IMG/VR virus record: IMGVR_UViG_3300046167_000749
Span: 1 to 63,523 of that record
Length of the DNA stretch: 63,523 bases
Strand: one strand, 5' to 3'
DNA from: a virus
Lineage: Duplodnaviria > Caudoviricetes
Shown: piece by piece, positions 1 through 63,523 of the stretch
Numbering within the stretch: the first letter of the stretch is position 1
How the letters are laid out: the number at the start of each line of letters is the position of its first letter
The notes under the pieces: generated by a model
Told to the model about the DNA's origin: nothing
Databases searched by the model: none
Seen by the model: only the letters and a program-made list of their open reading frames with translations
Made by a program: the position numbers and the translations under genes

Positions 1-933
1 ATTGGGTCTATAAAAGGTTTTTCGAAGAACCATAGGCGTGATATTGATGGCGAGAAAGGTATGGAATGATGATTATTCGACATATCATGTTCCAATTAAG
101 GAAAATGAACATAACTTACCTCCTGGTTATTATGATCGAATAATGGAGGCAGTAAAAAACTGATCCAATTGAAGAAGCTAGAATGGTAAGAGGGGAGTGG
201 ATAGATCGCCCTGCGGGTGATGCTATATTTGGTCCATACTACAATAAGGCACTACACGAAGTTGGGGATTCAAAAACAGGAATCGTTCCAAATACAGAAT
301 TTCCAATTCTTGTTGGATGGGATCCTGGATCTGTAAATAATGCAGTAATATTTATGCAAGCCCTCCCCGGTAGTGATAGAACCATATGGACGGTGTTTGA
401 TGAGTTTGTAACAATAAACAAAAAACTTCCTTACACCACGATAATACCATTAGTAATGAGAAAAATGGCTTATTGGAATTCGCAAGTGCGAGCACGAGTT
501 TACATTTCAACATGTGTCAGATAATTCTGCATTTAATCAATTTAGGGCTAAAACTGGGTCATATGATGTTAAGGACATCGAGGAAATATATAGATCTAAG
601 GGCAGAGACTTTTGATTTACCAACATTTAAAATGAGGGCGTGTCCAAAATTTCAAGGATCGGTTGAGTCTAGGGTGAGACTTACCATAGGAAAACTTCAA
701 AACGATCAGTTTATCGGTAAGCACTCAATGTACAGCAATAGTTAAGATGTTTAAAAATTTAGTTTCAGAAAAACAGGGAAAATCTTACGATCCAAATATT
801 TCATTCAAACCTAAGAGAAGTGTCTATGTACACCCATTTGATGCAATGTCGTATGTGTTCCTTTATTATGATGCATCATTTTCAACTCCCGCCACTCAAG
901 TGAAAACTGAAATCATGGACATTGGGTGCTTGA
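1..933 (+). CDS. terL: Terminase large subunit, C-terminal (RNase H-like nuclease) part; 5' truncated and split by several indels
   Basis: ORF pieces 183-524, 473-745 and 747-986 carry ILVGWDPGSVNNA (nuclease Asp) and VHPFDAMSY (terminal H-x-x-D-A motif). The gene lies upstream of portal/capsid. Removing one G at ~925 gives a stop at 931-933. Confidence 0.8.
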
Positions 934-967
934 TTTTTGTAACACGAAAACATAAGTTTCAGTTATG
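930..967 (+). promoter_or_regulatory. Sigma70-like promoter with TGTAACACGAA box in spacer, likely leaderless
   Basis: TTGATT (930-935), 17 nt, TAAGTT (953-958); ATG at 965; box at 938-948. Confidence 0.55.
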
Positions 968-1222
968 CATATGGAATCAGTTGTAAATATGGACCTAGAA
1001 ATGTTTCCAGATATACTGGATATGTTGGAAGGTGTTAGTGTGGGTGATGTAGTTAAGATCAGCGGATCGTTCCAGGTTAAGGAACTTACGGATAAAAGAT
1101 TTACAGGATCTTTTGAGGACAAAAAGGGGAATTACCATTACCCCACATGAAGATAAAACAGATACGGACGAAGACAAGACCGAAGAATCCGAAGTCGACG
1201 ACGAAGAGGAAGAAACTGCCGG
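965..1222 (+). CDS. Small acidic hypothetical protein (frameshifted near 1125; end approximate)
   Basis: ORF 965-1150; the alternative frame continues as a D/E-rich tail (EDKTDTDEDKTEESEVDDEEEET). Confidence 0.5.
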
Positions 1223-1514
1223 GTGGAATCCTCCTATACAACGTCTGCTTCTATTGCGATTGATGCTCACTATGAGCAGTTAAACATTAAGAGAAGATGG
1301 AATAAAGATAGGGTAGATAGATTATGCGGGTTTTTAAACATAAACTACGGGGAACTTTCCTCCCCTCGTACACGAGAGGCATACCAACTTCCTCAAAAAA
1401 ATATATTCAACAAAATCGTTCGATGGTCCTCTTGCCCTCTTACTAACTATTTTGGAGCACAGGTATCTAAGTAACTACACTAAAGATACCATCAATAATC
1501 TATTTAAATTTTAA
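1223..1514 (+). CDS. Hypothetical protein, possibly HTH-like (frameshifted near 1362)
   Basis: ORF 1223-1474. The repaired frame reads ...LCGFLNINYGELSSLVHERHTNFLKKIYSTKSFDGPLALLLTILE..., with a stop at 1512-1514. Confidence 0.45.
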
Positions 1515-1518
1515 TAAA

Positions 1519-3803
1519 ATGGTTAATAAGGACATACTAAAAAAATACGGATGCACACCTGAGCGACTACGTGACATTTTTACAGCAAAAGAGGGTGGAG
1601 AAAATTGGGACATAAGAGAAAAGTTTCAAGACCTTATACAGTCTAGGATACTTGAAGGCATTCGTTCGTGCGCGAGTCATGCAAAATTGTATATGTCTGT
1701 AGATATGGCATGGGATTCCATTCCAATTAATAAATCTACAATTCCGTTATTACAGTATGCACAAGGTAAGATTTCAATAGATCAGTGTCACGATAAACTT
1801 CAAGACCTCGAGGTTGCCGATAAATTTTTGTGAATACGGAGATGAGGGTCAGCTTAAAAGCGTAAATGCACTTAGATTATATGAAGTTTCAATTAACTTA
1901 ATTAGATCTTATGTAACTAGAAGGGTTGCCGCACAAAGTCATAGGTTTAGTAACCTTTATCCGTATTTTAAATACGAACCAAGGAGTACACAACTTGCAG
2001 ACAAACTTCGTGCGGATGTATTATCCCAGAGAGTAGAAATGATGGTAGATCAGTTTGGCTACAGACATCAATTTGAGCAAATTATTCGACAGATGTTTAT
2101 GTACGGACATTCTGTTGCTTTTCCAGATGCATCATGGACTGAAGACATTCAATGGAAAATGTCCAAGGATGATATAACGGGCGAAGATAGGATGGAATCT
2201 CATGTTGAGAAAAGCGGAGTTAGATTTGTAACTCCCCACCCAACGCGAGTAATTAGAGACACATCTAAACCTTTGCATGATGTAAATAATAACCATGGTC
2301 CCGAATGGATAGGGTTTTGGGATATAGTAAGATATGGGTGACATTCATAATAATCCAGCAACATGGAATACGGATGAGATTAGCGTAACAAACAGCTTAT
2401 CAAGCCTTTATAAAGAACACTCTGATTTCTTTGGTTACTATTTTGGAGATGATATAGTATTTCCGAAGATAGGGGATCAGTTTTCATTTCAGAACGAAAG
2501 AGTTGCCACGACAGGCTTATACGCATCTGAAGATGACGATAAAGGAATGTTCGTTACTCAAATGTGCATGAAGGTAAACCCAAAAAGAGACGGATTGGGC
2601 GACTACCCTCATGATGTTTGGTTAAAGTTTACAGTAGCTAGTGATCAGACTGTTGTTTACGCGGAATATCTACCTTCACTTCCAGCTATTTACGGTGGTA
2701 TCAATGAGAATGATCGATCGCATGGCGAATATATCAGTAGCTCACGAAATCATGCCGTATCAAGATCAGTTGACCCAACATACTTAGTTCATGCTTGAGC
2801 ACATGAAAATGAGTATGTTTAAGATATTCGCTATAGACCAAGACGCACTTGATGATGATGTTAAGGATTATATTAAAGACGCCACTATCTGAGGACACTT
2901 TCTATTCAAAACCAAAAGCATTATTTTACTCAGGGCAAAAAGCTGCAGCACCTTGGTATTAACTCACAAGACTTTATTAAAGTTGTGGATGTGCAAAAAG
3001 AACTTTCCGCTGGTGTTAACCAGTCTATTCAAGCGATCCTCCAGTTGCTTAATCTCGTCGAGCGTATGCTGATCCTGTCTCCTCAAGAGCTGGGTCAGCC
3101 CGCTCCAAGAGAAATTAGTGCTACGGAAGTTGCTGAGATAAGTAACACAACGAATGCTATCTACTCCTTTATATCAGAAGGGATTGACGACATGAGATCT
3201 GCGATGAAGAAAGTTCTATATGAACATTTAGTCACATGCTCAAATGATAAATTCATTGTACCAATCAAAGGTCGGTATTCAGAAAACATAATTAGAGAAG
3301 CTGGATTTGAGGTTGAAACTTCAGGTGATGAAAAGATGAGTAAAAGGAATGTTATCGGGAATCCACAAACATTGGTTTACGAATATTTATTTGGAGCGAG
3401 AGATGGTGCCGAACGAGCTAGAGATACTCAGTCCGCTCAAACATTAGGTCAAATATTAATGCAACTATTGCAAGTACCAGATATGGCTCAGGCATTAGGT
3501 CGTGAGCGTATATTTGAAATGTTTAATGAGATATTCAGAATGTCAGGTGCGCACGATCTTAAACTTGAAACAGACGAGATGGATCAAGAGCAAGAGTTGC
3601 AAAATGTAGGCAATGACCAATTTATAAGTAAACTTAAAGAGCAATGGCCAGATGTGTTAAAGGCAATACAAGCACTTATCTCTAAGGAAGCGAAAATGGA
3701 AGATTTACAAGAAGGAGAGGTTGCACCAGGAGTATCAGCTCAACCTCAACCCGAACCAAATCAACAAGCAATAACATCACCAGACCAACAAACTAATATA
3801 TGA
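1519..3803 (+). CDS. Portal (head-tail connector) protein, split by indels
   Basis: Consecutive overlapping ORFs 1519-1833, 1814-2341, 2334-2798 and 2985-3803 total ~750 aa. They sit between terminase and scaffold/capsid, carry the podoviral portal-like SATEV motif and end in a Q-rich tail. Confidence 0.75.
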
Positions 3804-5174
3804 GCGAAGAAGTTACAGAAGAGGTAGTCGAGGAGCAAGCTGAACCAAAGGCTTTAGACGCACCTCAGGATAATCCATTATTTAAGACCTTATTTGAAAT
3901 TGAAGAAGATCAACCTTCTGAGGTTTCAGAAGAAGAAAAGGAAAAAGAAGTCACGCCAATGACGCTTAATGAGGCAGTCGATGAACTCGACCAACCTACA
4001 GAACAGGCTGAAGAACCTGTTGAGCAAACGGAGCAAGCTGAAGAAGTTGCTGAAGTTAGCGAGCCAAGTAAGTCAGAGCCGAAAAAGAAAAAACTGCGTA
4101 AAGTTGTTGATCCTGACATACCTGAAGATATTAAACCTCAACTAAACTTATCTGAAGATGAGCCTAAAGAGGAAGAAGATGAATTTTTAAATGAGTTATT
4201 ACCTGAAGAACAAGAAGTGTATAGTCTAGCTAAGTACGCTTCAAAAAATATGGGAGACCAGTACAAGGGATATGATAATAAATTTAAGGATTTCTTTACA
4301 AAGTCTAAAGCATTTTTAGATAAAAAAATTAATGATGATCCTCATTACAGTCCTAGTGAGGATGACGACTACGCTACATTTATTGAGCGTAACCGACCCA
4401 AGTTAACTCAAGTAGATGCAAAGAAGATTGAGCGAAGCATGTGGATTAATGAAGCTAAGAAGGAGGTAAGGAAAGAGCTTGAGCCAGAGACTGAAAAACT
4501 TAGGCAAAAACTTGAGCGTGCAGAAAGAGCACCCGCGGCGAATCAAGCTAAAAGTGCATTTCGAAGTATGGCTCAAAAAGTTGTTATCCCGGAAGAATTT
4601 AGGGAGACATTTGAAAAAGGGTGGAAGTGAAGCCATTGAGAATTTTGCAAAACAAAATCCATTGGAATATCAAATAATGGATAAAGCTTCAAAGAATTTA
4701 CTCTTATACGGAGATACACTCACTGATATATTTTTAAAGACAACGGATCTCAATGAGAGCGATCCTGTTCACAAAGAACTTATAGATTGGGTTAATAAGG
4801 AGCAGGGAGATTTTATTAAATCAGGGCAAACAGAACAGGATGGAAAAATGTTCATGCGAAGAGAAAGATTCTTCAGTCTTCCCGAAAACAGAAGAGCAGA
4901 GTATTATACTTGGTCTGATGACGATTTATTGAAAATACTAGCTCTTAGAACACAAGAGCAAGTTAAGTCTGCATTATCTCAACAGCGTGATATATTAAAA
5001 AATTCAGGTTACATAAAGCAAGAAACTACTCAAGCTTCTACACAAGAGCCACAAGTACAACAAGTTGCAGAAAAACCTCCTGTCGTTAATACTACTCCTA
5101 GACCAGGGAATAATCTAAACCCTAAGACAGCTCCATCAAAAAATAACGCTTTGTTGAATGTGTTGGGTTTTTGA
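3800..5174 (+). CDS. Probable capsid scaffolding protein (frameshift near 4620)
   Basis: ORFs 3800-4630 and 4479-5174; acidic disordered N-terminus and helical core; immediately upstream of the major capsid gene. Confidence 0.65.
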
Positions 5175-5215
5175 TTCCTAAAACATATTTTAGGAAAACC
5201 CTAAAATAATGGGTT
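5175..5215. repeat. Two adjacent inverted repeats after the scaffold gene
   Basis: TTCCTAAAA-CATA-TTTTAGGAA (5175-5196) and AACCC-N9-GGGTT (5197-5215). Confidence 0.5.
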
Positions 5216-5247
5216 AAGTCTTATAAATAGATAATTTCAGGGAAAAT

Positions 5248-5300
5248 CTTCCGTTTTTTGCGGAGGGGTGGTTTTTTTTGATAATATGGTGTTACACGAA
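5248..5300 (+). promoter_or_regulatory. Hairpin plus T-tract (possible terminator) overlapping a likely capsid promoter with an inverted TGTAACAC box
   Basis: CTTCCGT-loop-GCGGAGG, then T8 (5272-5279); TTGCGG...TAATAT; GTGTTACACGAA at 5289-5300. Confidence 0.4.
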
Positions 5301-5329
5301 TTTAAACGTAACTAACAACATATAATATC

Positions 5330-7207
5330 ATGGCAACAAACTCATCTCTTCCAACTCCTGGTGTATCAGGAGCAAATACAGGTCAAATTGGCGAACCTTT
5401 AGTTCGTAACCCAGGTATTGGGCGTATAATCAAAGTAGATGATTCTACTGGTTGCACGCTTACTAATGCTTCAATCAAGGGTCTTACACCTAATGAGTTT
5501 GAGGCTTTGAGTAATAAAGAGATAGATTTGGCTCGCGTGATAGCAAACTCCGCTGAAGCAAATATGCTTGGAGTTCAAGAGCGTGGACTTACCACACTTC
5601 TTAATAGTTCAATTACAAACATTAAACCCCTTATTAATAAGGTAAATGTTGCTGAACAATCCATGATTCTTCCATACATTCAGCGCCGTCAGCGTTCTGT
5701 AATGAATGCGAATTACTTTACTGTTAGTGCAAATACTGCCGCAGACGGAACTTCTGCATCTGATGCAGCATATAATGTAGATGCAGCTGATGACGGAGAT
5801 CGCGTTCTTCGCGTAGACCTTGGAGCATCAGATTGGGCTTCAGGTAGTGTTACTGGAATTGAAAGATATTTCTTACCAGGTGGATTCTTAGTTTTTAATG
5901 GCTGGGATAGCACAGGAGCGGCAGTTGAAGTACAATTTAAAATATTGGGATCAGCTGCAGTTAGTAATGCAATTTCAATGGCTGATGTTACTGTTCGCCC
6001 AATTGGAGCGGATATTAAACAAGCTACTATTTCGAGTGGTCAAGAGTCTAGTGGATTCACTGCATCAAATTGGTCTTCTTATGTTGGTAAGGGTGACTAC
6101 GAGCTTGCCGTAGGTGTTATTCAAACAATTGCTAACAATGTTAATGACTTTGAAGAATGGTGCCGTAACCAACCAACCGACTTGAGCGTCAAGCTGATTG
6201 TCAACTGGTTGCAAACCACTCGTGAGTCTCGTCAAGTAGATGAGTCTTACAAGGAAACACTCGCTAAGGTGATGTCCGGTAAGGTTAATCCTTATCTTAA
6301 ATCCATGGTTTATCAGCCTTTAGCTGAGCAAAACAAAATTGCCGCTAAAGCATCGAATGACCAATGGACAAGAGGTGTTTGGTACAACCAAGCTCTTTCT
6401 GATAAGCAGACCCCTGAGACTTACATGCAATTGCCTGCAGTAACTGACCCAGAGGACAATGCTTGCACATTAGAATATAAATCTAATGCCCTTGGTATTA
6501 AATCCCTACTCCGTGAATCAAACCGTATTAAGGACAACTTGGGTGCCGCTCTTACGATTGATTCACTTATGGCTGATCTTTATTACCTAAAGAGAAATCG
6601 CGAGCAAGATGGTTCATCAGTAAGTGTTATTGACTGCATGACCGATCGCTTTACTTACAATCTCTTTTATGAGAAAATGGCTACCTACTACAAGAACAAG
6701 TACGGCATCGATTCATTCACTCGTAACATGCAGTTGAATCAGCAGATCAAGCATGATGGACTTGTTTTATTTAACTACTCACTCTACGACCTTCCTGAAG
6801 TTGGTTGTCAGTTAGCAGTTTTCCATGATCCATACTTTGATGATCTTCTAAATGTAGGTGGAGCACTCTTTGGTTCAGCTGTTGATCCTAGTGGTGGTAA
6901 GCTCTGGAATGCCGATGGAACTCGTTCATCAACTGATGTAATGGGTGACTCTGCTGGCCAAACTGCATACCAAAAGTCTGCAAGGTGTTTATGGTTTATC
7001 GATTGGTCTGATATTAAGATTGGAATTGCTGGTACGAATGCGATCACACGCAAGCAACCACATCCTGATACAGATCGTCTTTACAAGTGTCGCATGGCTC
7101 ATAAGGAGACTGAGTACTCCCTTCGATCCACTACATGGACAACCATGATGGATGTGCCTGCTCGTCACTTGTTGATTGAGAATTTTGACTTAGATTTAAC
7201 ACTGTAA
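5330..7207 (+). CDS. Major capsid protein
   Basis: 625 aa directly after portal and scaffold. The codon usage looks like that of a highly expressed gene. An N-terminal beta-rich insertion precedes an HK97-like-sized core. Assignment is by synteny. Confidence 0.75.
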   Translation: MATNSSLPTPGVSGANTGQIGEPLVRNPGIGRIIKVDDSTGCTLTNASIKGLTPNEFEALSNKEIDLARVIANSAEANMLGVQERGLTTLLNSSITNIKPLINKVNVAEQSMILPYIQRRQRSVMNANYFTVSANTAADGTSASDAAYNVDAADDGDRVLRVDLGASDWASGSVTGIERYFLPGGFLVFNGWDSTGAAVEVQFKILGSAAVSNAISMADVTVRPIGADIKQATISSGQESSGFTASNWSSYVGKGDYELAVGVIQTIANNVNDFEEWCRNQPTDLSVKLIVNWLQTTRESRQVDESYKETLAKVMSGKVNPYLKSMVYQPLAEQNKIAAKASNDQWTRGVWYNQALSDKQTPETYMQLPAVTDPEDNACTLEYKSNALGIKSLLRESNRIKDNLGAALTIDSLMADLYYLKRNREQDGSSVSVIDCMTDRFTYNLFYEKMATYYKNKYGIDSFTRNMQLNQQIKHDGLVLFNYSLYDLPEVGCQLAVFHDPYFDDLLNVGGALFGSAVDPSGGKLWNADGTRSSTDVMGDSAGQTAYQKSARCLWFIDWSDIKIGIAGTNAITRKQPHPDTDRLYKCRMAHKETEYSLRSTTWTTMMDVPARHLLIENFDLDLTL

Positions 7208-7227
7208 CTTGATGAGTAAAAACTTAT

Positions 7228-7605
7228 ATGAAGTATTTACTTTTTCAAAATCCTCTTAAGGATTACGGTGCTACCTTTGATACAGTATTAGTCGGCGCTC
7301 GCAAACGGGGATTTGGAGCGTATGAGGACAGGGATGCCAAACTTCTTATGAAGTTGGCTCCCGAGAATCATATTTCCGAATTAACTAAAGACCAGTACGA
7401 AGATTTAAAAAAAAAGCTAAGTCGACCGTCGGCATCATACAAGGTTCTGGGGACGGTGGTACAGGATCCCTCAAAAGATCCCAATGCAGTGTATGCAAAA
7501 AAGGAGGAACAGGAGGTCCCGTCTAAAAAGAAGGGTAAACCTGCTAAATCTTTAGTCTCGGTTGGTAAAGCAAAAGTTGAAGATCCGCTAGAAGGGAAAG
7601 AGTAA
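7228..7605 (+). CDS. Hypothetical protein (K-rich C-terminus)
   Basis: 125-aa ORF after the capsid gene. Confidence 0.7.
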   Translation: MKYLLFQNPLKDYGATFDTVLVGARKRGFGAYEDRDAKLLMKLAPENHISELTKDQYEDLKKKLSRPSASYKVLGTVVQDPSKDPNAVYAKKEEQEVPSKKKGKPAKSLVSVGKAKVEDPLEGKE

Positions 7606-7763
7606 TGGATCGCGAGGTCGCCGTGAGCGTCTTGGGAACCATCGGTGCTGTTACCTTGGATAGCGTACATTTAATAGCTGCAAGTATTTGCGCCTTATTA
7701 ACTGCAATTCATGCAGGGTATAGTATATACTTAAAGTATAAAGGAAAGGGTAAGGACAAATGA
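7605..7763 (+). CDS. Small membrane protein, holin-like (52 aa; not in ORF track)
   Basis: MDREVAVSVLGTIGAVTLDSVHLIAASICALLTAIHAGYSIYLKYKGKGKDK: hydrophobic core and basic C-tail; TAATG and ATGA coupling at both ends. Confidence 0.6.
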   Translation: MDREVAVSVLGTIGAVTLDSVHLIAASICALLTAIHAGYSIYLKYKGKGKDK

Positions 7764-8659
7764 GTAACATAGATATTAATAATCCACTCCTTAAGTCTCA
7801 ATCTGATAGTGTGGGCGTTAAGAATAATAGGCTCGTAGTCGATACAAATCCCGAAAACTTTGGAACATTTGCAGTAACTACAAAACCTTGGACGGATAAT
7901 AACATGGCGTCCGATAGAGTTTATCAAACAATACCATATCAAAAAGCTACTAGCTTTAGGATTAATAATCATACTGGCAAAACTATTGGCATAAGGCGAA
8001 GGCATAAAATGGTGGTTGTTGATGACTTTGAGGATCAGGATACTAGTGATTGGAACGGGTCTGTGATTGCAACAAGTAATGACATAGATGGCTTTTATAG
8101 TGGCGTTATAAGCAGTATTGCCCATAAGCCTATAACCACCATTGCTATGCTTGATGATTCTGAGGTTGAGGTTAAGTTTAGAACTCCAAATTCCTATGGA
8201 TCGTTTACTGTTACAATAAAAATATGGGATGATCCGAGTAGAATAGGACTAGGTAGTCCTGCGTCTGTGTATACCGGAACGAACTCAACTTTATCACCAG
8301 GTCAATCATACAAAGTTGTATTTAGGTTGCGACCCACAGAAGCTAAGTCGGATGTCTTTCTTGAGTATGTCGACGGAGAGCGTGAAACAATATTAGATGA
8401 TGCATCTGGTGAGTTTGGTGCAGTCAACATGATAAACTCTGTGATATCTATTGAGAGTACAGATGACCTTACAGTTGACTCTATTATATACCAACAAAAA
8501 GTGGATTACTCCGTTGAGCATATACTTAGTCCAGCATCTGCTACATATCCATGCTATGATAATATTTCAGAGTATGAAGTTATTAATCTTGGTAGCGATC
8601 CAATGAATTATACGGACACAAATGTGCCCGTAACACTAAGTGGATTTTATGCAGTATGA
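7760..8659 (+). CDS. Putative virion structural protein (beta-rich)
   Basis: 299-aa ORF, translationally coupled within the structural operon. Confidence 0.55.
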   Translation: MSNIDINNPLLKSQSDSVGVKNNRLVVDTNPENFGTFAVTTKPWTDNNMASDRVYQTIPYQKATSFRINNHTGKTIGIRRRHKMVVVDDFEDQDTSDWNGSVIATSNDIDGFYSGVISSIAHKPITTIAMLDDSEVEVKFRTPNSYGSFTVTIKIWDDPSRIGLGSPASVYTGTNSTLSPGQSYKVVFRLRPTEAKSDVFLEYVDGERETILDDASGEFGAVNMINSVISIESTDDLTVDSIIYQQKVDYSVEHILSPASATYPCYDNISEYEVINLGSDPMNYTDTNVPVTLSGFYAV

Positions 8660-9405
8660 TTTCCAACTTAAGTCCAGTCCAATCAATCCCGAAGAGTCAA
8701 TGGATTAGTTTTGCTGAAGGTTCTGCATCTGTAGCACCCGTTGCATCGGACTTTCCATTGCAAGTCCTTGGTGCAGATCACAACTTAAATAATATAAGTG
8801 GTGGTGATCCGACTAATGGATTTGATCCATGGGTATCAGACATTCTGGTATATCCGACAAGTGACTATTGGGAAACTTTGCTTAACGGGGATAGGGTAAG
8901 ACCATATATTGATTTAAGTATATCTGAGTATAATACATTAAGGCTACCATCTGCTGTGCATAATTACGATTTATATGCCGACACGGGTAAATTTTATGAA
9001 GATGTTGTAATAGATGGCTCACTTACAATTGGAACTACAACAATTAATGGAAGCAATATAAGTATCTCTGGAGATTTAACTTGCGATAAAGTTATAGCAA
9101 ATACCCTAACAGGTAGTGCAAATACAAAAACCCCGTTGCTTGAAATAACATCTGATGCAACATTTAATAATGATCACACGGGATACATATATCAATGTAA
9201 GCCCTCGAGTAGCAATTTGAATATAACCCTTCCAGCAACTTCAGATATTGGGGTAGCGTTTACAGTCAACAACTGCGTAGCGGGCAAGACCGTGACCTTC
9301 CCCAATTTAATTAATGCAAGGGGAACAGTTTTAGGGGAGCAGTTTTCTGCAGCTACTATTTATTGGGATGGGAGTGCGTGGTATGGCATTGGAGACTTGG
9401 TATGA
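8656..9405 (+). CDS. Putative tail/fibre-like structural protein
   Basis: 249 aa; C-terminus NITLPATS..G..FTV...ATIYWDGSAWYGIGDL is typical of small fibre domains. Confidence 0.6.
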   Translation: MISNLSPVQSIPKSQWISFAEGSASVAPVASDFPLQVLGADHNLNNISGGDPTNGFDPWVSDILVYPTSDYWETLLNGDRVRPYIDLSISEYNTLRLPSAVHNYDLYADTGKFYEDVVIDGSLTIGTTTINGSNISISGDLTCDKVIANTLTGSANTKTPLLEITSDATFNNDHTGYIYQCKPSSSNLNITLPATSDIGVAFTVNNCVAGKTVTFPNLINARGTVLGEQFSAATIYWDGSAWYGIGDLV

Positions 9406-10187
9406 TTTTGGCGCATGGAGGAGTTCAGGGGGATGTCTCAACTGAGAGATTGCCCGCAGATGCAGTACCAGCAGTATTTGCATACTCTTTAAATAGAAAG
9501 CTTAGAAAGTTATATTCAGGAGAGTATTTCCGTTATAGGCAGGCAAGTGGTGGTGAGTTTGATTACCCAAGCAACACACCTAACCTAACTGAAGATGTTT
9601 TCATAACTACTATATATGATCAAGCGGTCGGCTATGGTGTACAACATGCTGTACAAGTCAACCAAAGCTTACAGCCAAAACTTGAATTAGTTGGTTCTAA
9701 CTATCGGGCTGTTTTTAATCAGCAAGAGTATTTGGATGTTCCTAGTTCTGGATCGGGTGTTTCTGAACTTGGTCAAGATTTTACAATAACCGCTATAGGG
9801 GATGGTGGAGACTTTCCGCGCCCAATGATTGGCATTTGGGGAACTACGGATCGCATAACGGTAGAGCCAAGCGACCAAGCTACACGATTTACTTTTAATA
9901 ATAACCTTGGGACAATTTTAGACCAAGACGGCAGGGTTACACAGTGCAGATCGGGTTACGACCCAAAGCAGAATAATCATAGAGTCTTAACTATAAAAAC
10001 AGGTAGTTCCCATGGGCATATAACTACAACCTCACAAACACCCACATTTTCAAACATTTCCATAGGGCGAGAGGATCAAAGGTTATACAAAGGTGCATTC
10101 ACTGAAGTCACAATGCACTTAGGTAACTTAACGGAATTAGGATCAGATCAATTATTTCAAACAACAAGGACATATTATGGCGATTGA
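9402..10187 (+). CDS. Putative structural protein with lectin/LamG-like fold
   Basis: AYSLNRKLRKLYSG and TIYDQ motifs, common in phage ConA-like proteins; ATG at 9402 overlaps the upstream stop. Confidence 0.55.
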   Translation: MILAHGGVQGDVSTERLPADAVPAVFAYSLNRKLRKLYSGEYFRYRQASGGEFDYPSNTPNLTEDVFITTIYDQAVGYGVQHAVQVNQSLQPKLELVGSNYRAVFNQQEYLDVPSSGSGVSELGQDFTITAIGDGGDFPRPMIGIWGTTDRITVEPSDQATRFTFNNNLGTILDQDGRVTQCRSGYDPKQNNHRVLTIKTGSSHGHITTTSQTPTFSNISIGREDQRLYKGAFTEVTMHLGNLTELGSDQLFQTTRTYYGD

Positions 10188-10737
10188 AGAGGTACAATCT
10201 AACGGAGCAGATTATGCTAGCGGGCTACCAAGTTCTCAAAAGGTTATTAGCCTACGCAAGTACACTTCCGACGATCCATTAACTTGGAATCAAAATGATA
10301 ATAATTTTGAAATTCTTAGGGCTACCCTTAATGATGTTATAAGCACGGTCAATGCGATAGATACATCTTCTCTAGTTACGCAAGTTGCATCGCTTGATTC
10401 TAGGCTATCTTCCATCGAGTCCGATAATATAACTAACAAAGCAGACATAAGCAGTCTCAATCAACATATAGCGGAGATAAAGACCGAGCATGTTGCTAGA
10501 ACTTATGTTCGAAATCATGTTTTGATCAAATGGAAAACTACAACAACACAAAGCCAAAAGGACGAAGTGACTACTGCATTAGGCTTAGTATATGATTCGG
10601 ATGTACCATTGACTTCTTTTAAGAAATACTTGCTTCCGCTTGACGGCAGGAGTGATGCTGGAATTGTAGTTCCTATACTTTCTTTACATGAATATGTAGA
10701 TATTGCGGATTATAACGGAACCTCAGCAAGTTATTAA
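10177..10737 (+). CDS. Putative fibre/whisker protein with coiled coil
   Basis: N-terminal LRK...PLTWNQNDNNFEIL module, shared with the gene at 25944. Confidence 0.55.
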   Translation: MAIEEVQSNGADYASGLPSSQKVISLRKYTSDDPLTWNQNDNNFEILRATLNDVISTVNAIDTSSLVTQVASLDSRLSSIESDNITNKADISSLNQHIAEIKTEHVARTYVRNHVLIKWKTTTTQSQKDEVTTALGLVYDSDVPLTSFKKYLLPLDGRSDAGIVVPILSLHEYVDIADYNGTSASY

Positions 10738-10738
10738 T

Positions 10739-10776
10739 TCGACTCCAAGTGTAACACTAATTATACTATAACAATG
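10739..10776 (+). promoter_or_regulatory. Promoter with TGTAACAC box, likely leaderless
   Basis: TCGACT (10739-10744), 17 nt, TATACT (10762-10767); ATG at 10774; box at 10750-10757. Confidence 0.6.
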
Positions 10777-11238
10777 TTTGAGCTACTGACATTATTTTTA
10801 ACCGGAGGAGGTTCAGCAGCTATGGGTAGTATACTAAAGGGTGTGTTTGGAGCCATTACAGACTCACGCCAACAGAAGTATGAAATGGAAATGGCAAGGG
10901 AATGCAGAGCAAATGAACAAGCACTTAAGTTTCAACAATCACTCAATAGTGGCCCTGGTGGTGCGTTCACTCGCGCTACTCGCCGTATGCTCGCTCTTAT
11001 CGGCATGTGTACCTTCTCGTTCGTCACCTGTATTACCACCGTCTACCCAAGCGTTCCACTCCTTACAACTACAAACATTACAGGAGAGGGAAAAAGAGAA
11101 TTTTTATTCGGACTCGTCAGTTTTCCGGCAGAGCAAGCCCCTATGGTCGTTACCACGGGTTCAATAAGTCTTTTTAGCTGTTCTGTGGTATTGCCCATGA
11201 TTATTGGATTTTATTTTACACCAGGAGGCAGAACATGA
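10774..11238 (+). CDS. Holin-like membrane protein (3-TM GTA-holin/DUF3154-like)
   Basis: Amphipathic N-terminus, charged helix, then TRATRRMLA plus a TM segment and a C-terminal IIGFYF TM. Confidence 0.55.
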   Translation: MFELLTLFLTGGGSAAMGSILKGVFGAITDSRQQKYEMEMARECRANEQALKFQQSLNSGPGGAFTRATRRMLALIGMCTFSFVTCITTVYPSVPLLTTTNITGEGKREFLFGLVSFPAEQAPMVVTTGSISLFSCSVVLPMIIGFYFTPGGRT

Positions 11239-12002
11239 ATTGGGAAGAATTTAATGATGTAACACGAACTTATCTTTTAGTGGATAGCGAAAGAAAAGGT
11301 AGGGGTGTGCAAAACTACATAGATCGCATGATTGTTGCATCTGTTATTGATATGCAAAGATACATTCCTGCGTTAAGAGCAAATCAGTATAAGTTTTACT
11401 CTCCTTCTAATCTTGTAGAGCCTTCTCCTAGTGACTTAAGTTCAGTGAACTCAGAAGACTTGAATGTGCATCAGGGATCATTTACCACAGGTAAAACTCG
11501 GATTAAGCAAGTAGTTATCAGGAGAATACCCACAGAAGATAATGGGCAAGAAACCTCAAAGTATTACTACCCATCAACCATTCCATGGGAGACAAGATTC
11601 GTATTAATTGATGGAGGTATTGCCGAAAGAACGACTGGGATACCCGGCAGAATTACATTCGGATCTGATAAATTCTGGACGGGGCCAAAGTTAACAAATG
11701 AGGAAGCCATGTATATTTATTATGAAGGTGAAAATCATTACACACCAATTTTCAAAGCCACCACATCCGAAAAAGCCACTCCCGTTGTATTTGACGACAT
11801 GGTGGCGAAAGCGTCCGCTGATTATACAAAAGCCCATTTAGCACGCGAAGTTGACAACGATTTAACACAATATCAATCCTACCTAGCTATGTATACAAAA
11901 GCGCGAGCCCAAGTATTTTTGAATGAAAAAGAATACCAAAGCTCATCAATTGAGCAGGTTATCAGTAGTGGTGTAGGAGCAGGAGGATTTATAATAGGAT
12001 GA
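11235..12002 (+). CDS. Putative head-tail adaptor (tail tubular protein A-like)
   Basis: 255 aa, helical N- and C-termini around a beta core; precedes the fibre and nozzle genes. Confidence 0.5.
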   Translation: MNWEEFNDVTRTYLLVDSERKGRGVQNYIDRMIVASVIDMQRYIPALRANQYKFYSPSNLVEPSPSDLSSVNSEDLNVHQGSFTTGKTRIKQVVIRRIPTEDNGQETSKYYYPSTIPWETRFVLIDGGIAERTTGIPGRITFGSDKFWTGPKLTNEEAMYIYYEGENHYTPIFKATTSEKATPVVFDDMVAKASADYTKAHLAREVDNDLTQYQSYLAMYTKARAQVFLNEKEYQSSSIEQVISSGVGAGGFIIG

Positions 12003-14307
12003 GTGGAAGAACTACATTAAAAACTTATTTTTTAACTGGGTCATCCCCAACGGAAGCTAATTTCGCTGATCTTATTGATAGCGTATTAGTTCTATCGGAA
12101 GACATAACGGGCAGTCTTGCCTCAACATCCGATACGCTTGCTCTCTCAGCAAGTGCAGGTAAAACCTTAAATGACTCTATAACGGGAATAGATAGTCGGG
12201 TAACTGCATTAGAAGGCGCGGATAATAATTTTGCTTCTAATTACTACACTAAATCAGAGGTAGATACTAATATTTCTGCTGTAGGCAATCAATTTAACAC
12301 CCTTCCATATGCGGGACAAATATCCGCTATTGATACAAGAGTTTCTAGCTTAGAGTCTTCTTCCTCGAGCTACGCAAGTTCAGTCCACGCACATACTGTA
12401 AGCGATATAACAGGACTGCAAGATGCATTAGATTTAAAGGCAACGATTACATTTGTACGCGAGATTGAGTCTGCCTTAATTGCTACCATAAATAGCTTAG
12501 AGGTCGGGATGAATCAGCAGAGGTGGCATCCCTTCAGTCTCAGGTAAATGTAATTAATACGACTATTTCCGGATTACCTACAACATCTGATCTTGATGGT
12601 AAAGCTAGCACATCTCATTCTCATACGGTAAGTGATATTTCAGATATTAGTTCTGCCTACTATAATAAAACACAGACCGACGTTTTATTATCTAATGTTC
12701 AACCTAGTGCGCACACACACACTGAATCCGAAATAACTGATTTAGATAAATACACTAAAGCACAGACAGACTTAAAGTTTACAGATCATAATAATCTTAC
12801 AAATAATCCACATAATGTAACAAAGGCACAAGTAAGTCTTGGAAATGTGGAAAACTTGTCAGTGGCAGATTTATTTGCAACTCCTCAGGCGCAAGCATTC
12901 GCTACCGATGTAGAGCTTCAAGCTGTAAGTCTTGCAAGTAGTACACATATATCTTCTACAAATAATCCACATAATGTAACAAAAGCACAAGTAAGTTTAG
13001 GGAATGTACCTAATATAAACTTTCAAAGCTTGCTCGATACACACTTAAATGCATCTAATCCGCATAATATAAATCTAACATATTTTGATGTGTATTCTCG
13101 TGCCGAAACAGATACAAGAGTCGTACATTATATAGATACTTTAAGGTATGCTTTCAAGCCCACCACACCTACAGATGGTGCTGGTGCAGTAGGTGACATT
13201 GCGTATGATAATACAGGGCTATACTTTAAGTTTGGGGCTACAGATTGGAGGCAAATATTAGCAAGTAAAACATTCAATGATGGTTCTGCTGGTAGTAAGT
13301 TTGAGATTGAAACACCAAAGTTTGAAATAACAACGGCAGGAGGAACAAATTTATTTGCGATAGATAGTACCACAAATACTACAAGTATAAATACTGCTAT
13401 TGTTTCTATAGGTGGTGCTACAAGTATTGATAATACTCTTAATGTAACAGGCGCAGTTTCTCTCGGTGGTGATACAAATATATCTGGCCAAGTTAGCATT
13501 AGTAGCGGTTTAACCACACAAGGCGCAGTATCAATTAATAACACTCTTAATGTATCTGCTCATTCAATTTTAAGTACATTGCGAGCCACCACCGCAACAG
13601 TTGATTCATTAGATTCCGGTAGTGGAGTAATTCAAACCACGGGTCAAATATTAGGTGGAGCTACTACCGTTACTTCCCTCAGTGCAGGTTCAGGAGCAAT
13701 TTCTACCACAGGTACATTATCCACAGGAGGCGCAACAGTTACTTCACTTAGTGCGGGGAGTGGTAGCATATCTACTACAGGCACACTTTCAACCGGCGGT
13801 GCGACCGTTACATCATTATCAGCAGGATCTGGTGAAGTCTCAACAACTGGGGCAATTAAAGGTGGCACGATCGAGCCAAACAATAAAGTTAAGGCACAAA
13901 CTGGGGACTTGATCCTAGAGGGTAAGGACGGGGATGACGTTCAGGTGAATGACATCTTAAAGGTAATAAATAATGCAGAAATTAGCGGAAGCACAACTAT
14001 TGGAACTTCTTCCGTTAACGCAAATTTAGTAGTTAATGGTAACACTACGATTAGTGGAGATCTTACAATCAATGGAACAACCACAACAATTGATACGACT
14101 AATCTATTAATTGAAGATAATATGGTTGTTCTTAATAAGAATCAGACGGGAACGCCTCCTACTACACTTGATTCTGGTATTGAGGTGGAGCGTGGAAATT
14201 CCACTAATGCGAAGCTCTATTGGGATGAGGCCGCTGATAAGTGGAAGGTTAATCTTGGTGGAACCGTAAAAACCTTGGCATTTACTGAAGATGCATATTC
14301 GCAGTAA
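11999..14307 (+). CDS. Tail fibre protein (single gene split by a missing G near 12507)
   Basis: N-terminal LKTYFLTGSSPTEANFADLIDS; HxH repeats; NNPHNVTKAQVSLGNV repeats; C-terminal GDLTINGTTTTIDTTNLLIEDN...SGIEVERG fibre motif. Confidence 0.8.
12801..13008 (+). repeat. Duplicated NNPHNVTKAQVSLGNV fibre repeat (about 48 bp, 2 copies)
   Basis: AAATAATCCACATAATGTAACAAA.GCACAAGTAAGT at ~12801 and ~12960. Confidence 0.8.
13590..13866 (+). repeat. 69-bp (23-aa) tandem repeat GGATVTSLSAGSGxISTTGTLST, about 4 copies
   Basis: Seen directly in the translation; synonymous divergence between copies. Confidence 0.8.
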
Positions 14308-17004
14308 TGGCAAAAGCAAAGAGATATAAGCATGTAACTATCCACCCATCGCAAGGTGGCGCATTAATTGGGTCTACCTCTGACGACATTCCATTAACAC
14401 AAGGATCTAACTATTTAGCATCTTCTGCAAATTACACTGAAAAGTTAAACTTCAGAAGAGAAGTTGATGGAGAAGTAAGAAGAGAAGGTTGGGAATTATT
14501 TGCACCAACAGGAAATGATGATGCTATATCTAGTCAATTTCCAATAAGGGGAATATATCAATTTACGGGCACGGACGGTACTCCGGTTTTAATCGCTATA
14601 GCTGGAAATAAAGTTCTTAAATTAGAATCTGGCGACAGAAGGTTTGCCATTAATTACGGGCAAGACTTATTGAACCCTGATCCCATAGATGAGTATGCAA
14701 CTATTGATGGGGTTGATGCACCCGAACCATCTATTTCTTCTGTTGATTACTTTAATAACGATGCTGATGATTTTACTTGGTCTACAATTTACACTTTTGA
14801 AAATCATATGGATGCAAAAGAATCCGATGGAACATACAAAGATCCATACGAAGGTGGAGCATATAGATGGGAATTTGTAGAAATAAGAAATCACTTAATA
14901 ATAAATAATGGAATAGATCTACCTATCGTTTATAAGAGTGAGTATAATTTGGCTTATCCGTTATACGGATTAAGGGAAAATGGAGTGATGTCGGTTGGTA
15001 CGATAGCAAATTTTCAAGACAGATTGTTTTGCGGAGATTTAACAGTTATATCATCTGGGTTTGATGAGTGGTTTGAAGACGCAACTGACCCATATGCAAC
15101 ATTTAACCAAACTGGAGAAAGATATGTAGGTACAGATCATCCACTGCTGGGTACCGTCCAGACCCAAAGATACCAATACAGAATAGTGTACTCAGCTGAA
15201 GGCGACCCTAAGCTATTTAACGCAGGAATAGAAGAGGGTAGTTCAATTATTTCAGAATCAGGTGGATTGCCAGGAACTTTAACAGTTAATTCCTCGGGGG
15301 AATATTTATTTAATTATACTTATGACTTTGCCATAGACACACCCGCTAGCCTATACCAAGAAAGAAACTTTGGTATTTTTGGAGGCGATGAGCATGTTGG
15401 TTTGTTCTTAGATAGTTTAGGTGCTATAAAATTTGATGATGAAAATTTCACTTCTCAAAATAGAGTGGAGGCACTCAAGAGATTAGATGCAAGATTTCCC
15501 GGTCGAAATGCTAGTCTAGGTTCAGCATTTCCAGATGACGCTGGCGATTTTTTAGAGTCTGAAATTTTAGTTGAGCAGATCTCAGCGATAGAAACAAGTG
15601 GTATATTTTTTGAGAAGTTGACAGGTAAAAACCTTAAGTTTGTTAATAAAAGTGGAGCGAATATCCAACTTTTAGATCCACAATCTGGTCTTTCTTTGGG
15701 TGCGGGAACATACTCAATGGTTTTGCGACCATACGCAGAGCAAACAAGAAGACCTGCACAATTCCAAGAGTTCTCGCAGGATGGCACTAGAATATTAAAG
15801 ATGAAGGAACTGGCAGACAAACTAGTGGTTTATCGCGATTCAGGTTTTTTCTTTTTGACTAATTCTAATAGTACGCTTCAACCGTTTGCCGTTGATCCTA
15901 GATACACTGGGGGAAGAAATGCTGATTTCAGAAACACTGTAATACAAGTCTCGGGGAACCATCACTTGTTCATGGGAAATTCAGGAGTATATAAAATTAA
16001 CAGATCCTCAACTGAGCCTCAACCCGTAAGGACATTTGAGCTCGGTCCGACATTCTGGCAGATGATACCACCCGAGCTTTCTGAATTTGTTTACACTGTA
16101 GATAACCCTGTAACTCGAGAAATATTCATTAATTGCCCTCTTGGGTATAAGAAAAACTCTACAGGAGAATTAGTGGATGACTTTGGTGATAAACTGACAG
16201 AAGGTTCTCAACCTATACTTGATTGGGGCGTGATAGCTTACGACTATATTAATGAAACATTATCCCAAATAGACGCTTCTTTCACTGCTTGTGCTGCAAT
16301 AAAAAAAACCAAAGTATAATCGTGTTGGACCTGAGCAATCATGGTTTATTATGGGTGTGCATCAAGGAACTACTGCTAGTGAAATATATGTAGGTACACA
16401 ACATAGGGAAGATCCGCAAGCTGGAGGTGCTTTAGTTAGATATGGTTATGGTCCACCGATTTATGGCAATACCGAGCCATATAGAGTTTATAATCGTATA
16501 GGATATGGATACTTATCCAAGATACGTAGTGGCTTAATTGACTTCGGAGATTCATTTTCGGATAAGGAGGTAAGATCGTATGTTCTTGAATTATCAAGTA
16601 AGTATGATGTGGCTCCAATAAGGGTTAAAATTAGCACTACAACAGCACCGCAAGGAACCGAGCAGGTTGAGACTATGAGTGTAATAGATGGAGTCACATA
16701 TGATTATGTTACATTAAATCAACTTAAGGATGAAAACATGATACCCTTGTATTTAAGGGCGCCTTACATAAGGGATGAAATATCTGTATTACCTCAATAT
16801 GAAAGAAGCTCTTTAAATTATATAGAGTCTGGATATGTAAAAGAAAAAACATTAGTAAATCCTGATGGTATTCAGGTGGCGAGTTTTTACATTGTATCTA
16901 GTGAAGCCAAGGTAATTGACAATCCGGTAAAATTAGTCGGTAGAACTTTTGAGGCGTCAGGAGTCAATACTAGAGCTACAACGCAAGCAACAGGGCAGGG
17001 ATGA
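14307..17004 (+). CDS. Tail nozzle / DNA stabilisation protein (tubular B / P22 gp10-like), split at A8 run 16301-16308
   Basis: ORFs 14307-16319 and 16351-17004 join if one A is removed (IKKPKYNRVGPEQSWFIMG); beta-propeller-like composition; position. Confidence 0.6.
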
Positions 17005-17339
17005 GTGCAATAATTAGACCATTTGAAAGAACAACGGAGGCATCATTTCCCGAAAACGAAATGCTTCCTAAGAAATCGGAAGATGAAACAAAGTTCGATA
17101 AAAGATTTTCTGAATGGTGGGATGATGTAAAGTTAAACTTGGCTAGGCTAGATGACCAAATGTCAAAATACATTAAATCTGACCTAACCGAAAAAGTTAA
17201 TGAGGCTAGAAATAAAGCTGAAATTGATTTAGCTCAAGTCGATGATGCATCAAAGGCAAAAACGGCTTTATTATCAAGTGATGTTATTTTGTTACAAAAT
17301 GAAATTAACGCAATTAAAGCAAATTTATACTCTCAGTGA
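17001..17339 (+). CDS. Hypothetical protein (coiled coil)
   Basis: 112-aa coupled ORF. Confidence 0.65.
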   Translation: MSAIIRPFERTTEASFPENEMLPKKSEDETKFDKRFSEWWDDVKLNLARLDDQMSKYIKSDLTEKVNEARNKAEIDLAQVDDASKAKTALLSSDVILLQNEINAIKANLYSQ

Positions 17340-17358
17340 TGAACACCCAAAATAATAT

Positions 17359-17392
17359 TTGCCTAGATTGTAACAATAATATTATAGTTACA
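17359..17392 (+). promoter_or_regulatory. Promoter with TGTAACA box
   Basis: TTGCCT (17359-17364), 18 nt, TATAGT (17383-17388); TGTAACA at 17369-17375 and GTTACA at 17387-17392. Confidence 0.5.
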
Positions 17393-17402
17393 TAGTATAG
17401 AT

Positions 17403-19352
17403 ATGCCTACAACACGAACAGTAACAGCTAGATTATCTTTCAGGAAGGGAAGCACGGCAGATTGGGCGGCTAATGATCCTATACTTCAAGACTCTGAGCC
17501 TGCATGGGATAACACATTAAGAGCATTAAAAATAGGAGATGGCGTTCGTGGTTGGTCTGAAATGGACTATATTGCCAAGGGATCTCCAAATCCAAACATT
17601 ACAGTAGCTGATGACCCTGGTGCGGTTAACTTTGCAAACTATGCACAGAAGGGGAACATGATGTATGAATTGTCCTCAAGTGCATTATATATTGCTACAG
17701 TCTCAGCGACTTTGGTAAACGTTGCCCCAAGATCAAATTTCATATCAGATGATATTGGTAAGTCAGTTATAGGCCCAGCAGCACCAACTCAAGTTGTAGA
17801 TGTTTACATTCTAGCTGGTCAATCCAATGCACATGGCCATGCCAATGTTTCTGCGCTTAACTCAAGCTTGCAAACCCAAGATGGATTATTCTACACATCC
17901 TGGCATGATGACACCTCAAACGCATCAACAAGCCAATATTATTCTGATTGGGAAAGTTCATTAGTCGCTGGAAGTACAGTAGGAGTTAATAATAGTTCTA
18001 CCATTGGTGGTAGTGCAAAGTTCGGGCCTGAGATTGGATTTGCAGCTAGAGCTGAACAAATAAATTTGACCGGAAGTAATAAGCTAGCAATTTTAAAACA
18101 CGCAATTGGAGCAAGCACGTTAGTAGATGACGCGACAGACCCCACGGGTGGTCTTTCGGACTGGGACCTAACAGCAACTGGAGACAGAAGGGGGGACGCA
18201 TTGCGAGCGTTTAAACTTTCAATTGCGGACGGCTTAACGAAACTAACAAACATAGGCTATAGTTATAGGCTAGCTGGTTTTGTTTGGTGGCAAGGCGAAA
18301 GTGGAACAAGCGTGAGTGGGCTTAATGCATTAATTTCTCACATTCGTGATTGGTTGGATACTAATTACACACTTGATATGCCTAAGGCACAATTCCCGTT
18401 CGTAATAACCAAAATTGGATACGGTACCGATCTAACGCCAGTTTCTAGTGCGGATAGCAATATAGGCATTGTTGATGCTGGTGCATACGGACACTCTGGC
18501 TCAAATAACCACATAGGAACATCGACAAACCCTGACACCACAGGAACAGGTGTAAACGATATGTTTGAAATTGGTGAGGCGTTTGCGGACAAGATGCAAT
18601 TAGCCATAAGCGGAAGCGCCAATCCACCATGGGATCCATCATCTATTACTACTCGTTTGTGGTTAGATATGGACGATCAGACAACCTTTACTTCGTCTGG
18701 CGGTAATGTCACAGCTATCGCAGATAAGTCAGGTAATAACTACGACTTTAATGCAGCGGGAGGTAGTACGCTTACCGCTGTTAATACATCACAGAACGGC
18801 AAGAATATCTTGCGCTTCGACAACAACTCAGACGCAACTACGGCAAGGACTGTAGCCTTCCCGTCGGCAGTTCATAGATACTACTTTGTAGTAAAGGTCA
18901 CAGCGTCAGATAATCACGATGCTCTAGTTACTATCCATAAGTCAAACCCCACCCATCAGATGATTATGTTCAACTTTAGTGGTAACGGAGTATTCTCTGG
19001 CGATTGGTACATGAGTCCAGGGACGCACATAACAAGCAACTCATCAAACTTACTTAACCAATGGGTAATGCTATCTATTGAACTTGATGTACCTAATGCT
19101 AGGGCAACCACATCTTTAAACGGCACACCTTACAACACTAATTCCGCACAGTCTGGACTATCAAATTTTGGCCAAGTTTCGGTTAAATTAAATGATTATC
19201 AGAACAACGCAGACTCTGATTGGGGTGAGGTGATATTCGTAGAAGATGCAACGCAGTCTAACTCAGACAAAATTGAAGGTTACCTCGCACATAAGTGGGG
19301 ACTGACGGCAGACCTACCTTCGAATCATCCGTATAAAACAACAGCACCATGA
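17403..19352 (+). CDS. Tail spike: Mtd-N-like head + sialate O-acetylesterase (SASA/SGNH) + LamG-like domain
   Basis: RKGSTADWAANDPIL...LKIGDG (Mtd N-terminal-like); VYILAGQSNAHG, FGPEIGF and WWQGES (SASA family motifs); C-terminal IEGYLAHKWGL. Confidence 0.8.
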   Translation: MPTTRTVTARLSFRKGSTADWAANDPILQDSEPAWDNTLRALKIGDGVRGWSEMDYIAKGSPNPNITVADDPGAVNFANYAQKGNMMYELSSSALYIATVSATLVNVAPRSNFISDDIGKSVIGPAAPTQVVDVYILAGQSNAHGHANVSALNSSLQTQDGLFYTSWHDDTSNASTSQYYSDWESSLVAGSTVGVNNSSTIGGSAKFGPEIGFAARAEQINLTGSNKLAILKHAIGASTLVDDATDPTGGLSDWDLTATGDRRGDALRAFKLSIADGLTKLTNIGYSYRLAGFVWWQGESGTSVSGLNALISHIRDWLDTNYTLDMPKAQFPFVITKIGYGTDLTPVSSADSNIGIVDAGAYGHSGSNNHIGTSTNPDTTGTGVNDMFEIGEAFADKMQLAISGSANPPWDPSSITTRLWLDMDDQTTFTSSGGNVTAIADKSGNNYDFNAAGGSTLTAVNTSQNGKNILRFDNNSDATTARTVAFPSAVHRYYFVVKVTASDNHDALVTIHKSNPTHQMIMFNFSGNGVFSGDWYMSPGTHITSNSSNLLNQWVMLSIELDVPNARATTSLNGTPYNTNSAQSGLSNFGQVSVKLNDYQNNADSDWGEVIFVEDATQSNSDKIEGYLAHKWGLTADLPSNHPYKTTAP

Positions 19353-19585
19353 ACGTACTTTATACAATAACGCAAGTTAATGGTAGTACCGCCTTGGTAT
19401 CAGATGGTGTAAAAACAATAACCATAGATATGGCAAATCGTGGCACATCTTGGGAATTTTCAAATACACCAGCAACTGTAGTTACTGTTACAGGTGGTGC
19501 ATCGGGACCCGATGGTGTTATGCAAACTGAACTTGAAGACTTTTTAACAACTGAATCAGGAGACTTCTTAGAATTTGAAGAATAA
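19349..19585 (+). CDS. Small virion protein
   Basis: 78 aa with the C-terminal LTTESGDFLEFE motif seen before phage fibre genes. Confidence 0.6.
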   Translation: MNVLYTITQVNGSTALVSDGVKTITIDMANRGTSWEFSNTPATVVTVTGGASGPDGVMQTELEDFLTTESGDFLEFEE

Positions 19586-19588
19586 ATT

Positions 19589-21085
19589 ATGGCTAATAAA
19601 AAATTGACCGAACTTCCAGAGCTACAATCTGCAGATGTAGATGGCGCCGATATTATACCCGTAGTGGATGACATTGGTGGTACACCAATCACCAAGAAGG
19701 TGACCATTACAAATTTGATGGGACAAGCACCCGTTCAGCAAGCTGACATTGCTGACTTTGCCACTCAGGTATCTTTAGGTAATGTACAAGTATCCCTAGG
19801 TAACCTTCAGTCATCTTTAGGAACTGCAGCCACAACTGCATCTTCTGATTACGCAACTTCAGCTCAGGGAGCTAAGGCTGATTCGGCACAGCAACCACCA
19901 TCTGAAGGTGCATTCGCAGATGGGGATAAGACTAAGTTAGATGGAATTGAGGCTAGTGCAGATGTGACAGACACGACAAATGTTACATCTGCGGGTGCAT
20001 TAATGGATTCAGAAGTTACGAATCTAGCAGATGTAAAGGCGTTTAGCACAACTGATTACGCAACCTCCGCACAGGGAGCTAAGGCAGATTCAGCTTTGCA
20101 AAATGCCGGAGTAGATCTTTCGGTCTCAGGTAATATCCTTAAACTAATTGATCCAAACGGAACTCAAATAGGCAGTAATATAGATCTTTCTTTATACTTA
20201 GATGATACAAACCTTGCACGTATTACATCTGGTACACTTGCTTCAAGTGGCATAGCCACATTTACTCGTGATGATTCTACTACCTTCACAATAGATTTAT
20301 CAAACTTAACACCGTCAGATGCCGAAATCAAAACGGGCTACGAGAATAACGCTGATACCAATGCATTCACAGATGCTGAGAAAACAAAGTTATCAAATGC
20401 AATAGTATCAGGAGCGGTAAATCCTGTATATTTCGCTGATCAAGCTGCATTTCCTAGTGCATCTTCTAACCATGGAGCGGTTGCACATTCACACGCTGAC
20501 GGAGCAATGTATTTCGCACATGGTGGATCTTGGGTTAAATTAGCAAATGATTCAGATATTGCACTAGCATCACTTAGTGATCTTACACTATCTGCTTCAC
20601 CCGTTAGTGAGGATGTGGTAAAATACAATGGTAGTGCATGGGTAAGTGGTCAGGTATCTGTTGATGTAGATACTCCGCTAAGTGATGCACTCCGTGGAAC
20701 GGATGATGTTCATATAGGAGCACACCCACAGCAATCAACTAAGGTGATGGACAGTGTACCTGAAGGAAATGCTTTTATGGCTGCTGATGCAAGTGGACTT
20801 AAGTTCTTAGTTAAGGAAGCATCTGCTAGTGTGTTTGTTGTAAAAGGACCAAGTGCATCACCTGTCAGATTGGCAGAAGCATCTGAGCTACCGAGCTTTA
20901 GTTTAACAAAAGATTCAGGAGAGCCTGATGTTGAGATCACGGATTCAGATGGTGAAGTTTACTCTGTCATATCAGGAGATTCTGACTCATTAGGATCAAA
21001 TGGATTACCCATTAGACAGGGCTACCAGTTCCCAAGTATAGGCTCAAATCCATCACCATTATTAATATCAGGCGGAACAATTTAA
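19589..21085 (+). CDS. Tail fibre protein
   Basis: MANKKLTELPEL...TKKVTITNL head; DYATSAQGAKADSA repeats; DKTKLDGIEASADVT fibre motif. Confidence 0.75.
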   Translation: MANKKLTELPELQSADVDGADIIPVVDDIGGTPITKKVTITNLMGQAPVQQADIADFATQVSLGNVQVSLGNLQSSLGTAATTASSDYATSAQGAKADSAQQPPSEGAFADGDKTKLDGIEASADVTDTTNVTSAGALMDSEVTNLADVKAFSTTDYATSAQGAKADSALQNAGVDLSVSGNILKLIDPNGTQIGSNIDLSLYLDDTNLARITSGTLASSGIATFTRDDSTTFTIDLSNLTPSDAEIKTGYENNADTNAFTDAEKTKLSNAIVSGAVNPVYFADQAAFPSASSNHGAVAHSHADGAMYFAHGGSWVKLANDSDIALASLSDLTLSASPVSEDVVKYNGSAWVSGQVSVDVDTPLSDALRGTDDVHIGAHPQQSTKVMDSVPEGNAFMAADASGLKFLVKEASASVFVVKGPSASPVRLAEASELPSFSLTKDSGEPDVEITDSDGEVYSVISGDSDSLGSNGLPIRQGYQFPSIGSNPSPLLISGGTI

Positions 21086-21089
21086 AGTC

Positions 21090-22853
21090 ATGTCAATTCA
21101 AAGCGTACAATCAAAATACCCAAACGCTGTTTGGTTTGACTCTAATCACGGATCTACGGGTACGGGAACTTTAAGCGACCCTTACAACAGCATTACCACA
21201 GCAATGACTAACGCCGGAGCTAATGGGGTGGTTGCTATAAAAAACGGCACACACCAAACAAACAGGATTACCGTCAGTCACGATAATATCACATTTGTAG
21301 GTGAGTCTACCGAGGCAGTACTCTCAAGCTCAACATCTAGTGCTTACGGTTGTAGTGTTAGTGCAGATAATCAAAATCGTTCTTTCACACTAGAAACACT
21401 TAAGGTCTACCATAACTCTTCTAGTAACGCCGTGGATACAAGAACTATTATTTCAGGAGGTAATACTGCTGGAAATTTTGTTAAAATATACGGTTGTATT
21501 TTAGAAATGGGACCCAATACCTACGGAACCACTTCATATAATAGAGGTATGTTTGGTGGGAGAAATAATCAAGTGGACTGGACTATCCACGATACACAGA
21601 TAACCTCTGCTGCTACTACGGGAGGGATTTTACTTGGAGGCAGTAACGGAGAAAGACCGTCAAAAAGCATGGACATGCAAAGGTGTACAATATATGTGGC
21701 TGGTGGAACCGCCACACTTCTTGATGGAAGTTTTGCCTCACTCGCTGGAGGATTCACATACAAAAATAATATACTATATGGATCAAATGGTAGCGAAGTT
21801 TGGAATAGTTTGCCTGTCACTTCTAGTAATAATTGTTATTACAATACTAGCTACTCTAGTTCTTCAACAGGATTAGGTACAGGCAACATCTTCGCAGACC
21901 CACTATTTGTAGATGTCGGAAACAAAGACTTCCGCCTTCGCCCCGGATCACCATGCATTGATGACAGCGAACCATCGTTGCAGGATTTATATCCAAATGC
22001 TATTTGGGTTAGTGGGGGATACTCAGGTACACAGGCGGGAACATACAGTCAACCCTATGATGATCTTAGAACTGCTGTAGATTCAACCGCATCTTCAGAT
22101 ATAGTGATATGTGTAAAAGCAGGGACTACTAGCCTTGTAGGAGGAAACTACGTACCCCAACAACACACATCGGTTACTATAATTGGCGAGAATGGTACAA
22201 CCATTGACTCAGGGGGCGCAACTGCTTTCGGAGCATTTTTTGGCGCCACAGGAACATATACATTTAAGAATATTGATTTTTTAAATAACGCAACAACTGC
22301 GAATGGGCATATCAGGGGTTTCATAGGTGATAAATTTGATCATTTAGTATTAGAAGAATGCACATACAAATCAGCAGATACTACTGCACAGCGTGGTCCG
22401 TTTAAGGCAAAGAAAATAACTGCAAAAAATTGCTTCTTTGAGTCATATGTTTTGTTTGTTTCTGTGGATGTACATGTACTAAATCATACTCAAAATGGTT
22501 TAACTGCTGAGAATTGTACATTCTACAATAAGAAAAATAATTTTGCAGGCAGTATTAGTGGATCAGCTGATCAAACAAAAGTATTGCAAGTTAGTAGCAT
22601 TTCCAACACTGCCACTTACACAAATTGTATTTTTTACGCACAGGGCATGTCAAATACAACGACCGGATTAACAGGTAATAATTTTACAGGAAAAACATTT
22701 ACCGATTGCTGTGTATATTCACCCGATAGCTTCCTAGACGATTTCACGGCAAGTCAGGATTCGGGAACTCCTGTATTATCTGATCCACTATTTGTAGACC
22801 GAACAAGCGGTGACTTTCGCCTTCGTCCCGGATCACCCTGCATAACAATTTAA
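21090..22853 (+). CDS. Tandem two-domain parallel beta-helix (pectin-lyase-like) tail protein
   Basis: Two units, each beginning YPNA(V/I)W...GT...PY and ending DPLFVD...DFRLRPGSPCI. Confidence 0.7.
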   Translation: MSIQSVQSKYPNAVWFDSNHGSTGTGTLSDPYNSITTAMTNAGANGVVAIKNGTHQTNRITVSHDNITFVGESTEAVLSSSTSSAYGCSVSADNQNRSFTLETLKVYHNSSSNAVDTRTIISGGNTAGNFVKIYGCILEMGPNTYGTTSYNRGMFGGRNNQVDWTIHDTQITSAATTGGILLGGSNGERPSKSMDMQRCTIYVAGGTATLLDGSFASLAGGFTYKNNILYGSNGSEVWNSLPVTSSNNCYYNTSYSSSSTGLGTGNIFADPLFVDVGNKDFRLRPGSPCIDDSEPSLQDLYPNAIWVSGGYSGTQAGTYSQPYDDLRTAVDSTASSDIVICVKAGTTSLVGGNYVPQQHTSVTIIGENGTTIDSGGATAFGAFFGATGTYTFKNIDFLNNATTANGHIRGFIGDKFDHLVLEECTYKSADTTAQRGPFKAKKITAKNCFFESYVLFVSVDVHVLNHTQNGLTAENCTFYNKKNNFAGSISGSADQTKVLQVSSISNTATYTNCIFYAQGMSNTTTGLTGNNFTGKTFTDCCVYSPDSFLDDFTASQDSGTPVLSDPLFVDRTSGDFRLRPGSPCITI

Positions 22854-22857
22854 AGCC

Positions 22858-23697
22858 ATGAATATACGGACAATACAATCAACTTATCCAAATGCAATTT
22901 GGTTTGACTCTGCTCATACAGGAACCGAGTCAGGTACATTTGATGAGCCTTACAATACTTTTACCGAAGCATTTACTGCCGTTTCGAGTGGTGGAGTTAT
23001 AGCAGTTAAATCAGGTACTCACCAAGATAACCTCCGTCCCATAGATAAAAGTATTACAATTGTTGGAACAGGGCATGATGCTATTTTAGAAAAAACAAGC
23101 GCAGGTATAAATATATCTGTTGATGTTACTTTTTTGGACTTAGGGTTAAAAACAACTATAGGGGGAACCGGCTCTTATTTTATGAAGTTAGCTATTTCTT
23201 CTCCATCTTTTTTATGTACCATTAAGGGGTGTAAGTGTTTTAATACAAATTCAGCTCTTGATGGTTTTATATCGGGCGATAACAATGCTACAAATTCATT
23301 AGCTGTGTCTAACTCATTTTTCGAACTTCAATGTACAGACGGCAGTGGACGAGGGGCGATTTTGAGATCATGGAACTACGGTTTTTTCGCAGACACTTCG
23401 TTTATTGGTTGCACAATAACATTGATAGGGGGAGATGCTACAAGTTTTTTAGGTCATGGTAAATTTTCCACCTCAACACGGACAGCTAAAAACTGCATAT
23501 TTGTGGGATTCACAGGAAATGAAACTCTTTACTCCAACAGCACAGGGAATATCGTGGACGCAAATAACTGCTACCACAACACAGCACACTCAGGAGGCAC
23601 AAACAATAAATTCGGCGACCCACTATTCGTAGACTCTGCAAATGGAGATTATCGCCTAAGACCGGGATCACCATGTATAGGAGCGGGAACATCTTAA
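22858..23697 (+). CDS. Single-domain beta-helix paralogue of the preceding gene
   Basis: YPNAIWFDSAH...PYNTFTEA ... DPLFVDSANGDYRLRPGSPCI. Confidence 0.7.
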   Translation: MNIRTIQSTYPNAIWFDSAHTGTESGTFDEPYNTFTEAFTAVSSGGVIAVKSGTHQDNLRPIDKSITIVGTGHDAILEKTSAGINISVDVTFLDLGLKTTIGGTGSYFMKLAISSPSFLCTIKGCKCFNTNSALDGFISGDNNATNSLAVSNSFFELQCTDGSGRGAILRSWNYGFFADTSFIGCTITLIGGDATSFLGHGKFSTSTRTAKNCIFVGFTGNETLYSNSTGNIVDANNCYHNTAHSGGTNNKFGDPLFVDSANGDYRLRPGSPCIGAGTS

Positions 23698-23892
23698 ATG
23701 CAAAAGCTACACAATAAAGATTTCAAAATCGCATTCAAGACGGGCTCGGACGCAAACAAGTCCAAGTTTGCAAAAGAGTGTGTTAAAGGGGAATTATATG
23801 TATCTGATAACTCTTTATATATTGCCGAGAGTAGTGCTGGTGCAAATGATTCTGCACTAAGTAAATACCAAGGAACGATTGTAACACCATGA
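23698..23892 (+). CDS. 64-aa protein consisting only of the KLHNKDF N-terminal module
   Basis: Paralogous to the N-termini of the next two genes. Confidence 0.65.
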   Translation: MQKLHNKDFKIAFKTGSDANKSKFAKECVKGELYVSDNSLYIAESSAGANDSALSKYQGTIVTP

Positions 23893-24863
23893 AAAAGTTA
23901 CATAATAAGGATTTTAGCATAGCCGTTAAGACGGGGACGGATGCTAATAAGACGAAGTTCGCCAAAGAAGCATTTAAAGGTGAGGCATACTACGCAACCG
24001 ATTCTGAGAATTTATATTTTGCGCAATCTACCGCGGGAGCAAGTGATGCAACATTAATGAAGATTGAGCCTAGCGCATTATCTTTTCAAAATAACTATAG
24101 TGTATCGCTAGACGGAACAGACGATCTTATAGAAACAAACTACAGACCAGCAAGTCTGTCCCTATCTACAATTAGTTGGTGTTTTTGGATAAAAAATGCA
24201 AACGGCATAGGACATCCAAATTCTACGGGAGCATTGGGATACGTATATGGAACTACATCGGGTGCTTACATATATGGTCCAACTTGTCTTACAACAGGAA
24301 ATAATGGAAATAGTATTCTTGTAGCTTGGGGCGGATACAACTCAGGCTGGAACTCAACTGAATTTGGGGGAGTAGGTGGTGCATTAGACATTCTTGATGG
24401 TGAATGGCATCATTTTGCAATTACTATTAATGGAACAAGTATAAAAATTTACAAAGATGGTGGAGACGCTGCTATTAATAGTAGTAACCCTACAAATAAT
24501 CAAGGCACACCATTTGGAACCAAAACAGCAACTTCTGCTTTAGGTACTGGTGCAAGTTATAGCACATCTCATTATTTCACAATAGGTGGTTATAATGACG
24601 CGTCTAATGACTCGCTTGCATATAGATTTTCCGGTGGCATTGATGAATTTGCATCATGGGAACGCGAACTAAGTGGTAGTGAAATATCTAAAATTTATAA
24701 TAACGGTGTTCCCGGTAAATATATAAATTCAATAAATCCACACCTTTACTATAGAATGGGTGACAATAATGGTGGAGTGGGCACTACAATCACAGATCAA
24801 GGAAGCGGTGGTAACAATGGAACTCTCGTTAACGGACCAACCTTTTCTACAGATACACCATGA
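23889..24863 (+). CDS. KLHNKDF module + LamG/ConA-like lectin domain
   Basis: LDGTDD, DGEWHHFAIT, GGIDEFASW and YYRMGD LamG motifs. Confidence 0.8.
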   Translation: MKKLHNKDFSIAVKTGTDANKTKFAKEAFKGEAYYATDSENLYFAQSTAGASDATLMKIEPSALSFQNNYSVSLDGTDDLIETNYRPASLSLSTISWCFWIKNANGIGHPNSTGALGYVYGTTSGAYIYGPTCLTTGNNGNSILVAWGGYNSGWNSTEFGGVGGALDILDGEWHHFAITINGTSIKIYKDGGDAAINSSNPTNNQGTPFGTKTATSALGTGASYSTSHYFTIGGYNDASNDSLAYRFSGGIDEFASWERELSGSEISKIYNNGVPGKYINSINPHLYYRMGDNNGGVGTTITDQGSGGNNGTLVNGPTFSTDTP

Positions 24864-25678
24864 ATAAGCTACATAGAAAAGATTTTAGTATCGCTGTTAA
24901 GAAAGGCACGGACGCAAACAAGTCAAAGTTTGCTAAGGAAGCCGTGTTGGGTGAAATGTATTACGCTACAGACACGGGCTCTTTATATGTGGCAAATAAT
25001 AATGCTGGATCAAGTGATGCATTGTTAACAAAATATGAAGCGATAAATTATGCCATAGATTTTGACGGAACAGATGATCGTGTCGAGTTCGCAGATATGT
25101 CATTTTTAAATTCAGCTACTGCTTTTTCAATATCGCTGTGGGTTAAGTCTTCATCAACAGGTACAACAATGATGATGTTTCAATCAGGCTCTGACACTTT
25201 TGGAAATTCAATAGGTTTCTACAGAGGTAGTGCAGGTATTGTTGATTTTCTAATAGGAATAGGTGGTACAAGTGCATCATATATTCGCTATAGTTCCGAA
25301 ATTTTTGATGGAACATGGAAACACTTAGTCGCTACATATGATGGTAGTGCGCAAATTCTTTACATAGATGGATCACCCGTTTCAACTACTAAGATTGGCT
25401 CAAACGTTCCAACCTCAACGGTGTCAACAGCAGGTACCTCTCCCCATATTGCATCAAATATTAGTAATAGTTTGAATGTGCACGGTAAAATAGATGACTT
25501 TGCAATTTTTAATTCAGCACTAACCGCGGGAGAAGTGGCTAGTATTTATAGTAATAGCATATATGACCAATCAAAATTAGTTCACTTTTATAAATTTGAA
25601 AATAACTATAATGATTCCAAGGGTAGCTTGAATGGTACTCCGCAAGGTAACCCAACCTTTACAACAGATACACCATAA
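24860..25678 (+). CDS. KLHRKDF module + LamG/ConA-like lectin domain
   Basis: FDGTDD, WKHLVATYDG and GKIDDFAIFNSAL motifs. Confidence 0.8.
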   Translation: MNKLHRKDFSIAVKKGTDANKSKFAKEAVLGEMYYATDTGSLYVANNNAGSSDALLTKYEAINYAIDFDGTDDRVEFADMSFLNSATAFSISLWVKSSSTGTTMMMFQSGSDTFGNSIGFYRGSAGIVDFLIGIGGTSASYIRYSSEIFDGTWKHLVATYDGSAQILYIDGSPVSTTKIGSNVPTSTVSTAGTSPHIASNISNSLNVHGKIDDFAIFNSALTAGEVASIYSNSIYDQSKLVHFYKFENNYNDSKGSLNGTPQGNPTFTTDTP

Positions 25679-25680
25679 TT

Positions 25681-25908
25681 ATGAGCAGAAAATACGTAAT
25701 AATAGACAAGTCCGAAGTTTCTTCGGTAAATTTCAATGAAGTCATGGAAACCTCAGCTGATACTTTGAGGTACTCGGTAGACGAATCCAAAACTTTTGTT
25801 AAGTACGAGGGTGAGCAACCATCTTTTCTATCTGGTAAAACAGAGAACTCACATTCTGAGATCCTGGAGATACTAGGCACAGAAGAGTGGTCTCCACCTA
25901 TAGAGTAA
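25681..25908 (+). CDS. Small conserved phage protein following LamG fibre genes
   Basis: 75 aa, VNFNEVMETSADTLRYSVD..KTFVKYEG..P. Confidence 0.65.
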   Translation: MSRKYVIIDKSEVSSVNFNEVMETSADTLRYSVDESKTFVKYEGEQPSFLSGKTENSHSEILEILGTEEWSPPIE

Positions 25909-25965
25909 TTGACACTTAATGTAACACGAACTAAATTGTAACAATGGCACAGGGAAATGTAACAC
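25909..25965 (+). promoter_or_regulatory. Near-consensus promoter, likely leaderless, with three TGTAACA boxes
   Basis: TTGACA (25909-25914), 17 nt, TAAATT (25932-25937); ATG at 25944; boxes at 25920, 25937 and 25958. Confidence 0.7.
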
Positions 25966-27813
25966 AAGCTAGCGGGACACTCGTATACAACAAGTAATAC
26001 GGGTTTAAAATATCGTACCACCAATTCGGGCAATCCATTAGCGCATAATGATGTTGATGCTAATTTTGAGTTACTAAGGGCAGCTGTTAATGGAATTGTA
26101 AGTGACATAGATGGAGTAGTTGATAAAAATGTACTAACAAATGTTCCAGCAGGAGCGGTATTTACAGACACGGTTTACGCACTACCGGCGGCAACCGCAT
26201 CAACACTCGGTGGAATTAAAGTGGGGGCAAACTTATCTGTTGACTCAGCAGGCACACTTCAAGGAGCGCCTACATACACTCATCCTAACCACACGGGGGA
26301 TGTTACTTCTTCGGGCGATGGCGCAACTGTAATTACTGACGGAGCAGTAACGGCTGCTAAGATTGCAACTGGGGCAATTACGGGTGCCAAGATCGCAACT
26401 GGGGCAATAACTTCAACTCAATTATCATCAAGTGTATCTACTCAACTAAAGGTAGCAAAAACAGTATTTGTGCATGTAGGTAATTACTACAAAAATAGCA
26501 CAAAATATTGGGCTAGTGATTTATTTAACTACAACACTACAACAGGAAGATACGATGCACGGGAGACTATAGTTCTTCCATATAACCATTCGGAAGTGCC
26601 TATGGCGTGGGGAGGTTACCACACTGACTCTGATGCAGCTATTATAACAGAACCATTTGCGACAGTTACTGCCGCGGCAAGATATGTAATACATAATCAT
26701 GGAAGTGGCTGTGCGATTGCTATTATCGTGCATGGTCATGTGTCATGGTATGGGAGTTATGATACAACGGGAAACGAGATAATTGATTTACATCAATGGG
26801 AAGCCGTGGAAAAATTAGCTATTTGCGGCGGCAGATCCGATGACACATCGGGCTCACATTATTCAACATTTTTATCAAATGGATTTTCTTCTGCCAGAAT
26901 AGATGTATCTCATTTCTCCACTTCACATATTTATGCCCCAGGCTGTTGGCTGAGGGGTGCTAGATTCCTCGTAGAGGGTATTTGTTTTACGCATAAGCAT
27001 GCAACTGACGCTCGCAGGCATTTAAGGGGATTCAAGGTTGGTGGAGAGGGGAGAATGTTTCATGCAGCTACAAGTGTTAGAATGAATGCTCTTAACCAAA
27101 ACTCTTCACTTAATGATTACTTTTACCCTTGGGAGTTTGGGGAGGGCGGTGGTGTCTACTTCTCGTCAGGAAATAATAATCCGCATGAATTTTGGACACA
27201 GGGCAATATGACGATATTTCAAGCCAATGGTGCGTATATATTGTATTCTAATAATGCCGACAGTAATCAAGTTTACCTACACAATGTAAGCTCTGGTGCT
27301 AGTATTCGTATGTTTGAATGCGCGGGTAAAGCTGATATTCACTACAAACATTCATCTGTACAATTAAAAACAGGAACAAATGTACCCGCTACAAATATAA
27401 ATACTGCTGGCTTTTTTCATGCCTTTAATAATTTAAATTTAACAAGATGGGGAAGTACCCCGTTATATTTACCAGGTAATTTACAAACTGCAGTTACCCA
27501 ATTGGGTAATTCATCGAATGGTACATCTACACAAATAAACACCGCAAATACAGGTGGTAATTTTAACTACTCTGAGGTTGCATTAGGAAGTGCTCGCACA
27601 AATTATTTAGCCACCACCACGCCAAGTTATTATGGAACATCATATCCGAATAACACTTTATTCGGAAAATTTACCACCCAAGCGAATAATAGTTCATTAA
27701 GTAAAAGTACATTGGTGGGGGATGGCTCAACGCAAAATTTTAAAAGCGCTCCAACAACAAGAACTGGGACAGGGGGAACGAGTAGTGCTAGTGCTCCATA
27801 CTCAGATCAATGA
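25944..27813 (+). CDS. Tail fibre/spike protein (true start 25944; extra G near 25975)
   Basis: The repaired frame gives LKYRTTNSGNPLAHNDVDANFELL..., joined to ORF 26221-27813 (LGGIKVG, HTGDVTSSGDG, AVTAAKIA repeats). Confidence 0.7.
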
Positions 27814-27819
27814 TCCTCA

Positions 27820-29640
27820 ATGAATGAACTCCAAAAAGCAGCAAAGCTCCTTAATTCAAATGCTCCCGTAGATGGTGTATTTGGGCAAGAGCGCATAGCT
27901 TATTTAAATCCTCTCGAAGAGGAGGTTTTAAAATCTATTGGAGGGTCAGGTGCTACAATTATTCCGGGTGTTAAAGAACAGCAAGACCCTAATGTACCGT
28001 CTTATGGACTATTTAAATGGTTCAAAAAGAAGGTTATGGATGATGTTCTTGGCATTGATGACAACAAGACATTCGGGATAAAGCATAAGACCTTTCTGGG
28101 TAAGGGGCTCGGTAAAGTAAGGGACGATATCCTCGGAATAGACTCAACTAAGACTTTCGGGATAAGTGATGCAACATGGGATGATTTGGCAAAGTATGGT
28201 GCTCGGGCAGTTGGGGGACCTTTAGGGCAACTTGCATGGACTGTGGGCGATAAAATTGTAGAAAATAATTCAGGAGATACAAGTGGTAGGCAGTCGCAAA
28301 GAGAGGCTATGGCACGAAATGCAGAAGCCGCAGTAACAGCAAGACGAGGAGTAGAAAATATGACAGAAGCAGATATTGCAAATAATAGAGCCTTAGCAGG
28401 CACATTAACATCACGTGGTAAAGCTGGAATTATAGATCCATCTGACACTGCCAAGATTACAAATCTTTTAGCCTCACCGGGTGATGCTGAATACATCGAT
28501 GGTTTTTCAGTTGGCGGTCAAGACCTTGACCCATTTCCAGATTGGCTTCGGGGTACGGGTGATACAATTAATGAAGGAATTGAAGGCGTAGGCACTAACT
28601 TTGGTGATATGGTAGGTAGCTCTGAAGAGCTAATGCAGGACTACAAAGACAATGTTTATGGCAAACTTAAGGATATGTCTCAAGGTGCACTTGATACTGC
28701 AGGGTCAATTTATGATCCAAATGGTGTAGAATCTGAGTATCGAGGATTTCAAGATCAATTTAGGGGCTTAGCTGATCGGCAAAAAGAATTAAACACGAGG
28801 ACAGCTCTATCTAACCAAGGCTTTGTAGATGATGTATTGGGTGAAGGCGATAGATACGCTGACGCACTTAGAAACTCAATTAACAGTCAGGTAGACTATA
28901 CCAATAGAAGTTTTGATGCCTTGCAAGATGGTCGTGTTACAGGTGGAATGGCTCAAGCCGCCGCCGAGCGAGCAGCGGCAACACAAGAAGCATCTAATAA
29001 TCGAAGGCTTTTAAATAGAATGGGCGGTGGTGGAACTGGTCAGGATATGGCAAGCAGAATGATTTCAGCACAACGAGGTGCAGATCAAGCAGGATCTCTT
29101 GCATCAATGCTTCGGGAAGGTAGTGAGATAGAAGCTGCGCGTAACGAAAGATTGGCAGAGGTGAACCCTGCACTTGCAGAAGTTTATGGCTCGCAAGCAA
29201 ACTTACAGAACAGGCTTAGGGCTTTAGATTATGGTGATCAAACTCTTATGGGAGAGGGTAGCAACTTGGGTATTGATCAAGCAGTACTTGATGATGACCG
29301 AAATTTAACAGACTCGCTTATAAACATGAGATTGAGTAACACGGGGCTTATTGATTCGCTAGGTGGTCAAGCAGCTGCACTACCAGGTAAAATTGCAGAC
29401 GCGGGTCTTGATCCATTAGGAGGGTTAATACGAACAGCATCTCCATATACATCAACCGGATTACTTCCTACGCCCGTCACACAATATAATCCTGCTCCTA
29501 CAAGTGGAGGAGGTGGATTTAGCTGGCAAAATACTCTGAGCAATCTTCCGCAAATTGTAAGTGGAGCTAGATCAATATTCGGAGGAGGTAATAATGATAA
29601 TGATAATAGACCATTTACTGACCCAACTCGACCAGCATGA
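27820..29640 (+). CDS. Putative DNA ejection/internal virion protein
   Basis: 606 aa, A/G/Q-rich helical; ERIAYLNPLEEEVLKSIGGSG motif; position after the tail genes. Confidence 0.6.
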   Translation: MNELQKAAKLLNSNAPVDGVFGQERIAYLNPLEEEVLKSIGGSGATIIPGVKEQQDPNVPSYGLFKWFKKKVMDDVLGIDDNKTFGIKHKTFLGKGLGKVRDDILGIDSTKTFGISDATWDDLAKYGARAVGGPLGQLAWTVGDKIVENNSGDTSGRQSQREAMARNAEAAVTARRGVENMTEADIANNRALAGTLTSRGKAGIIDPSDTAKITNLLASPGDAEYIDGFSVGGQDLDPFPDWLRGTGDTINEGIEGVGTNFGDMVGSSEELMQDYKDNVYGKLKDMSQGALDTAGSIYDPNGVESEYRGFQDQFRGLADRQKELNTRTALSNQGFVDDVLGEGDRYADALRNSINSQVDYTNRSFDALQDGRVTGGMAQAAAERAAATQEASNNRRLLNRMGGGGTGQDMASRMISAQRGADQAGSLASMLREGSEIEAARNERLAEVNPALAEVYGSQANLQNRLRALDYGDQTLMGEGSNLGIDQAVLDDDRNLTDSLINMRLSNTGLIDSLGGQAAALPGKIADAGLDPLGGLIRTASPYTSTGLLPTPVTQYNPAPTSGGGGFSWQNTLSNLPQIVSGARSIFGGGNNDNDNRPFTDPTRPA

Positions 29641-31268
29641 TAAATCCACTACAAGCAATGCAAGCCGCACGGGCTTCAAACCAAAATAGAGCGTCTGCAA
29701 TACAACCAACGGGTGCGGTAAATCAGTCTCAAAACTTACAAAGACAACAGTTAAACACGGGTCAAATTGGGACACGTATGGATGGTCCAACGCCACAAAT
29801 GCTTGCCGTTGATCCAAATATGTATGCAGATCGCAAGCAACAAAGAGACTTTACTGCACTTAATCAAGAGCGACAAAGACAACAAGCTGTTGATCTTAAT
29901 GCTTTGCAGAATCAGCAAGCAATTGCTAGGGAAGAAACTAGGTACAAGAATGCATTAGACACTGCAAAACAAACAAATCAACTTAACAGGCAAACCCTAC
30001 TTGATGCAGAAAATCGTGCACTAATAGCAAAAGATCGAGAAAACAAAGATAAACTTGAACAGGCTAAAGCTTTGCAGATTTTAAAAGATGATCAATTTGC
30101 TGATTTAAGAGAACCTGCAGGTAGAATTTTTCAGCGAAAGAATGCATGGGATCAGGGAAAAGGGCTAGAGTATCAACAGGAAACATACTCTGAGTTGCTT
30201 AATCAACAAGCATATGCACTAGGTGATCCTGCTATTAGACAAGCATGGGTAGATGAGCAAAATAAAAAGCTCGGACCAAATCAAACAAGTAGATTTTCAG
30301 GGAAAGAACTAAAGGTAGGTTCACCCGAATATACAAGCACTGCGATGAGGTTACTCAGGAGTAATCCAAATTTTGCTACAATCGAAGCAAAAGCTCAAAA
30401 GGATGCATCAGCGGCAACATATGCACAGGGTAAACAAATAAACGATTCCTTCAATGCAACTTTAGCAAGTATAACCAAATTGGGATACTCGCCTAGTTTA
30501 AATAATGCAGTTCAGCCACAGTTCCCTGTCAATGTAGATAGAGACTCAGGACTTCTTGTTCCACCGATAAACCCTATAATAGACAAGACTGACCCTAACA
30601 ACACTAACTTAATCTTAAATAATCCAGACGGTACGCCAGGAGCTATCCCTGGAGCAATAAGTGAATTTATAGATAATACAACCTCAACAGATGTGGCAAA
30701 AGTTGGTGGTGGGGTTTTAGCTACTAAATTAATAACAGACGAAATTTCCAAAACAAGTGCTGATAAAATTGGGAAAAATATTTCTGCAGACATTAAAGAA
30801 AAGTATCCAAATGCTAAAAACATGAGGTCGCTTAAAATAGAAGTCTTTAAAGATGCTCAATCGCGATACGCTCCAGACTTAAAGATGTCTGATGATGATA
30901 TTGCTAAAATGAATGTAGATGACATGCGGAAGAAACTTGCTGCTAATCAAAAAGGATGGGCAAGTAGAATGGTAAAAAAAGGGTTCAGTTCATTTAAGGA
31001 CTCAAAGGGAAATGCTAGAATGCCCGACGGATTAAAAAAGTCTCTAAAGATTGGTGCATACGGAACAGCTTTTATAGCTGGTTTGGAGTGGTTGGATTCA
31101 AGGGAGTATACCCCGGCTCAAGTAGAAGAAGGTAAAAAGGAAGCTGCGGAATTTAATGCTACTCAATCAGCGATAGTTCAAATTATTAATGATGAGGTTC
31201 TTGCGGATCAAGAAATTAACGCAACACTTAATTCCGAAGGGGGTGCTAACCCACTAACACCCCGTTGA
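29637..31268 (+). CDS. Putative internal virion (ejection) protein
   Basis: 543 aa, Q/A-rich coiled coil, translationally coupled. Confidence 0.55.
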   Translation: MINPLQAMQAARASNQNRASAIQPTGAVNQSQNLQRQQLNTGQIGTRMDGPTPQMLAVDPNMYADRKQQRDFTALNQERQRQQAVDLNALQNQQAIAREETRYKNALDTAKQTNQLNRQTLLDAENRALIAKDRENKDKLEQAKALQILKDDQFADLREPAGRIFQRKNAWDQGKGLEYQQETYSELLNQQAYALGDPAIRQAWVDEQNKKLGPNQTSRFSGKELKVGSPEYTSTAMRLLRSNPNFATIEAKAQKDASAATYAQGKQINDSFNATLASITKLGYSPSLNNAVQPQFPVNVDRDSGLLVPPINPIIDKTDPNNTNLILNNPDGTPGAIPGAISEFIDNTTSTDVAKVGGGVLATKLITDEISKTSADKIGKNISADIKEKYPNAKNMRSLKIEVFKDAQSRYAPDLKMSDDDIAKMNVDDMRKKLAANQKGWASRMVKKGFSSFKDSKGNARMPDGLKKSLKIGAYGTAFIAGLEWLDSREYTPAQVEEGKKEAAEFNATQSAIVQIINDEVLADQEINATLNSEGGANPLTPR

Positions 31269-31807
31269 TGACAAGGGAGGAAAAGCTTCGGAGACTTGAG
31301 GAAATTAAGTCTATGCCCGCTGGCAAAAAAAAAGATTTGGCTATAAAAGATCTAAGAAAACATTTATACCTTAAGTTAGAGTCTTTCGATCCTGTTCAAT
31401 ATCAGATTCCGACAGATGACCGAACAAGCATTGAAACAAGCATGGTTCAGGAGGGGATTAACTCAACTCCTGGCGCATTAGCTCTTGGTACTGCAATGGC
31501 ACCATTGGGAGTGCCCGGAATGGTTGCTGGATCAATTGTCGGTGGTATGGCTTCTTCTCAAGCACTTAGCCCAATAACATCGAGGTATGTAAATAGAGAT
31601 ACAGTTGAGGGATTTAAAGAAGGTGGAGTGGATGGTTTTCATGATGCACTAAATGGTAGAGTTTTTAATCCTGAGACAGGGCAAATGGAAGTGCCCCCGA
31701 ATCGAATATCCCGTGGATGGGGAAAGGCTGAATCAATTTCAAAGCCAGTTAAAAAAGGCACACCAATAAATGCCACGCAAGCGATGCTTGAGGCAGGAAT
31801 AAAATGA
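31265..31807 (+). CDS. Hypothetical protein with glycine-zipper hydrophobic segment
   Basis: ALALGTAMAPLGVPGMVAGSIVGG. Confidence 0.55.
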   Translation: MMTREEKLRRLEEIKSMPAGKKKDLAIKDLRKHLYLKLESFDPVQYQIPTDDRTSIETSMVQEGINSTPGALALGTAMAPLGVPGMVAGSIVGGMASSQALSPITSRYVNRDTVEGFKEGGVDGFHDALNGRVFNPETGQMEVPPNRISRGWGKAESISKPVKKGTPINATQAMLEAGIK

Positions 31808-34800
31808 ATAACGATCCTAGTAATTCTCATGTTGATTGGTACCGCAGATGGTCAAAGTCGCAAGGTAAGAATGTTGACAATTACACTAATGAAGAGTTAA
31901 CAAACTTTCTTGGTCAGCAGTATGAAAGGAATGGATTTTCCAATGATGAAATCTCTTCTAGCTATGGTAGTGACTTTTCTAATGCATATTTAGATATTAA
32001 AAATAGACCCGATCCAAATCAGGGTTACTTAGATGAATTTTCCTCGGGCATCAAAAGTGCTAGTTATGGATTAGCTAGTACGGGGGTAGGTGCGCTTGGA
32101 TTAGGAGCAGGGGCATTAGGTTTAGACGGGGTTGAAGAATCCCTTATGGGTAAAGCGGCAGACCTATCTGAAAAAGCGGGTCAGGATAAGCCGACCATAG
32201 AGCGTGCAAGTGATGTGCGATGGAGTAATCCGGCAGAGGTTGCAAGGTTTCTTGCTGGGGGCATGGGTGAAGCTACACCATCTGTAGTTGAGTCCGCGGG
32301 AGCATACTTAGCAGGTGGAGGAATAGGATACGGAATAGCAAAGCAACAAGCTAAAAAAGCTATAAGTAAAACTATAGGAGAAAGGTTAGAAGGAAGTGCA
32401 GGAGATGCAGTAGAAGCCTTAATGAGAGAGAGTGTTAAAGCAAATGCCCGAAAAGGTTTTGCCACAGGTTCATTAACAGCAACTGCAGTATCCTCTATTG
32501 GATTAGGGCAGGGTGAGATTTACACATCATTATACGAAAACACTAAACTTGATCCTGATGATAAAGACTACATTGATCCAACAAGGGCAAAGAGTATTGC
32601 CGTTACCTTTGGAGCAGCTTCAGGTGGATTAGATTTTATTGGTGCAGCCACACTACTTGGAAAACTAACAGGAGCACCTAAGGAAGTTGCTAAAAAGTAC
32701 TACAAAAGATTGCTACTTGGATTACCCGAAGGTGTATTTCTTGAGGGTGGTACAGAGGCAACGCAGGAGTTTATAAACATTGCGGCTGAAAAGTTTGGAA
32801 GAGGGCAGGAGCTAGAATTTGACGGACAAGAGTTAAGTAGATTATTTGACGCAGGCGTGCTTGGTGCTGTAGGTGGTGCTCAATTTACAACTATTGGAGC
32901 TATCCGTGGGCCAAAAGATACAGCCGATAATAATGTTGATACAGACGCACCTGTATCTGAAGATCCGACTACATTTAAGCAAAAGAATTTACTTGAGGAC
33001 ATTCAGGAAAAGCGTGGTGAAGATGCACGGTTCCAGCCTGGAGATACTGTGCAAATTGCATTGGGTGGTAAAGGTGTTGTTGATCGAGTAGTTGGTGATA
33101 GTGCAGTCGTAAAAATGGAAGACGGAACACTCAAAACAAATGTTCCTATAGCTTCCTTGTCTTCTCCTATTGAGCAAGATGATCAAGTTGCATCAACTCC
33201 CGAGGCTCCCGAGGATTCAGATGACGAAGAGAGTAACACGAATACTTATGTCACTCCAAGTGGCAAGACGGTACCTAAGCCCACTGCTAGTGTTCCAGTA
33301 ATTGATATTACCATAAATGGTAAAAAGGTAGAAAAGGTTAACGAGAAAGCGGGCAGGGATGCAGAGTTGTTATTCAAGAAAATGGAAGCTCTTGCCAAAA
33401 TTGATGGGGTTGATGGCATGTCCCAAAATACTGCACGAGCAAATAAGACAGGTGGATTTGCAAGTAACTCTAGGGAGCAAATTAAATTAGCTCTTGGTGA
33501 GGATGCTGGATTATATCGAGCTGAAACAAAAGCCATTCTTCGTAAGGCAGGGGTTCTTAATAGTAGTCATGAGTGGATATTGGGCACGAAGTTAGATAAT
33601 GATTTTGATTTAAAGGAAGCTGAAAGGGTCAAGAAGGAGAGGCTTGAGCAATCAAATAAGACGGATTGGATCGAGGTTAATAATAATGTAGAGATCAAAA
33701 GATCAGGCGGGAAAGTAGGTGTGATAAAAGAAATCACATCTGAGGGCATGATTGCTGTGCAAGATGCATCCGGGCAAATAACTGAGTACGAGCCTAATCA
33801 ACTTAAGCCCAAAGCCACACCAAAGGTTAAGCCAAAAGTAAATAAAGAGTTAAGCGATTTATGGAATGAGCGTCAGTCAGATGACTTTTGGGGAGCTAGT
33901 AGTGTTACACAAGAATCAGAAGAAGTACTAACAGAGCCTGAGTTTTTATTTACTAAAGAGAAAGATGAGGAAACAGGGCAGGTTACTTTCGTAGCTAAAG
34001 ACAATTTTGAGTTTAATAAAGATACCAAGGTAAAATTGCTTTGGACGACGGGTAAAAATAAAAAGCAAAGCAAAGAGGTTTCAGCAACTAGCGTAGATGA
34101 ATTATCTAACTCTGTTCGGGATTTCATGAAAGCAAAGCTTAAGACCCAACATGGGGAAAAGTTTGCTAGTACCTTTTTACGGAGTTGAGATAAATGGAAA
34201 AACATACAACGCAAGTATCGAAAAAGGGTTTTACGACATTGCGGGATTAGAGATTGATAGCTCTCAAAGACAGGAACTTGATGCGCAAAAAGGAGATATA
34301 CCATTTCCTATATCGACTATAGAAATCGATGAGGAATCAGGAGATCTCGGAAAAGGAATAGATTCAGAATCAAGAGCACAGGGGAATGCTTTAAAAGAGA
34401 ATATGACTAGGGATGCTAGCACTCTAGTGACCTTGGTTCTTAGGCAACGAAATAACAATGACAACAAGTACCCGCATGACAGTATTCGAGTGGTTACAGC
34501 ACGACTAGGTAGATCGGGTAACCTGACTGTTATAAAAGCCTATAACTCTGATTCGGGAAAGTACATAAGGATAAATGGCACACCTGGTAAAAATACTACA
34601 GCTGACACATTTAATAATGGCAGGGGTTCTTATTATGAAATCATTGGTAAGATAACATCTACAAGTAAGGTTGGTGATGTAGATTTATTCTTTGAAAACA
34701 TAGAAGATTTTTTAGGAAACGAAACGATTTCCAAGGCACTAGAAAATGAAGAGGTAAAAGAAGAAACGGCTAAAGGCACTAAGTTGTCCAAGGAAGCCAA

Positions 34801-37800
34801 AGCTGCGCAAGAAGAGTTAGAAAAACTAGAAGCTGAGCGCGATGAGCTTGACTCAGAAATAGAGGAAAAAAGCAGGCCAGATGACTTTGATCTCCAATTT
34901 GCAAAAGACCGCGTTGAACAGGATAACGATGATGGGTTCATCGAGGGTGACTGGGGAGATGGAGATGAAACCAAGAACACAAGTAGGGCGAAAGATTATT
35001 TATTTTTTGTAGATTTCTCATCAACGGAGAAGGTACTTGAGACCATACCTCCTATGACCGCTCCTGAGGGTGAGTCGGAAGCAATGCGACTTAGGTCTTT
35101 GATCTCAGCATTCGGTCTTGAGTGGACGGGAGGCAGTACAGTTAAGGAAAAGGGTAGTGCTGACCCAAAGAAAATTGCAAGTGCAATGCGTACGATATTT
35201 TCTGAGATAATCAGAGGCGAGGTATCAACGCTCAGAAAGGGAAATAATGCAATTAGACCAGAGCATATTCAGTCGTTTGCTGCTGTGTATATGGAAAACT
35301 TTGAAGCGGGCAAGGATAAGGTACCAACTGCTGCTGTCCCAAGGAAAGCCCATAAGTTTTTAAAGCAGATAGCAGAGATGCAGTCTCCTGATAAGCAAAT
35401 ACAGGAAGTAGCTCAGGATCTTGCCAATGACAGAGTCAGGGAACTAAATGATAAGCGTAGGGAATTATCTCAAAAAATTACAAAACAAAAAGAGGTAGTT
35501 AAGTCATACACTGAAGCAACTATTTCAGAAAAAGATCTTAAAGAATTAGTTGAGTTTAGGAATCGACTTGCCGAACAAGTTGATAAAGGAGAGAAAACGG
35601 CAGACGAAGCAGATAAAATTTATAATGATAAGTATACAAGGGTTATGCCTTTATCCGCTCAACAGCAACCAGGGCAGAAAAATACTCTTGGTGGTAATGC
35701 CCTTGAGATGATCAATAATGATCAGAGAGATGAAAAGGAAGACTTTGTAGATCAAACATTAGAAGATGCGATAGAGGGCGGTGATAGTTCTGAAGTTCAA
35801 GTTAAGGCTGGGAAAGATTCTGTTGCCACTGGTACTACAATAGAGACAGACGAACTTGGTAATAAAGTTGAAGTTCAAGCTGAAGACAAGGGTGATCTAT
35901 CCGATCTTGAGAGCGAAGGTGCGATTAGATTTCAAGACATGTCGCTAGAGGACATGGTCAGCCTAGTTCTTTCCATTAAAAATAAAGCTAGATTTCTGAA
36001 GGTTTTAGAGTCACACATTACTGAAAAAAGAGAGCGAGCTATGGATGGTCGACATGCTGATGTGGTCGATAACTTTATAGCATATCTGTACGAAAGTAAT
36101 GTAGGTAATGCATTCAAAGCTGAGAGGGTAGGTAGTAGTGATTTTATTACTGATTTTTCACAAATAGCGGATGAGAAGAAACTGCCAATGAGGCAGAAAA
36201 TGCAAGAGGTTCTTGAGTTTGCTTCAGATAAAGAACTGATTAGCAAAAAGGGTACAGAGGTAATACGCAAAAGATCTATATATCTTGCGCAGGAAGCGTT
36301 AGCCGGAAATGCAGAGCCATTTCAAATATTCGAGCATGTACTTAATGCAATCGGGCATCATGCAAAATCCGAAGGATACAAAAGATTCTTTAGATTAATG
36401 AATGACTTTGCTGTTACTCCCGTAACTAATGCTAAAAGTTTAGGAATTAAAGATATACTTCCATTGCTCGATCCCGATGGACTATACGATCAAGAGGAGC
36501 TACTTGACGCGTTAAATGAAGTTTATGAGTCGGACTTGAAATTTGAAGAATCGAGTGGAGAACTTCTACTTAGAGATCATTTAAGAAAGCTCGTTAACTC
36601 AAGCTACATTGTAACACAAGAGTCAGCCTCGGCGCTCACTCAATTTCAGGCAAGTAGATTTGATAATGACGGATTAGAGGGTGGGAAGCTAAACTCAGGG
36701 CAACAGCGAATAGATGACTTAGTTGATCCAACAACGGGTGAAGTGACAAAAGACCAAGTGGTAGTAGTAAGTGAGGCTACAAATACAGAGTCTATACAGA
36801 ATGCCAGATCAGCCAAGCAGTCGTATATGTCGGGACCAGATAACCCATTACTCGCTCATCCTGAATTAGTCGAGGAGGGCAGGTCAGCCATGAATGAGTT
36901 TGCCCCCTATGGTATGGATGTGTCATTCGCATTAACAACTGCACTAAATCAGATAAAAAACTCCAAGCTAGGAACAATAGCAAATGTAGCACGATTGTTA
37001 GACAATTCTGTACTGCAAGACTTTACCATTGAGTTCATGTCATGGGACAATTTCCGAAAATATGCCTCCCCTGAAAAAGGAATATTAAACAAGGCGGTTA
37101 TTCTTCATGAGGAAAAAAGAATTATTATATCTGAGGCATTTAATAATTCATACAAGCATTCAGCAAAAGATATGCTTGCGGCCGATATATTACACGAAGC
37201 AGTTCATGCTGTAACACGACCAGCATTAGACCTTGGATTTGCATACTCATCAGGCAGACAGGATTTAATTAATGACATGATCGAGCAACATGGATTGCCC
37301 GAAAAGTACAACATGAATGCTGAGGCATTAGGCAAGGTATGGAATGACATTAGTAATACACTCCTCCCCTACCTTCGAGAGAAAGGAAAGAGCTTAGATA
37401 ATTTTTATGGCTTATCCTCAATTGATGAGTTTTTCTCCGAGCTAGCAAGTGACTCTAAGTTTCAACAGTTCTTGGCAAATACAGAACTGCCCAAGTCAAT
37501 GCGTCCACCAAAATCTAAACTTCGCACAGTATTAGATTATATATTTAATTTGTTAGCTAGGTTAGGTTTTAATACTGCACGCACACCAGATGCATTAACA
37601 TATGCACGAGGAGAGCTTGCGAAATTAACTGAAATAGCAAACCAATCTACCGAATTATCTGAAGAAATAGCTGCGGCTAACTTACGAAACATATCGACAT
37701 TAGCGGCAACATTTAAGAAAACTGACATCAACCTAGATTATTATGATTTACTTGAACGAATTTCACAGGAAACAGCACGAGACGGCACAGGAGGTACTCT

Positions 37801-40800
37801 CGAAGATGCCGCGAGTCACCTTAGAGGAAGCACGTCAGCAAGAGAAGATGATACGGGGAGCAAAATCATCTCGTCGGAAAGGAAAAGGGAGCAAGACGCA
37901 GAAGTCCTCAAGTACGCAGAAGAAAACGGACTCTTAATAAATAACAAAGAGTTTCAGGAAAAACATAAAAAGTATTACGAAAAACAATATGGAATCGGTC
38001 AGTTCCCCGACAGAGATGGTCTCGCAGGTGGATCTGAAAGTGATATATATGTAGACGAAGAGTCCCAAAGGGTGTTCAAGAGAAACACTCTTTCGATCCA
38101 TGGCGGGGATACGGTCGCGTACCTCAATAGGTTAATCATACATAATCTCCTGTTCCCCACGACTGCGTATAAGTTAGAAGGTTTTGTATCTAGGGATACA
38201 GCAAACGCTGACTTAACCGAGGTTTATCAAAGTGTTAATGTAGTTGTATCTCAGCCATACATAAAAGGTGTTAAGGTAACTGAAGATGAAATTGCAAATC
38301 ACATTGCCAGCCTTGGAATAATTCCACGCTTCGACTCCACGCTTGGTAATGACATCAATTTGTCAGACTTAAGGCCAGACAATGCAATAAAGGATGCGGA
38401 TGGCAACATCCACATCATTGATCCGATTATTGAGCAAGAAAGTAGCATGGTAAAGATCCTTGAGGCCAAGCTCGATAAACTAGATGACCCTGGCGACATA
38501 TTGGATACAATCTTTGATTTGTACAATATTCCTGGTTATGTACCCGGTGCTGACATAAAGTTATTAAAGCGTTCGGCTGAAGATGAACTGGGAATAACAG
38601 GGGAAGAGTTAGGCATGAATGCACCCATGAACGCAGTAATGGGTGGTGGCACAGTCCAAGGGAATCAGTTCAAAAACCCAACATCGAACGACTCACCTAG
38701 ACCAGCAAATGCTAGACCTGACGATAATGCATTGGTCATGGCAGAGGCAAATGCGGCGGGATTTAATGAGTTAATAAAAGAACTAGTCAAGGTTCATCGA
38801 GTCTATGGTGAAGAGCTAGGCATGGAACTAGATGAGTTCTTGGAGACATACGGAAAACCGGGAACTACTAGAATAGCAGACATCAAACAACTGCTTGATA
38901 AAGAACTTGCACAGCACGACAAGTCAACTGATGGCATAACCTTAGATAATGCTGGATTAAATAAGATTGCTCGCAGTTGGGGTGTGCGTAAGGCAATAAT
39001 GAACCTTGAGAAGGTTCGTGAAAGAGCACGTAAGGAAGGTAGCCGATCAACAATTCTAGTAGAGGGCATTGAGCAAGATGTTGTTGATAGCAGAAATATA
39101 TATGCCGACCTCTTGCAAGGTAAGTTCCCAACAAGAGATAAGTTATCAGCAAGGGTTAAGAGCAGGTTATCCAATACCAAACTTGAAATACTTGAGGAGT
39201 ATGTAAAGGCGTTACCCAACTCAGGCTTCTCACAAGAGAATTTAAATAACATAAGGAACATGGGTGAAGAGCAACTCATGGGTGTGTTAGATGCAGTAGT
39301 TGATGCAGTAGATCAGAGGGGTAATGGTGAGATCGAGCTTAACTCAAAAGAAGAATTTAATAAACTTTTAGAAACTCTGACCGATGATAGGCTTAAGGTA
39401 ATACAAGGGGATAACCTTAATAAGAAAGCATTAAGGTATGCCGTGTTACGTACAATCAGAGAAAGTAAAGATGTCATGGCTATCCTTCGGTTAAGCAAAG
39501 GGAAGATAGGCACTACTGAAGAAAAATTTAAAGATGCAGCAACTGCAATAGCTAGGGCAAAGTCCAAGGAAGAGATTGATAGAGTAGATATAAAATTCCC
39601 AGGTACTTTATCAACTCCACTCAAACATTTCGCTACTCTTAAAGAGAGAGAGCTTGAGAGTATGGCTAAGTTGCAAAGAGAAAAAGCACGCCAAGAGGTC
39701 AATGGTAAGATCAATAGTATGCTTGAGAATAGAAGCATCAGATTGCGCATGGCGTTAGGTGAATTACAGCCAGTGAATATTTATGATGGTGTAACACTAA
39801 TAACCATGAAGAAGGTTAATGGTGAGTGGGAGCGATCAAACTATAAGGTAGAGATCAAGAACGGTAAGTTCATGGATCGAGATGGATTTGCTAAAGCAAA
39901 TAAAGATACCCTTATGTTTGTCCGAGATCCCGACATGATTAAAAAACATGGACACGAACCTTGGTTCGAGATCATGAGGGAGCAGGCACTAATGGCACTT
40001 ACTGAGCCAATCATGGAAGAGCAGTTCCACATTCAGCGTGCCGCATGGTATGCTGGACTGCAAGGTCTCACCGAAAGGTTTGCAAAGTTAGGTTACGAAG
40101 GAAAGAAGCTATCTCAAATGTCAACTGCTACAGTGGCAACCTACCGGAACTACGCAAGTCAATCGCAAGCATACGCTAAACAATTCAATGCATCCCTTCA
40201 TAGGGTGATGAGTAAACTTAAACTAGGTGGCAATGAAATCTACACGGGTTTATACCAAGACATTTTTTGGTGGTTTGATAATCACCCTGAGTATGCAGGC
40301 AAGGAAGAGGAAGGGTTTAAGCAATTGTGGAAGCACCTAAAGTCTAACGCAAATATACCCGATAGATCATTATTAGACGATGATGCCCGTAGGCTAATTA
40401 TCGATATGGTCAATAAAGCACTTACTGCTAGAGATTGGGAGGCAGAGGTAAATAAAAGGTTAAATAATAGAATACGCGACGAAGATGTTCAAGTTGAGTC
40501 ATTCGTCAATGGCGAGATGGTGGATCTGTATAGACTGCCAATGGATATGGGGTATGCGACATTGCCCAGAAGCCTTAATAATGGATATATTCGTGATACA
40601 TATGCCTTAATGAAAAAGGCTAATTGGCACGGGGATGAAGTAAAAGGTCTATTGGATGAGGCTAGGCAATTAAAGACGCCCGAAGGAATGGAAGATATCT
40701 ATAAGGCGTTATTTAATGATCAAATAGTTGAGCGTTTTGTGAAGCCCTACACCAACTCAGATGTAAGGCAGAGTATATTTCGTGGTCCTAAAGATTCAGA

Positions 40801-43429
40801 GGGAGATATGTTGCCAATGGGTAACTCTTTTGTTGCTACTGCGTTTGAAAGAAGTGGTGGAGATATGTACGCTATGGCTGAATATATTTTCAATCAGCTT
40901 TCAGAAAACACATCGGAGTCAGCACGGGTTCAATGGCAGTATGCCTTCCTGAATCAATTCTTCAAAAGGTTTAGAGAATTAGAAGGTACTGCTAAGAAAA
41001 TATCCAACCAAGTGGATGGTATGCAATCGGGTGATAGCATGAGAAATACACCACAGAGTCTGGATGCACGGGGTGTCGATAATAGACTACCAAAAGAGTT
41101 CTTTTCGTATAATATGTACGATGAAGTTTCATCCAATATTAGGTTGGCACTTATGTCTGCAACCTCTCATTTCGGGAGGAATGGAGATACTGCAAATGCT
41201 GCATTTAGAGATGGCAAACAAACACTAGGCGAAGCGGCTGAGACATTTAATGCAATAATGGCAGAGGCTACTAATAGTGACCACAACAAACCGCAGCACC
41301 ACTACTCTCGATCCGTTAAGCGCAAAGCATATGACATTATGCGAAGGAGAGGCTCAACCAATGCTGAAAAAGAATGGAATGAGCTGTATAGCAAGTCAAT
41401 TGCTAGGGGCGAAATGGATGTAGCTTTTGATCATCTTGGTAAATATTACGGAAAGGGGAATGTGGCGGGACCATATCAAGATGCAAACCTGCTCATGGAT
41501 ATTCTTGGTGTGCAGTCAATGTCTGTATTGAATAACCCTAAGTCATCATTTTTCCAGGCATTATCATTATTCGAGTATCCCAATGCGTTCAGGGGTTTAA
41601 ATAAAATAGCGGGTAAAGCAACAGTAAGTGCTCTTGGTAATTTTGTTGACCAAACATTTGGTGGCATGCTTGAGGCAATGGGTGTTGAGTTAGGCAAAAC
41701 AAGTCGATATGCACAGTACTTAAATGAGACTCACTTTAATCTCAAGGAGATGCAACTTCCCTTCAGTGAGTACAACTCAATGATTGGATCGGGAGGAGAC
41801 CTAGCTGAATCAATTAAGAATCATCCGCAACTAGGGATGAAAAAGTACATTAGGTATATTAAAAATCTCTCAACCCACCACAAGCAGTATAGAAAAGATG
41901 GGACTAGGGCACCTATTGACCCCTTGTCATTGATAACTGGAATCTTTCCGTATGTAAATAATGTGGTGAACCACTCAGTTGGAGTTGGGGCAATACACAC
42001 CTATAGTGACCTAGTGTTACAAGCATCAAAAGTAATACAAGAAAGAGGACTTACTGAGTACACTGAGCTTTCAGCTAAAGATTTAGGCATGGGCAACAAG
42101 ATGGGGGAGTGGATCATTGGTGAAGAAGATGGTTACATAAGAGCGAATGAAATGCTAATTAACTCAGGAGCACCATCAGTATCTCGTTTAGCTTTTGATT
42201 ATTTAGATCGCAAGAAAACAGACAAGCAGGCGCTACCTATTGATGAGAGAATGGGCTTACTGATCAATCAGGCGGCAATGAATAATGTATCGGGTGAGGG
42301 TTTTAACTCTAAGCCATCTGCACTATACACAAATGATTTCCTAAAATACTTCAGCACCTTTTTAGGTTGGCCTCTAGGTAAAATGTCAAGAGACCTAGAC
42401 CAAATCTTTCGTGATCCAAGTGATCGGATCGGAACGATGCGTGCGCTAATGAAGTACATAGGTATGATGTCAGCAGTATATGTTCCGACCGGTCTTTCAT
42501 TTGCAATGCTAATAGATTGGTACGATGAGGAGATGTTAGAAAAGCCTAATAATTTACCTCCTATTTCTCCTTGGGCAGCTCTTCCAGTAATTGGTCCATT
42601 CATCGCGGCTGATGACCCCAACTTCACAGTGTATGCAATCACATCAAGGATGGCTAAAGCAGGTGTACCATTTGGCATGGGTATGGATCTCGCCAATGGG
42701 CTTTTTGCAAAAGGAGACCCCTTCGGTGCGGCTAGAGAGATATCCCTCGATAGTAGGATTTTTGCGTGGTCAATGTTTAAAAATATTTACGATGCCATGG
42801 GAACTTGGGCAACTGCAGGCGAGTTCGATTGGCAAATGGTAGGGAGACCTATCGCCTACGGGGTAGGGGGTAACTCTGTTATACAGATGATGGATCTCAC
42901 GAGTGCTTTATTTGATATAGACTCAGAAGAAAGAAGGGTAGCCAACTACATTGGAATGCGTAATCATATCAAGAAAACTGCATTCTTAATGGGACTTCCA
43001 TTGAGACCCCCCCGTAAAGGTGGGGGAGTGCAGACAGGGGTGTCTATTAATACTAGGCAGATGGCACGCGCCGCGTTTGCTGGAGATAGTGAGTCATTCT
43101 TAGCAAACTACCAAGAAGCATTGGACGCAGCGAAGATATACCTTGATGAAAGAGGTCGCGATGATGACCCTGCGAAGTATGTAGCTGATGCATTTAAAGA
43201 TAGAGCTATTCAAGGCAACATCACTCAAGGAACAATGAAGGATGCTGACTGGCAGAACCTTTTAAATATTCTCGATCCTGAAGTTAAGGGTCAAATTCAA
43301 CAAGCTATTGCTTCTCACGAACACTACTTGAGATTAATTGGTGGCACTCCAAAAGTGTCTCGAGAGAAATCAAATCGTGCAAGGCTAGAAGAGGCACGGC
43401 GATCAAGCGCCCTAATGTATATCCAATAA
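31804..43429 (+). CDS. Giant polyvalent internal virion protein (~3,870 aa if joined at T5 run ~34174-34178) with zincin metallopeptidase-like and Ser/Thr kinase-like domains
   Basis: ORFs 31804-34188 and 34151-43429. N-terminal glycine zippers and EGGTEATQE (ejection-protein motif). ILHEAVHA...DEFFSE zincin. GGSESDIY...VFKRN...HNLLFPTTAYKLEGF...SQPYIKG...DLRPDNAI...IIDP polyvalent-protein kinase. Confidence 0.75.
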
Positions 43430-43430
43430 T

Positions 43431-44339
43431 ATGCCAGTAAAAAAAATACCTCCCGGAACTACTCAAGTAATCGAGAAGAGTAGAAATGTTCACTTCGTAA
43501 AGCACGCCCTTAAATCCACAAAGGAAAAAGATTCCTTTTGGGTTTTATTGAGCTTTGATAGACACCATGATAATCCAAAGTCTAATAATGTAATGGAGAA
43601 AAGACACCTCGAGCAAGCTCGCGAAAGAAATGCTATTATAATAGACGGCGGAGATTTGTTTTGTGCTATGCAGGGGAAGTACGATCCAAGATCATACAAG
43701 GGAGACTTGAAGCCTGAGCATAAGAAAGGTGATTACCTAGATGCGCTAGTGACAACTGCTGCTGATTTTTACGCACCATATGCAGATCTATTTGCAGTCA
43801 TGGCACCAGGAAATCATGAGACAAACATATCCAAAAGACATGAGACAAACTTAACTGAGAGACTTGTTACTATGCTTAACGATAGAACAGGCTCGAAAAT
43901 TAAAGTTGGTGGATTTAGTGGTTGGGTTAAGTTTCAACTCTTAGTTTTTGGACAGTGTATGACAATAAATTTATGGTATCATCATGGTTATGGTGGTGAT
44001 GCTCCCGTGACAAAAGGGGTAATTCAGACTAATAGGCAAGCTGTTTATCTTCCCGACGCTCACATAGTGGCAACTGGTCATACACATAATGAATGGCAGT
44101 TTCCCATACCGAGATTAAGGCTCAGTAACCATGGGAAGGTTTACCATGATGAGCAGTTGCACCTTAAGGTACCCACATATAAGGAGGAGTACAGAGATGG
44201 CTATGGTGGATGGCATATTGAGAGGGGAGGGCCACCGAAGCCAACGGGTGCTATCTGGCTTAGATTTAGTGCAAATAAAACAACCAAGGACGGTGTGAGT
44301 ATTTGCGATCCAATAATTGACGCAATCAGAGCAAAATAG
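43431..44339 (+). CDS. Calcineurin-like metallophosphoesterase
   Basis: DRHHD, GGDLF, GNHE, HHG and GHTH motifs in canonical order. Confidence 0.88.
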   Translation: MPVKKIPPGTTQVIEKSRNVHFVKHALKSTKEKDSFWVLLSFDRHHDNPKSNNVMEKRHLEQARERNAIIIDGGDLFCAMQGKYDPRSYKGDLKPEHKKGDYLDALVTTAADFYAPYADLFAVMAPGNHETNISKRHETNLTERLVTMLNDRTGSKIKVGGFSGWVKFQLLVFGQCMTINLWYHHGYGGDAPVTKGVIQTNRQAVYLPDAHIVATGHTHNEWQFPIPRLRLSNHGKVYHDEQLHLKVPTYKEEYRDGYGGWHIERGGPPKPTGAIWLRFSANKTTKDGVSICDPIIDAIRAK

Positions 44340-44340
44340 T

Positions 44341-44380
44341 TTGCATTAATGTAACACGAACATGTAAGTTATAATCAATG
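44341..44380 (+). promoter_or_regulatory. Promoter with TGTAACACGAA box
   Basis: TTGCAT (44341-44346), 18 nt, TAAGTT (44365-44370), also TATAAT at 44370-44375; ATG at 44378; box at 44350-44360. Confidence 0.6.
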
Positions 44381-44503
44381 CACACCCATATTATTATAAA
44401 TCACGATGAGGGTTTACATTTAACCCTATACACAGAAGTGGAAGATCCTGATTTATCTGAGATTATTGAAGAAATAATAATAGAGAATTTAAATTATGCC
44501 TAA
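44378..44503 (+). CDS. Small acidic ORF (41 aa; not in ORF track)
   Basis: MHTHIIINHDEGLHLTLYTEVEDPDLSEIIEEIIIENLNYA directly after the promoter; overlaps the next start. Confidence 0.4.
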   Translation: MHTHIIINHDEGLHLTLYTEVEDPDLSEIIEEIIIENLNYA

Positions 44504-44741
44504 AAAAGGATATAGAAGCTCAACGGCTAGTACTCGCAGTAAGTACCAAAGAAAGTACAATACAAAGCCTGAGCAGGTCAAAAGAAGATCTAACCGAAAC
44601 AAAGCGCGTAGAAAGTTAAAATGTCCTGCTGGAAAAGATGTACACCACAAAGATGGGAACCCGCTAAATAATAAAAGATCTAACCTTGCATGCTCTTCAG
44701 TTAAAAGCAATCGAAGCAAGAATAGGAAAAAGAAAAAATGA
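44496..44741 (+). CDS. Small HNH endonuclease-like protein
   Basis: DVHHKDGNPLNNKRSNL...NRSKN. Confidence 0.8.
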   Translation: MPKKGYRSSTASTRSKYQRKYNTKPEQVKRRSNRNKARRKLKCPAGKDVHHKDGNPLNNKRSNLACSSVKSNRSKNRKKKK

Positions 44742-44950
44742 CCGACGACGAGACTCCACAAAGAAAGTGTACGGTCGAGTTTAAAGTCCACATACATCGA
44801 TGGCAGAAAGAAAGCGACCTTGAGCCTCAAGAAATAGTAGACGCTATTGAAGAAGCTATTGAGGAGTATTTTGAATTAGGTGATGAGGAAACAGAAAATG
44901 AAGTTAATTTTGATTCGAAAATTGATCTTGAAGATGAGCTGGATGGGTGA
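44738..44950 (+). CDS. Hypothetical acidic protein
   Basis: 70-aa coupled ORF. Confidence 0.6.
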   Translation: MTDDETPQRKCTVEFKVHIHRWQKESDLEPQEIVDAIEEAIEEYFELGDEETENEVNFDSKIDLEDELDG

Positions 44951-45155
44951 TTGGACTTGGGAGCAACTCAAGGAGGAGGTTGACCGTGGTCATAAGGAAT
45001 TTTTTGAAAGAAGAGGAATAAACCCAAATCAATTTGATAACGATTTTCTATTTGGAAAGTCTAGTGAAGATAAGTCTCGGTTGTCTTCGTCTGAGAATGA
45101 CCAACCCATTCAGCAATCTTATCGAGAGAAGAATCAAAATCAAGCTTGGTTCTAG
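44943..45155 (+). CDS. Hypothetical protein whose 3' end overlaps the integrase 3' end
   Basis: ATG at 44943 overlaps the previous stop; MGDWTWEQLKEEVDRGHKEFFERRG... Confidence 0.45.
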   Translation: MGDWTWEQLKEEVDRGHKEFFERRGINPNQFDNDFLFGKSSEDKSRLSSSENDQPIQQSYREKNQNQAWF

Positions 45156-46098
45156 TTACAAAGCTATGCCTAAAGCTATGAAAACTCTTATCTTGTATTT
45201 CCATTCGGTCTAAAAATCGTTTAAAATAAACACTAAATCTTGATCGTCTCTTTGGGTCATCTGCGAGTTCCGCCCAATCAGGGAAGCAATATTTTTTATC
45301 TTCAAAATTAATTGTTTTAAACATATCCCTAAGTTTACCTCCGCCAATTATGGGATTGTCTAATGGCAACTTGACTCTCTTATCTTGCTTTTCAGTGTGC
45401 ACGATTAAGTGATCTTCAGTCCAGCTTGCCCACTCTAATTTTGATATATCAATTATTCTTAAACCTGTCCACCAACCGAGATTGATTGCATACTTCATGA
45501 ATCCTTCTGCATGTTTATCTATTTTCACAAAGTCTGCTTTTGTAAATGGCACTCGTGTCTTGGTTTCCTTTTGCTTGTGGGATAACTTGGAACCATCGAC
45601 TGCTACCCCAGCGGTTGGGTCTTTCATGATGTAGCTACTTGCTACAGCGTAAGAGAATAAAGTCCGAAGGGCAGCAAGTCGTTGCTTCCTTGCATTAAGT
45701 GATACGGAGTCGTCAGGTTCATTAATCCATTTTGACACAATCTTTGGAGTTACACTAGATATATGCTTGATCCTCATTTTGTCAGCAAATGCACAATGTA
45801 ACCCACTTTGTGTATATATTGTATTATGGGATCTTGATCTAACTTTACTATAACCAACCCATTCATTGACACAATTTTGGAAAAGAATATTTTTGTCAGC
45901 CACAATGGACACTATAGCATCCTTAGTTAAGGCGTTTATTTTGGCAGCCATTTCAAGCTCTTCAATCTTTGCCTCTTTGACAATCATGATTGCTTCTTTC
46001 TTACTGCCTGTAGCTAGGTTGCGGGTAATTGTTTTACCCGATTGTGTTTTAAATCTAACTGAATAGATTCCTGTCTTTTCACTTTGTATCAATTTCAT
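45061..46098 (-). CDS. int: Tyrosine recombinase / phage integrase
   Basis: TGLRIIDI (R), KQDK (K), HSFRH (HxxR), GHS...TETY (H, Y); N-terminal arm-binding-like and core-binding regions. Confidence 0.92.
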   Translation of the reverse strand: MKLIQSEKTGIYSVRFKTQSGKTITRNLATGSKKEAIMIVKEAKIEELEMAAKINALTKDAIVSIVADKNILFQNCVNEWVGYSKVRSRSHNTIYTQSGLHCAFADKMRIKHISSVTPKIVSKWINEPDDSVSLNARKQRLAALRTLFSYAVASSYIMKDPTAGVAVDGSKLSHKQKETKTRVPFTKADFVKIDKHAEGFMKYAINLGWWTGLRIIDISKLEWASWTEDHLIVHTEKQDKRVKLPLDNPIIGGGKLRDMFKTINFEDKKYCFPDWAELADDPKRRSRFSVYFKRFLDRMEIQDKSFHSFRHSFVTRTKLDFDSSLDKIAEWVGHSQTKTTETYLH

Positions 46099-46149
46099 AG
46101 GTTACATATTATTTTGTGTTACTTTGTATCACTAGTTATCGTGTGTCAA
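46099..46149 (-). promoter_or_regulatory. Putative integrase promoter with GTAACAC half-boxes
   Basis: Minus strand reads TTGACA...TGATACAAAGTAACACAAAATAATATGTAACCT-ATG. Confidence 0.4.
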
Positions 46150-46331
46150 TCTTCTTTGTCTAAGTTTTCTTGATTAGTATCTTTCTCCACACTTATACAC
46201 TCGGCACCCCATCCGGATGCTTCATCTATGCCTATGCGCTTGAGCTTACGAAGATCAGTCTCCTCGCTTATAAATGTGAAGAAGAAACGCTCACCTGCCT
46301 CTATGCAGTGCGCTATATATCTTACTTTCAT
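46146..46331 (-). CDS. Hypothetical protein
   Basis: 61-aa coupled ORF. Confidence 0.55.
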   Translation of the reverse strand: MKVRYIAHCIEAGERFFFTFISEETDLRKLKRIGIDEASGWGAECISVEKDTNQENLDKED

Positions 46332-46621
46332 GCCGCCTTCCTTTCCAGAGCCATTTCGACAAGTTTATCGAGGTAACGATTGTAGTTAGGCATGGATGGC
46401 TTGTATCCCTTGAGTAACGGAAGCCCACCTTTGTCTCTAGCTGTTGAGATATTCATCATGAATGCCTCATAGCTCCCGCGGGTGCGACCCTCATGCTTTG
46501 CGAGGTGTTCGTTTCTATATTTAGTTTTAGAATATTTCTGTCCGTTTTCCTGCAACTGAAGCATTACTTCATAGGCAGTCCATAGTTCTAGTATTTCTGT
46601 TTTTTCGTATTTCTTTTTCAT
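46328..46621 (-). CDS. Stand-alone domain resembling the N-terminus of McrA-like HNH / DUF3883 proteins
   Basis: AYEVML...GQKYSK..YR...GRTRGSYEAFMMNIS...G.PLLKGYKP..NY pattern. Confidence 0.5.
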   Translation of the reverse strand: MKKKYEKTEILELWTAYEVMLQLQENGQKYSKTKYRNEHLAKHEGRTRGSYEAFMMNISTARDKGGLPLLKGYKPSMPNYNRYLDKLVEMALERKAA

Positions 46622-46625
46622 AATT

Positions 46626-46823
46626 TTATTTAAGTTTAGTGTTAGTTTTTCCCCAACAATGAGGCTGAACGCAGTGCGTTACTTCAATCCAAATGGATTG
46701 CTTTCGGGTTACTATATCTCCATTTTTTCGAGTCGGATAATCTTTGCCACACCTTGGGCAATGCACGAATTTTGGGATAACTCGTTCGTCATTTCTTGGG
46801 TGGCATATTACACATTTACTCAT
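46626..46823 (-). CDS. Small Cys-rich (zinc-finger-like) protein
   Basis: CVIC, CPRC and CVQPHC. Confidence 0.5.
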   Translation of the reverse strand: MSKCVICHPRNDERVIPKFVHCPRCGKDYPTRKNGDIVTRKQSIWIEVTHCVQPHCWGKTNTKLK

Positions 46824-47289
46824 CTTCGTCCTCTTCCAAGTCTATGCCTAATGTGTCTGCCATATCCTGCAGTTGGTATTGTAATTCTTGGCAATTATGG
46901 AAGTATTTCTTTGCATAATTAATCAGCTTCCTTTGATGTGACTCGCTATACTCATCCCGAAGTTTGTCGTAGATTTCAAAGGAGTTGTAGTTACCATTCC
47001 AATGTTCGACCTCTCTTCTGATCGCAATGTCATCTGGATCCATAGACTCAGGTTCTTCAACCGAGTGTGAGCTATTATCTTCCTTAACTATGACATCTTT
47101 AACTCCAAGCTTTACACCAAGTCTTGTCTCTGCAATGCGTGCAGGAAAAGTCTTAGGGGTTTTCATGATTTTCTGAAAACTTAGGTGGTCATCCAGTTGA
47201 TCCATAACTTTGTCTGCTGTCAGTTTGTTTGGTGCGTTGAAGTGGACATCATATGTCCGTGTTACTTTTGTTTTTATATTATATTTCAT
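46816..47289 (-). CDS. Hypothetical protein
   Basis: 157-aa ORF in the operon. Confidence 0.65.
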   Translation of the reverse strand: MKYNIKTKVTRTYDVHFNAPNKLTADKVMDQLDDHLSFQKIMKTPKTFPARIAETRLGVKLGVKDVIVKEDNSSHSVEEPESMDPDDIAIRREVEHWNGNYNSFEIYDKLRDEYSESHQRKLINYAKKYFHNCQELQYQLQDMADTLGIDLEEDEDE

Positions 47290-47310
47290 GTTACTATTAT
47301 TTATGTGTTA

Positions 47311-48192
47311 CTAAGCTGCTTTGGGTTTCTTAACCTTGTATATTATTTTGGGATACCTGCCTTGACTGTCCGCTATGGGTGGAATGAAGACATCCTCTCC
47401 TTGCTTATTTACGAAGTAGTCGCTACGCAGTGTGCGAAGGTGACCCACTCTTCCATTCTTTAATGGACCGGTTTTCTTGTGACCCTTCTTCTCTTGGTAT
47501 TCTCTAATCTTTTTAGGCAGATATACAACCCTGTATAAAGACTTACTTGTCTTGATTTTGTATTTCTTTTTTGCACTCTTTAGTGCTTTTTTGTCCCATA
47601 CATTAATTTTTGTTGGAGCGAAGTATGGAATCGCTGAATAATTTATAACCTTCAATGCCATTAGTAGTGCATCCATGAATTGATTAGTCATGATATCTTG
47701 CTGTCGACTAGTTTTGTAATCATTAAGTTGCGAGTCCACGAAGGTAGTCATACCTTCTCGGATTTGATCTTCACCGCACTCACTAGGTATGTTGCCAAAG
47801 CATAAGCCAAGAGGTGTCTCCATGGTATACATAATTACATCACTCATCCATTGCGGTATTCCATTTTCGTCGGGCCCCCATTCAACGGCAAGTGTAGCTA
47901 GGTACTCTTTAGCAAGGTCATCTTGCATAGCATGAGCGTAGTTCCATGCAGTTTGAACTATATCAGCACAGTTACCTCTACTTATCGTTAGGTTGTAGTA
48001 ATACTTGCACTCAAATCGTATATTCAAACTTTTGCTTGGCCATTTAGTTTGATCGAAATTATTCGATACATGGCATGCGCTTAAAGCTTCGGTTACACTT
48101 TTATCAACAAGCATTGTTTGTCCGTATATTTCATGCCAGCTTTTGTTTGCTATACCGATAGCAGATGAACATTTCCTTACTATATCACTCAT
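47311..48192 (-). CDS. Hypothetical phage protein with C-terminal RxGHLR...VFIPP motif
   Basis: RVGHLRTLRSDYF...VFIPPI, a motif type recurrent in phage early proteins. Confidence 0.65.
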   Translation of the reverse strand: MSDIVRKCSSAIGIANKSWHEIYGQTMLVDKSVTEALSACHVSNNFDQTKWPSKSLNIRFECKYYYNLTISRGNCADIVQTAWNYAHAMQDDLAKEYLATLAVEWGPDENGIPQWMSDVIMYTMETPLGLCFGNIPSECGEDQIREGMTTFVDSQLNDYKTSRQQDIMTNQFMDALLMALKVINYSAIPYFAPTKINVWDKKALKSAKKKYKIKTSKSLYRVVYLPKKIREYQEKKGHKKTGPLKNGRVGHLRTLRSDYFVNKQGEDVFIPPIADSQGRYPKIIYKVKKPKAA

Positions 48193-48204
48193 ATTATTCC
48201 CTAT

Positions 48205-50865
48205 CTATATTGTTAAGTCTTCCATTTCTGACAGTAATTCACTTACTGCATCTTGATCGTGCTTTGTAATTCCAAGCTCCTCGGTGCGCGTGATAGTTAA
48301 GAACCTCTCCTTGAGCGGTGCCCACTGTGCGAGAACCTCAGCTTCATGCGACTCGATGCCCTTCTCTAGCTTATCCCATCCGGTGACATGCTCGGCAAGA
48401 ACCTCCATCGCATCAGTTGATCTTACCTCACGAGGTACTCGCTTACCATGAAGGCAGATAGTGGCAGCATCTTCCTTGGTTCCAACCTTATCGAACATCA
48501 ACTCTTCGATGCTGTTCTTGTGAAGAACGACATATACATTGACATCCTCTGGTGAATTGAGTCGGAATACACGACCCAGTGCTTGGTTGAACTTGCCGTA
48601 AGACCATTCGAGTGAGCCTACGATAAGGTTCTTGCATTGCTCAAATGAATAGGCTTGAGCACAATTGATACTGAATAGCATAACTTGTGTCTTACCGTCC
48701 TTGAACTTAGATGCCTCAAGAGCGTGATCGGACATAGTGCCATCAATCCTACTGTATTTAACGCCCCCCTCGGCAAGTCTTTCCTGTAACTCATTGGTCA
48801 TACCTTGACGAGCAGACACATGGATTACTTGTTCACCCTTAGCTAAGTGCTTGTACATGATCTCAAGTATTGCAACAGTCTTAGGGTTGAAGTTAGTCTT
48901 GCTGTGCAGATTGTACTCAGCATCGAATGGATTAGCTGCGATACCACGAAGGTATGATAACTGAATACCATAACGAAACTTAGGATCTTTGCATGGTACA
49001 TTGCCAGGGTTCATGTAGTGGGTGTAGTTCTCGCGTTGCTGGTATGTCATCGGCACACGAATGTCCATGATGTTGGACTTCACGAGATCAGGGTTGCATT
49101 GAGCCTTACTGATGAAGGCAACGGTAGGACGAAGCAACTTGAGTAGCTTTGCTGGCTGACTGATCACAGGTGAATGCTTGAGTGATGTGGGACCACGACC
49201 ACCATTCTTTCTCTTGATCATCTCTAGGGTGAGGTCACGCTCATTGGTAACAAACTCACGCTTGAAGTCAGCAATCTCATCACGCTTGTACGGCCAACGA
49301 GGGTTGCAACGATCACCGAAGTACCAATTAGGCACAGATAACCAACCCATAAGGGAGAAGATATTCCATACCATATTTGGTATCGGTGTAGCACTAAGAG
49401 CAAACTTGTACTTAGGTTGCATCTTGATGATCGAGTTGGTGATCTGAGAGTCAAGATTACAGATAAGATGAGCCTCATCGAGGATTACCATATCCCAAAA
49501 CTTGTGACCAATCTCGGTAGCCAAGCATGGCTCAGATATACATGTGATTGCGTGCTTCTCACCTGTTGGTGCACCTTTGTCTCTGATGTCAATGACTTGA
49601 GTGTGACCAATATTCATGTGGTAGCATTCGTTATCTCTCGTATGCTTGAGGGTATTGCCATTAGCATCAAGCAACTCATTGCCCTCGGCATCGAGTTGCT
49701 TGGTGTATAAGTCAGGCACAGGAATCTTGATCTGCTTGAGATGCTTGCGATACAATGCTTCAGGGTCTTTCTTCTTGCCTGCCCATGTATTGGGTAGACG
49801 CTCAAAGCCGTTGCGAAACATGACATGATCATAGGTAAGGAATACACCGAATGGTAACTCACCATTGTTCTCCTTGAGTAACTTCTCGTGATCCTTCCTG
49901 CCGAATATCTTGTGAACAGGAATAGTAGGTGCAAACTTCTTGAACTCCTTGACCCATTGGGATGGGCTAGTTGCTTCGCCTGCCTTGGTCTTACCATCCT
50001 TGACTGTACCCTTGGGAGCACAGATCAGAACACGACTGCACTGCTTAAGTAGCACCAAGCATATGGCGATAAGAGTTTTGCCCACACCCGTCTCGGCTGC
50101 GATCTGAGCAGACTCAGCACATGCAGCTTGTGCGATATACTCATTCTGACCGGGATAGAACTTGAACTTGCCTTGCACCTCCATGAACTTAAGTACCTTG
50201 AGTGCTCGCTCGAACTGATCTTTTGTCTCATCAGCTAGTGTAGGGATATCGGGTTCAGCGAAGTACTCCCATAGTAATGACTCGTCAAGGTCAGTCTGAA
50301 GGGTAGGGTGATCCCTGAAGTTGAGAGTCCAACCCCTGTCATCTTGGAATGTTAACGCCAAGTCAGAACCTTCGAGTGACATCTGATGCACCTTGGATGA
50401 CACGGATCGCGAATCCTCATCGTAGTGCATTTTAGTACGAGTGAATGGCTCGCGGTACTGCATCCTGCGAGAGCGGAAAGCATATCGCTCACCAGATGTA
50501 AGCTGAAGGTGAACAGGATCTCCATTCTTGGTGTGACTAACTACATCATCTACATTTTTAATGCAGATCAATTCCTTACGCTCATCTACATAAGCTACTT
50601 TCTCGTAGGATGTAGGTGGACGCAATGGACGTGCAATTTTCTTGGATGAAACAAGAGCAGTATCAATTAATTCCTTGGCATCGGGTGAGATGAGGCACTT
50701 CTTGTGTGATACTAATTTCTGAAGTCTTTGGCGGTCGCTAAGAGAGATGACCAAGCTCATGGGTGTGCGAGCATCAACCAACTCAAGATCGAGCTTAATG
50801 TCGGAAGGTGCGTATTCAGGAAAGGTGCGGAGTTTACCGTCCCTCTCGGATATGTCGTACATCAT
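48205..50865 (-). CDS. SNF2-family (SF2) helicase/translocase
   Basis: AAETGVGKT (I), ILDEAH (II), LSATP (III), RIDG, QALGRVFRL (VI), SIEE. Confidence 0.9.
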   Translation of the reverse strand: MMYDISERDGKLRTFPEYAPSDIKLDLELVDARTPMSLVISLSDRQRLQKLVSHKKCLISPDAKELIDTALVSSKKIARPLRPPTSYEKVAYVDERKELICIKNVDDVVSHTKNGDPVHLQLTSGERYAFRSRRMQYREPFTRTKMHYDEDSRSVSSKVHQMSLEGSDLALTFQDDRGWTLNFRDHPTLQTDLDESLLWEYFAEPDIPTLADETKDQFERALKVLKFMEVQGKFKFYPGQNEYIAQAACAESAQIAAETGVGKTLIAICLVLLKQCSRVLICAPKGTVKDGKTKAGEATSPSQWVKEFKKFAPTIPVHKIFGRKDHEKLLKENNGELPFGVFLTYDHVMFRNGFERLPNTWAGKKKDPEALYRKHLKQIKIPVPDLYTKQLDAEGNELLDANGNTLKHTRDNECYHMNIGHTQVIDIRDKGAPTGEKHAITCISEPCLATEIGHKFWDMVILDEAHLICNLDSQITNSIIKMQPKYKFALSATPIPNMVWNIFSLMGWLSVPNWYFGDRCNPRWPYKRDEIADFKREFVTNERDLTLEMIKRKNGGRGPTSLKHSPVISQPAKLLKLLRPTVAFISKAQCNPDLVKSNIMDIRVPMTYQQRENYTHYMNPGNVPCKDPKFRYGIQLSYLRGIAANPFDAEYNLHSKTNFNPKTVAILEIMYKHLAKGEQVIHVSARQGMTNELQERLAEGGVKYSRIDGTMSDHALEASKFKDGKTQVMLFSINCAQAYSFEQCKNLIVGSLEWSYGKFNQALGRVFRLNSPEDVNVYVVLHKNSIEELMFDKVGTKEDAATICLHGKRVPREVRSTDAMEVLAEHVTGWDKLEKGIESHEAEVLAQWAPLKERFLTITRTEELGITKHDQDAVSELLSEMEDLTI

Positions 50866-51023
50866 TATTTATATTGTATTTTAATTATTATTGCTTCTAT
50901 TCCTTTTGTTATTAAATGAGCTACTGCTTTGGTAGCGTCATTGTGTGTGTATAGTAATGTCTCTTGTGTAGAGGTATCGCATAAGCAATATCCCATACTA
51001 GAGACAAGGTATCGTGTGGTCAT
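50865..51023 (-). CDS. Small hypothetical protein (52 aa; not in ORF track)
   Basis: MTTRYLVSSMGYCLCDTST...IQYK; coupled at both ends (ATGA/TAATG). Confidence 0.45.
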   Translation of the reverse strand: MTTRYLVSSMGYCLCDTSTQETLLYTHNDATKAVAHLITKGIEAIIIKIQYK

Positions 51024-51352
51024 AAATATCTAAAAAAGTCTTTGATGTGCTTACTAATGTGGCGCCCACTCCAAGGGCTCTTACCTTGCTTTAGGTGCTT
51101 AATGAAATCTCGAATAAGTGCAGCTTGCTCGTAATCTTCATACTTAATTGCTTTCTGCATACCTTTCTCGTAGCGGTTGACTTCAGCGGCTTGGGACTTA
51201 CGTTTCCACTCATCCATATACTCCTTTAGTGTCATGCCTTTGAGTGAAGCTAAGTATGTGAAGTGTTTATTGTTTGCTTCTACGAGTCTCTTGCGTGACT
51301 TAATTGGATCGTATCCTTGACTTGGCATAATTATATTTTTACCGGGTTGCAT
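51020..51352 (-). CDS. UVR (UvrB/UvrC-motif) coiled-coil protein
   Basis: MQKAIKYEDYEQAALIRDFIKHL matches the UVR motif consensus. Confidence 0.7.
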   Translation of the reverse strand: MQPGKNIIMPSQGYDPIKSRKRLVEANNKHFTYLASLKGMTLKEYMDEWKRKSQAAEVNRYEKGMQKAIKYEDYEQAALIRDFIKHLKQGKSPWSGRHISKHIKDFFRYL

Positions 51353-52005
51353 ATTCCTTCATCTGTATCAAAGAATACGCCCCGAACCTTTAGGCTCTCC
51401 CACCTCAGCAGGCGCCAAATAAGGTTCAGGGCGTTTATAGCAACCACACTATTAACAAATAGATCTTGCACGAAGTATTCATCTACGCATCCAACCTCAC
51501 CTACCGGTTCCTCTCCGTAGATCAAGTCGTTGTGCTCGTCATATACATTAGGTAAGTCTCCGTCGAATTGACCGATCAAGACTTGTCCTGATGTGCGTGA
51601 ATTGCCACAATCAATCATGTAGGCTCCCTTAGTAAGCCATGACTTAGCTATATCTTCACGAGACTTAATAGTATCTACGCACGAAACAATCATATCATCT
51701 TTTGATGATGAAGGTGCTTTTACTGTGCGATACTTCCAGTTTAGTTGGTAGTACGCATTTACTCTATCGATCAGAATCTTGGCTTTATTGTGGCCAACAT
51801 CTGATGGGAAGAATGCCTGCCTGCCAATATTAGCAGGAGATACCGTGTCAAAGTCATAAGCTGTGACATATATCTCAGGCTTCCTTCTTTGTTTTTGAGC
51901 ATGATTAATACGGGCAAGTCCATTAATCATCTGACTGCCTGTACCACCACACCCATATACGGATATGTTTCTTATATTTTTCTTTAATCTATGCATTGTA
52001 TCCAT
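51331..52005 (-). CDS. PRTRC system ThiF/E1-like activating enzyme
   Basis: GCGGTGSQ, LARINHA, DFDTVSPANIGRQ.F..SDVG.NKA, SCVD, DCGN..SGQV, and C...QDLFVN. Confidence 0.9.
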   Translation of the reverse strand: MDTMHRLKKNIRNISVYGCGGTGSQMINGLARINHAQKQRRKPEIYVTAYDFDTVSPANIGRQAFFPSDVGHNKAKILIDRVNAYYQLNWKYRTVKAPSSSKDDMIVSCVDTIKSREDIAKSWLTKGAYMIDCGNSRTSGQVLIGQFDGDLPNVYDEHNDLIYGEEPVGEVGCVDEYFVQDLFVNSVVAINALNLIWRLLRWESLKVRGVFFDTDEGICNPVKI

Positions 52006-52607
52006 TCTGTAAGTGTTTTGTTAATTTCCTTAAGGTGGTTGCGCCTCTTGGGTTGGTAGTTAAATCCGCTATTGAAGAATGTTCTCTCCCACTCCTCCCA
52101 ACAATGCCAGGGAAGTGAGTATGCGAACTCAGGATTGTTTAGTGTTACATTGCATGATCCCATTGCAGATGAACCTCCATGCACATCAATACTTCGATAG
52201 GGCAACTCTAGTAGCTTTGTTGAATCTGCGGAGTATGAATCAGTATTCGACCGATCAAAGTCAATCGGCAGGACAGCAACACTAAGCGTGTCATGCCCGT
52301 GACTTCTTGTTACTTTGAATACTAGATGTGGATGACTGTAAACCCCTACCTTATTCTTAACTTTAATTGGTCGTCGAGCGGGTTTGCATGTCCATATCAT
52401 GCACAAGTTTTCTTCATACCATAGCATCTGTGGTGGCAAGACTATCGGTTCTGATGCTTGCCCTTCTACTAGATCCTTCATATCTTCAGATGATAATGGT
52501 CGTGGGTTTACCCATTCCTCATCTTTCTTATCGAATAGTACGCACATCGATCTACTTCTATCTCGGTAAACCATTATGCTTTGCTTCGCTTCAATTAAGT
52601 CTGTCAT
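51984..52607 (-). CDS. PRTRC system protein B (prokaryotic E2 family D-like)
   Basis: PRPLS; LPPQMLW...MIW..KPARRPI; PHLVFKV; TKL..LPY; AMGS; WERTFFNSGF; adjacent to ThiF. Confidence 0.75.
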   Translation of the reverse strand: MTDLIEAKQSIMVYRDRSRSMCVLFDKKDEEWVNPRPLSSEDMKDLVEGQASEPIVLPPQMLWYEENLCMIWTCKPARRPIKVKNKVGVYSHPHLVFKVTRSHGHDTLSVAVLPIDFDRSNTDSYSADSTKLLELPYRSIDVHGGSSAMGSCNVTLNNPEFAYSLPWHCWEEWERTFFNSGFNYQPKRRNHLKEINKTLTEWIQCID

Positions 52608-53541
52608 GTGATAAGTATTTTAATAGTCTCGCGAACGGTCCAACTGAGTACAGAGTGTCCTCAATTTCCGTCGCGTTGTGACATGGAGGTATACAGGTTG
52701 AGTATAAGTGTTCCTGTTGGTAGATAATCATGTCATCCAGCACCATCCATGTTGGATCTGATGCTTGACCCATGTCGGGATTACCCTCAAGTACCTCGAG
52801 CCTGTGTTGCGCATCGTATTGCTGTTGGCACACGAACATCTCCATTGTCTTGTTGAGCATAGGCTCAAACCCATACCAAGAGCATGTTGCGATTGGCCAA
52901 TACCCAACCTCTTCACCTTCAGATGTAGCAGCAAGAAAGCTTTGAGATAAAGCTCGCGGTAGGCAGTCCTCGATTAGTTTAGATAGGTTGTAGGGTAAAC
53001 CTTTTGGAACCTCGCTGAACACTTTATGTTTATGTGCAAAGCTAGGAAGTAGACCAGTGCGTCGTTTCTTTTTATCTTTATCACCAACCCTGCCTAGGTG
53101 TTCATACATATCGACTAGATACTCATCGATATATTCAGGTGTCATTATCCATGCCGGACTACGTGACAATAGATCGATTAGCTCGGAGCCTATGCCGTGG
53201 TACTTTTCGAGTAGCTCTAGTCGAGGACCAATTGCAAACTGACTTCCATCATTAAACGTATTGGCTACAGGTATAATACTGCCATCATATAATTGAGCAT
53301 CTTCAATTAGCACACTGAATATTCCATCAGTATAAGATTTAAACAGATCGGTTAGTCTCTGATCTTTTACGCAATTATTTGTGTTCTCATATCGTAGGCC
53401 AGTGTCGCGTACAACTTTGATAGACTGAGGTAATGCCCATGGTGTTTCTAAAACAGGGGTGGGCAGGCACGGGGAGTAAACCTCCCCGTACCTTTTGTTT
53501 GTTTCAGCCTTAACCCTATTTGGGATGAGAATTTCAAGCAT
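52591..53541 (-). CDS. PRTRC system protein F-like
   Basis: Lies between Ubl and B; IGPRLELLEK..G.G...L...WIMTP pattern. Confidence 0.55.
   Translation of the reverse strand: MLEILIPNRVKAETNKRYGEVYSPCLPTPVLETPWALPQSIKVVRDTGLRYENTNNCVKDQRLTDLFKSYTDGIFSVLIEDAQLYDGSIIPVANTFNDGSQFAIGPRLELLEKYHGIGSELIDLLSRSPAWIMTPEYIDEYLVDMYEHLGRVGDKDKKKRRTGLLPSFAHKHKVFSEVPKGLPYNLSKLIEDCLPRALSQSFLAATSEGEEVGYWPIATCSWYGFEPMLNKTMEMFVCQQQYDAQHRLEVLEGNPDMGQASDPTWMVLDDMIIYQQEHLYSTCIPPCHNATEIEDTLYSVGPFARLLKYLSHDRLN
53466..53492. terminator. Strong hairpin just downstream of the Ubl gene
   Basis: Minus strand GGTACGGGGAG-GTTTA-CTCCCCGTGCC (11 bp with one GU); T-rich tail on the + side. Confidence 0.4.
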
Positions 53542-53547
53542 CTTCCC

Positions 53548-53760
53548 TTAACCTTTAGTACCGTATGATCCTTCGATTTTATAGACTTCTTCACCTTTGG
53601 ATATTGTCGGGCTAGAGATTTCTCCCTTGGTTAGTGATGGATACTGTCGTGAGTAATGCCTTACCACCTCTTCAGGTGTCATGTTCCTCCCTGGATCTTC
53701 AAGTGTTCGTTCGCCGAATTTGAATATTCTAGGTAATGGTTTCATTCCTTCATCTGTCAT
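53548..53760 (-). CDS. PRTRC system protein C (prokaryotic ubiquitin-like protein)
   Basis: RIFKFG..LEDP...MTPEEVV.HYS.QYPSL...ending GTKG-stop. Confidence 0.88.
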   Translation of the reverse strand: MTDEGMKPLPRIFKFGERTLEDPGRNMTPEEVVRHYSRQYPSLTKGEISSPTISKGEEVYKIEGSYGTKG

Positions 53761-54056
53761 TAATTAAACTCCTTTTCTACTGATTGTTGTAATGCTTCTT
53801 GTTCGTGTGACTCTAATTTATCCCACCAATGGGGAACTTTATCCGTATTGGATGGATTGAGTCTTTGCTCAGGATACTCAACCGTGCCATTTGTGCCGTC
53901 TCCACCCACTGGTGTGGGACTGGTGGATTCATTTACAAAAGCCCATAGCTTTGAGTATAGTGATCGATGTTGTGTATCCGTAAGGAATTGCTTGTAAGGT
54001 AAGCATTCAGCTACCTCATCAGCCGTCCAACGTGATATTCTTTCTGGATAACTCAT
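53760..54056 (-). CDS. Hypothetical protein inserted in the PRTRC operon
   Basis: 98-aa ORF, TAATG-coupled to the Ubl gene. Confidence 0.65.
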   Translation of the reverse strand: MSYPERISRWTADEVAECLPYKQFLTDTQHRSLYSKLWAFVNESTSPTPVGGDGTNGTVEYPEQRLNPSNTDKVPHWWDKLESHEQEALQQSVEKEFN

Positions 54057-54285
54057 GTTTTCTCCTTTGTTTCTTTTGTCGATTGCGCATTAATTTAAGC
54101 ACGATGAGTGATTCCTCATTGGTCATACGATTGCGTAGGTGCGTTGGTATGTCCGTGATAGTTAGAACTCCTCGTAGGCTAGTCGGGCATTGATCTAATA
54201 GATCAACGACCTCGTAACCCAAAGAGATTATGTCTCCAATCTTCATTGGCTCACCGCCAGTGAATCCCGTCGTTGTGTTACTCAC
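54019..54285 (-). CDS. Hypothetical protein inserted in the PRTRC operon
   Basis: 88-aa ORF overlapping both neighbours. Confidence 0.55.
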   Translation of the reverse strand: MSNTTTGFTGGEPMKIGDIISLGYEVVDLLDQCPTSLRGVLTITDIPTHLRNRMTNEESLIVLKLMRNRQKKQRRKHELSRKNITLDG

Positions 54286-54866
54286 AGATCAATGCTACCT
54301 AGTCCTAACCCTAGTGGATCATCGCCGTCAGGTTTATCTTCTGCTGATTTCTCATTCAGCCTGTCGACAATCTTAGGTTGCTTGGTGACATTTGATACAT
54401 CAGGGGTGATTTCAGTATCAAGTCGATTAGCTTCCTCTGCGGGTGGCTTCTCATCCTTGCGTTCCTCGGCTTGCTTGGCACGAGCAGCTTCACGCTTCTC
54501 GGCTTCAAGTTGTGCTTTAGTCTTACGCTTCGGAGCAGGCTTCTTGCCTGTAGCTTTCGCCTTGAGTTCCTTGGTCAAAGCATCAGACTCGAGCTTCATC
54601 TGTTTGGCAATATTCACCATACTCGTTGTACCCTCAGACATGACATGTACATACAAGAGTATATCCTTAACAACTTTCTCGTTAGTAAGGTTATCCTTAT
54701 TGTATCTTTGCATGTATCGCTGTTCGAGCACACCCTTGGTTTTATCAGACACCTTGGTATCCGCATTGTACTCAGGGAATACATAAACCCATATGTCATC
54801 ACCATCTAGCTCTAGGTCTAGCTTGAGTTTGTGTGTAGCAAGTAGTGGAATCAGTTGTTCAATCAT
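54282..54866 (-). CDS. PRTRC system protein E-like
   Basis: MIEQLIPLL...LKLDL..DGDDIWVYVFP head followed by an A/K/P-rich low-complexity tail; upstream of C. Confidence 0.65.
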   Translation of the reverse strand: MIEQLIPLLATHKLKLDLELDGDDIWVYVFPEYNADTKVSDKTKGVLEQRYMQRYNKDNLTNEKVVKDILLYVHVMSEGTTSMVNIAKQMKLESDALTKELKAKATGKKPAPKRKTKAQLEAEKREAARAKQAEERKDEKPPAEEANRLDTEITPDVSNVTKQPKIVDRLNEKSAEDKPDGDDPLGLGLGSIDL

Positions 54867-55578
54867 TTTTAATTTCTTTTAGTTTCTTATCAATAGTGTC
54901 GTTGACTGCCTTACCCATATTACTGAGTGCAGTGTGCATACCCTTGAGTGCCATAGTTAGCTTCTCGATCTTAGCCTCAGCATTGCTTTTGAACTCGATA
55001 AGCTCGTCGATCTTTTCCTGCAGATCGTTATCGGTAGCAGGACCGACAACGGATCGGGCAATATCCTCGATCGCCTCACGCATCTTAACTATTGGATGAA
55101 CTTCATCCGTGGCAGGCTTAGGCTTAGTGAGAGGCTTGCGAGGCTTGCTCTCTTTCTTGACGATTGCAACACCTTCGGGGTCAGGCTTAGGGGTAGGGGC
55201 AGGTGGTATATTTGGCGTTGGGTCTTGCTCTATGCGAGAAGGCTCAGATGGAGCTGACTCGGCAGGAACTTGATCGAACTCACCATCTTGCAATCGCTTT
55301 ATCCATGCCTCGTATTGCGAGCTTTTGAGATCAAGAAAGAACTTCTTGCGCTCGTCGGGGTCACGAGGTGGATCACCTTTCCATAGTGGATTGGAAGAAC
55401 CATCTGCAAGTGTAGACTTGTTGTATTGTTCGCCTGTCTCATCGCCAACATAGAATGCAATATGAAGGAGCGAAGGGCTCAGTGCTTTGAGTGCTTGATC
55501 TGTGAATCGTGCTTGTACTCCTTGTCCGAACTTAGTGTTACGATCGGTGAGTACTTCCTGTAGTTTTATTTCGTTCAT
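54859..55578 (-). CDS. Hypothetical protein (P-rich linker, C-terminal coiled coil)
   Basis: 239-aa coupled ORF. Confidence 0.65.
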   Translation of the reverse strand: MNEIKLQEVLTDRNTKFGQGVQARFTDQALKALSPSLLHIAFYVGDETGEQYNKSTLADGSSNPLWKGDPPRDPDERKKFFLDLKSSQYEAWIKRLQDGEFDQVPAESAPSEPSRIEQDPTPNIPPAPTPKPDPEGVAIVKKESKPRKPLTKPKPATDEVHPIVKMREAIEDIARSVVGPATDNDLQEKIDELIEFKSNAEAKIEKLTMALKGMHTALSNMGKAVNDTIDKKLKEIKND

Positions 55579-55871
55579 TATTTAGTATAGAATTTTATTA
55601 ATGGTTTAAGTTTTCCTTTGTGTACTTTGTATGCTTGCACCAATCTTTTCCTTTCGACTATTGCCTCCGCGCCAGGTCCTGGATTATCGTGTTCAATGCG
55701 TTGCCTTACATATTCGTCATGGTTTAATTCATCGTTTGATTTTGGTTGGATTGGTATGTTATCTTTTGATCCTCTCATAGAGTCCTTTATCATGTGCTCG
55801 AAGTAAGTGTAATCATCGCTCATCCTCAATAAACTCCTTGAGCTCGGATTTTTTAAATTTAGTAAGTACAT
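55578..55871 (-). CDS. Hypothetical protein
   Basis: ORF coupled to 54859-55578; the start may be the internal Met near 55823. Confidence 0.5.
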   Translation of the reverse strand: MYLLNLKNPSSRSLLRMSDDYTYFEHMIKDSMRGSKDNIPIQPKSNDELNHDEYVRQRIEHDNPGPGAEAIVERKRLVQAYKVHKGKLKPLIKFYTK

Positions 55872-56049
55872 CCTTCATGTATTCCCTATACTCTTCGATT
55901 GAGCCTCGATCGTGGTTAGAGTAACCAAACGATGGGCCACCATCAGTCATACAATCCACGGCTCCATTTTCCTCCCATAAGTTGTAATTAGATAGAGTCC
56001 AATCCTTACGGATTTCTATTAGCTTTTTGATTAATTTACTTTTCTTCAT
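55813..56049 (-). CDS. Hypothetical protein
   Basis: 78-aa ORF. Confidence 0.55.
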   Translation of the reverse strand: MKKSKLIKKLIEIRKDWTLSNYNLWEENGAVDCMTDGGPSFGYSNHDRGSIEEYREYMKDVLTKFKKSELKEFIEDER

Positions 56050-56179
56050 GACACTCCTCTTTTTCCTCTAGTTCGTCTAACATTTCTTGTTCTCGCTTAG
56101 CTTTCGCTAAGGTCATTGAGCATTGCTCCTCTTCCTCAATGATGTCCGGTTCTTGAAACCAATATTTATTGTCTAACAT
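56036..56179 (-). CDS. Small acidic ORF (47 aa; not in ORF track)
   Basis: MLDNKYWFQEPDIIEEEEQCS...EEK fills the gap between neighbours. Confidence 0.4.
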   Translation of the reverse strand: MLDNKYWFQEPDIIEEEEQCSMTLAKAKREQEMLDELEEKEECHEEK

Positions 56180-56180
56180 A

Positions 56181-56870
56181 TTAATTAAATCTATATTTGG
56201 TTTGTATGTGCATGTTCATTGATTGCTTGGTGGTTAGTTCGTACTCAACTGATGTATCCTGAATAACTAAGCCCTCCCACAGGTAGTCGTAGGTTCGATC
56301 CTCAAGGAGATACTGCTCGTACCTTCTCTTCATCTGCCCGTAGTTAATCTTAGCCACCATGGTATTTGCATAGAATGGGAACTTGAATACTTTCCTTGGT
56401 GATTGAGGGGCAGGGCAGTATGTGCTCTCAAAGCTTTCTCTCCATTCGGAGCATATATTTTCAGTCCACTTATGTGATGCGCGAGGAAGATGCTCTATGA
56501 TATTTCGGCGCTCGTGATAGTTTCTTCGACCTCCAGTAATTACATCAATAACAACAGCACAGCCCTTGTTCTTGCCGTGGGATATATATTCAAGATCCCA
56601 CCATTGTACTTGGCTTGCTCTTGCATATGCAGTGCGATCGCTAGGGAAGTTTAGTGTTTGGTGTAAGTTAAGTGCATCTTCGGCCTCAATCTTGGTATAC
56701 TTTTGCATCTTCCTATTATAACACACACCTTCGTGTGACATAAGTACCCTGTCTCCATTGAGCTTGGGTGTGGCTACCTCGTTGGGTAGAAGTTTGAATG
56801 AGTCAGGCAACTCACCACCACCAGTTGGTCGTGACGGGAAACCTATTGGCATTGTTGTAGTAGTAATCAT
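56181..56870 (-). CDS. ATP-dependent ligase-like nucleotidyltransferase domain (no OB fold)
   Basis: PKLNGDR (motif I), NR (Ia), DLEY (III), VIDV (IIIa), EGLVI (IV), terminal KYR (V). Confidence 0.65.
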   Translation of the reverse strand: MITTTTMPIGFPSRPTGGGELPDSFKLLPNEVATPKLNGDRVLMSHEGVCYNRKMQKYTKIEAEDALNLHQTLNFPSDRTAYARASQVQWWDLEYISHGKNKGCAVVIDVITGGRRNYHERRNIIEHLPRASHKWTENICSEWRESFESTYCPAPQSPRKVFKFPFYANTMVAKINYGQMKRRYEQYLLEDRTYDYLWEGLVIQDTSVEYELTTKQSMNMHIQTKYRFN

Positions 56871-56871
56871 A

Positions 56872-57186
56872 TTAATCCTCCATTTCTTTTAGTTGTCTTA
56901 TTAGTGTTAGTGCTTCTCGCAATTGGTGTGGGTTTGGCAGTATGTCCCACGATAAGTTAGCTAAAGCTAATTCAAGTATTAACTCAGTTCTGCTTATCTG
57001 CCACCCACGCTTAGAGTCGATGAGCTTGCATGTGTTTCTTATTTTATCTGCACATACTTTAAGGATAGGGTGCGTATCATTCTCAGCCCTCCTCCATGTG
57101 GCTATACTTACGGATGCTTTTTCCGATGCATTGATCTGTGAAAGGTCATGCCTCTCGCGAAATGCTTTTAGGTCTACCCCTCGCAT
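56872..57186 (-). CDS. XRE-family HTH transcriptional regulator
   Basis: LKAFRERHDLSQINASEKASVSIATWRRAEND. Confidence 0.85.
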   Translation of the reverse strand: MRGVDLKAFRERHDLSQINASEKASVSIATWRRAENDTHPILKVCADKIRNTCKLIDSKRGWQISRTELILELALANLSWDILPNPHQLREALTLIRQLKEMED

Positions 57187-57797
57187 TATCTACCAAATGA
57201 ACAGGTTACTGGAACTAGTTTATTGAGGGCAATATCTTGATCCTCGGTTAGTGTGGTGCGTCCTTCATGGAAACTAGATTGTACTCTATTCTTTACGTCT
57301 ACCTCCACTACATCTACACCAAGCATGGTGTTGACTGCGAGTATATGCTCCGCGATTGCATCTTGCTTGTCCGTGGGAACAAGAGAGAAATCAACCTTAG
57401 CAGATATATTGCGTGTAATATGGGCATCAACAAACTGATCGCCTGTAATTGCTTTTACCTTATCAAGGGTAGAGTCATCAAAGGTAGAATACCCATGCTC
57501 TCTTACATTTACAGTAGTAGTATGCTCAGTCCCTCCTACATTAGCAGTAAACTTGAACTGCTTTGGTCTGTCTGATGCACGATTACTCAGTAGTTTTGCA
57601 ACTACCTGCTGATATAATCTGCGTGCTTTGCCGAACATTGCTTCACCCTCTTTCTTCAGTGCTTTACCTTGGAAGTGGGATGCAACAAGTGCGTGGTTTG
57701 GGTCGGTGTCAGCAACTTCAATGATCTCAATCCGATCCCCGGATGAAGTTTCTGGTGCTTTGGTTTGTGCTTTCTTTGTTAGTGCGTCTAGGCTCAT
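57186..57797 (-). CDS. Hypothetical protein
   Basis: 203-aa coupled ORF. Confidence 0.65.
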   Translation of the reverse strand: MSLDALTKKAQTKAPETSSGDRIEIIEVADTDPNHALVASHFQGKALKKEGEAMFGKARRLYQQVVAKLLSNRASDRPKQFKFTANVGGTEHTTTVNVREHGYSTFDDSTLDKVKAITGDQFVDAHITRNISAKVDFSLVPTDKQDAIAEHILAVNTMLGVDVVEVDVKNRVQSSFHEGRTTLTEDQDIALNKLVPVTCSFGR

Positions 57798-57799
57798 AA

Positions 57800-58240
57800 T
57801 TAATTAAATAAGTATTGTTGTTTTGGGTGGTCGAGGTAGAGGTGTGGAACTGTGATCTTGAAAAGCTCACCATTGTCGATTGATTTACTCATCGAAGTGA
57901 CTTTATTTCTGTCAGCCCCAAATTTCTCAAGGACATCGAGTGCATTCTCTAAGTCATCCCCTGATGCTTGTATAAATATACAATTAGTTACAGACTCGCC
58001 TAGCTCCCACCCTCGTGAGATTACTCTGTGACCCTGTGCATCGAGATGTATTCCTTTGATCGGTTCCATACATGCCGTGATAGCTGGAAGTGCTCGCTTG
58101 GCATCCTCATCTGCTTCAAATAGGAGAGTAATATCTGCACAATATTCTCCCCAGAAGTGGTGTTTTAATATACCATCAGCTTTGTAAGTCTTTTTACTTA
58201 CGCCATGGCAGTTAATTGGTAGTACGATATGTTCGGTCAT
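57800..58240 (-). CDS. Hypothetical protein
   Basis: 146-aa ORF; C-terminal QQYLF resembles a beta-clamp-binding motif (weak). Confidence 0.6.
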   Translation of the reverse strand: MTEHIVLPINCHGVSKKTYKADGILKHHFWGEYCADITLLFEADEDAKRALPAITACMEPIKGIHLDAQGHRVISRGWELGESVTNCIFIQASGDDLENALDVLEKFGADRNKVTSMSKSIDNGELFKITVPHLYLDHPKQQYLFN

Positions 58241-58459
58241 TTATATTTTTCTTCCTCCATTTGGTGCCTGCATTCGCAGAATTGATGAATTACCCTTGCG
58301 AGCTACCGATGCCTTTGCGTTAGCAAAAGCCTTTGGATCCGCAAAAATAGCCAATTCACCGCCATTCTTTTGGTTGTATACATTAAGTGCTTTGTACTTA
58401 GGTATATCGTTTTCATTTGTTATCTTGGGCGGGTTGGGTTCGTAGTCTTTAATATTCAT
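58241..58459 (-). CDS. Hypothetical protein
   Basis: 72-aa coupled ORF. Confidence 0.55.
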   Translation of the reverse strand: MNIKDYEPNPPKITNENDIPKYKALNVYNQKNGGELAIFADPKAFANAKASVARKGNSSILRMQAPNGGRKI

Positions 58460-58911
58460 TAATTAGTTATTGGGTCTCCTGGTTCGTAATGTTGATCCAT
58501 TTGCAGGTTTGGGTATATGGTGAATAGTTCAGGTAGGTTTATATATCCTAGCCACCTGCCATCTTCCATGTATCCATCAGCATCGGGCATTGATCCGAAG
58601 CATTGAATTTGCTCATCTGAGCAGTCTCGATTGAATATGTACCACCTTTGGTTCGATGGTAGATCGAAGTACTTTATATATGCTTTAGGTTTACCCTCGT
58701 GCTCATGGCTTTCCTCTCTTGCTATGGGCATAGACATTACTCGCTTCTCTACATCTTCAAGCCATTGCCTGTAGTGATCGCCTTCTTCTTTATCCCTAGT
58801 TAGTTCATAGACTAACCTCAATTGCATTGGGGGGAAGAAGTTAGCGTGTGAATAGGTGAATTTATTCTTTATATCTTCACCTTCAGTTTTACTTAATCCG
58901 TGTGTATACAT
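58459..58911 (-). CDS. DUF2958-like protein
   Basis: AYIKYF..SNQRWYIF..D...CFG...LGYINLPEL...MDQHYEP. Confidence 0.6.
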   Translation of the reverse strand: MYTHGLSKTEGEDIKNKFTYSHANFFPPMQLRLVYELTRDKEEGDHYRQWLEDVEKRVMSMPIAREESHEHEGKPKAYIKYFDLPSNQRWYIFNRDCSDEQIQCFGSMPDADGYMEDGRWLGYINLPELFTIYPNLQMDQHYEPGDPITN

Positions 58912-58912
58912 G

Positions 58913-59140
58913 TTAAACTACCTCTGCTATATGCTCACGAATCTGTCTATCCGACAGTCCATCAACATACTCTTTTGCTTCATCAATAGCAGATACAGGA
59001 CATTCAGCCTTTATATTGAGCTGCTTGAGTTTATCACCCAAGTTGAAACTTACCACATGCATGACAAGTTTTTGTGTGTCTGATTCTGGCGTGTTGGTGT
59101 TGAGGGTTTTAGCCCTCCAATTAGTTGGTTGAATTTTCAT
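58913..59140 (-). CDS. Hypothetical protein
   Basis: 75-aa ORF. Confidence 0.55.
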   Translation of the reverse strand: MKIQPTNWRAKTLNTNTPESDTQKLVMHVVSFNLGDKLKQLNIKAECPVSAIDEAKEYVDGLSDRQIREHIAEVV

Positions 59141-59555
59141 TATTCTTGTTTGGGTTTAATGTTGGTACCTCTTTTCCTTCCCACTTGGCATAGAACTTAT
59201 CATGTGCCTTGCGAAATTCTTTATCAGCGTGGTCATTATTATATGACCAATCAGCCACTAGCTCATCCGCACCATTTCCGAGGATGATATATGCACCGAT
59301 CCGTAGGAGACGATGCGATGTCTCGTTTACTAGGTGTATGCTTGGCTCACCTGTATCGACAAGTTTGCTAAGGATTACCGTGCAGTCGTCAACAGCCATG
59401 ATATTATCTAAGGCTTTATCCACAGCAGTGATTTGGTTTTTAATAACAATAACCGGCTCACCCTCAATAGTAACGGAGCCAATTTTCCACCCGTGATCCT
59501 GCATAATTGACAGGAAGTCTTTGACTATAGGTTTATAATTTTTCATACTTATCAT
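59121..59555 (-). CDS. Hypothetical protein
   Basis: 144-aa ORF. Confidence 0.6.
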   Translation of the reverse strand: MISMKNYKPIVKDFLSIMQDHGWKIGSVTIEGEPVIVIKNQITAVDKALDNIMAVDDCTVILSKLVDTGEPSIHLVNETSHRLLRIGAYIILGNGADELVADWSYNNDHADKEFRKAHDKFYAKWEGKEVPTLNPNKNNENSTN

Positions 59556-59559
59556 TCCT

Positions 59560-59832
59560 TTATTTGTTGAACAAGCGACGAGCTAACTCGTCGACAGGTT
59601 CAGTGGTTATATATCGTGTCTTAGTTGTGTGTATTTCGGTGAACTCATCCACATCAGTACCCCTGAACTTCTCGTTTTCGTTTGTGACCTCTATTGACAC
59701 TATATGGTCAGGGTTTAACCAAACTGTTTTTGTCGACCATAATGGAGGTTCCGAAGACTTTGCCCAATTGCAAACACTTGTTTCTATACTAATCATGCGT
59801 CGTATACTCCCAATACTCCAGGATTTATCCAT
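59560..59832 (-). CDS. FlbD-like small beta protein
   Basis: VWLNPDHIVSIE...TEIHT...YITTEPVDEL pattern; start probably near 59793. Confidence 0.5.
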   Translation of the reverse strand: MDKSWSIGSIRRMISIETSVCNWAKSSEPPLWSTKTVWLNPDHIVSIEVTNENEKFRGTDVDEFTEIHTTKTRYITTEPVDELARRLFNK

Positions 59833-60107
59833 TCAGCAAAGAGCTTGTTTTCCTTGAGAATATTAGTGATTTCGGCACAGACTCCGAATAAGCCGATTGC
59901 TTGGTCGTGATAGTCAGCCCATGTTTTATCTCCAGTGTTATCTTCAGCAGAGATACGGAATGTATCCTCACCATGATCGCCACCTTCAATGACGGGTGCA
60001 CCGATTTTCTTCAGTGCATTGAATGCTTTTCTGTAATGTTTTTTCATAGATCTTCTTCTAGCTCCTCTATTCTTAGGTTTATATCTTTTGGGTGAATGTA
60101 TTCGCAT
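59793..60107 (-). CDS. Hypothetical protein (start likely near 60047)
   Basis: ...LFAEWINPGVLGVYDA. Confidence 0.55.
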   Translation of the reverse strand: MRIHSPKRYKPKNRGARRRSMKKHYRKAFNALKKIGAPVIEGGDHGEDTFRISAEDNTGDKTWADYHDQAIGLFGVCAEITNILKENKLFAEWINPGVLGVYDA

Positions 60108-60283
60108 GAACTCGTTTTATAGAATCCATCGGGAAACTCCTCATTGGCGCTTCCCTTGAATGATGCACGGAATCTTTCGATCCATGCCTCAGCAGATTTC
60201 CTGCTCTTGAATATGTCAGGACTCGCGGGGAATCCATCCGTGTCATTATGAACAATGAACTCTCCACTAAGCTTTACTTTCAT
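60044..60283 (-). CDS. Hypothetical protein
   Basis: 79-aa ORF. Confidence 0.55.
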   Translation of the reverse strand: MKVKLSGEFIVHNDTDGFPASPDIFKSRKSAEAWIERFRASFKGSANEEFPDGFYKTSSCEYIHPKDINLRIEELEEDL

Positions 60284-60286
60284 ACT

Positions 60287-60478
60287 TTACCTTTGTGTTT
60301 GAGTTTCCGTGGAAGAATCTTGTTCTTCCGTTTGTGTGGACGGGCTTTTGAAAAGCATATTTTGAGTCTTATATATTTCATATAGGTCGAGGATCATTGC
60401 GATTGCGACAACCGCCACCATTGAGGCGACGGTTGTCATAAGAAGTATGATTATTAATTCAATCATGTTACTTGTCAC
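60287..60478 (-). CDS. Small single-TM membrane protein
   Basis: IELIIILLMTTVASMVAVVAIAMIL hydrophobic helix. Confidence 0.5.
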   Translation of the reverse strand: MTSNMIELIIILLMTTVASMVAVVAIAMILDLYEIYKTQNMLFKSPSTQTEEQDSSTETQTQR

Positions 60479-60561
60479 GTATATTTATGTGTTACAGAGA
60501 TGCGCGAAAGCCACCGAGAACCAGAGCTTTGTCTAGTTCCACACCCACAGAGTTAAAGTTG

Positions 60562-60858
60562 CTACGCTTGGGGACATGGGACTGTTTCCATTGGCGAGTT
60601 TGCTTCTCTCGCTTTCTGTACCAATTTACGCAGACATTCTTGAATGCCCGTGATTTGGAGTTCAGATGACCTGCTTGCAGGAACAAACTTGCGTACTTGT
60701 CGGTCTAGCCATGTGGAAATCTCAATATCTCCGTTTGGTTTAAAGCTGAATGCTTTTTCCAATTCAAGTGCTTGTGGTGCATCCGTTGGGAATGCTTGAT
60801 TCTGTCCATTATATTCTTTCATATATTTATGTGGTTGTATGGTTATAGTATCCTCCAC
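60562..60858 (-). CDS. Hypothetical protein
   Basis: 98-aa ORF. Confidence 0.5.
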   Translation of the reverse strand: MEDTITIQPHKYMKEYNGQNQAFPTDAPQALELEKAFSFKPNGDIEISTWLDRQVRKFVPASRSSELQITGIQECLRKLVQKAREANSPMETVPCPQA

Positions 60859-61014
60859 GAGATACCCATAGGTATCCCACAGAGGAGAGTAAAGTCTCCT
60901 GCCTTTTTTGTCATGAGGGCAGGGGGAAACTCATGGCTTTGCTAACTACATAGTGTTCATGATGACATGAATCCTTTCTATATTGCCCTTAAGGCTCCAG
61001 CTTGCGCGGGTTGG

Positions 61015-61263
61015 TTAGTAAGTGAGTAGTCCGGGGCGCGTGATAGCAGGAGTTATAGCATCCTCGAACAGGTGTTGCTCATCCACGATTGAGAGACGGT
61101 CTTCGTCGATGAACGATCCGCGGGAGCAATCCTTATCTACCCACATATTAGTCTCTTCACACCATACAGTAGGCTTAGAGAACTCCTCTACTATATCAGC
61201 CTGTTCTTCTTCAGTTAATTTAGAGCCATCTAAGTGCTCTAAGTCTTTTACATATATTTTCAT
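61015..61263 (-). CDS. Hypothetical acidic protein
   Basis: 82-aa ORF with an AT-rich leader. Confidence 0.55.
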   Translation of the reverse strand: MKIYVKDLEHLDGSKLTEEEQADIVEEFSKPTVWCEETNMWVDKDCSRGSFIDEDRLSIVDEQHLFEDAITPAITRPGLLTY

Positions 61264-61289
61264 AGTATTATTGTGTTAATGTAGTTAAT

Positions 61290-61600
61290 AGAAAGTGTAC
61301 CACCCAGGCGTCCCTGTTTTTCATAGAACATAGCGGCTCGCATCCCTAAAACCGGGCTAAAGCACACAAGTGGAGCGCCAAGAGCTACTTGGTCGTAAAG
61401 GCTCCACTTGCATACCCTCTACAAACGGATAATCTACAGGTGGTGAAAAAGTGTTGATGACCATTGCCTCATCAAGCATGGATTTAGATGTTGTGCCATT
61501 TAGGTCCCGTGAGGGAGTCATCTAGTGATTCCTTCTATATATCGCATATAGGATTCAGCTAGACTAGGTTATGAGGTGCTAGTCGCCACCTTTTCCTCGT
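61290..61600. ncRNA. Candidate structured RNA (multi-hairpin intergenic region)
   Basis: CAAGTGGAGC/GCTCCACTTG stem (61367-61410) with an inner stem; TTGATGA/TCATCAA; TCCC-GTGA-GGGA; CTAG..TATAT/ATATA..CTAG. Confidence 0.35.
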
Positions 61601-61661
61601 TGTTATGATTTAGTGGAGGATATGTATTTATGCTTTTGTTCGTGGGGGTCGTGATAGCAGA

Positions 61662-62069
61662 TTACTTGGTGCGTGCGATGAACACGCGACCTTCTGCTGA
61701 TAATGTACCACCATGTATATCCATAAGGATATTAGCTGCTTGCTCGAAGTCGCGCTTCATGTCGCCCTTCTGGTCGTTCCAGAATCGTAGCTTAGCACTA
61801 CGCCTTGCATCCATATCTTTACTAAATGCATAGGCATCTAATGCCATAGCTAACTTAGGGGCCACTGCCCCAATTCTATTAATATCTTCATTCCATAGCA
61901 TAAGGGTCAATCCCTTAAAGCTAACCTCACGACCTGTGCGATATGTGCGACCAAGTCGCTTACGCTTAGGGTGAAACTTCGCACGATGTGTACGACCAAG
62001 TGCTTTTTGTTTTTGTCGATCGCTTGCTTGTGATTTTCCGTCACGAATAGATTGAGTAATAAAGTGCAT
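61662..62069 (-). CDS. Hypothetical basic protein
   Basis: 135-aa ORF with an R/K-rich N-terminus. Confidence 0.6.
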   Translation of the reverse strand: MHFITQSIRDGKSQASDRQKQKALGRTHRAKFHPKRKRLGRTYRTGREVSFKGLTLMLWNEDINRIGAVAPKLAMALDAYAFSKDMDARRSAKLRFWNDQKGDMKRDFEQAANILMDIHGGTLSAEGRVFIARTK

Positions 62070-62092
62070 GATATAATAAAGTTATGGTGAAT

Positions 62093-62127
62093 AAAAAAGG
62101 GTGTGAGGAATTAACCCCACACCCTTT
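62093..62127 (-). terminator. Rho-independent terminator
   Basis: Minus strand AAAGGGTGTGGGG-TTAATT-CCTCACACCCTTT, continuing into a T-tract; GU pair on the minus strand. Confidence 0.8.
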
Positions 62128-62146
62128 GGAGTGAATAACGAATTGA

Positions 62147-62614
62147 CTACCAAGAAACAGAGCGAGTAACTTCGCCTGTCTTTTTACTAGGTAATGATTG
62201 CTTGAAGCTCTTCAGCTCAGCCTCATCGATTTGAGCCGTGAGGTTAGCCTTGAACTCATCTGAGTTAATCTCAGTAACATGAGCGAGCTGAGCGATTTTC
62301 TTTAGCTCCTTTTGATCATCCGATAGACGAAAGCCACCTGCCTTATTGAGATTGCTTGACTCCTCACATTGTACACCTGTGATCACGCTATTCTGTATAG
62401 CTGTGAAGGTATCTTGATCCTTGAGGATCGGTAGAGAAGCAACTGCTAATTTCTGTAAGCGATTAGCTTCAGTACGATTAGCATCAGCCTCAGCGAAATA
62501 ATCCCTCGCTACAGGAGCAGGAGCAGGAGCTACAGCAGGAGCTGTAAACGTAGCTAAAGCTTTAGCGATTTCTTGTGCGATGATTGCTTGGATGTTGTTA
62601 TTTTCAATTGTCAT
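62147..62614 (-). CDS. Hypothetical protein, first gene of the early arm, monocistronic
   Basis: 155 aa with an AP-rich linker, followed by its own terminator. Confidence 0.7.
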   Translation of the reverse strand: MTIENNNIQAIIAQEIAKALATFTAPAVAPAPAPVARDYFAEADANRTEANRLQKLAVASLPILKDQDTFTAIQNSVITGVQCEESSNLNKAGGFRLSDDQKELKKIAQLAHVTEINSDEFKANLTAQIDEAELKSFKQSLPSKKTGEVTRSVSW

Positions 62615-62639
62615 AATATATTTATTTTATGTGGTTATA

Positions 62640-63440
62640 GTTCTCTCACTTTTTACACGGGCTTGAGACCGACACAGAATTGTGGCAAGTTTAAACTATT
62701 GGTATAGACACTGAGCACCGATCCCCTTTTCTTAATGTGATTTTTATAATGTGGTTGCTCTATATCAGATGATACTGACTATGTGGCATAAGAGTATTAC
62801 ACGAAATAATGGTAAGACGAATGAAGATCATAAGATCTCCCAAGTGATTTGACGATCAAGTCAATGCTCACACTTGTTACGCTCGCTAACTAACCTTAGC
62901 GATATTCGGAACGGATTGTTTTATTGAAGTAAAAAAAGACTATTTAAAGTAAACAGATATTCTTCAGCCGTCATTCTTAGCAACCGCAACCTTGTCATGG
63001 TCTTTAGGTAGGATCAAATTGAAACCTTATGGTAAACGATCAATTCAAGTCGCCTCGAATTGAATAAGCCAATTGTATCTGTTTTCTTTTACTTACAAGT
63101 CTCAGAGGAATCGCAGACCGAATACTCGGACATCTTTTACTGCGTTATCCCATTTATCCTAGTGTCCCTTTAGACTTACCCTAGTTATGCTTTCCCTTTT
63201 CGGGCTTAGCTGAGACGATCTTTTTGGTCATTACCCTTCATGGGTTAGGCGATCAACCTTGCCGAACTTAGTTATCGGTCTTGGAACTTGCCTCGATTAA
63301 GTCGGGGACTTTGTCGGATTTACTCATCTTTCCTTGATGCTTAGATTACGAACTCTATTTAGATCGCCTTGCCGTCTGAATCACGCTGATCAACTGACGC
63401 CGTCAAGCTGACACATACCGATCCCACGGGAAATCAACGA
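62640..63440 (-). ncRNA. Candidate large structured non-coding RNA
   Basis: No ORF of 60 aa or more in 900 bp; many stems, including TCAATTCGAG-GCGA-CTTGAATTGA (GNRA loop, GU pair on the minus strand). Confidence 0.45.
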
Positions 63441-63453
63441 CTTAGGACATCTC

Positions 63454-63496
63454 TGTAACACTACTAGTATTGTGTTACACCCCCCCCCTTGGGGGG
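63454..63496. repeat. Palindromic TGTAACAC-N10-GTGTTACA operator-like site followed by C9-TT-G6
   Basis: TGTAACAC (63454-63461), TACTAGTATT, GTGTTACA (63472-63479). Confidence 0.7.
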
Positions 63497-63523
63497 TTTG
63501 GGCAGATGCCGGAGAGCATATAT

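What the first reader, a model, noticed from the sequence alone, without database searches (positions are those of the whole stretch)
51020..51352. UVR-motif protein coupled to the E1 gene: possible ClpC adaptor for the Ubl tag
The ORF overlapping the ThiF stop carries MQKAIKYEDYEQAALIRDFIKHL, a UVR coiled-coil motif. The same motif forms the ClpC middle domain and occurs in McsA and UvrB/C, where it mediates head-to-head contacts. Inference: the phage may link Ubl tagging to host ClpC(P) proteolysis, a proteasome-like route, or the protein may inhibit ClpC or UvrBC.
Basis: partly seen in the sequence, partly recalled or inferred. Interest (0 to 1): 0.72.

Follow-up and report, generated by a model that had tools for sequence, protein, structure and literature searches.

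The report
Accessory phage protein with UVR hairpin
A small phage gene next to a ubiquitin-like tagging cassette really does carry a UVR pairing motif, but most related phages with that cassette lack it, so it looks like an optional add-on and not part of the tagging machinery.

Summary
The ORF at 51020-51352(-) is more likely 102 aa, starting at 51328. It matches Pfam UVR above the curated cut-off (26.4 vs 21.5 bits), as do 6 of 6 family members.

It follows the PRTRC ThiF/E1 gene in a tightly packed minus-strand gene array of an uncultured phage record (63.5 kb, CheckV completeness 81%).

The proposed coupling to the Ubl system is not supported:
- No UVR match or family relative in 0 of 24 viral records with a PRTRC-type ThiF, nor a UVR match in 0 of 2 cultured PRTRC phages.
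- In the 9 syntenic relatives the ThiF|helicase junction is empty or holds unrelated genes.
- The family is small: 22 sequences in 6 clusters. It is found only in this phage clade and is patchy even among near-identical ThiF backgrounds.
- Synonymous divergence is lower than in the neighbouring ThiF (dS 0.36 vs 1.38).

Best reading: a mobile accessory gene whose product pairs through its UVR hairpin, with itself or with a host UVR protein. The target is unknown, the host is unknown, and ClpC binding is untested.

The scan had noted similar phage PRTRC cassettes on other DNA, but not this gene.

The parts
51020..51328 (-). CDS of the 102-aa UVR-hairpin protein (preferred start). An in-frame upstream ATG at 51352 would give 110 aa.
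   Evidence: ORF. 102-aa form in the protein collection and homologues. dN/dS 0.37 against L001. AF2 model with three helices 8-29, 34-62, 66-81, mean pLDDT 76.6.
51086..51184 (-). UVR motif (helix-loop-helix hairpin), the invariant core of the family
   Evidence: PF02151 at 26.4-26.6 bits, over the 21.5 cut-off. 6 of 6 members match. Superposes on the UvrB C-terminal hairpin 2nmv_B (rmsd 0.8 over 38 residues, 37% identity, Z 4.7) and on McsA 8wtb_B (rmsd 0.7 over 40).
51331..52005 (-). PRTRC ThiF-family E1, upstream neighbour
   Evidence: TIGR03736 at 177.5 bits against cut-off 144.75. PF00899.
51984..52607 (-). E2-like protein (Prok-E2_D; PRTRC_B below its cut-off)
   Evidence: PF14460 at 33.7 bits against cut-off 25. 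TIGR03737 at 25.7 bits against cut-off 131.
52591..53541 (-). 316-aa protein in the position that PRTRC_F holds in Ralstonia phage Dina; no family match
   Evidence: No hit. Gene order of Dina. Conserved in L005-L013.
53548..53760 (-). Ubiquitin-like protein (Prok_Ub / PRTRC_C) ending in ...GTKG
   Evidence: PF14454 at 59 bits. TIGR03738 at 45.8 bits, just under its 45.95 cut-off. C-terminal Gly in the window and in 9 of 10 relatives read.
50865..51023 (-). 52-aa protein (p52), downstream neighbour; its start overlaps the UVR stop (ATGA)
   Evidence: ORF. Homologues lie directly before the helicase in L005, L006, L007 and at the cut end of L001.
48205..50865 (-). SNF2-family helicase, the conserved flank on the other side of the variable junction
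   Evidence: PF00176, PF00271. phrog_62. 34-63% identity in L005-L013.

Best explanation
SHOWN. This is a real, expressed-looking gene for a roughly 102-aa all-helical protein. Its only recognisable and most conserved element is one UVR helix-loop-helix hairpin, flanked by an N-terminal helical hairpin (conserved YLASLKGMTLKEY..W) and an invariant C-terminal tail (HIKDFYRY). The gene is optional cargo at a variable junction between two conserved modules of an uncultured phage clade: the protease-less PRTRC cassette (E?-Ubl-p316-E2-ThiF) and p52-SNF2 helicase. It is not a component of the PRTRC system.

INFERRED. The gene moves or is lost quickly within the clade. It probably acts the way UVR hairpins act elsewhere, by antiparallel hairpin-to-hairpin pairing through the conserved aromatic and AAxxRD face. 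It may pair with itself, or act as a free-standing decoy or plug on a host protein that carries a UVR hairpin.

My rough split:
- Accessory gene, not part of the PRTRC core: 0.8.
- Works through UVR-UVR pairing: 0.55.
- The partner is a host UVR protein: 0.3-0.35. UvrB/UvrC is somewhat more likely than ClpC/McsA. UvrB and UvrC are present in nearly all bacteria (my recall; the UVR family itself rang in 13 of 14 control genomes), and the matches listed are to C-terminal hairpins of the UvrB and McsA type, with no NCBIfam ClpC model listed.
For: Gene and motif:
- establish the ORF and the UVR match.
- Purifying selection: dN/dS 0.37 over 101 codons against L001.

Small, clade-restricted family:
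- 5 clusters at 90% identity.
- In 1.84 billion representatives, only 2 proteins reach E<=1e-10 and 8 reach E<=1e-3; the weak 6 share only UVR-like stretches.
- 22 member sequences in 6 clusters.
- No match in 50,697 phage records, in 72,556 plasmids, in PHROGs, or in IMG/VR by three pattern scans.

Accessory status:
- 0 of 24 ThiF-bearing viral records match Pfam UVR or the family profile. 8 of those 24 are at least 90% complete. The profile finds the window at 180 bits.
- 0 of 2 cultured PRTRC phages match UVR.
- In the syntenic loci L005-L013 the ThiF|p52-SNF2 junction varies: empty in L005; a 66-aa ORF in L008-L010; ThiF runs straight into the helicase in L011-L012, as it does by tblastn in L013; 2.5 kb and 1.9 kb of unrelated genes without Pfam matches in L006 and L007.

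Patchiness among close kin (inferred from equal contig lengths):
- UVR members and ThiF members share 11 contig lengths.
- ThiF-bearing contigs of 81,515, 80,835, 79,240, 78,352 and 78,258 bases have no UVR member. Two of them carry ThiF nearly identical to UVR-positive ones (P0180 vs P0190, P0022 vs P0203).
- On the ThiF tree the UVR-positive label needs at least 5 changes.

Mobility:
- Between the window and L001, synonymous divergence is 0.36 in the UVR gene and 1.38 in the adjacent ThiF.
- Nucleotide identity is about 0.75-0.97 across the UVR gene and about 0.67-0.85 across ThiF.

Pairing mode:
- The HMM alignment to the UvrB C-terminal hairpin puts the family's Y-E-Q-A-A-L-I-R-D on UvrB's F-E-R-A-A-E-L-R-D.
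- UVR hairpins form dimers through conserved hydrophobic residues, including an ultra-conserved aromatic (PMC13273187, passages).
- The McsA coiled-coil domain helps reassemble the McsAB oligomer (PMC11046695, abstract).
- Only one UVR motif is present in the phage record, so no second phage-encoded UVR partner is visible.
Against: - No binding of any kind was shown here.
- The host is unknown, so no host target could be examined.
- Every place where the gene's context can be seen is directly after ThiF. A specific role with the E1 in the phages that carry the gene is therefore not excluded.
- The record is about 81% complete, so a second UVR protein could lie in the missing part.
- The low synonymous divergence could also reflect constraint on the nucleotide sequence. 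No Rfam family matched at E<=0.1.
- The N-terminal half and the conserved C-terminal tail have no assigned role and may carry the real function.
- The AF2 model rests on 6 sequences. Fold searches gave nothing specific: no Foldseek match at E<=0.001, and best VIA-align Z 6.3, in the range the tool calls common for helical proteins.
Confidence: 0.45

Rival explanations
1. One reading: the protein is an adaptor of the phage Ubl system. It binds the Ubl tag or the E1 with one part and the host ClpC middle domain with its UVR hairpin, so that tagged proteins are delivered to ClpCP.
For: The gene abuts the E1 gene wherever its context is visible, and it co-occurs with this ThiF clade on 11 contigs by equal contig length. 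There is precedent for UVR proteins around ClpC: several plant UVR-domain proteins are enriched in CLPC1 traps, and CLPF and CLPC1/2 carry UVR domains (PMC8889267, passages). A phage-encoded ClpC adaptor-like protein exists, SPO1 Gp53 (PMC6873191, abstract).
Against: 0 of 24 ThiF-bearing viral records have it or any UVR match, and 0 of 2 cultured PRTRC phages have a UVR match. The same cassette therefore works without it in most relatives, including near-identical ThiF backgrounds (inferred). No PRTRC model matches it. No ClpC model was listed at E<=0.1. No MecA-like or other adaptor family appears in Pfam at E<=1. The host, and so the presence of ClpC, is unknown.
Confidence: 0.05
2. A phage-internal factor: a UVR-mediated homodimer that serves the phage's own replication or regulation module. 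It might partner p52/SNF2 helicase, or act as a small DNA-binding regulator whose N-terminal helices contact DNA. It would have no host UVR target.
For: The gene sits in one tightly packed minus-strand array with the helicase and shares ATGA with p52. No terminator-like site on that strand lies between about 55930 and 50503. UVR hairpins are generic dimerisation modules. Two weak viral fold rows are ribbon-helix-helix proteins: Arc-like at rank 4 and ParG at rank 20, both with E>2.
Against: p52 and SNF2 are conserved in relatives that lack the gene. Pfam shows no DNA-binding family for the N-terminal half, only coiled-coil noise below cut-offs. The fold rows are far from significant.
Confidence: 0.25
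3. A decaying or functionless hitch-hiker: a fragment of a cellular UVR gene (UvrB or McsA C-terminus) captured at a recombination hot spot.
For: The strongest matches are to C-terminal hairpins of McsA and UvrB. Two McsA-like 172-aa proteins in MAG contigs share 40-43% identity over residues 44-85. Distribution is patchy.
Against: The full length is conserved across 6 clusters, including non-UVR parts: Y25, A27, G31, E36, Y37, K44 and the IKD..Y tail are invariant in A3. The frame is intact in all 22 members. dN/dS is 0.37.
Confidence: 0.05

Closest known systems
C-terminal UVR domain of UvrB (and the homologous domain of UvrC), Pfam PF02151
   Same: Same motif, above the Pfam cut-off. The predicted hairpin superposes on UvrB 2nmv_B at rmsd 0.8 over 38 residues with 37% identity. 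The aromatic-E-x-A-A-x-x-R-D face is kept. The hairpin lies near the C-terminus, as in UvrB.
   Different: No helicase or nuclease body: TIGR00631 scores 19.1 bits against a cut-off of 750. It is free-standing at 102 aa, with an unrelated N-terminal helical hairpin and a conserved HIKDFYRY tail. It is phage-encoded.
McsA, activator of protein-arginine kinase McsB (NF053706); its coiled-coil (UVR) domain
   Same: Best NCBIfam match, to model positions 138-174 of 182. One source labels the relative P0004 as McsA. The McsA coiled-coil domain contributes to oligomer assembly (PMC11046695, abstract).
   Different: 24.2 and 22.8 bits against a cut-off of 210. The two zinc-binding domains that bind McsB are absent, and the protein has no cysteine (sequence). 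The McsA label on P0004 rests on the motif alone.
ClpC middle domain and UVR-bearing ClpC partners (plant CLPF, EXE1/2, UVR2-4)
   Same: All carry UVR hairpins. Weak Foldseek rows to S. aureus ClpC resting-state structures appear at E 3.5-9.7. Plant UVR proteins are enriched in CLPC1 traps (PMC8889267).
   Different: No NCBIfam ClpC model was listed at E<=0.1. In PDB only ClpE appears, at 13.2 bits and E 0.8. No AAA+ module and no second domain such as YccV or DUF151. Binding is untested and the host is unknown.
SPO1 Gp53, a phage-encoded adaptor-like modulator of B. subtilis ClpCP
   Same: A precedent that a small phage protein can dock on ClpC and retune proteolysis (PMC6873191, abstract).
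   Different: No sequence relation was found: tblastn against the phage collection found nothing. Whether Gp53 has a UVR motif I did not check.
PRTRC system (NCBIfam TIGR03734-03742), as annotated in Ralstonia phage Dina
   Same: The gene lies at the 3' edge of a PRTRC-type cassette.
   Different: It matches no PRTRC model. Dina and BgVeeders33 have no UVR match. In Dina the gene after ThiF is an unrelated 292-aa hypothetical.

Membership tests
UVR domain (Pfam PF02151) | Score at or above the Pfam gathering cut-off | tested here: met
   26.4 bits against 21.5, E 5.3e-6. 6 of 6 family members match, best E 1.8e-8.
UVR domain (Pfam PF02151) | Antiparallel helix-loop-helix hairpin | tested here: met
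   In the AF2 model the end of helix 34-62 and helix 66-81 form the hairpin, with pLDDT 81-86 in these blocks. rmsd 0.8 over 38 residues to UvrB 2nmv_B and 0.7 over 40 to McsA 8wtb_B. This is a prediction, not a solved structure.
UVR domain (Pfam PF02151) | Conserved interface residues (loop aromatic, A-A, R-D) | tested here: met
   Y66, A70, R73 and D74 are invariant in A3 and A69 is invariant in A1. They align to F-E-R-A-A-E-L-R-D of UvrB. The role of these residues is taken from PMC13273187.
UVR domain (Pfam PF02151) | Hairpin-to-hairpin pairing with a second UVR domain | not tested
   No homodimer or host-partner prediction was run. The one complex job went to ThiF + Ubl + UVR (see Tried and rejected).
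McsA (NF053706) | Full-length match over the curated cut-off of 210 bits | tested here: not met
   24.2 bits and 22.8 bits over positions 139-174 only.
McsA (NF053706) | Two zinc-coordinating domains that bind McsB | tested here: not met
   No cysteine in the 102-aa sequence. The domain roles are taken from PMC11046695.
PRTRC system component | Match to one of the PRTRC models (TIGR03734-03742) | tested here: not met
   The NCBIfam scan of the protein at E<=0.1 lists only McsA, UvrB and UvrC models.
PRTRC system component | Conserved co-occurrence with PRTRC ThiF/Ubl genes across loci | tested here: not met
   0 of 24 viral records and 0 of 2 cultured phages. It is present only in a sub-branch of one phage clade.
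ClpC adaptor (MecA, CLPF or Gp53 type) | Binds ClpC and changes its ATPase or substrate choice | not testable with these tools
   The host is unknown, so no host ClpC sequence is at hand. This needs a biochemical assay.
ClpC adaptor (MecA, CLPF or Gp53 type) | Sequence or fold relation to a known adaptor family | tested here: inconclusive
   No adaptor family in Pfam at E<=1. Fold searches show only weak rows to ClpC middle domains themselves.

The most novel reading that the evidence does not exclude
The protein is a viral free-standing UVR-hairpin decoy. By copying the pairing face that cells use for the UvrB-to-UvrC hand-over, or in hosts that have them for ClpC/McsA assemblies, it plugs that interface during infection and switches off nucleotide excision repair or retunes ClpC proteolysis. 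In searches of open-access papers and preprints I found no phage UVR-domain protein described.
Probability: 0.25. Interest if true: 0.62.

Novelty: new member of a known kind. Interest (0 to 1): 0.3.

Why it matters
The PRTRC cassette is a widespread ubiquitin-like system. In the listing of the one search I ran (45 papers hold the term, 25 listed by title and abstract start), no title was a functional study of it. Knowing which neighbouring genes belong to it matters for anyone who tries to reconstitute it. This gene should be left out of the core set. In its own right it is a small, fast-moving phage gene built around a pairing module that cells use in DNA repair and in regulated proteolysis. 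That makes it a reasonable but unproven candidate for a host-takeover factor. If it blocks UvrB-UvrC or ClpC it would be a compact natural inhibitor of a conserved bacterial interface.

Tried and rejected
- Complex prediction of ThiF + Ubl + UVR protein (alignments A2, A4, A3; partner = UVR protein) returned 'no answer', score 0.00 in both runs, controls not folded. This counts neither for nor against binding.
- Fold searches of the AF2 model gave nothing specific. Foldseek PDB and BFVD had no row at E<=0.001. VIA-align over 48,161 chains had best Z 6.3, to a designed binder.
- ESM Atlas: best score 0.78, below the level the tool calls a lead.
- The N-terminal half alone gave only sub-threshold coiled-coil families in Pfam. 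My idea of a ribbon-helix-helix fold got no support beyond two weak BFVD rows.
- PADLOC: one weak row, Unk_05 at E 0.0014 and 16.6 bits. Not pursued.
- Rfam over 50000-52500: no match at E<=0.1.
- Promoter and terminator scans: counts at or below shuffled expectation.
- The last word-indexed search, restricted to residues 42-90, returned only the family itself.
Other family-bearing contigs could therefore not be read.
- Host identification failed. No tRNA. No cultured relative by helicase tblastn or megablast. MAG labels on ThiF relatives (Opitutae, Flavobacteriaceae) are binning labels, and I did not treat them as host evidence.
- Supplementary files of papers were not consulted.

Full report
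**What is there.**
The window is a virus record of 63,523 bases that CheckV rates 81% complete. GC is about 41% and no tRNA was found. Neither megablast of 47000-56000 nor tblastn with the helicase found a cultured relative.

On the minus strand between about 46.8 and 55.6 kb lies a tightly packed gene array:

| Coordinates | Product | Evidence |
|---|---|---|
| 54859-55578 | p239 | ORF only |
| 54282-54866 | weak PRTRC_E-like protein | E 0.076 |
| 53760-54056 | 98-aa protein | ORF only |
| 53548-53760 | Ubl | PF14454, 59 bits |
| 52591-53541 | 316-aa protein, no family | |
| 51984-52607 | E2-like protein | PF14460 |
| 51331-52005 | PRTRC ThiF | TIGR03736, 177.5 bits vs cut-off 144.75 |
| 51020-51352 | the ORF in question | |
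| 50865-51023 | 52-aa protein (p52) | ORF only |
| 48205-50865 | SNF2 helicase | |

Ralstonia phage Dina is annotated E-C-F-B-A-ThiF. Compared with that order, the JAB-type PRTRC_A gene is missing here: E2 and ThiF overlap.

**The observation.**
- The ORF carries the quoted motif. Pfam UVR matches at 26.4 bits against a cut-off of 21.5.
- The six-frame search places the match at 51086-51184 and finds only this one UVR match in the record.
- All 6 of 6 aligned family members match, and the motif is the invariant core of the family.
- The likelier start is the ATG at 51328, giving 102 aa, 2 nt after the ThiF stop. This is the form in the protein collection. Homologues from five other clusters start near it with unrelated N-terminal residues.
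- The upstream ATG lies inside the conserved last codons of ThiF.
- Start/stop overlaps are the rule along this array (coordinates). The overlap with ThiF therefore says nothing specific.

**The protein.**
- AF2 on the 6-sequence alignment gives mean pLDDT 76.6 and three helices: 8-29, 34-62 and 66-81. The C-terminal 20 residues have low confidence.
- The UVR hairpin is the end of helix 2 plus helix 3. It superposes on the UvrB C-terminal hairpin (2nmv_B, rmsd 0.8 over 38 residues, 37% identity) and on the McsA coiled-coil domain (8wtb_B, rmsd 0.7 over 40).
- No fold row is otherwise specific.
- NCBIfam lists only motif-level matches: McsA 24.2 bits (cut-off 210), UvrB 19.1 and 18.6, UvrC 13.8 and 12.2.
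- The PDB profile search lists UvrB at 17.4, McsA at 14.3 and ClpE at 13.2 bits, all with E>0.04.
- The protein has no cysteine, so it lacks McsA's zinc domains. The 'McsA' label that one source gives to relative P0004 rests on the motif alone.
- Outside the motif, two further elements are conserved: a YLASLKGMTLKEY..W..K stretch at the helix 1/2 turn, and an IKD(F/I)(Y/F)RY tail. Neither matches a family.

**How wide the family is.**
- Five clusters at 90% identity.
- In the library of 1.84 billion representatives, read at all lengths, only P0002 and one distant 104-aa protein (P0006, E 2.4e-14) reach E<=1e-10.
- The other six hits at E<=1e-3 are unrelated proteins that share UVR-like stretches. 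I therefore see no fused form.
- The six clusters hold 22 sequences, on contigs of up to 81 kb.
- Nothing was found in the 50,697 phage records, the 72,556 plasmids, PHROGs or IMG/VR by three scans.

**Linkage to the E1/Ubl genes.**
I took 26 of the 120 ThiF hits (the closer, short-form ones) as alignment A2. With it I fetched 24 viral loci.
- Pfam UVR matches 0 of 24 of the records behind them.
- The family profile A3 also matches 0 of 24, while finding the window itself at 180.5 bits.
- 8 of the 24 records are at least 90% complete.
- The two cultured PRTRC phages I looked at, BgVeeders33 and Dina, have no UVR match (0 of 2).

tblastn with twelve window proteins shows that L005-L013 keep Ubl, p316, ThiF and the SNF2 helicase. 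These are nine loci; L009/L010 and L011/L012 are near-identical pairs. The E2 matched in 8 of the 9 (no tblastn match in L013), and p239 and the E-like protein matched in only some.

The stretch between ThiF and the helicase differs among them:

| Locus | Content of the ThiF-helicase junction |
|---|---|
| L005 | nothing extra: ThiF, then p52, then helicase |
| L008-L010 | one 66-aa ORF |
| L011-L012, and L013 by tblastn | ThiF runs straight into the helicase |
| L006 | about 2.5 kb of other genes, none with a Pfam match |
| L007 | about 1.9 kb of other genes, none with a Pfam match |
| window and L001 | the UVR gene |

The junction is therefore a variable slot between two conserved modules.

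**Distribution among closer relatives.**
- The member tables give, for each sequence, the length of its longest contig.
- Eleven UVR members share that length with a ThiF member of the ten closest ThiF clusters: 63,523; 26,976; 25,028; 36,711; 14,597; 2,374; 1,419; 18,426; 12,484; 81,156; 76,550.
- With L001 seen directly, 12 of the 22 UVR sequences lie on a ThiF-bearing contig.
- The other ten are nine contigs of at most 2.6 kb and one of 69,026 bases whose ThiF I did not find among the clusters looked up.
- The 1.4-kb and 2.4-kb contigs leave no room for anything but adjacency.
- Conversely, ThiF-bearing contigs of 81,515, 80,835, 79,240, 78,352 and 78,258 bases have no UVR member of that length or longer, apart from the single 81,156 contig.

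I built a ThiF tree of 40 rows. It held 10 UVR-positive rows, 12 negative (7 read from loci, 5 inferred), 16 unknown and 2 outgroups. I left out L010, L012, the truncated P0200, P0150 (the window's own ThiF from a later start) and most of the distant hits.
- 9 of the 10 positives fall in one 13-row branch.
- The label needs at least 5 changes.
- Two positives have near-identical ThiF partners inferred negative: P0203 with P0022, and P0190 with P0180.

**Mobility.**
- Between the window and L001, Nei-Gojobori estimates over aligned codons give pS 0.28, dS 0.36, dN 0.13 for the UVR gene (101 codons).
- For the adjacent ThiF (224 codons) they give pS 0.63, dS 1.38, dN 0.15.
- Sliding nucleotide identity is about 0.67-0.85 in ThiF and 0.75-0.97 in the UVR gene, highest over the motif.
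- The simplest reading is that the UVR gene was exchanged between these lineages after their ThiF genes diverged. Nucleotide-level constraint is an alternative, although no Rfam family matches.
- In the other direction, P0006 is only 40% identical to the window protein. The ThiF cluster of its presumed contig partner P0167 is represented by a sequence 74% identical to the window's ThiF. The protein can therefore also evolve fast outside the motif.

**How it most likely works.**

Shown:
- It is a real gene under purifying selection.
- It carries a UVR hairpin with the pairing face intact.
- It is optional cargo at a variable junction and is not a PRTRC component.

From the literature:
- UVR hairpins pair with other UVR hairpins through a conserved hydrophobic face (PMC13273187, passages).
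- That paper's reference list gives Moolenaar 1995 and Sohi 2000 for the role of the UvrB C-terminal region in UvrC binding. I saw these only as titles.
- The McsA coiled-coil domain helps reassemble the McsAB oligomer (PMC11046695, abstract and passages).
- Plant UVR proteins are enriched in CLPC1 traps (PMC8889267, passages).
- The head-to-head contacts of ClpC middle domains in the resting state I know from recall. PDB titles of S. aureus ClpC resting states appear.

Inferred:
- The protein acts by UVR pairing, either as a homodimer or as a plug on a host UVR protein.
- I rank UvrB/UvrC slightly above ClpC/McsA. UvrB and UvrC are present in nearly all bacteria (recall), whereas the full McsA model passed its cut-off in only 1 of 14 control genomes. 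The listed matches are also to C-terminal hairpins rather than to ClpC.
- None of this was tested for binding.

**Comparison and novelty.**
- The protein is a member of the UVR-domain kind and not of McsA, UvrB, UvrC, the PRTRC families or any known adaptor family (see the membership table).
- I found no description of a phage UVR-domain protein. The search for 'UVR domain' + 'phage' found 2 papers, neither about a phage protein. A second search with four UVR and bacteriophage terms found 10 papers, none on this by title or abstract start.
- SPO1 Gp53 is a precedent for phage modulation of ClpC (PMC6873191, abstract).
- Earlier notes of this scan describe protease-less PRTRC cassettes in similar 73-80 kb phages on other DNA. 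None of the eight notes shown mentions a UVR gene.

**Verdict.**
What remains is an uncharacterised accessory phage protein with a plausible but untested decoy mechanism. Interest is modest.

Noticed in passing
window 51331-54866 (-): The PRTRC-type cassette lacks a JAB/PRTRC_A gene (E2 and ThiF overlap) and no ParB was seen nearby. The Ubl already ends in ...GTKG in the window and in 9 of 10 relatives read; L014 ends in GTKA. No processing protease would therefore be needed. The E2-like protein reaches only 25.7 bits on PRTRC_B (cut-off 131) but passes Pfam Prok-E2_D.
   Followed up: partly
L006:1739-4260 and L007:6668-8546: In two related phages the same ThiF|p52 junction holds about 2.5 kb and 1.9 kb of other small genes. 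The first, of 229 and 208 aa, look related to each other by eye. The eight I scanned have no Pfam match. The slot may be a hot spot for accessory or anti-host genes.
   Followed up: partly
window 50865-51023 (-) and L005:6669-6836: A 52-55-aa protein beginning M(T/I)TRYLVS.MG.CLC..(S/D)TQE sits directly before the SNF2 helicase in the window, L005, L006 and L007. No family match.
   Followed up: no
window 34151-43429 (+): An ORF of 3092 aa with no PHROG match at E<=1e-4. It follows a run of tail-fibre-like genes.
   Followed up: no
window 45061-46098 (-) and 43431-44339 (+): A tyrosine-integrase-like protein (phrog_1, E 8e-35) and a DNA-repair-exonuclease-like protein (phrog_7339) lie between the structural and the replication arms. 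The phage may be temperate, which could help to find its host.
   Followed up: no
window 51020-52005 vs L001:43-1064: Synonymous divergence is about four times lower in the UVR gene than in the adjoining ThiF between the same two genomes (dS 0.36 vs 1.38). This is a sign of recent exchange of the small gene, or of constraint on its nucleotide sequence.
   Followed up: partly
P0004 / P0142 (protein collection): One source names 87-93-aa members of this family 'protein-arginine kinase activator protein McsA'. They share only the UVR motif with McsA and lack its zinc domains, so this is an over-annotation.
   Followed up: yes
L029:7626-8144 and L030:7626-8144: Two nearly identical 172-aa McsA-like proteins (CxxC pairs plus a C-terminal UVR motif AIKDENYEQAALLRDEIKQL) lie on MAG contigs labelled as an archaeon and as Bifidobacteriaceae. 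Identical genes under such different labels suggest a binning problem.
   Followed up: no

Follow-up and report, generated by a model that had tools for sequence, protein, structure and literature searches.

The window analysed here is a linear, 63,523-bp IMG/VR virus record (CheckV completeness 81%) that encodes tail fibres, an integrase and an SNF2 helicase, and in which positions 51331–54866 are occupied by a minus-strand run of overlapping genes. Read along this strand, the run comprises a gene for a 194-aa protein E-like product (54282..54866), two small open reading frames (ORFs), x88 (88 aa, GTG start; 54019..54285) and x98 (98 aa; 53760..54056), a 70-aa ubiquitin-like protein (Ubl; PRTRC protein C / Prok_Ub) ending in GSYGTKG-stop (53548..53760), a 316-aa protein, F316 (52591..53541), a 207-aa E2-like protein B (Prok-E2_D; 51984..52607) and a 224-aa ThiF-type E1 (51331..52005). 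Adjacent genes overlap by 1–38 nt or are separated by a gap of 6 nt, an arrangement that makes translational coupling plausible. The string of Ubl, B and ThiF/E1 genes recorded at these positions in the initial annotation was recovered. Together with the tail-fibre, integrase and helicase genes and the origin as a virus record, this supports the identification of the run as a putative PRTRC-type E1/Ubl/E2 core in a temperate phage's early arm. The PRTRC cassette equals operon type '6d', described as a ubiquitin-like conjugation cassette by Iyer, Burroughs and Aravind in 2006 (PMC1779556).

The cassette is common to 16 marine metagenome loci and retains its position and gene order in all related loci. 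Comparison with L002, a 98%-identical relative, gave dN/dS values of 0 for E1 (4 synonymous and 0 non-synonymous changes), 0.26 for B, 0.28 for F316, 0.28 for the Ubl and 0.10 for the E-like gene, all calculated from few substitutions. Judging from the recurrence in 16 loci and the dN/dS of 0–0.28 for E1, B, F316 and the Ubl, these are evidently real genes.

Non-core and flanking genes

No family match was found for x88 in NCBIfam, Pfam or PHROGs. Relatives L003 and L010 have its homologue at a site outside the cassette, and it is missing between E and the Ubl in L004 and L009. Likewise, x98 matched no family above threshold in the same three collections; it sits between E and the Ubl in L002, L005, L007 and L008, and about 4 kb upstream in L003. 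Because they are located elsewhere or missing in some relatives, we do not count these two ORFs, previously listed as unknown members of the operon, among the core genes.

Directly upstream of E, in the position held by ParB in the plasmid cassette, is g239 (239 aa; 54859..55578, minus strand), which has a globular N-terminus, a proline-rich linker and a helical C-terminus. A homologue is found upstream of E in 7 loci. It matched no Pfam, NCBIfam, PHROGs or PADLOC family, and it is unrelated to the PRTRC ParB of the Cupriavidus plasmid (hhalign probability 0.2%). On the other side of the cassette, and also on the minus strand, the E1 stop is overlapped by uvr110 (51020..51352), a UVR-motif protein (Pfam UVR, 26.4 bits) that is optional, being present in L008 and missing from the 98%-identical L002. 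Beyond it lies s52 (50865..51023), a 52-aa protein with a conserved C-x-C motif. It was assigned to no family, and its homologue is found in 8 loci, always between E1 and the helicase. The 886-aa SNF2-family helicase itself (48205..50865, minus strand; SNF2-rel_dom 62.8 bits, plus Helicase_C) is the invariant downstream neighbour, following E1 or s52 in 10 loci; leaving aside one near-identical locus, the identity over the other 9 is 68–79%. An SNF2-related gene flanks the plasmid cassette too, with only 19% identity to the one in the window.

Relationship of the core proteins to PRTRC families

The E1 scores 177.5 bits against PRTRC_ThiF (TIGR03736; cut-off 144.75), and the proteins of 3/3 relatives tested also exceed the cut-off, at 187–208 bits. 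It carries the nucleotide loop GCGGTGS, Arg62, Asp111 and a candidate catalytic Cys173 within GCVDE. G18, G20, G21, G23, S24, R62, D111 and C173 are unchanged in all 11 aligned sequences (8 from the phage family of the window and 3 classical PRTRC proteins), which bears out the earlier description of an intact loop and a candidate catalytic cysteine. Identity across non-identical relatives is 64–74%. The Ubl matches Pfam Prok_Ub (PF14454) with 59 bits against a cut-off of 25, a model whose cut-off is exceeded in 3/3 relatives as well, and falls marginally short of PRTRC_C (TIGR03738; 45.8 bits, cut-off 45.95), a threshold that its counterparts from L003, L009 and L010 exceed (46.2–57.7 bits).

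Protein B matches Pfam Prok-E2_D (PF14460) at 33.7 bits (cut-off 25), with 30.7–51.2 bits in 3/3 relatives scanned, and scores 25.7 bits against PRTRC_B (TIGR03737), far below the cut-off of 131.45. Its candidate catalytic Cys152, H92-P93 and P136-Y137 are unchanged in 9/9 family members. The classical histidine after the cysteine (FTHPNH) is not retained; Iyer et al. (PMC1779556) call the histidine following the E2 cysteine absolutely conserved. A structural model of residues 55–206 aligns weakly to E2 enzymes (Z 2.7–3.3), and no sequence relatives of E1, B or the Ubl were found in the PDB. Protein B abuts or overlaps E1 in all 11 loci with both genes.

The N-terminal domain of the E-like protein is conserved; it is followed by a low-complexity middle rich in Lys/Glu and by an invariant acidic-hydrophobic C-terminal tail (DDPLGL...DL). 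The window protein matches PRTRC_E (TIGR03741) over its first 42 residues only (13 bits against 37.95; E 0.076), and 6 of 8 family members match at E <= 1, the best at 4.4e-5 and all below the cut-off. Alignment to two classical E proteins with hhalign (E 8.9e-4, 31 columns), together with a position equivalent to that of E in phage Dina and the Cupriavidus plasmid, hints that the 194-aa protein may be a protein E homologue. F316 occupies the slot of PRTRC protein F, between C and B, and is of similar size. It matched nothing in NCBIfam, Pfam, PHROGs or PADLOC, including the models for the alpha-helical protein F (TIGR03742 / PF14456), and none of 12 family members had an NCBIfam match. An hhalign comparison of 32 F316 sequences with 13 PRTRC F sequences returned a probability of 58.8% (E 9.4e-5, 50 columns). 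Its AF2 model (pLDDT 81.2, pTM 0.76) reached a best PDB Z of 2.5, and Foldseek searches of the PDB and BFVD gave nothing at E <= 0.001. Homologues amounted to only 27 cluster representatives in 1.84 billion proteins, and the family evolves rapidly, with identity among relatives down to 28–35%. We consider F316 a candidate adaptor or enzyme.

The PRTRC assignment proposed in the initial annotation is upheld by the ThiF, Prok_Ub and Prok-E2_D models, all above their cut-offs. The window proteins score below the cut-offs of PRTRC_B and PRTRC_E and marginally below that of PRTRC_C, and no F model matches; the E-like and F-like labels agree with gene position.

Overall, the window resembles classical PRTRC (TIGR03734-03742) in having an E1 within the equivalog cut-off, a Prok_Ub protein with a G-x-K-G end, a Prok-E2_D protein with a conserved cysteine, an SNF2-family helicase nearby and the order E-C-F-B-ThiF, with the x genes inserted between E and C. 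This is the order annotated by RefSeq in Dina and the Cupriavidus plasmid, minus protein A between B and ThiF. It differs from classical PRTRC in lacking protein A (a JAB with JAB-N), ParB and D, in its tail-less Ubl, in the loss of the histidine after the E2 cysteine, in the divergence of B, E and above all F past the curated models, and in being carried by a marine phage. PRTRC had been described as a system of plasmids and integrative elements. However, RefSeq annotates PRTRC E-C-F-B-A-ThiF in Ralstonia phage Dina (NC_055026), all six PRTRC proteins of Burkholderia phage BgVeeders33 (OK665841) score above NCBIfam cut-offs, and prophage PRTRC genes are already mentioned in two papers. The cassettes of these two phages share with the window their phage location, gene order, lack of an adjacent ParB and an E1 that is 32–35% identical, but unlike the window they keep protein A and have C proteins with tails of about 60 residues.

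Absence of protein A and the C-terminus of the Ubl

As previously noted for the window, proteins A, ParB and D are not recognisable: the 63,523-bp record gave no match at E <= 1 when searched in six frames with Prok-JAB, RadC, ParB_N, PRTRC_A and PRTRC_D. The PRTRC_A model gave no signal in its 14 control genomes and 224 bits on protein A of BgVeeders33. A wider survey of JAB-less clusters had been suggested; among the marine metagenome loci described above, no gene for protein A (TIGR03735 / PF14464) lies between B and E1 in any of the 11 with both genes. The negative for the window applies to a record that is 81% complete. No NCBIfam match to ParB (TIGR03734) was found among 62 window ORFs scanned, and ParB is absent beside the cassettes of Dina and BgVeeders33 too. 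Nor does protein D (TIGR03739) sit next to any of the three classical cassettes that were examined.

The absence of protein A is accompanied by a difference in the Ubl. The sequence YGTKG-stop terminates the protein in the window and in 13/13 loci, and G67, K69 and G70 are unchanged in 9/9 aligned sequences, classical C proteins included. Among the best 120 of 281 database matches, all 35 YGTKG-type Ubls stop at the glycine, whereas 82 of 85 of the RAAGAKG/RAVGxKG type, which corresponds to classical-type PRTRC C, carry tails of 3–68 residues. In each of the three classical cassettes inspected, protein A is present and the C protein is tailed. The tail-less Ubl therefore co-varies with the absence of protein A in the sequences compared, which is the main new result of this work and backs the earlier suggestion that a Ubl ending in Gly needs no maturation. 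We propose that protein A became dispensable, and was lost, because translation of the Ubl stops directly at its reactive glycine. By extension, the essential job of protein A in classical cassettes may be to remove the tail from the C protein.

A putative tagging cascade and its alternatives

We think it probable that the locus is a peptidase-less and ParB-less PRTRC derivative that forms a fixed core of the early operon in temperate marine phages of ~80 kb and acts as a tagging cascade. In such a cascade, E1 would bind ATP and adenylate Gly70 of the 70-aa beta-grasp Ubl, which would then pass as a thioester to Cys173 of E1 and on to Cys152 of protein B before being attached to a lysine in its target protein or proteins, with F316 and the E-like protein serving as specificity or scaffold factors. 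With protein A lost, we propose that tagging by the phage would not be undone by a cassette-encoded enzyme. The most likely target would be a DNA-associated phage or host protein, acted on during early infection or establishment. Synteny, strong conservation and the association with the SNF2 helicase favour such a target over an exchangeable anti-defence role, the possible link to DNA transactions being drawn purely from the gene neighbourhood.

The initial annotation had raised counter-defence, in which the phage Ubl tags host defence proteins or jams Bil or CBASS Cap2 immunity. Host Ubl-based immunity through Bil and Cap2 is established, and conjugation of a Ubl to lysine has been demonstrated for Bil (PMC11601596). 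As in the window, the Ubl, E2 and E1 of Bil (BilABCD) and Bub are individual proteins encoded on mobile or defence-linked DNA; in contrast to the window, their E1s are larger and multi-domain, both operon types include a peptidase, and they are not phage genes but belong to hosts, where they work against phages or are suspected of doing so. The early-arm location would suit counter-defence, as would weak matches of E1 to Cap2-type E1-E2 models (PADLOC, best E 4.9e-6; 6A-MBL cap2_3, 36 bits against a cut-off of 320); yet these matches cover only the nucleotide loop (about 80 residues), and the Ubl, B, F316 and E-like proteins have no match to the PADLOC Bil, Bub or CBASS Cap2 models. Genes with a counter-defence role tend to be accessory and variable. 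The cassette, by contrast, keeps its place and order in every related locus, and its E1 is among the best-conserved proteins; classical PRTRC is also found in 373 plasmid records, where a phage-style role is less obvious. We found no direct support for counter-defence, which fits a syntenic and strongly constrained cassette poorly and seems to us fairly unlikely; a phage-intrinsic role fits a conserved early-arm core better.

It is unlikely, too, that this is an ordinary PRTRC system split across the genome, with a JAB/RadC-type peptidase or a ParB encoded in the 19% that the record lacks. The record is linear and incomplete, so either gene could sit in the missing part, and this limits the claim that the cassette is minimal. 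An unrelated RadC-like JAB (PF04002, E about 1e-36) is encoded in L009 and L010, in two differing positions within the early arm. RadC is common in phages as a stand-alone gene. It was missing from the flanks of the other two relatives scanned, and apart from these two RadC genes no JAB, RadC or ParB_N was found in 99 ORFs from the flanks of four relatives or in the 63.5 kb of the window. Moreover, the canonical A slot is empty in all 11 loci and the Ubl requires no processing. The earlier statement that the phage kept only the core holds for the record, which lacks A, ParB and D, but should not be extended to the whole genome.

We judge it improbable that the Ubl is a sulfur carrier, thiocarboxylated like ThiS, MoaD or Urm1 for thiolation of a nucleic acid or small molecule. 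The ThiF-ThiS and MoeB-MoaD pairs likewise consist of a Rossmann adenylating enzyme and a beta-grasp protein with a C-terminal glycine; E1 belongs to the ThiF/MoeB superfamily (Pfam ThiF, 48.9 bits), the C-terminal glycine of the Ubl is free, and DpdA, a DNA-modification enzyme, is encoded in the early arm of one relative. However, E1 scores 22–42 bits against NCBIfam ThiF and MoeB models with cut-offs of 152–377, every cassette has an E2-like partner with an invariant cysteine, the Ubl ends in Lys-Gly rather than Gly-Gly, and none of the window ORFs scanned matched a family of rhodaneses, cysteine desulfurases or sulfurtransferases. That the cassette is a decaying remnant, with the missing A, ParB and D as steps towards inactivation, as B and E scores far below curated cut-offs and an unrecognisable F might suggest, is very improbable given intact frames in up to 16 loci at 28–74% identity, invariant catalytic residues and dN/dS well below 1.

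PRTRC cassettes with a JAB were already known from isolated phages; what is new is the JAB-less variant with a tail-less Ubl in marine phages. We found no biochemical evidence for any PRTRC system in the literature using that term. Returning to the tagging cascade, a stronger version, which we regard as possible though doubtful, holds that it is self-sufficient, irreversible and needed for the early programme of the phage, and that F316, whose confident model has no structural relative, is a new E3-like or substrate-selecting enzyme. If this were true, the joint natural loss of the JAB and the Ubl tail would mark the JAB throughout PRTRC as a protease for maturation and not an eraser.

Cassette genes in the early arm

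The linear IMG/VR virus record of 63,523 bp, with an estimated completeness of 81% (CheckV), is organised into a plus-strand arm of tail-fibre and other structural genes (~1-44.3 kb) and a minus-strand arm (45-62.6 kb) in which numerous small early genes accompany those for a tyrosine integrase and a SNF2 helicase. The structural arm ends in a giant ORF of 3,092 amino acids (34151-43429, plus strand) that contains a Kinase-PolyVal domain (PF18762, 64.9 bits, residues 1249-1428) and looks like a 'polyvalent' virion-delivered protein. The same arm encodes a tail protein with a SASA sialate-esterase domain and a weak Mtd_N match of 23.7 bits, below the cut-off (17403-19352, plus strand), with a small gene for an HNH endonuclease situated between this arm and the early one (44496-44741, plus strand). 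The PRTRC-like cassette is located within the early arm, where its seven ORFs (51331-54866, minus strand) are separated by 6-nt gaps or overlap by 1-38 nt.

Searches with hidden Markov models established that the enzymatic core of E1, ubiquitin-like protein (Ubl) and E2 recognised in the initial annotation is real. The 224-aa E1 scored 177.5 bits against PRTRC_ThiF (cut-off 144.75), the 70-aa Ubl scored 59 bits against Prok_Ub (cut-off 25) and 45.8 against the PRTRC_C cut-off of 45.95, and the 207-aa E2-like protein B scored 33.7 bits against Prok-E2_D (cut-off 25) and only 25.7 against the 131.45 required for PRTRC_B. In an alignment of 11 E1 sequences, comprising eight from the phage family and those of a Cupriavidus plasmid, Ralstonia phage Dina and Burkholderia phage BgVeeders33, the nucleotide loop (G18, G20, G21, G23 and S24), R62, D111 and C173 are invariant; C173 is the cysteine of the GCVDE motif that had been put forward as the catalytic candidate. 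Within the B family, C152, H92-P93 and P136-Y137 are invariant in 9/9 members, whereas they have not retained the histidine found after the cysteine in classical B proteins. The AF2 model of B (pLDDT 76) is weakly consistent with an E2 fold: among the 50 highest-ranking PDB representatives, approximately 10 distinct E2 enzymes align to residues 55-206, with Z scores of only 2.7-3.3.

The arrangement of these genes is also that of classical, protein A-containing cassettes. The annotated order is SNF2 ... ParB-E-C-F-B-A-ThiF on the Cupriavidus plasmid and E-C-F-B-A-ThiF in the RefSeq record of Dina, and in BgVeeders33 each of E, C, F, B, A and ThiF exceeds its NCBIfam cut-off. The window follows the shared order with g239-E194-x88-x98-Ubl-F316-B-E1, in which g239 is a 239-aa protein occupying the ParB slot, but the interval between B and E1 is empty where classical cassettes encode the JAB peptidase A. 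The SNF2 helicases of the window and of the Cupriavidus cassette are 19% identical, a likeness at the family level only.

Divergent proteins in the E and F positions

The E-like and F-like labels of the initial annotation called for further comparison, with direct HMM support that was weak for the former and absent for the latter. E194 (194 aa; 54282-54866, minus strand) matched PRTRC_E over its first 42 residues with an E-value of 0.076; across its family, 6/8 members match PRTRC_E (best E-value 4.4e-5), and the N-termini of the family aligned with two classical E proteins at an E-value of 8.9e-4. The protein closes with an acidic-hydrophobic sequence, DDPLGLGLG.LDL, a possible docking peptide for a partner protein, in which D182-L187, D193 and L194 are invariant in 8/8 relatives. 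Classical E proteins likewise end in a short D/L-rich tail.

F316 (316 aa) had no match in NCBIfam, Pfam, PHROGs or PADLOC. As the window shares the classical order, however, F316 falls exactly in the F position, and its size is similar to that of PRTRC F. A profile-profile comparison of the two families (32 against 13 sequences, hhalign) returned only a local match, over 50 columns, with a probability of 58.8% and an E-value of 9.4e-5. F316 is thus probably a very diverged, though unproven, PRTRC F, a reading in line with the rapid divergence of the helical F-slot protein noted by Iyer et al. (PMC1779556). F316 belongs to a small family, for which 1.84 billion proteins yielded 27 cluster representatives. 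The protein was modelled by AF2 with reasonable confidence (pLDDT 81.2, pTM 0.76), and the model has no structural relative in PDB or BFVD by Foldseek at E <= 0.001; the best Z score in a wide VIA-align search was 2.5, and the ESM Atlas yielded nothing usable. H288 is invariant among the 32 members, while C193, R107 and H312 are nearly so. A role as a cysteine peptidase was discarded, since C220 is invariant in 12 close members but variable among the 32. Prediction of a complex of B, Ubl and F316 scored 0.02 against a mark of 0.32, a result that counts neither for nor against their association.

Protein A and the terminus of the Ubl

The proposal that the phage retains a minimal cassette holds within the window, as six-frame searches gave no match to Prok-JAB, RadC, ParB_N, PRTRC_A or PRTRC_D, and the same families are absent from Pfam scans of the window ORFs and NCBIfam scans of 62 ORFs. 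What tempers this claim is that approximately 19% of the phage genome lies outside the record and that two relatives encode a RadC-like JAB protein. These two proteins, found among 99 ORFs of four relatives (PF04002, E ~1e-36; L009:3903-4334 and L010:11927-12388), occupy different places in the early arm, outside the cassette. The window proteins p146 and p157 were considered as hidden RadC proteins and share no meaningful similarity with those of the two relatives, and g239 was dropped as a hidden ParB after comparison with PRTRC ParB gave an hhalign probability of 0.2%.

The Ubl terminates as YGTKG-stop in the window and in 13/13 related loci. Classical C proteins align through the same G-x-K-G and then extend by 8 residues (Cupriavidus) or 59 residues (Dina). 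Among the best 120 of 281 database matches to a mixed Ubl profile, a sample biased towards the families in the query alignment, all 35 YGTKG-type proteins stop at the glycine, and 82 of the 85 RAAGAKG/RAVGxKG-type proteins carry 3-68 further residues. Protein A is present in all three classical cassettes inspected. These patterns are most simply read as maturation of a tailed Ubl by A in classical PRTRC systems; a Ubl encoded in its mature form would then have allowed A to be lost from the phage lineage.

Marine relatives and the place of the phage cassette

Searches with the F316 family identified 16 marine metagenome loci, amongst which tblastn with the window proteins revealed a recurring string, g239-E-(x)-Ubl-F-B-E1-s52-SNF2, followed by an integrase in the five loci whose contigs extend that far. 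Here s52 is a 52-aa protein of no known family with a conserved Cys-x-Cys (50865-51023, minus strand), found between E1 and SNF2 in eight loci. As x88 and x98 are placed elsewhere or absent in some relatives, they are not part of the core. Excluding the near-identical L002, identities to the window are 64-74% for E1, 68-79% for SNF2, 46-75% for Ubl, 34-46% for B and 28-79% for F, and B adjoins or overlaps E1 in 11/11 loci with both genes. Against L002, which is 98% identical to the window, dN/dS values from small counts are 0 for E1 (four synonymous and no non-synonymous changes), 0.10 for E, 0.26 for B and 0.28 for both F and Ubl. A gene for a 110-aa UVR-motif protein that overlaps the E1 stop (51020-51352, minus strand) is found in L008 and missing from L002 despite this overall identity, and is thus a recent gene-sized indel directly after the cassette.

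Some relatives carry additional genes. One lineage of relatives encodes, downstream of its SNF2 helicase, a DpdA homologue (PF23859, 92 bits; L010:13580-14407 and L011:7836-8663) that belongs to a system for 7-deazapurine in DNA and has no counterpart in the window. The early arm of another relative encodes a 102-aa protein with the C-terminal helix-turn-helix domain of DnaA (PF08299, 65 bits; L003:3779-4087), which hints at how related phages address replication origins.

The stretch is present in seawater, marine and estuary metagenomes. Of the 20 rows containing part of it, nine contain half or more of its sampled words, and one of these nine may be the source. Three RNA-library runs, of which one was oligo-dT, yielded contigs that match short pieces of the operon at >= 99% (53113-53366, 53658-54023, 54087-54526 and 55027-55700). 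At low depth and with DNA carry-over possible, these are a weak hint that the operon is transcribed in seawater samples, and its uncovered parts carry no information. No relatives were found in IMG/VR by E1 and F patterns, in phage records at the DNA level, or in GTDB genomes by F patterns; E1 patterns recovered one distant E1 from GTDB (30% identity, Longimicrobium MAG).

The system corresponds to operon type 6d of Iyer, Burroughs and Aravind 2006 (PMC1779556). A 2026 paper uses the term partitioning cassette for the ParB/ThiF genes of B. gladioli prophage AB2, which have a homologue in BgVeeders33 (PMC13366799), and in a 2026 preprint a PRTRC protein B from a prophage is reported to be a mutational hotspot (10.64898/2026.10.01.756045). 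By tblastn, the window E1 matches 4 of 50,697 phage records, from three phages, over nearly its full length (E <= 1e-31), and 373 of 72,556 plasmid records contain homologues. No published description of JAB-less PRTRC, or of any PRTRC biochemistry, was found in the literature searched outside subscription journals. The cassette observed in the initial annotation is confirmed, and its interpretation as a pared-down conjugation core that could act on host proteins or immunity is right in part only. The cassette is a peptidase-less form of PRTRC, itself known but uncharacterised. Its strict conservation beside the SNF2 helicase suggests an early function intrinsic to the phage, a role that, like all of the chemistry, we infer.

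Because JAB-containing PRTRC cassettes have already been annotated in phages, the advance is incremental. PRTRC cassettes are nonetheless widespread and without an assigned function twenty years after their prediction, and this phage family has the smallest natural version, with five or six small genes. With so compact a gene set, no eraser and a Ubl already in its final form, it simplifies in vitro reconstitution and the search for targets. The co-variation of peptidase and tail provides a testable statement on the role of protein A across all PRTRC systems, and the cassette adds a virus-side case to the bacterial ubiquitin-like systems, which have so far been viewed chiefly as host defences.

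Follow-up and report, generated by a model that had tools for sequence, protein, structure and literature searches.

Why does a phage genome leave positions 62615-63523, at the head of its minus-strand gene arm, free of genes, and what does this sequence do instead? The window (the whole stretch of DNA that was analysed, 63,523 nt) is an entire IMG/VR virus record, linear and rated 81% complete, and the public runs that bear the gene-free stretch carry the labels seawater, marine, estuary and viral metagenome. The DNA runs among them are X1-X6 and X8-X17, with X15-X17 containing just a small share of the stretch. The original prediction likened the stretch to the large structured phage RNAs of the GOLLD/ROOL class. 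The two arms of the genome and the genes and signals next to the stretch are arranged as follows.

About 1-44 kb, plus strand: arm with tail-fibre and virion genes and a 3092-aa protein with a Kinase-PolyVal domain
45-62.6 kb, minus strand: arm with an integrase, a helicase, ThiF- and E2-like proteins and many small ORFs without a family
62147-62614, minus strand: gene 1 of the leftward arm, 155 aa, with its ATG at 62614-62612 (from the ORF list)
62096-62127, minus strand: intrinsic-terminator-like hairpin directly 3' of gene 1, 13 bp followed by a T run

Gene 1 has no PHROG family and no usable Atlas match, and in Pfam it gives a sub-threshold Exc-like match only. No tRNA gene was found within the window, and its first 1.5 kb contains short overlapping ORFs only. 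An apparent high depth over 62445-62614 consists of 30-nt matches to the GCAGGAGC repeat.

The absence of genes is borne out by the sequence, since 62615-63523 lacks any ORF of 45 aa or more. The longest frames measure 44 aa (62573-62707, plus strand, beginning within gene 1), 43 aa (63390-63521, minus strand, open-ended) and 37 aa. Alternative stop-codon readings yield nothing convincing: TGA read as tryptophan gives a maximum of 86 aa, and TAG read as glutamine gives one 109-aa frame with five read-through codons. When ORFs of at least 15 codons on both strands were compared, only one, of 16 aa, is intact in all three lineages; its substitutions are non-synonymous and keep a hairpin paired. 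The indels between the window and its relatives are 1, 2, 3, 4 and 17 nt long. A broken protein gene or contig-end errors had been named as grounds for abandoning the original prediction. However, the same ORF-free sequence, with frame-breaking indels, is present in independently assembled contigs: L170, L175 and L180, which are near-identical to one another, match 62000-63523 over the full length at about 85.6%, so that the stretch is not a contig-end artefact. The non-triplet indels, the single intact 16-aa ORF and the unconvincing alternative-stop frames essentially exclude both the broken-gene and the assembly-error readings, and the body of the stretch, 62698-63422, is non-coding.

The range flagged by the original prediction is thus indeed non-coding, but a ribozyme at its edge had been overlooked. 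The part of the stretch between its body and gene 1 is divided as follows.

62698-63422, minus strand: non-coding body of the presumed leader, about 725 nt
62639-62697, minus strand: type-P1 twister self-cleaving ribozyme (Rfam RF03160, 52 bits)
62615-62638, minus strand: A/U-rich spacer of 24 nt from the ribozyme to the start codon, with no Shine-Dalgarno-like run

The RF03160 match scores 52.0 bits, with E values of 2.3e-10 in a 1.5-kb search and 9.7e-9 over the whole window, and is the sole Rfam match at E<=0.01 in the 63.5 kb. The score lies under the Rfam gathering cut-off of 67.2 bits, which is a library convention and not a structural feature, and at gathering thresholds Rfam gives no match in the window. 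In the alignment, the loss of score falls on a short P3 and on variable stem positions, while the conserved UAA, GCC, L4 loop, UAAA and GAG blocks are all present. The elements follow one another as P1, UAA with the U-A cut site, P2, a three-base junction, the short P3, P4 with its UCNCAAGC loop, UAAA, P2', GAGNG and P1'. The predicted cut falls between 62693 (U) and 62692 (A), 78 nt ahead of the first start codon. Crystal structures of twister, according to the available text of PMC6154101, have a U-A cut site and an L4 loop that pairs with L1 as well as with L2. From the numbering given there, the general-base G would lie among the purines (GA) ahead of the L1 pseudoknot strand. One contig of run X1 shares only 62643-62693, with six differences and unlike flanks, which indicates a similar twister in another genome of that sample.

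Rfam also detects twisters at the same place in three related contigs, namely L180 (50.1 bits), L172 (46.5 bits) and L173 (38.8 bits). Between the end of the ribozyme and the first start codon lie 24 nt in the window, L180 and L173, and 9 nt in L172. The four sequences were divided into P1-type elements, and their pairings were compared. P1, P2, P4, the closing pair of P3 and both pseudoknots form standard pairs in all four, except that the window has a lone U.U at its P4 base. P1, P2 and P4 covary among the four; P2, for example, reads ACUU/AAGU, AGCU/AGCU, UGCA/UGCA and AGUA/UACU. The L1xL4 pseudoknot has all three of its pairs in each sequence, with a middle pair of U-A, A-U, U-A and G-C, respectively. 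The L2xL4 pseudoknot likewise retains both pairs in each sequence, with the types G-C/C-G, A-U/C-G and G-C/G-C. The core nucleotides, comprising UAA, the AA of L4 and GA-GNG, are found in 4/4 sequences. In twisters, imperfections of the stems are reported to be tolerated and those of the pseudoknots are not (available text of PMC11662667). The element is lowest in sequence identity (76%) yet best in pairing, a signature of selection on RNA structure. Judged from these sequence comparisons, 62639-62697 is a genuine type-P1 twister, for which self-cleavage is predicted.

The ribozyme is not shared throughout the family. At E<=1, none of the 13 records of IMG/VR relatives contains a twister, so the leader of the family does not invariably include one. 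The relative G002 instead carries a pistol ribozyme (RF02679; 45.9 bits, above the cut-off of 34.5) at L007 250-324 on the minus strand; it overlaps the final part of gene 1, and 21 nt separate it from the gene 2 start. These sequences suggest that self-cleaving ribozymes of varying class, placed about 20 nt before start codons, are a recurrent but not a fixed feature of the minus arm. The setting was compared with that of other phage twisters by an IMG/VR survey using a degenerate L4-core pattern (at least 115 stretches); the sample is confined to this one core pattern, and its ORFs are purely mechanical. Among the matches listed, a regular expression with pairing checks identified 76 P1-type twisters in 65 of 115 loci. 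A same-strand ORF starts within 40 nt downstream in 30/72 of these twisters, compared with 10/72 in a mirrored control; four of the 76 lack a measurable downstream ORF, and three lack an upstream ORF end. The upstream ORF-free stretch among the matches listed has a median of 20 nt and reaches at least 300 nt in 5/73. Accordingly, a position just before an ORF is typical for the phage twisters among the matches listed, whereas a long gene-free run ahead of them is not. Since phage twisters in this sample usually follow the preceding ORF closely, the leader of about 750 nt in the window is unusual.

The body has few relatives. A DNA search of the region against 50,697 GenBank phage records gave no match, and gene 1 as a probe found no IMG/VR relatives. 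A helicase probe recovered five related IMG/VR records, in which blastn showed only 63423-63496 of the region to be conserved. No match in IMG/VR was obtained with exact 21-nt stretches taken from the twister and from two conserved blocks of the body. Beyond L170, L175 and L180, the body was found in L177 alone: its contig matches 62736-63523 at 79.6% and ends there, whereas the matches of L171 and L173 are restricted to 62481-62694. A body profile run on the other 20 family loci hit the conserved distal element and the twister only. In related phages the spacers are 331-913 nt long and unrelated in sequence, the spacer in the window's subgroup being measured from the element to the first minus-strand ORF of at least 80 aa. 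Minus-strand ORFs of 79-127 aa lie beside the element in the other subgroup (L019, L021, L017, L033 and L043). They are rich in arginine, serine and threonine, look non-genic and were rejected as genes, although the one in L021 may be real; three of them share 38-48% identity, and they have no counterpart in the window.

Identity to L170 varies strongly by segment. It amounts to 81.2% at the nucleotide level for gene 1 (with a single 9-nt in-frame indel), 90.2% for gene 2, 44% for the inter-gene spacer after gene 1 (62070-62146), 76.3% for the twister, 89.5% for the body (93.3% over 62900-63422) and 100% for the element. Other patches of the minus arm are 96-99% identical to L170, so the conservation of the body, though real, does not stand out in this mosaic pair. 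L177, a more distant relative, has other sequence in place of the central 160 nt (62929-63088) and nearly unchanged blocks at 62736-62928 and 63089-63270. Direct repeats in the body are 9-21 nt long, two-copy and imperfect, and neither iterons nor long repeats were found.

The six stems listed in the original prediction are all present at the coordinates given there, and two further small hairpins are added below.

62823-62840, minus strand: small hairpin AGATC/GATCT, absent from the L170 group by a clean 17-nt deletion
62841-62846/62871-62876, minus strand: outer stem CAAGTG/CACTTG with an inner TTGAC/GTCAA; the outer stem is invariant in all rows
62883-62889/62896-62902, minus strand: 7-bp stem TCGCTAA/TTAGCGA, with one two-sided change in the L170 group that is still paired
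63041-63049/63054-63062, minus strand: 9-bp stem with a GNRA loop, GCGA on the minus strand
63118-63121/63126-63129, minus strand: 4-bp hairpin CCGA/UCGG, whose closing pair is of one type in the window and of another in the L170 group and L177, paired in each case after a two-sided change
63194-63196/63202-63204, minus strand: hairpin CCC-GAAAA-GGG, whose middle C-G becomes U-A in L177
63247-63254/63362-63369: long-range helix, with a C.A mismatch in the L170 group
63394-63407, minus strand: 5-bp hairpin of the CUGAC/GUCAG type; two pairs change on both sides in L177 and are kept (alignment columns 119/129 and 121/127)

The 63041-63062 hairpin is informative on the strand. In the L170 group its loop becomes GUGA, which is still GNRA, and one A-U pair becomes G.U; these changes fit the minus strand only, because on the plus strand an A.C mismatch would stand in place of the G.U. 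The hairpin is missing in L177, where 62929-63088 is replaced. The outer CAAGTG/CACTTG stem, being invariant in every row, is uninformative on selection. Among the 37 pairs of the stems in the original prediction, counted on the relatives, three show pair-preserving two-sided changes. A complementarity between the 5' half of the twister and 63285-63298 (12/14 positions) was also considered; it is not kept in L170 and was taken as chance.

These hairpins do not add up to a large fold. Folded as a whole, the region reaches a minimum free energy of -231.9 kcal/mol for the minus strand (z -1.56; 1/20 shuffles as good) and -231.2 kcal/mol for the plus strand (z -1.37; 2/20 as good), so that the comparison with shuffled sequences reveals no unusual folding energy. 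From a five-row alignment RNAalifold predicted 225 pairs, 16 of them with pair-keeping two-sided changes. In the structure predicted from the window only, one-sided changes kept 13 pairs and broke 15 relative to L170, and kept 12 and broke 29 relative to L177; the plus strand fared only a little worse than the minus strand. Consensus folding energies in 120-nt windows, evaluated against column shuffles, gave z values from +1.3 to -2.5 overall, mostly above -2. The lowest values were -2.1 to -2.5 in three windows over 63324-63523 and -2.31 at 62810-62929; the other minus-strand windows ranged from -2.0 to +1.2, and the plus strand was similar. Covariation, which the original prediction had proposed as a check, is therefore seen in the twister pairs and a few small hairpins but not in a conserved large fold. 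The minus strand, whose loops it had described as purine-rich, is 54% purine, like the genes of the same arm (55.5%), and is not special in this respect.

GOLLD and ROOL are large structured RNAs of bacteria and phages. The body resembles them in its size class of about 600-800 nt, its phage setting and its lack of coding capacity. It differs in having no conserved multi-domain structure, no relatives past close strains and an ordinary folding energy, and the window has no tRNA gene. Covariance models for GOLLD, ROOL, HEARO and OLE found nothing similar in 62000-63523 even at E<=10, and the proposed comparison with Rfam returned no large-RNA match and, other than the twister, no family at E<=0.01 in the window. 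Homologues of the body are confined to four close contigs, and its assignment to the GOLLD/ROOL class is not supported. It consists of several small selected hairpins and not of a conserved large RNA fold, and nothing here makes it a novel RNA class.

The distal end of the stretch is occupied by a DNA element that is conserved throughout the family and is cut short by the end of the contig.

63423-63523, no strand assigned: left part of the family-wide DNA element, comprising AATCAACGACTTAGG, a palindrome, a C9-TT-G6 hairpin and GCATATAT
63454-63479: palindrome TGTAACAC-N10-GTGTTACA within the element
63480-63496: C9-TT-G6 hairpin within the element, followed by GCATATAT and the contig end

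Across the family the element is laid out as AATCA..TTAGG, the palindrome, a C8-9/G6-7 hairpin, about 20 variable bases and ATATATACCC.TTTTCTC.AGTTTCC. It occurs in 11 of the 36 IMG/VR matches of a C/G-hairpin pattern and, with a pattern for the window's subgroup, in 14 metagenome contigs. A search of a genome collection gave one chance match and one contig with the element, from a bin labelled archaeon, which we take to be a binned phage contig. The palindrome arms change together between subgroups. In G002, which is rated 100% complete, about 930 nt without genes separate divergent arms, and the element is located there, with the first minus-strand gene on one side and, on the other, a plus-strand gene behind a TTGACA-17-TAAATT promoter that is overlapped by a second palindrome with the same half-site. 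Since the contig of the window ends inside an element that its relatives carry in an intergenic gap, the flagged stretch belongs, as far as sequence comparison can tell, to the intergenic region from which the arms diverge in this phage family, and is not the genome terminus. A clear promoter of the TTGACA-17-TAATAT type serves the plus arm in relatives, about 100 nt to the right of the element, and a second palindrome with the same half-site (GTAACAC) overlaps the plus-arm promoter there. The two GTAACAC palindromes look like a putative operator pair for one dimeric repressor. The 3092-aa protein was considered as a virion RNA polymerase that would use the C/G hairpin as its promoter; this idea was rejected, since the protein bears a Kinase-PolyVal domain, lacks a PHROG family and matches no PDB sequence.

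The region contains five sigma-70-like promoter matches, compared with 3.4 +/- 2.0 in shuffles, which is a chance level for a consensus that may not be the host's, and none of the minus-strand matches is kept in L170. A -10 box in the palindrome spacer on the minus strand was rejected, since its TA..TA belongs to the palindrome itself and a -35 box is lacking. No minus-strand promoter was located that would place the stretch first among the elements transcribed in an early arm, as the original prediction had suggested, and the transcript start could be close to the ribozyme. No strong terminator was found between the element and the twister. A contig from the RNA library X19 covers 63015-63196 with 0 differences, and contigs from X7, a library of uncertain kind, cover 62720-62865 and 62920-63247, also with 0 differences. 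These contigs, from runs that were found by searching with this very stretch, carry neither strand nor ends and may include DNA carry-over; they give a weak hint of transcription of the body. Contigs from the RNA library X18 lie on 61651-62431 only and miss the leader, which for assembled contigs says nothing either way. The stretch is most likely read on the minus strand, as the original prediction had assumed, given the changes at 63041-63062 and a purine content like that of the minus-arm genes.

How is the stretch best explained? With confidence slightly above even, we consider it to be a long untranslated leader of the minus arm, severed by the predicted twister before gene 1. The body might instead act mainly as DNA, as a control region for the divergent arms with regulator sites, an origin or a packaging signal and with little or no transcription. 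Its position between divergent arms beside the family-wide element agrees with such a function, as do the GTAACAC half-site repeated at the palindrome over the plus-arm promoter of relatives, the integrase encoded by the phage, consensus-structure scores that are about equal on both strands, and the failure to find a minus-strand promoter upstream of the body. However, a downstream twister requires a transcript begun upstream of 62697, the changes in one hairpin fit minus-strand RNA pairing only, and RNA-library contigs lie on 62720-63247, one of the libraries being of uncertain kind. In addition, the body contains no iterons or long repeats, its direct repeats being short, imperfect and two-copy, and its sequence is not conserved across the family, though the element is. 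We regard a DNA role as unlikely, although it deserves some weight. A decayed or frameshifted protein gene, or assembly errors at the contig end, is very improbable. The stretch does close a linear contig with a completeness rating of 81%, whose opening 1.5 kb likewise contains short overlapping ORFs only; but independent assemblies share the ORF-free sequence, the indel lengths do not divide by three, every ORF of at least 17 aa is disrupted in one or more of the three lineages, and alternative stop-codon readings are unconvincing. The relatives indicate that the contig merely stops within a conserved intergenic element.

It is also conceivable that the RNA of about 750 nt released by cleavage is itself functional, as a long non-coding RNA with fast-evolving hairpin modules and a ribozyme-made 3' end. 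The body is more similar to the L170 group (89.5%, or 93.3% over 62900-63422) than the neighbouring gene 1 is (81.2%), and the more distant L177 keeps 62736-62928 and 63089-63270 nearly unchanged. At least five small hairpins stay paired through two-sided changes, which RNAalifold sees in 16/225 pairs, and the GNRA loop of 63041-63062 is preserved. Furthermore, so long an ORF-free run before a phage twister is rare among the matches listed (at least 300 nt in 5/73). Against these points, the folding-energy z values reach only -1.56 and -1.37, the consensus z in the middle of the body lies between -1.5 and +1.2, and pairs of the window-only structure are broken as often as they are kept, or more often (13 kept and 15 broken against L170, 12 and 29 against L177). 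The homologues of the body are four close contigs, while other spacers are unrelated in sequence and vary from 331 to 913 nt; identities of 96-99% elsewhere in the arm render its conservation unexceptional; and its central 160 nt were swapped out in L177. We consider a functional long RNA rather improbable. More doubtful still is the proposal that the twister, beyond trimming an mRNA, generates the 3' terminus of an independent RNA of about 750 nt that this marine phage family produces from its divergent control region. Such an RNA would have its own task, acting perhaps as a sponge or decoy that occupies a host factor or defence system. If true, such a function would explain why relatives have a long gene-free spacer of changing sequence.

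According to the leader reading that we favour, the minus arm would be transcribed from at or near the conserved element, across the leader of about 750 nt. The twister would then cleave the RNA between 62693 and 62692, freeing a leader that bears a 2',3'-cyclic phosphate end and leaving the gene-1 mRNA with a 5'-hydroxyl and a 78-nt 5' UTR that opens with the folded ribozyme body. Without any need for host RNases, the cut would set the 5' end of the mRNA and probably also how stable it is and how well it is translated. The hairpins of the body may be local stability or processing signals or binding sites that are quickly turned over among relatives.

The early leader of phage T7 offers a parallel: there, a gene-free genome end of roughly 900 bp contains the host promoters A1-A3 and an RNase III site before gene 0.3. 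In both phages a long gene-free leader ends in an RNA processing site, putative in the present case, tens of nucleotides before the first start codon, and the G002 relative of the window has a further processing site, the pistol ribozyme, before its next gene. In contrast to T7, the site here is a predicted self-cleaving ribozyme and not a target of host RNase III; there is no sequence relation, and tandem sigma-70-type promoters were not found, although the promoter type of the host may differ. By analogy, we infer that the twister may play a role like that of the T7 RNase III site before gene 0.3.

The ribozyme itself resembles known type-P1 twisters (RF03160) in the order of its elements, in the double pseudoknot of L4 described in the available text of PMC6154101, and in its site before a phage ORF, as noted in that of PMC6765202. 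It differs in a P3 of 3-4 bp, in a middle L1xL4 pair that is U-A where the consensus has C-G, and in its location after about 750 nt of ORF-free sequence and not in a short inter-gene gap. It also scores below the gathering cut-off, and its self-cleavage is a prediction. The pistol class (RF02679) is found in the same arm, about 20 nt before a start codon, in one family member where others have a twister; the window itself has none.

The available texts of PMC6154101 and PMC6765202 describe self-cleaving ribozyme classes as clustering near phage genes. Bacterial twisters and hammerheads lie near phage genes, and processing of polycistronic mRNAs has been suggested as their function; what genomic twisters do biologically is, by the same account, still largely unknown (PMC6765202, in its available text). 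The twister class is thus already known, and what is unusual here is the long leader among phage twisters. The useful features of this case are a ribozyme 9-24 nt before the first start codon of the arm in four lineages, two pseudoknots that both covary, and a pistol ribozyme before the next gene of a sister phage. The case lends support to the view that self-cleaving RNAs serve phages as mRNA processing sites that do not depend on the host.

The two gene arms of this marine phage family diverge from a conserved element of approximately 110–150 nt, which is located at the far end of the window and can be followed beyond it in the close relative L170 and in L015, a sequence stretch from the family relative G002. 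In the family's other subgroup, a tRNA gene lies within approximately 100 nt after this element, on the plus strand; the window contains no tRNA gene.

Window 63423-63523, with its continuation past the end of the contig at L170 3631-3830 and L015 6383-6710: family-wide conserved element
L008 1680-1752, plus strand: tRNA gene of the other subgroup (74 bits), also found in the loci L016, L021, L038 and L043

The element comprises a palindrome, a C8-9/G6-7 hairpin whose 2–4-nt loop is variable, and the box ATATATACCC.TTTTCTC.AGTTTCC. The half-site of the palindrome is found again in a second palindrome positioned over the plus-arm promoter, and both palindromes switch together between the subgroups (GTAACAC versus GTTACTA). 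Because of this recurrence over the promoter and the joint change between subgroups, the two palindromes with their shared half-site look like an operator pair. The family element was also detected at L184 2089-2144, on a 29.9-kb contig from a genome bin labelled 'uncultured archaeon', which is probably a misbinned phage contig and uninformative as to the host.

Within the minus arm, the spacer between gene 1, the first gene of the arm, and gene 2 (window 62070-62146) contains a strong terminator-like hairpin. Despite the conservation of both flanking genes, this spacer is only 44% identical to that of L170. In G002, a relative rated 100% complete, a pistol ribozyme overlaps the gene 1 stop codon, with its 3' end 21 nt upstream of gene 2.

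L007 250-324, equivalent to L015 5132-5206, minus strand: pistol ribozyme of G002, scoring 45.9 bits against the Rfam cut-off of 34.5

The window spacer may represent a swapped intercistronic module that occupies the same place as the pistol in G002. A 217-nt contig from a public seawater sequencing run (X1, record 6) has only the twister core in common with the window (62643-62693, with 6 of 51 nt differing). Its flanks are dissimilar; another genome in the sample therefore carries a similar twister.

The first 1,500 nt of the window hold only short overlapping ORFs on the plus strand (183-524 and 473-745), which may derive from a gene that is truncated or frameshifted at the end of the contig; a Pfam search gave no match over this region. 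Two further loci were annotated.

Window 34151-43429, plus strand: 3092-aa ORF, 'polyvalent protein'; Kinase-PolyVal domain spanning residues 1249-1428 (E 1e-17)
Window 51331-52607, minus strand: adjacent genes of the ThiF family (E1-like) and prokaryotic E2 family D, in the minus arm

The 3092-aa ORF has neither a PHROG family nor a PDB sequence match. Together, the neighbouring ThiF-family and E2 family D genes form a phage-encoded pair for ubiquitin-like conjugation.
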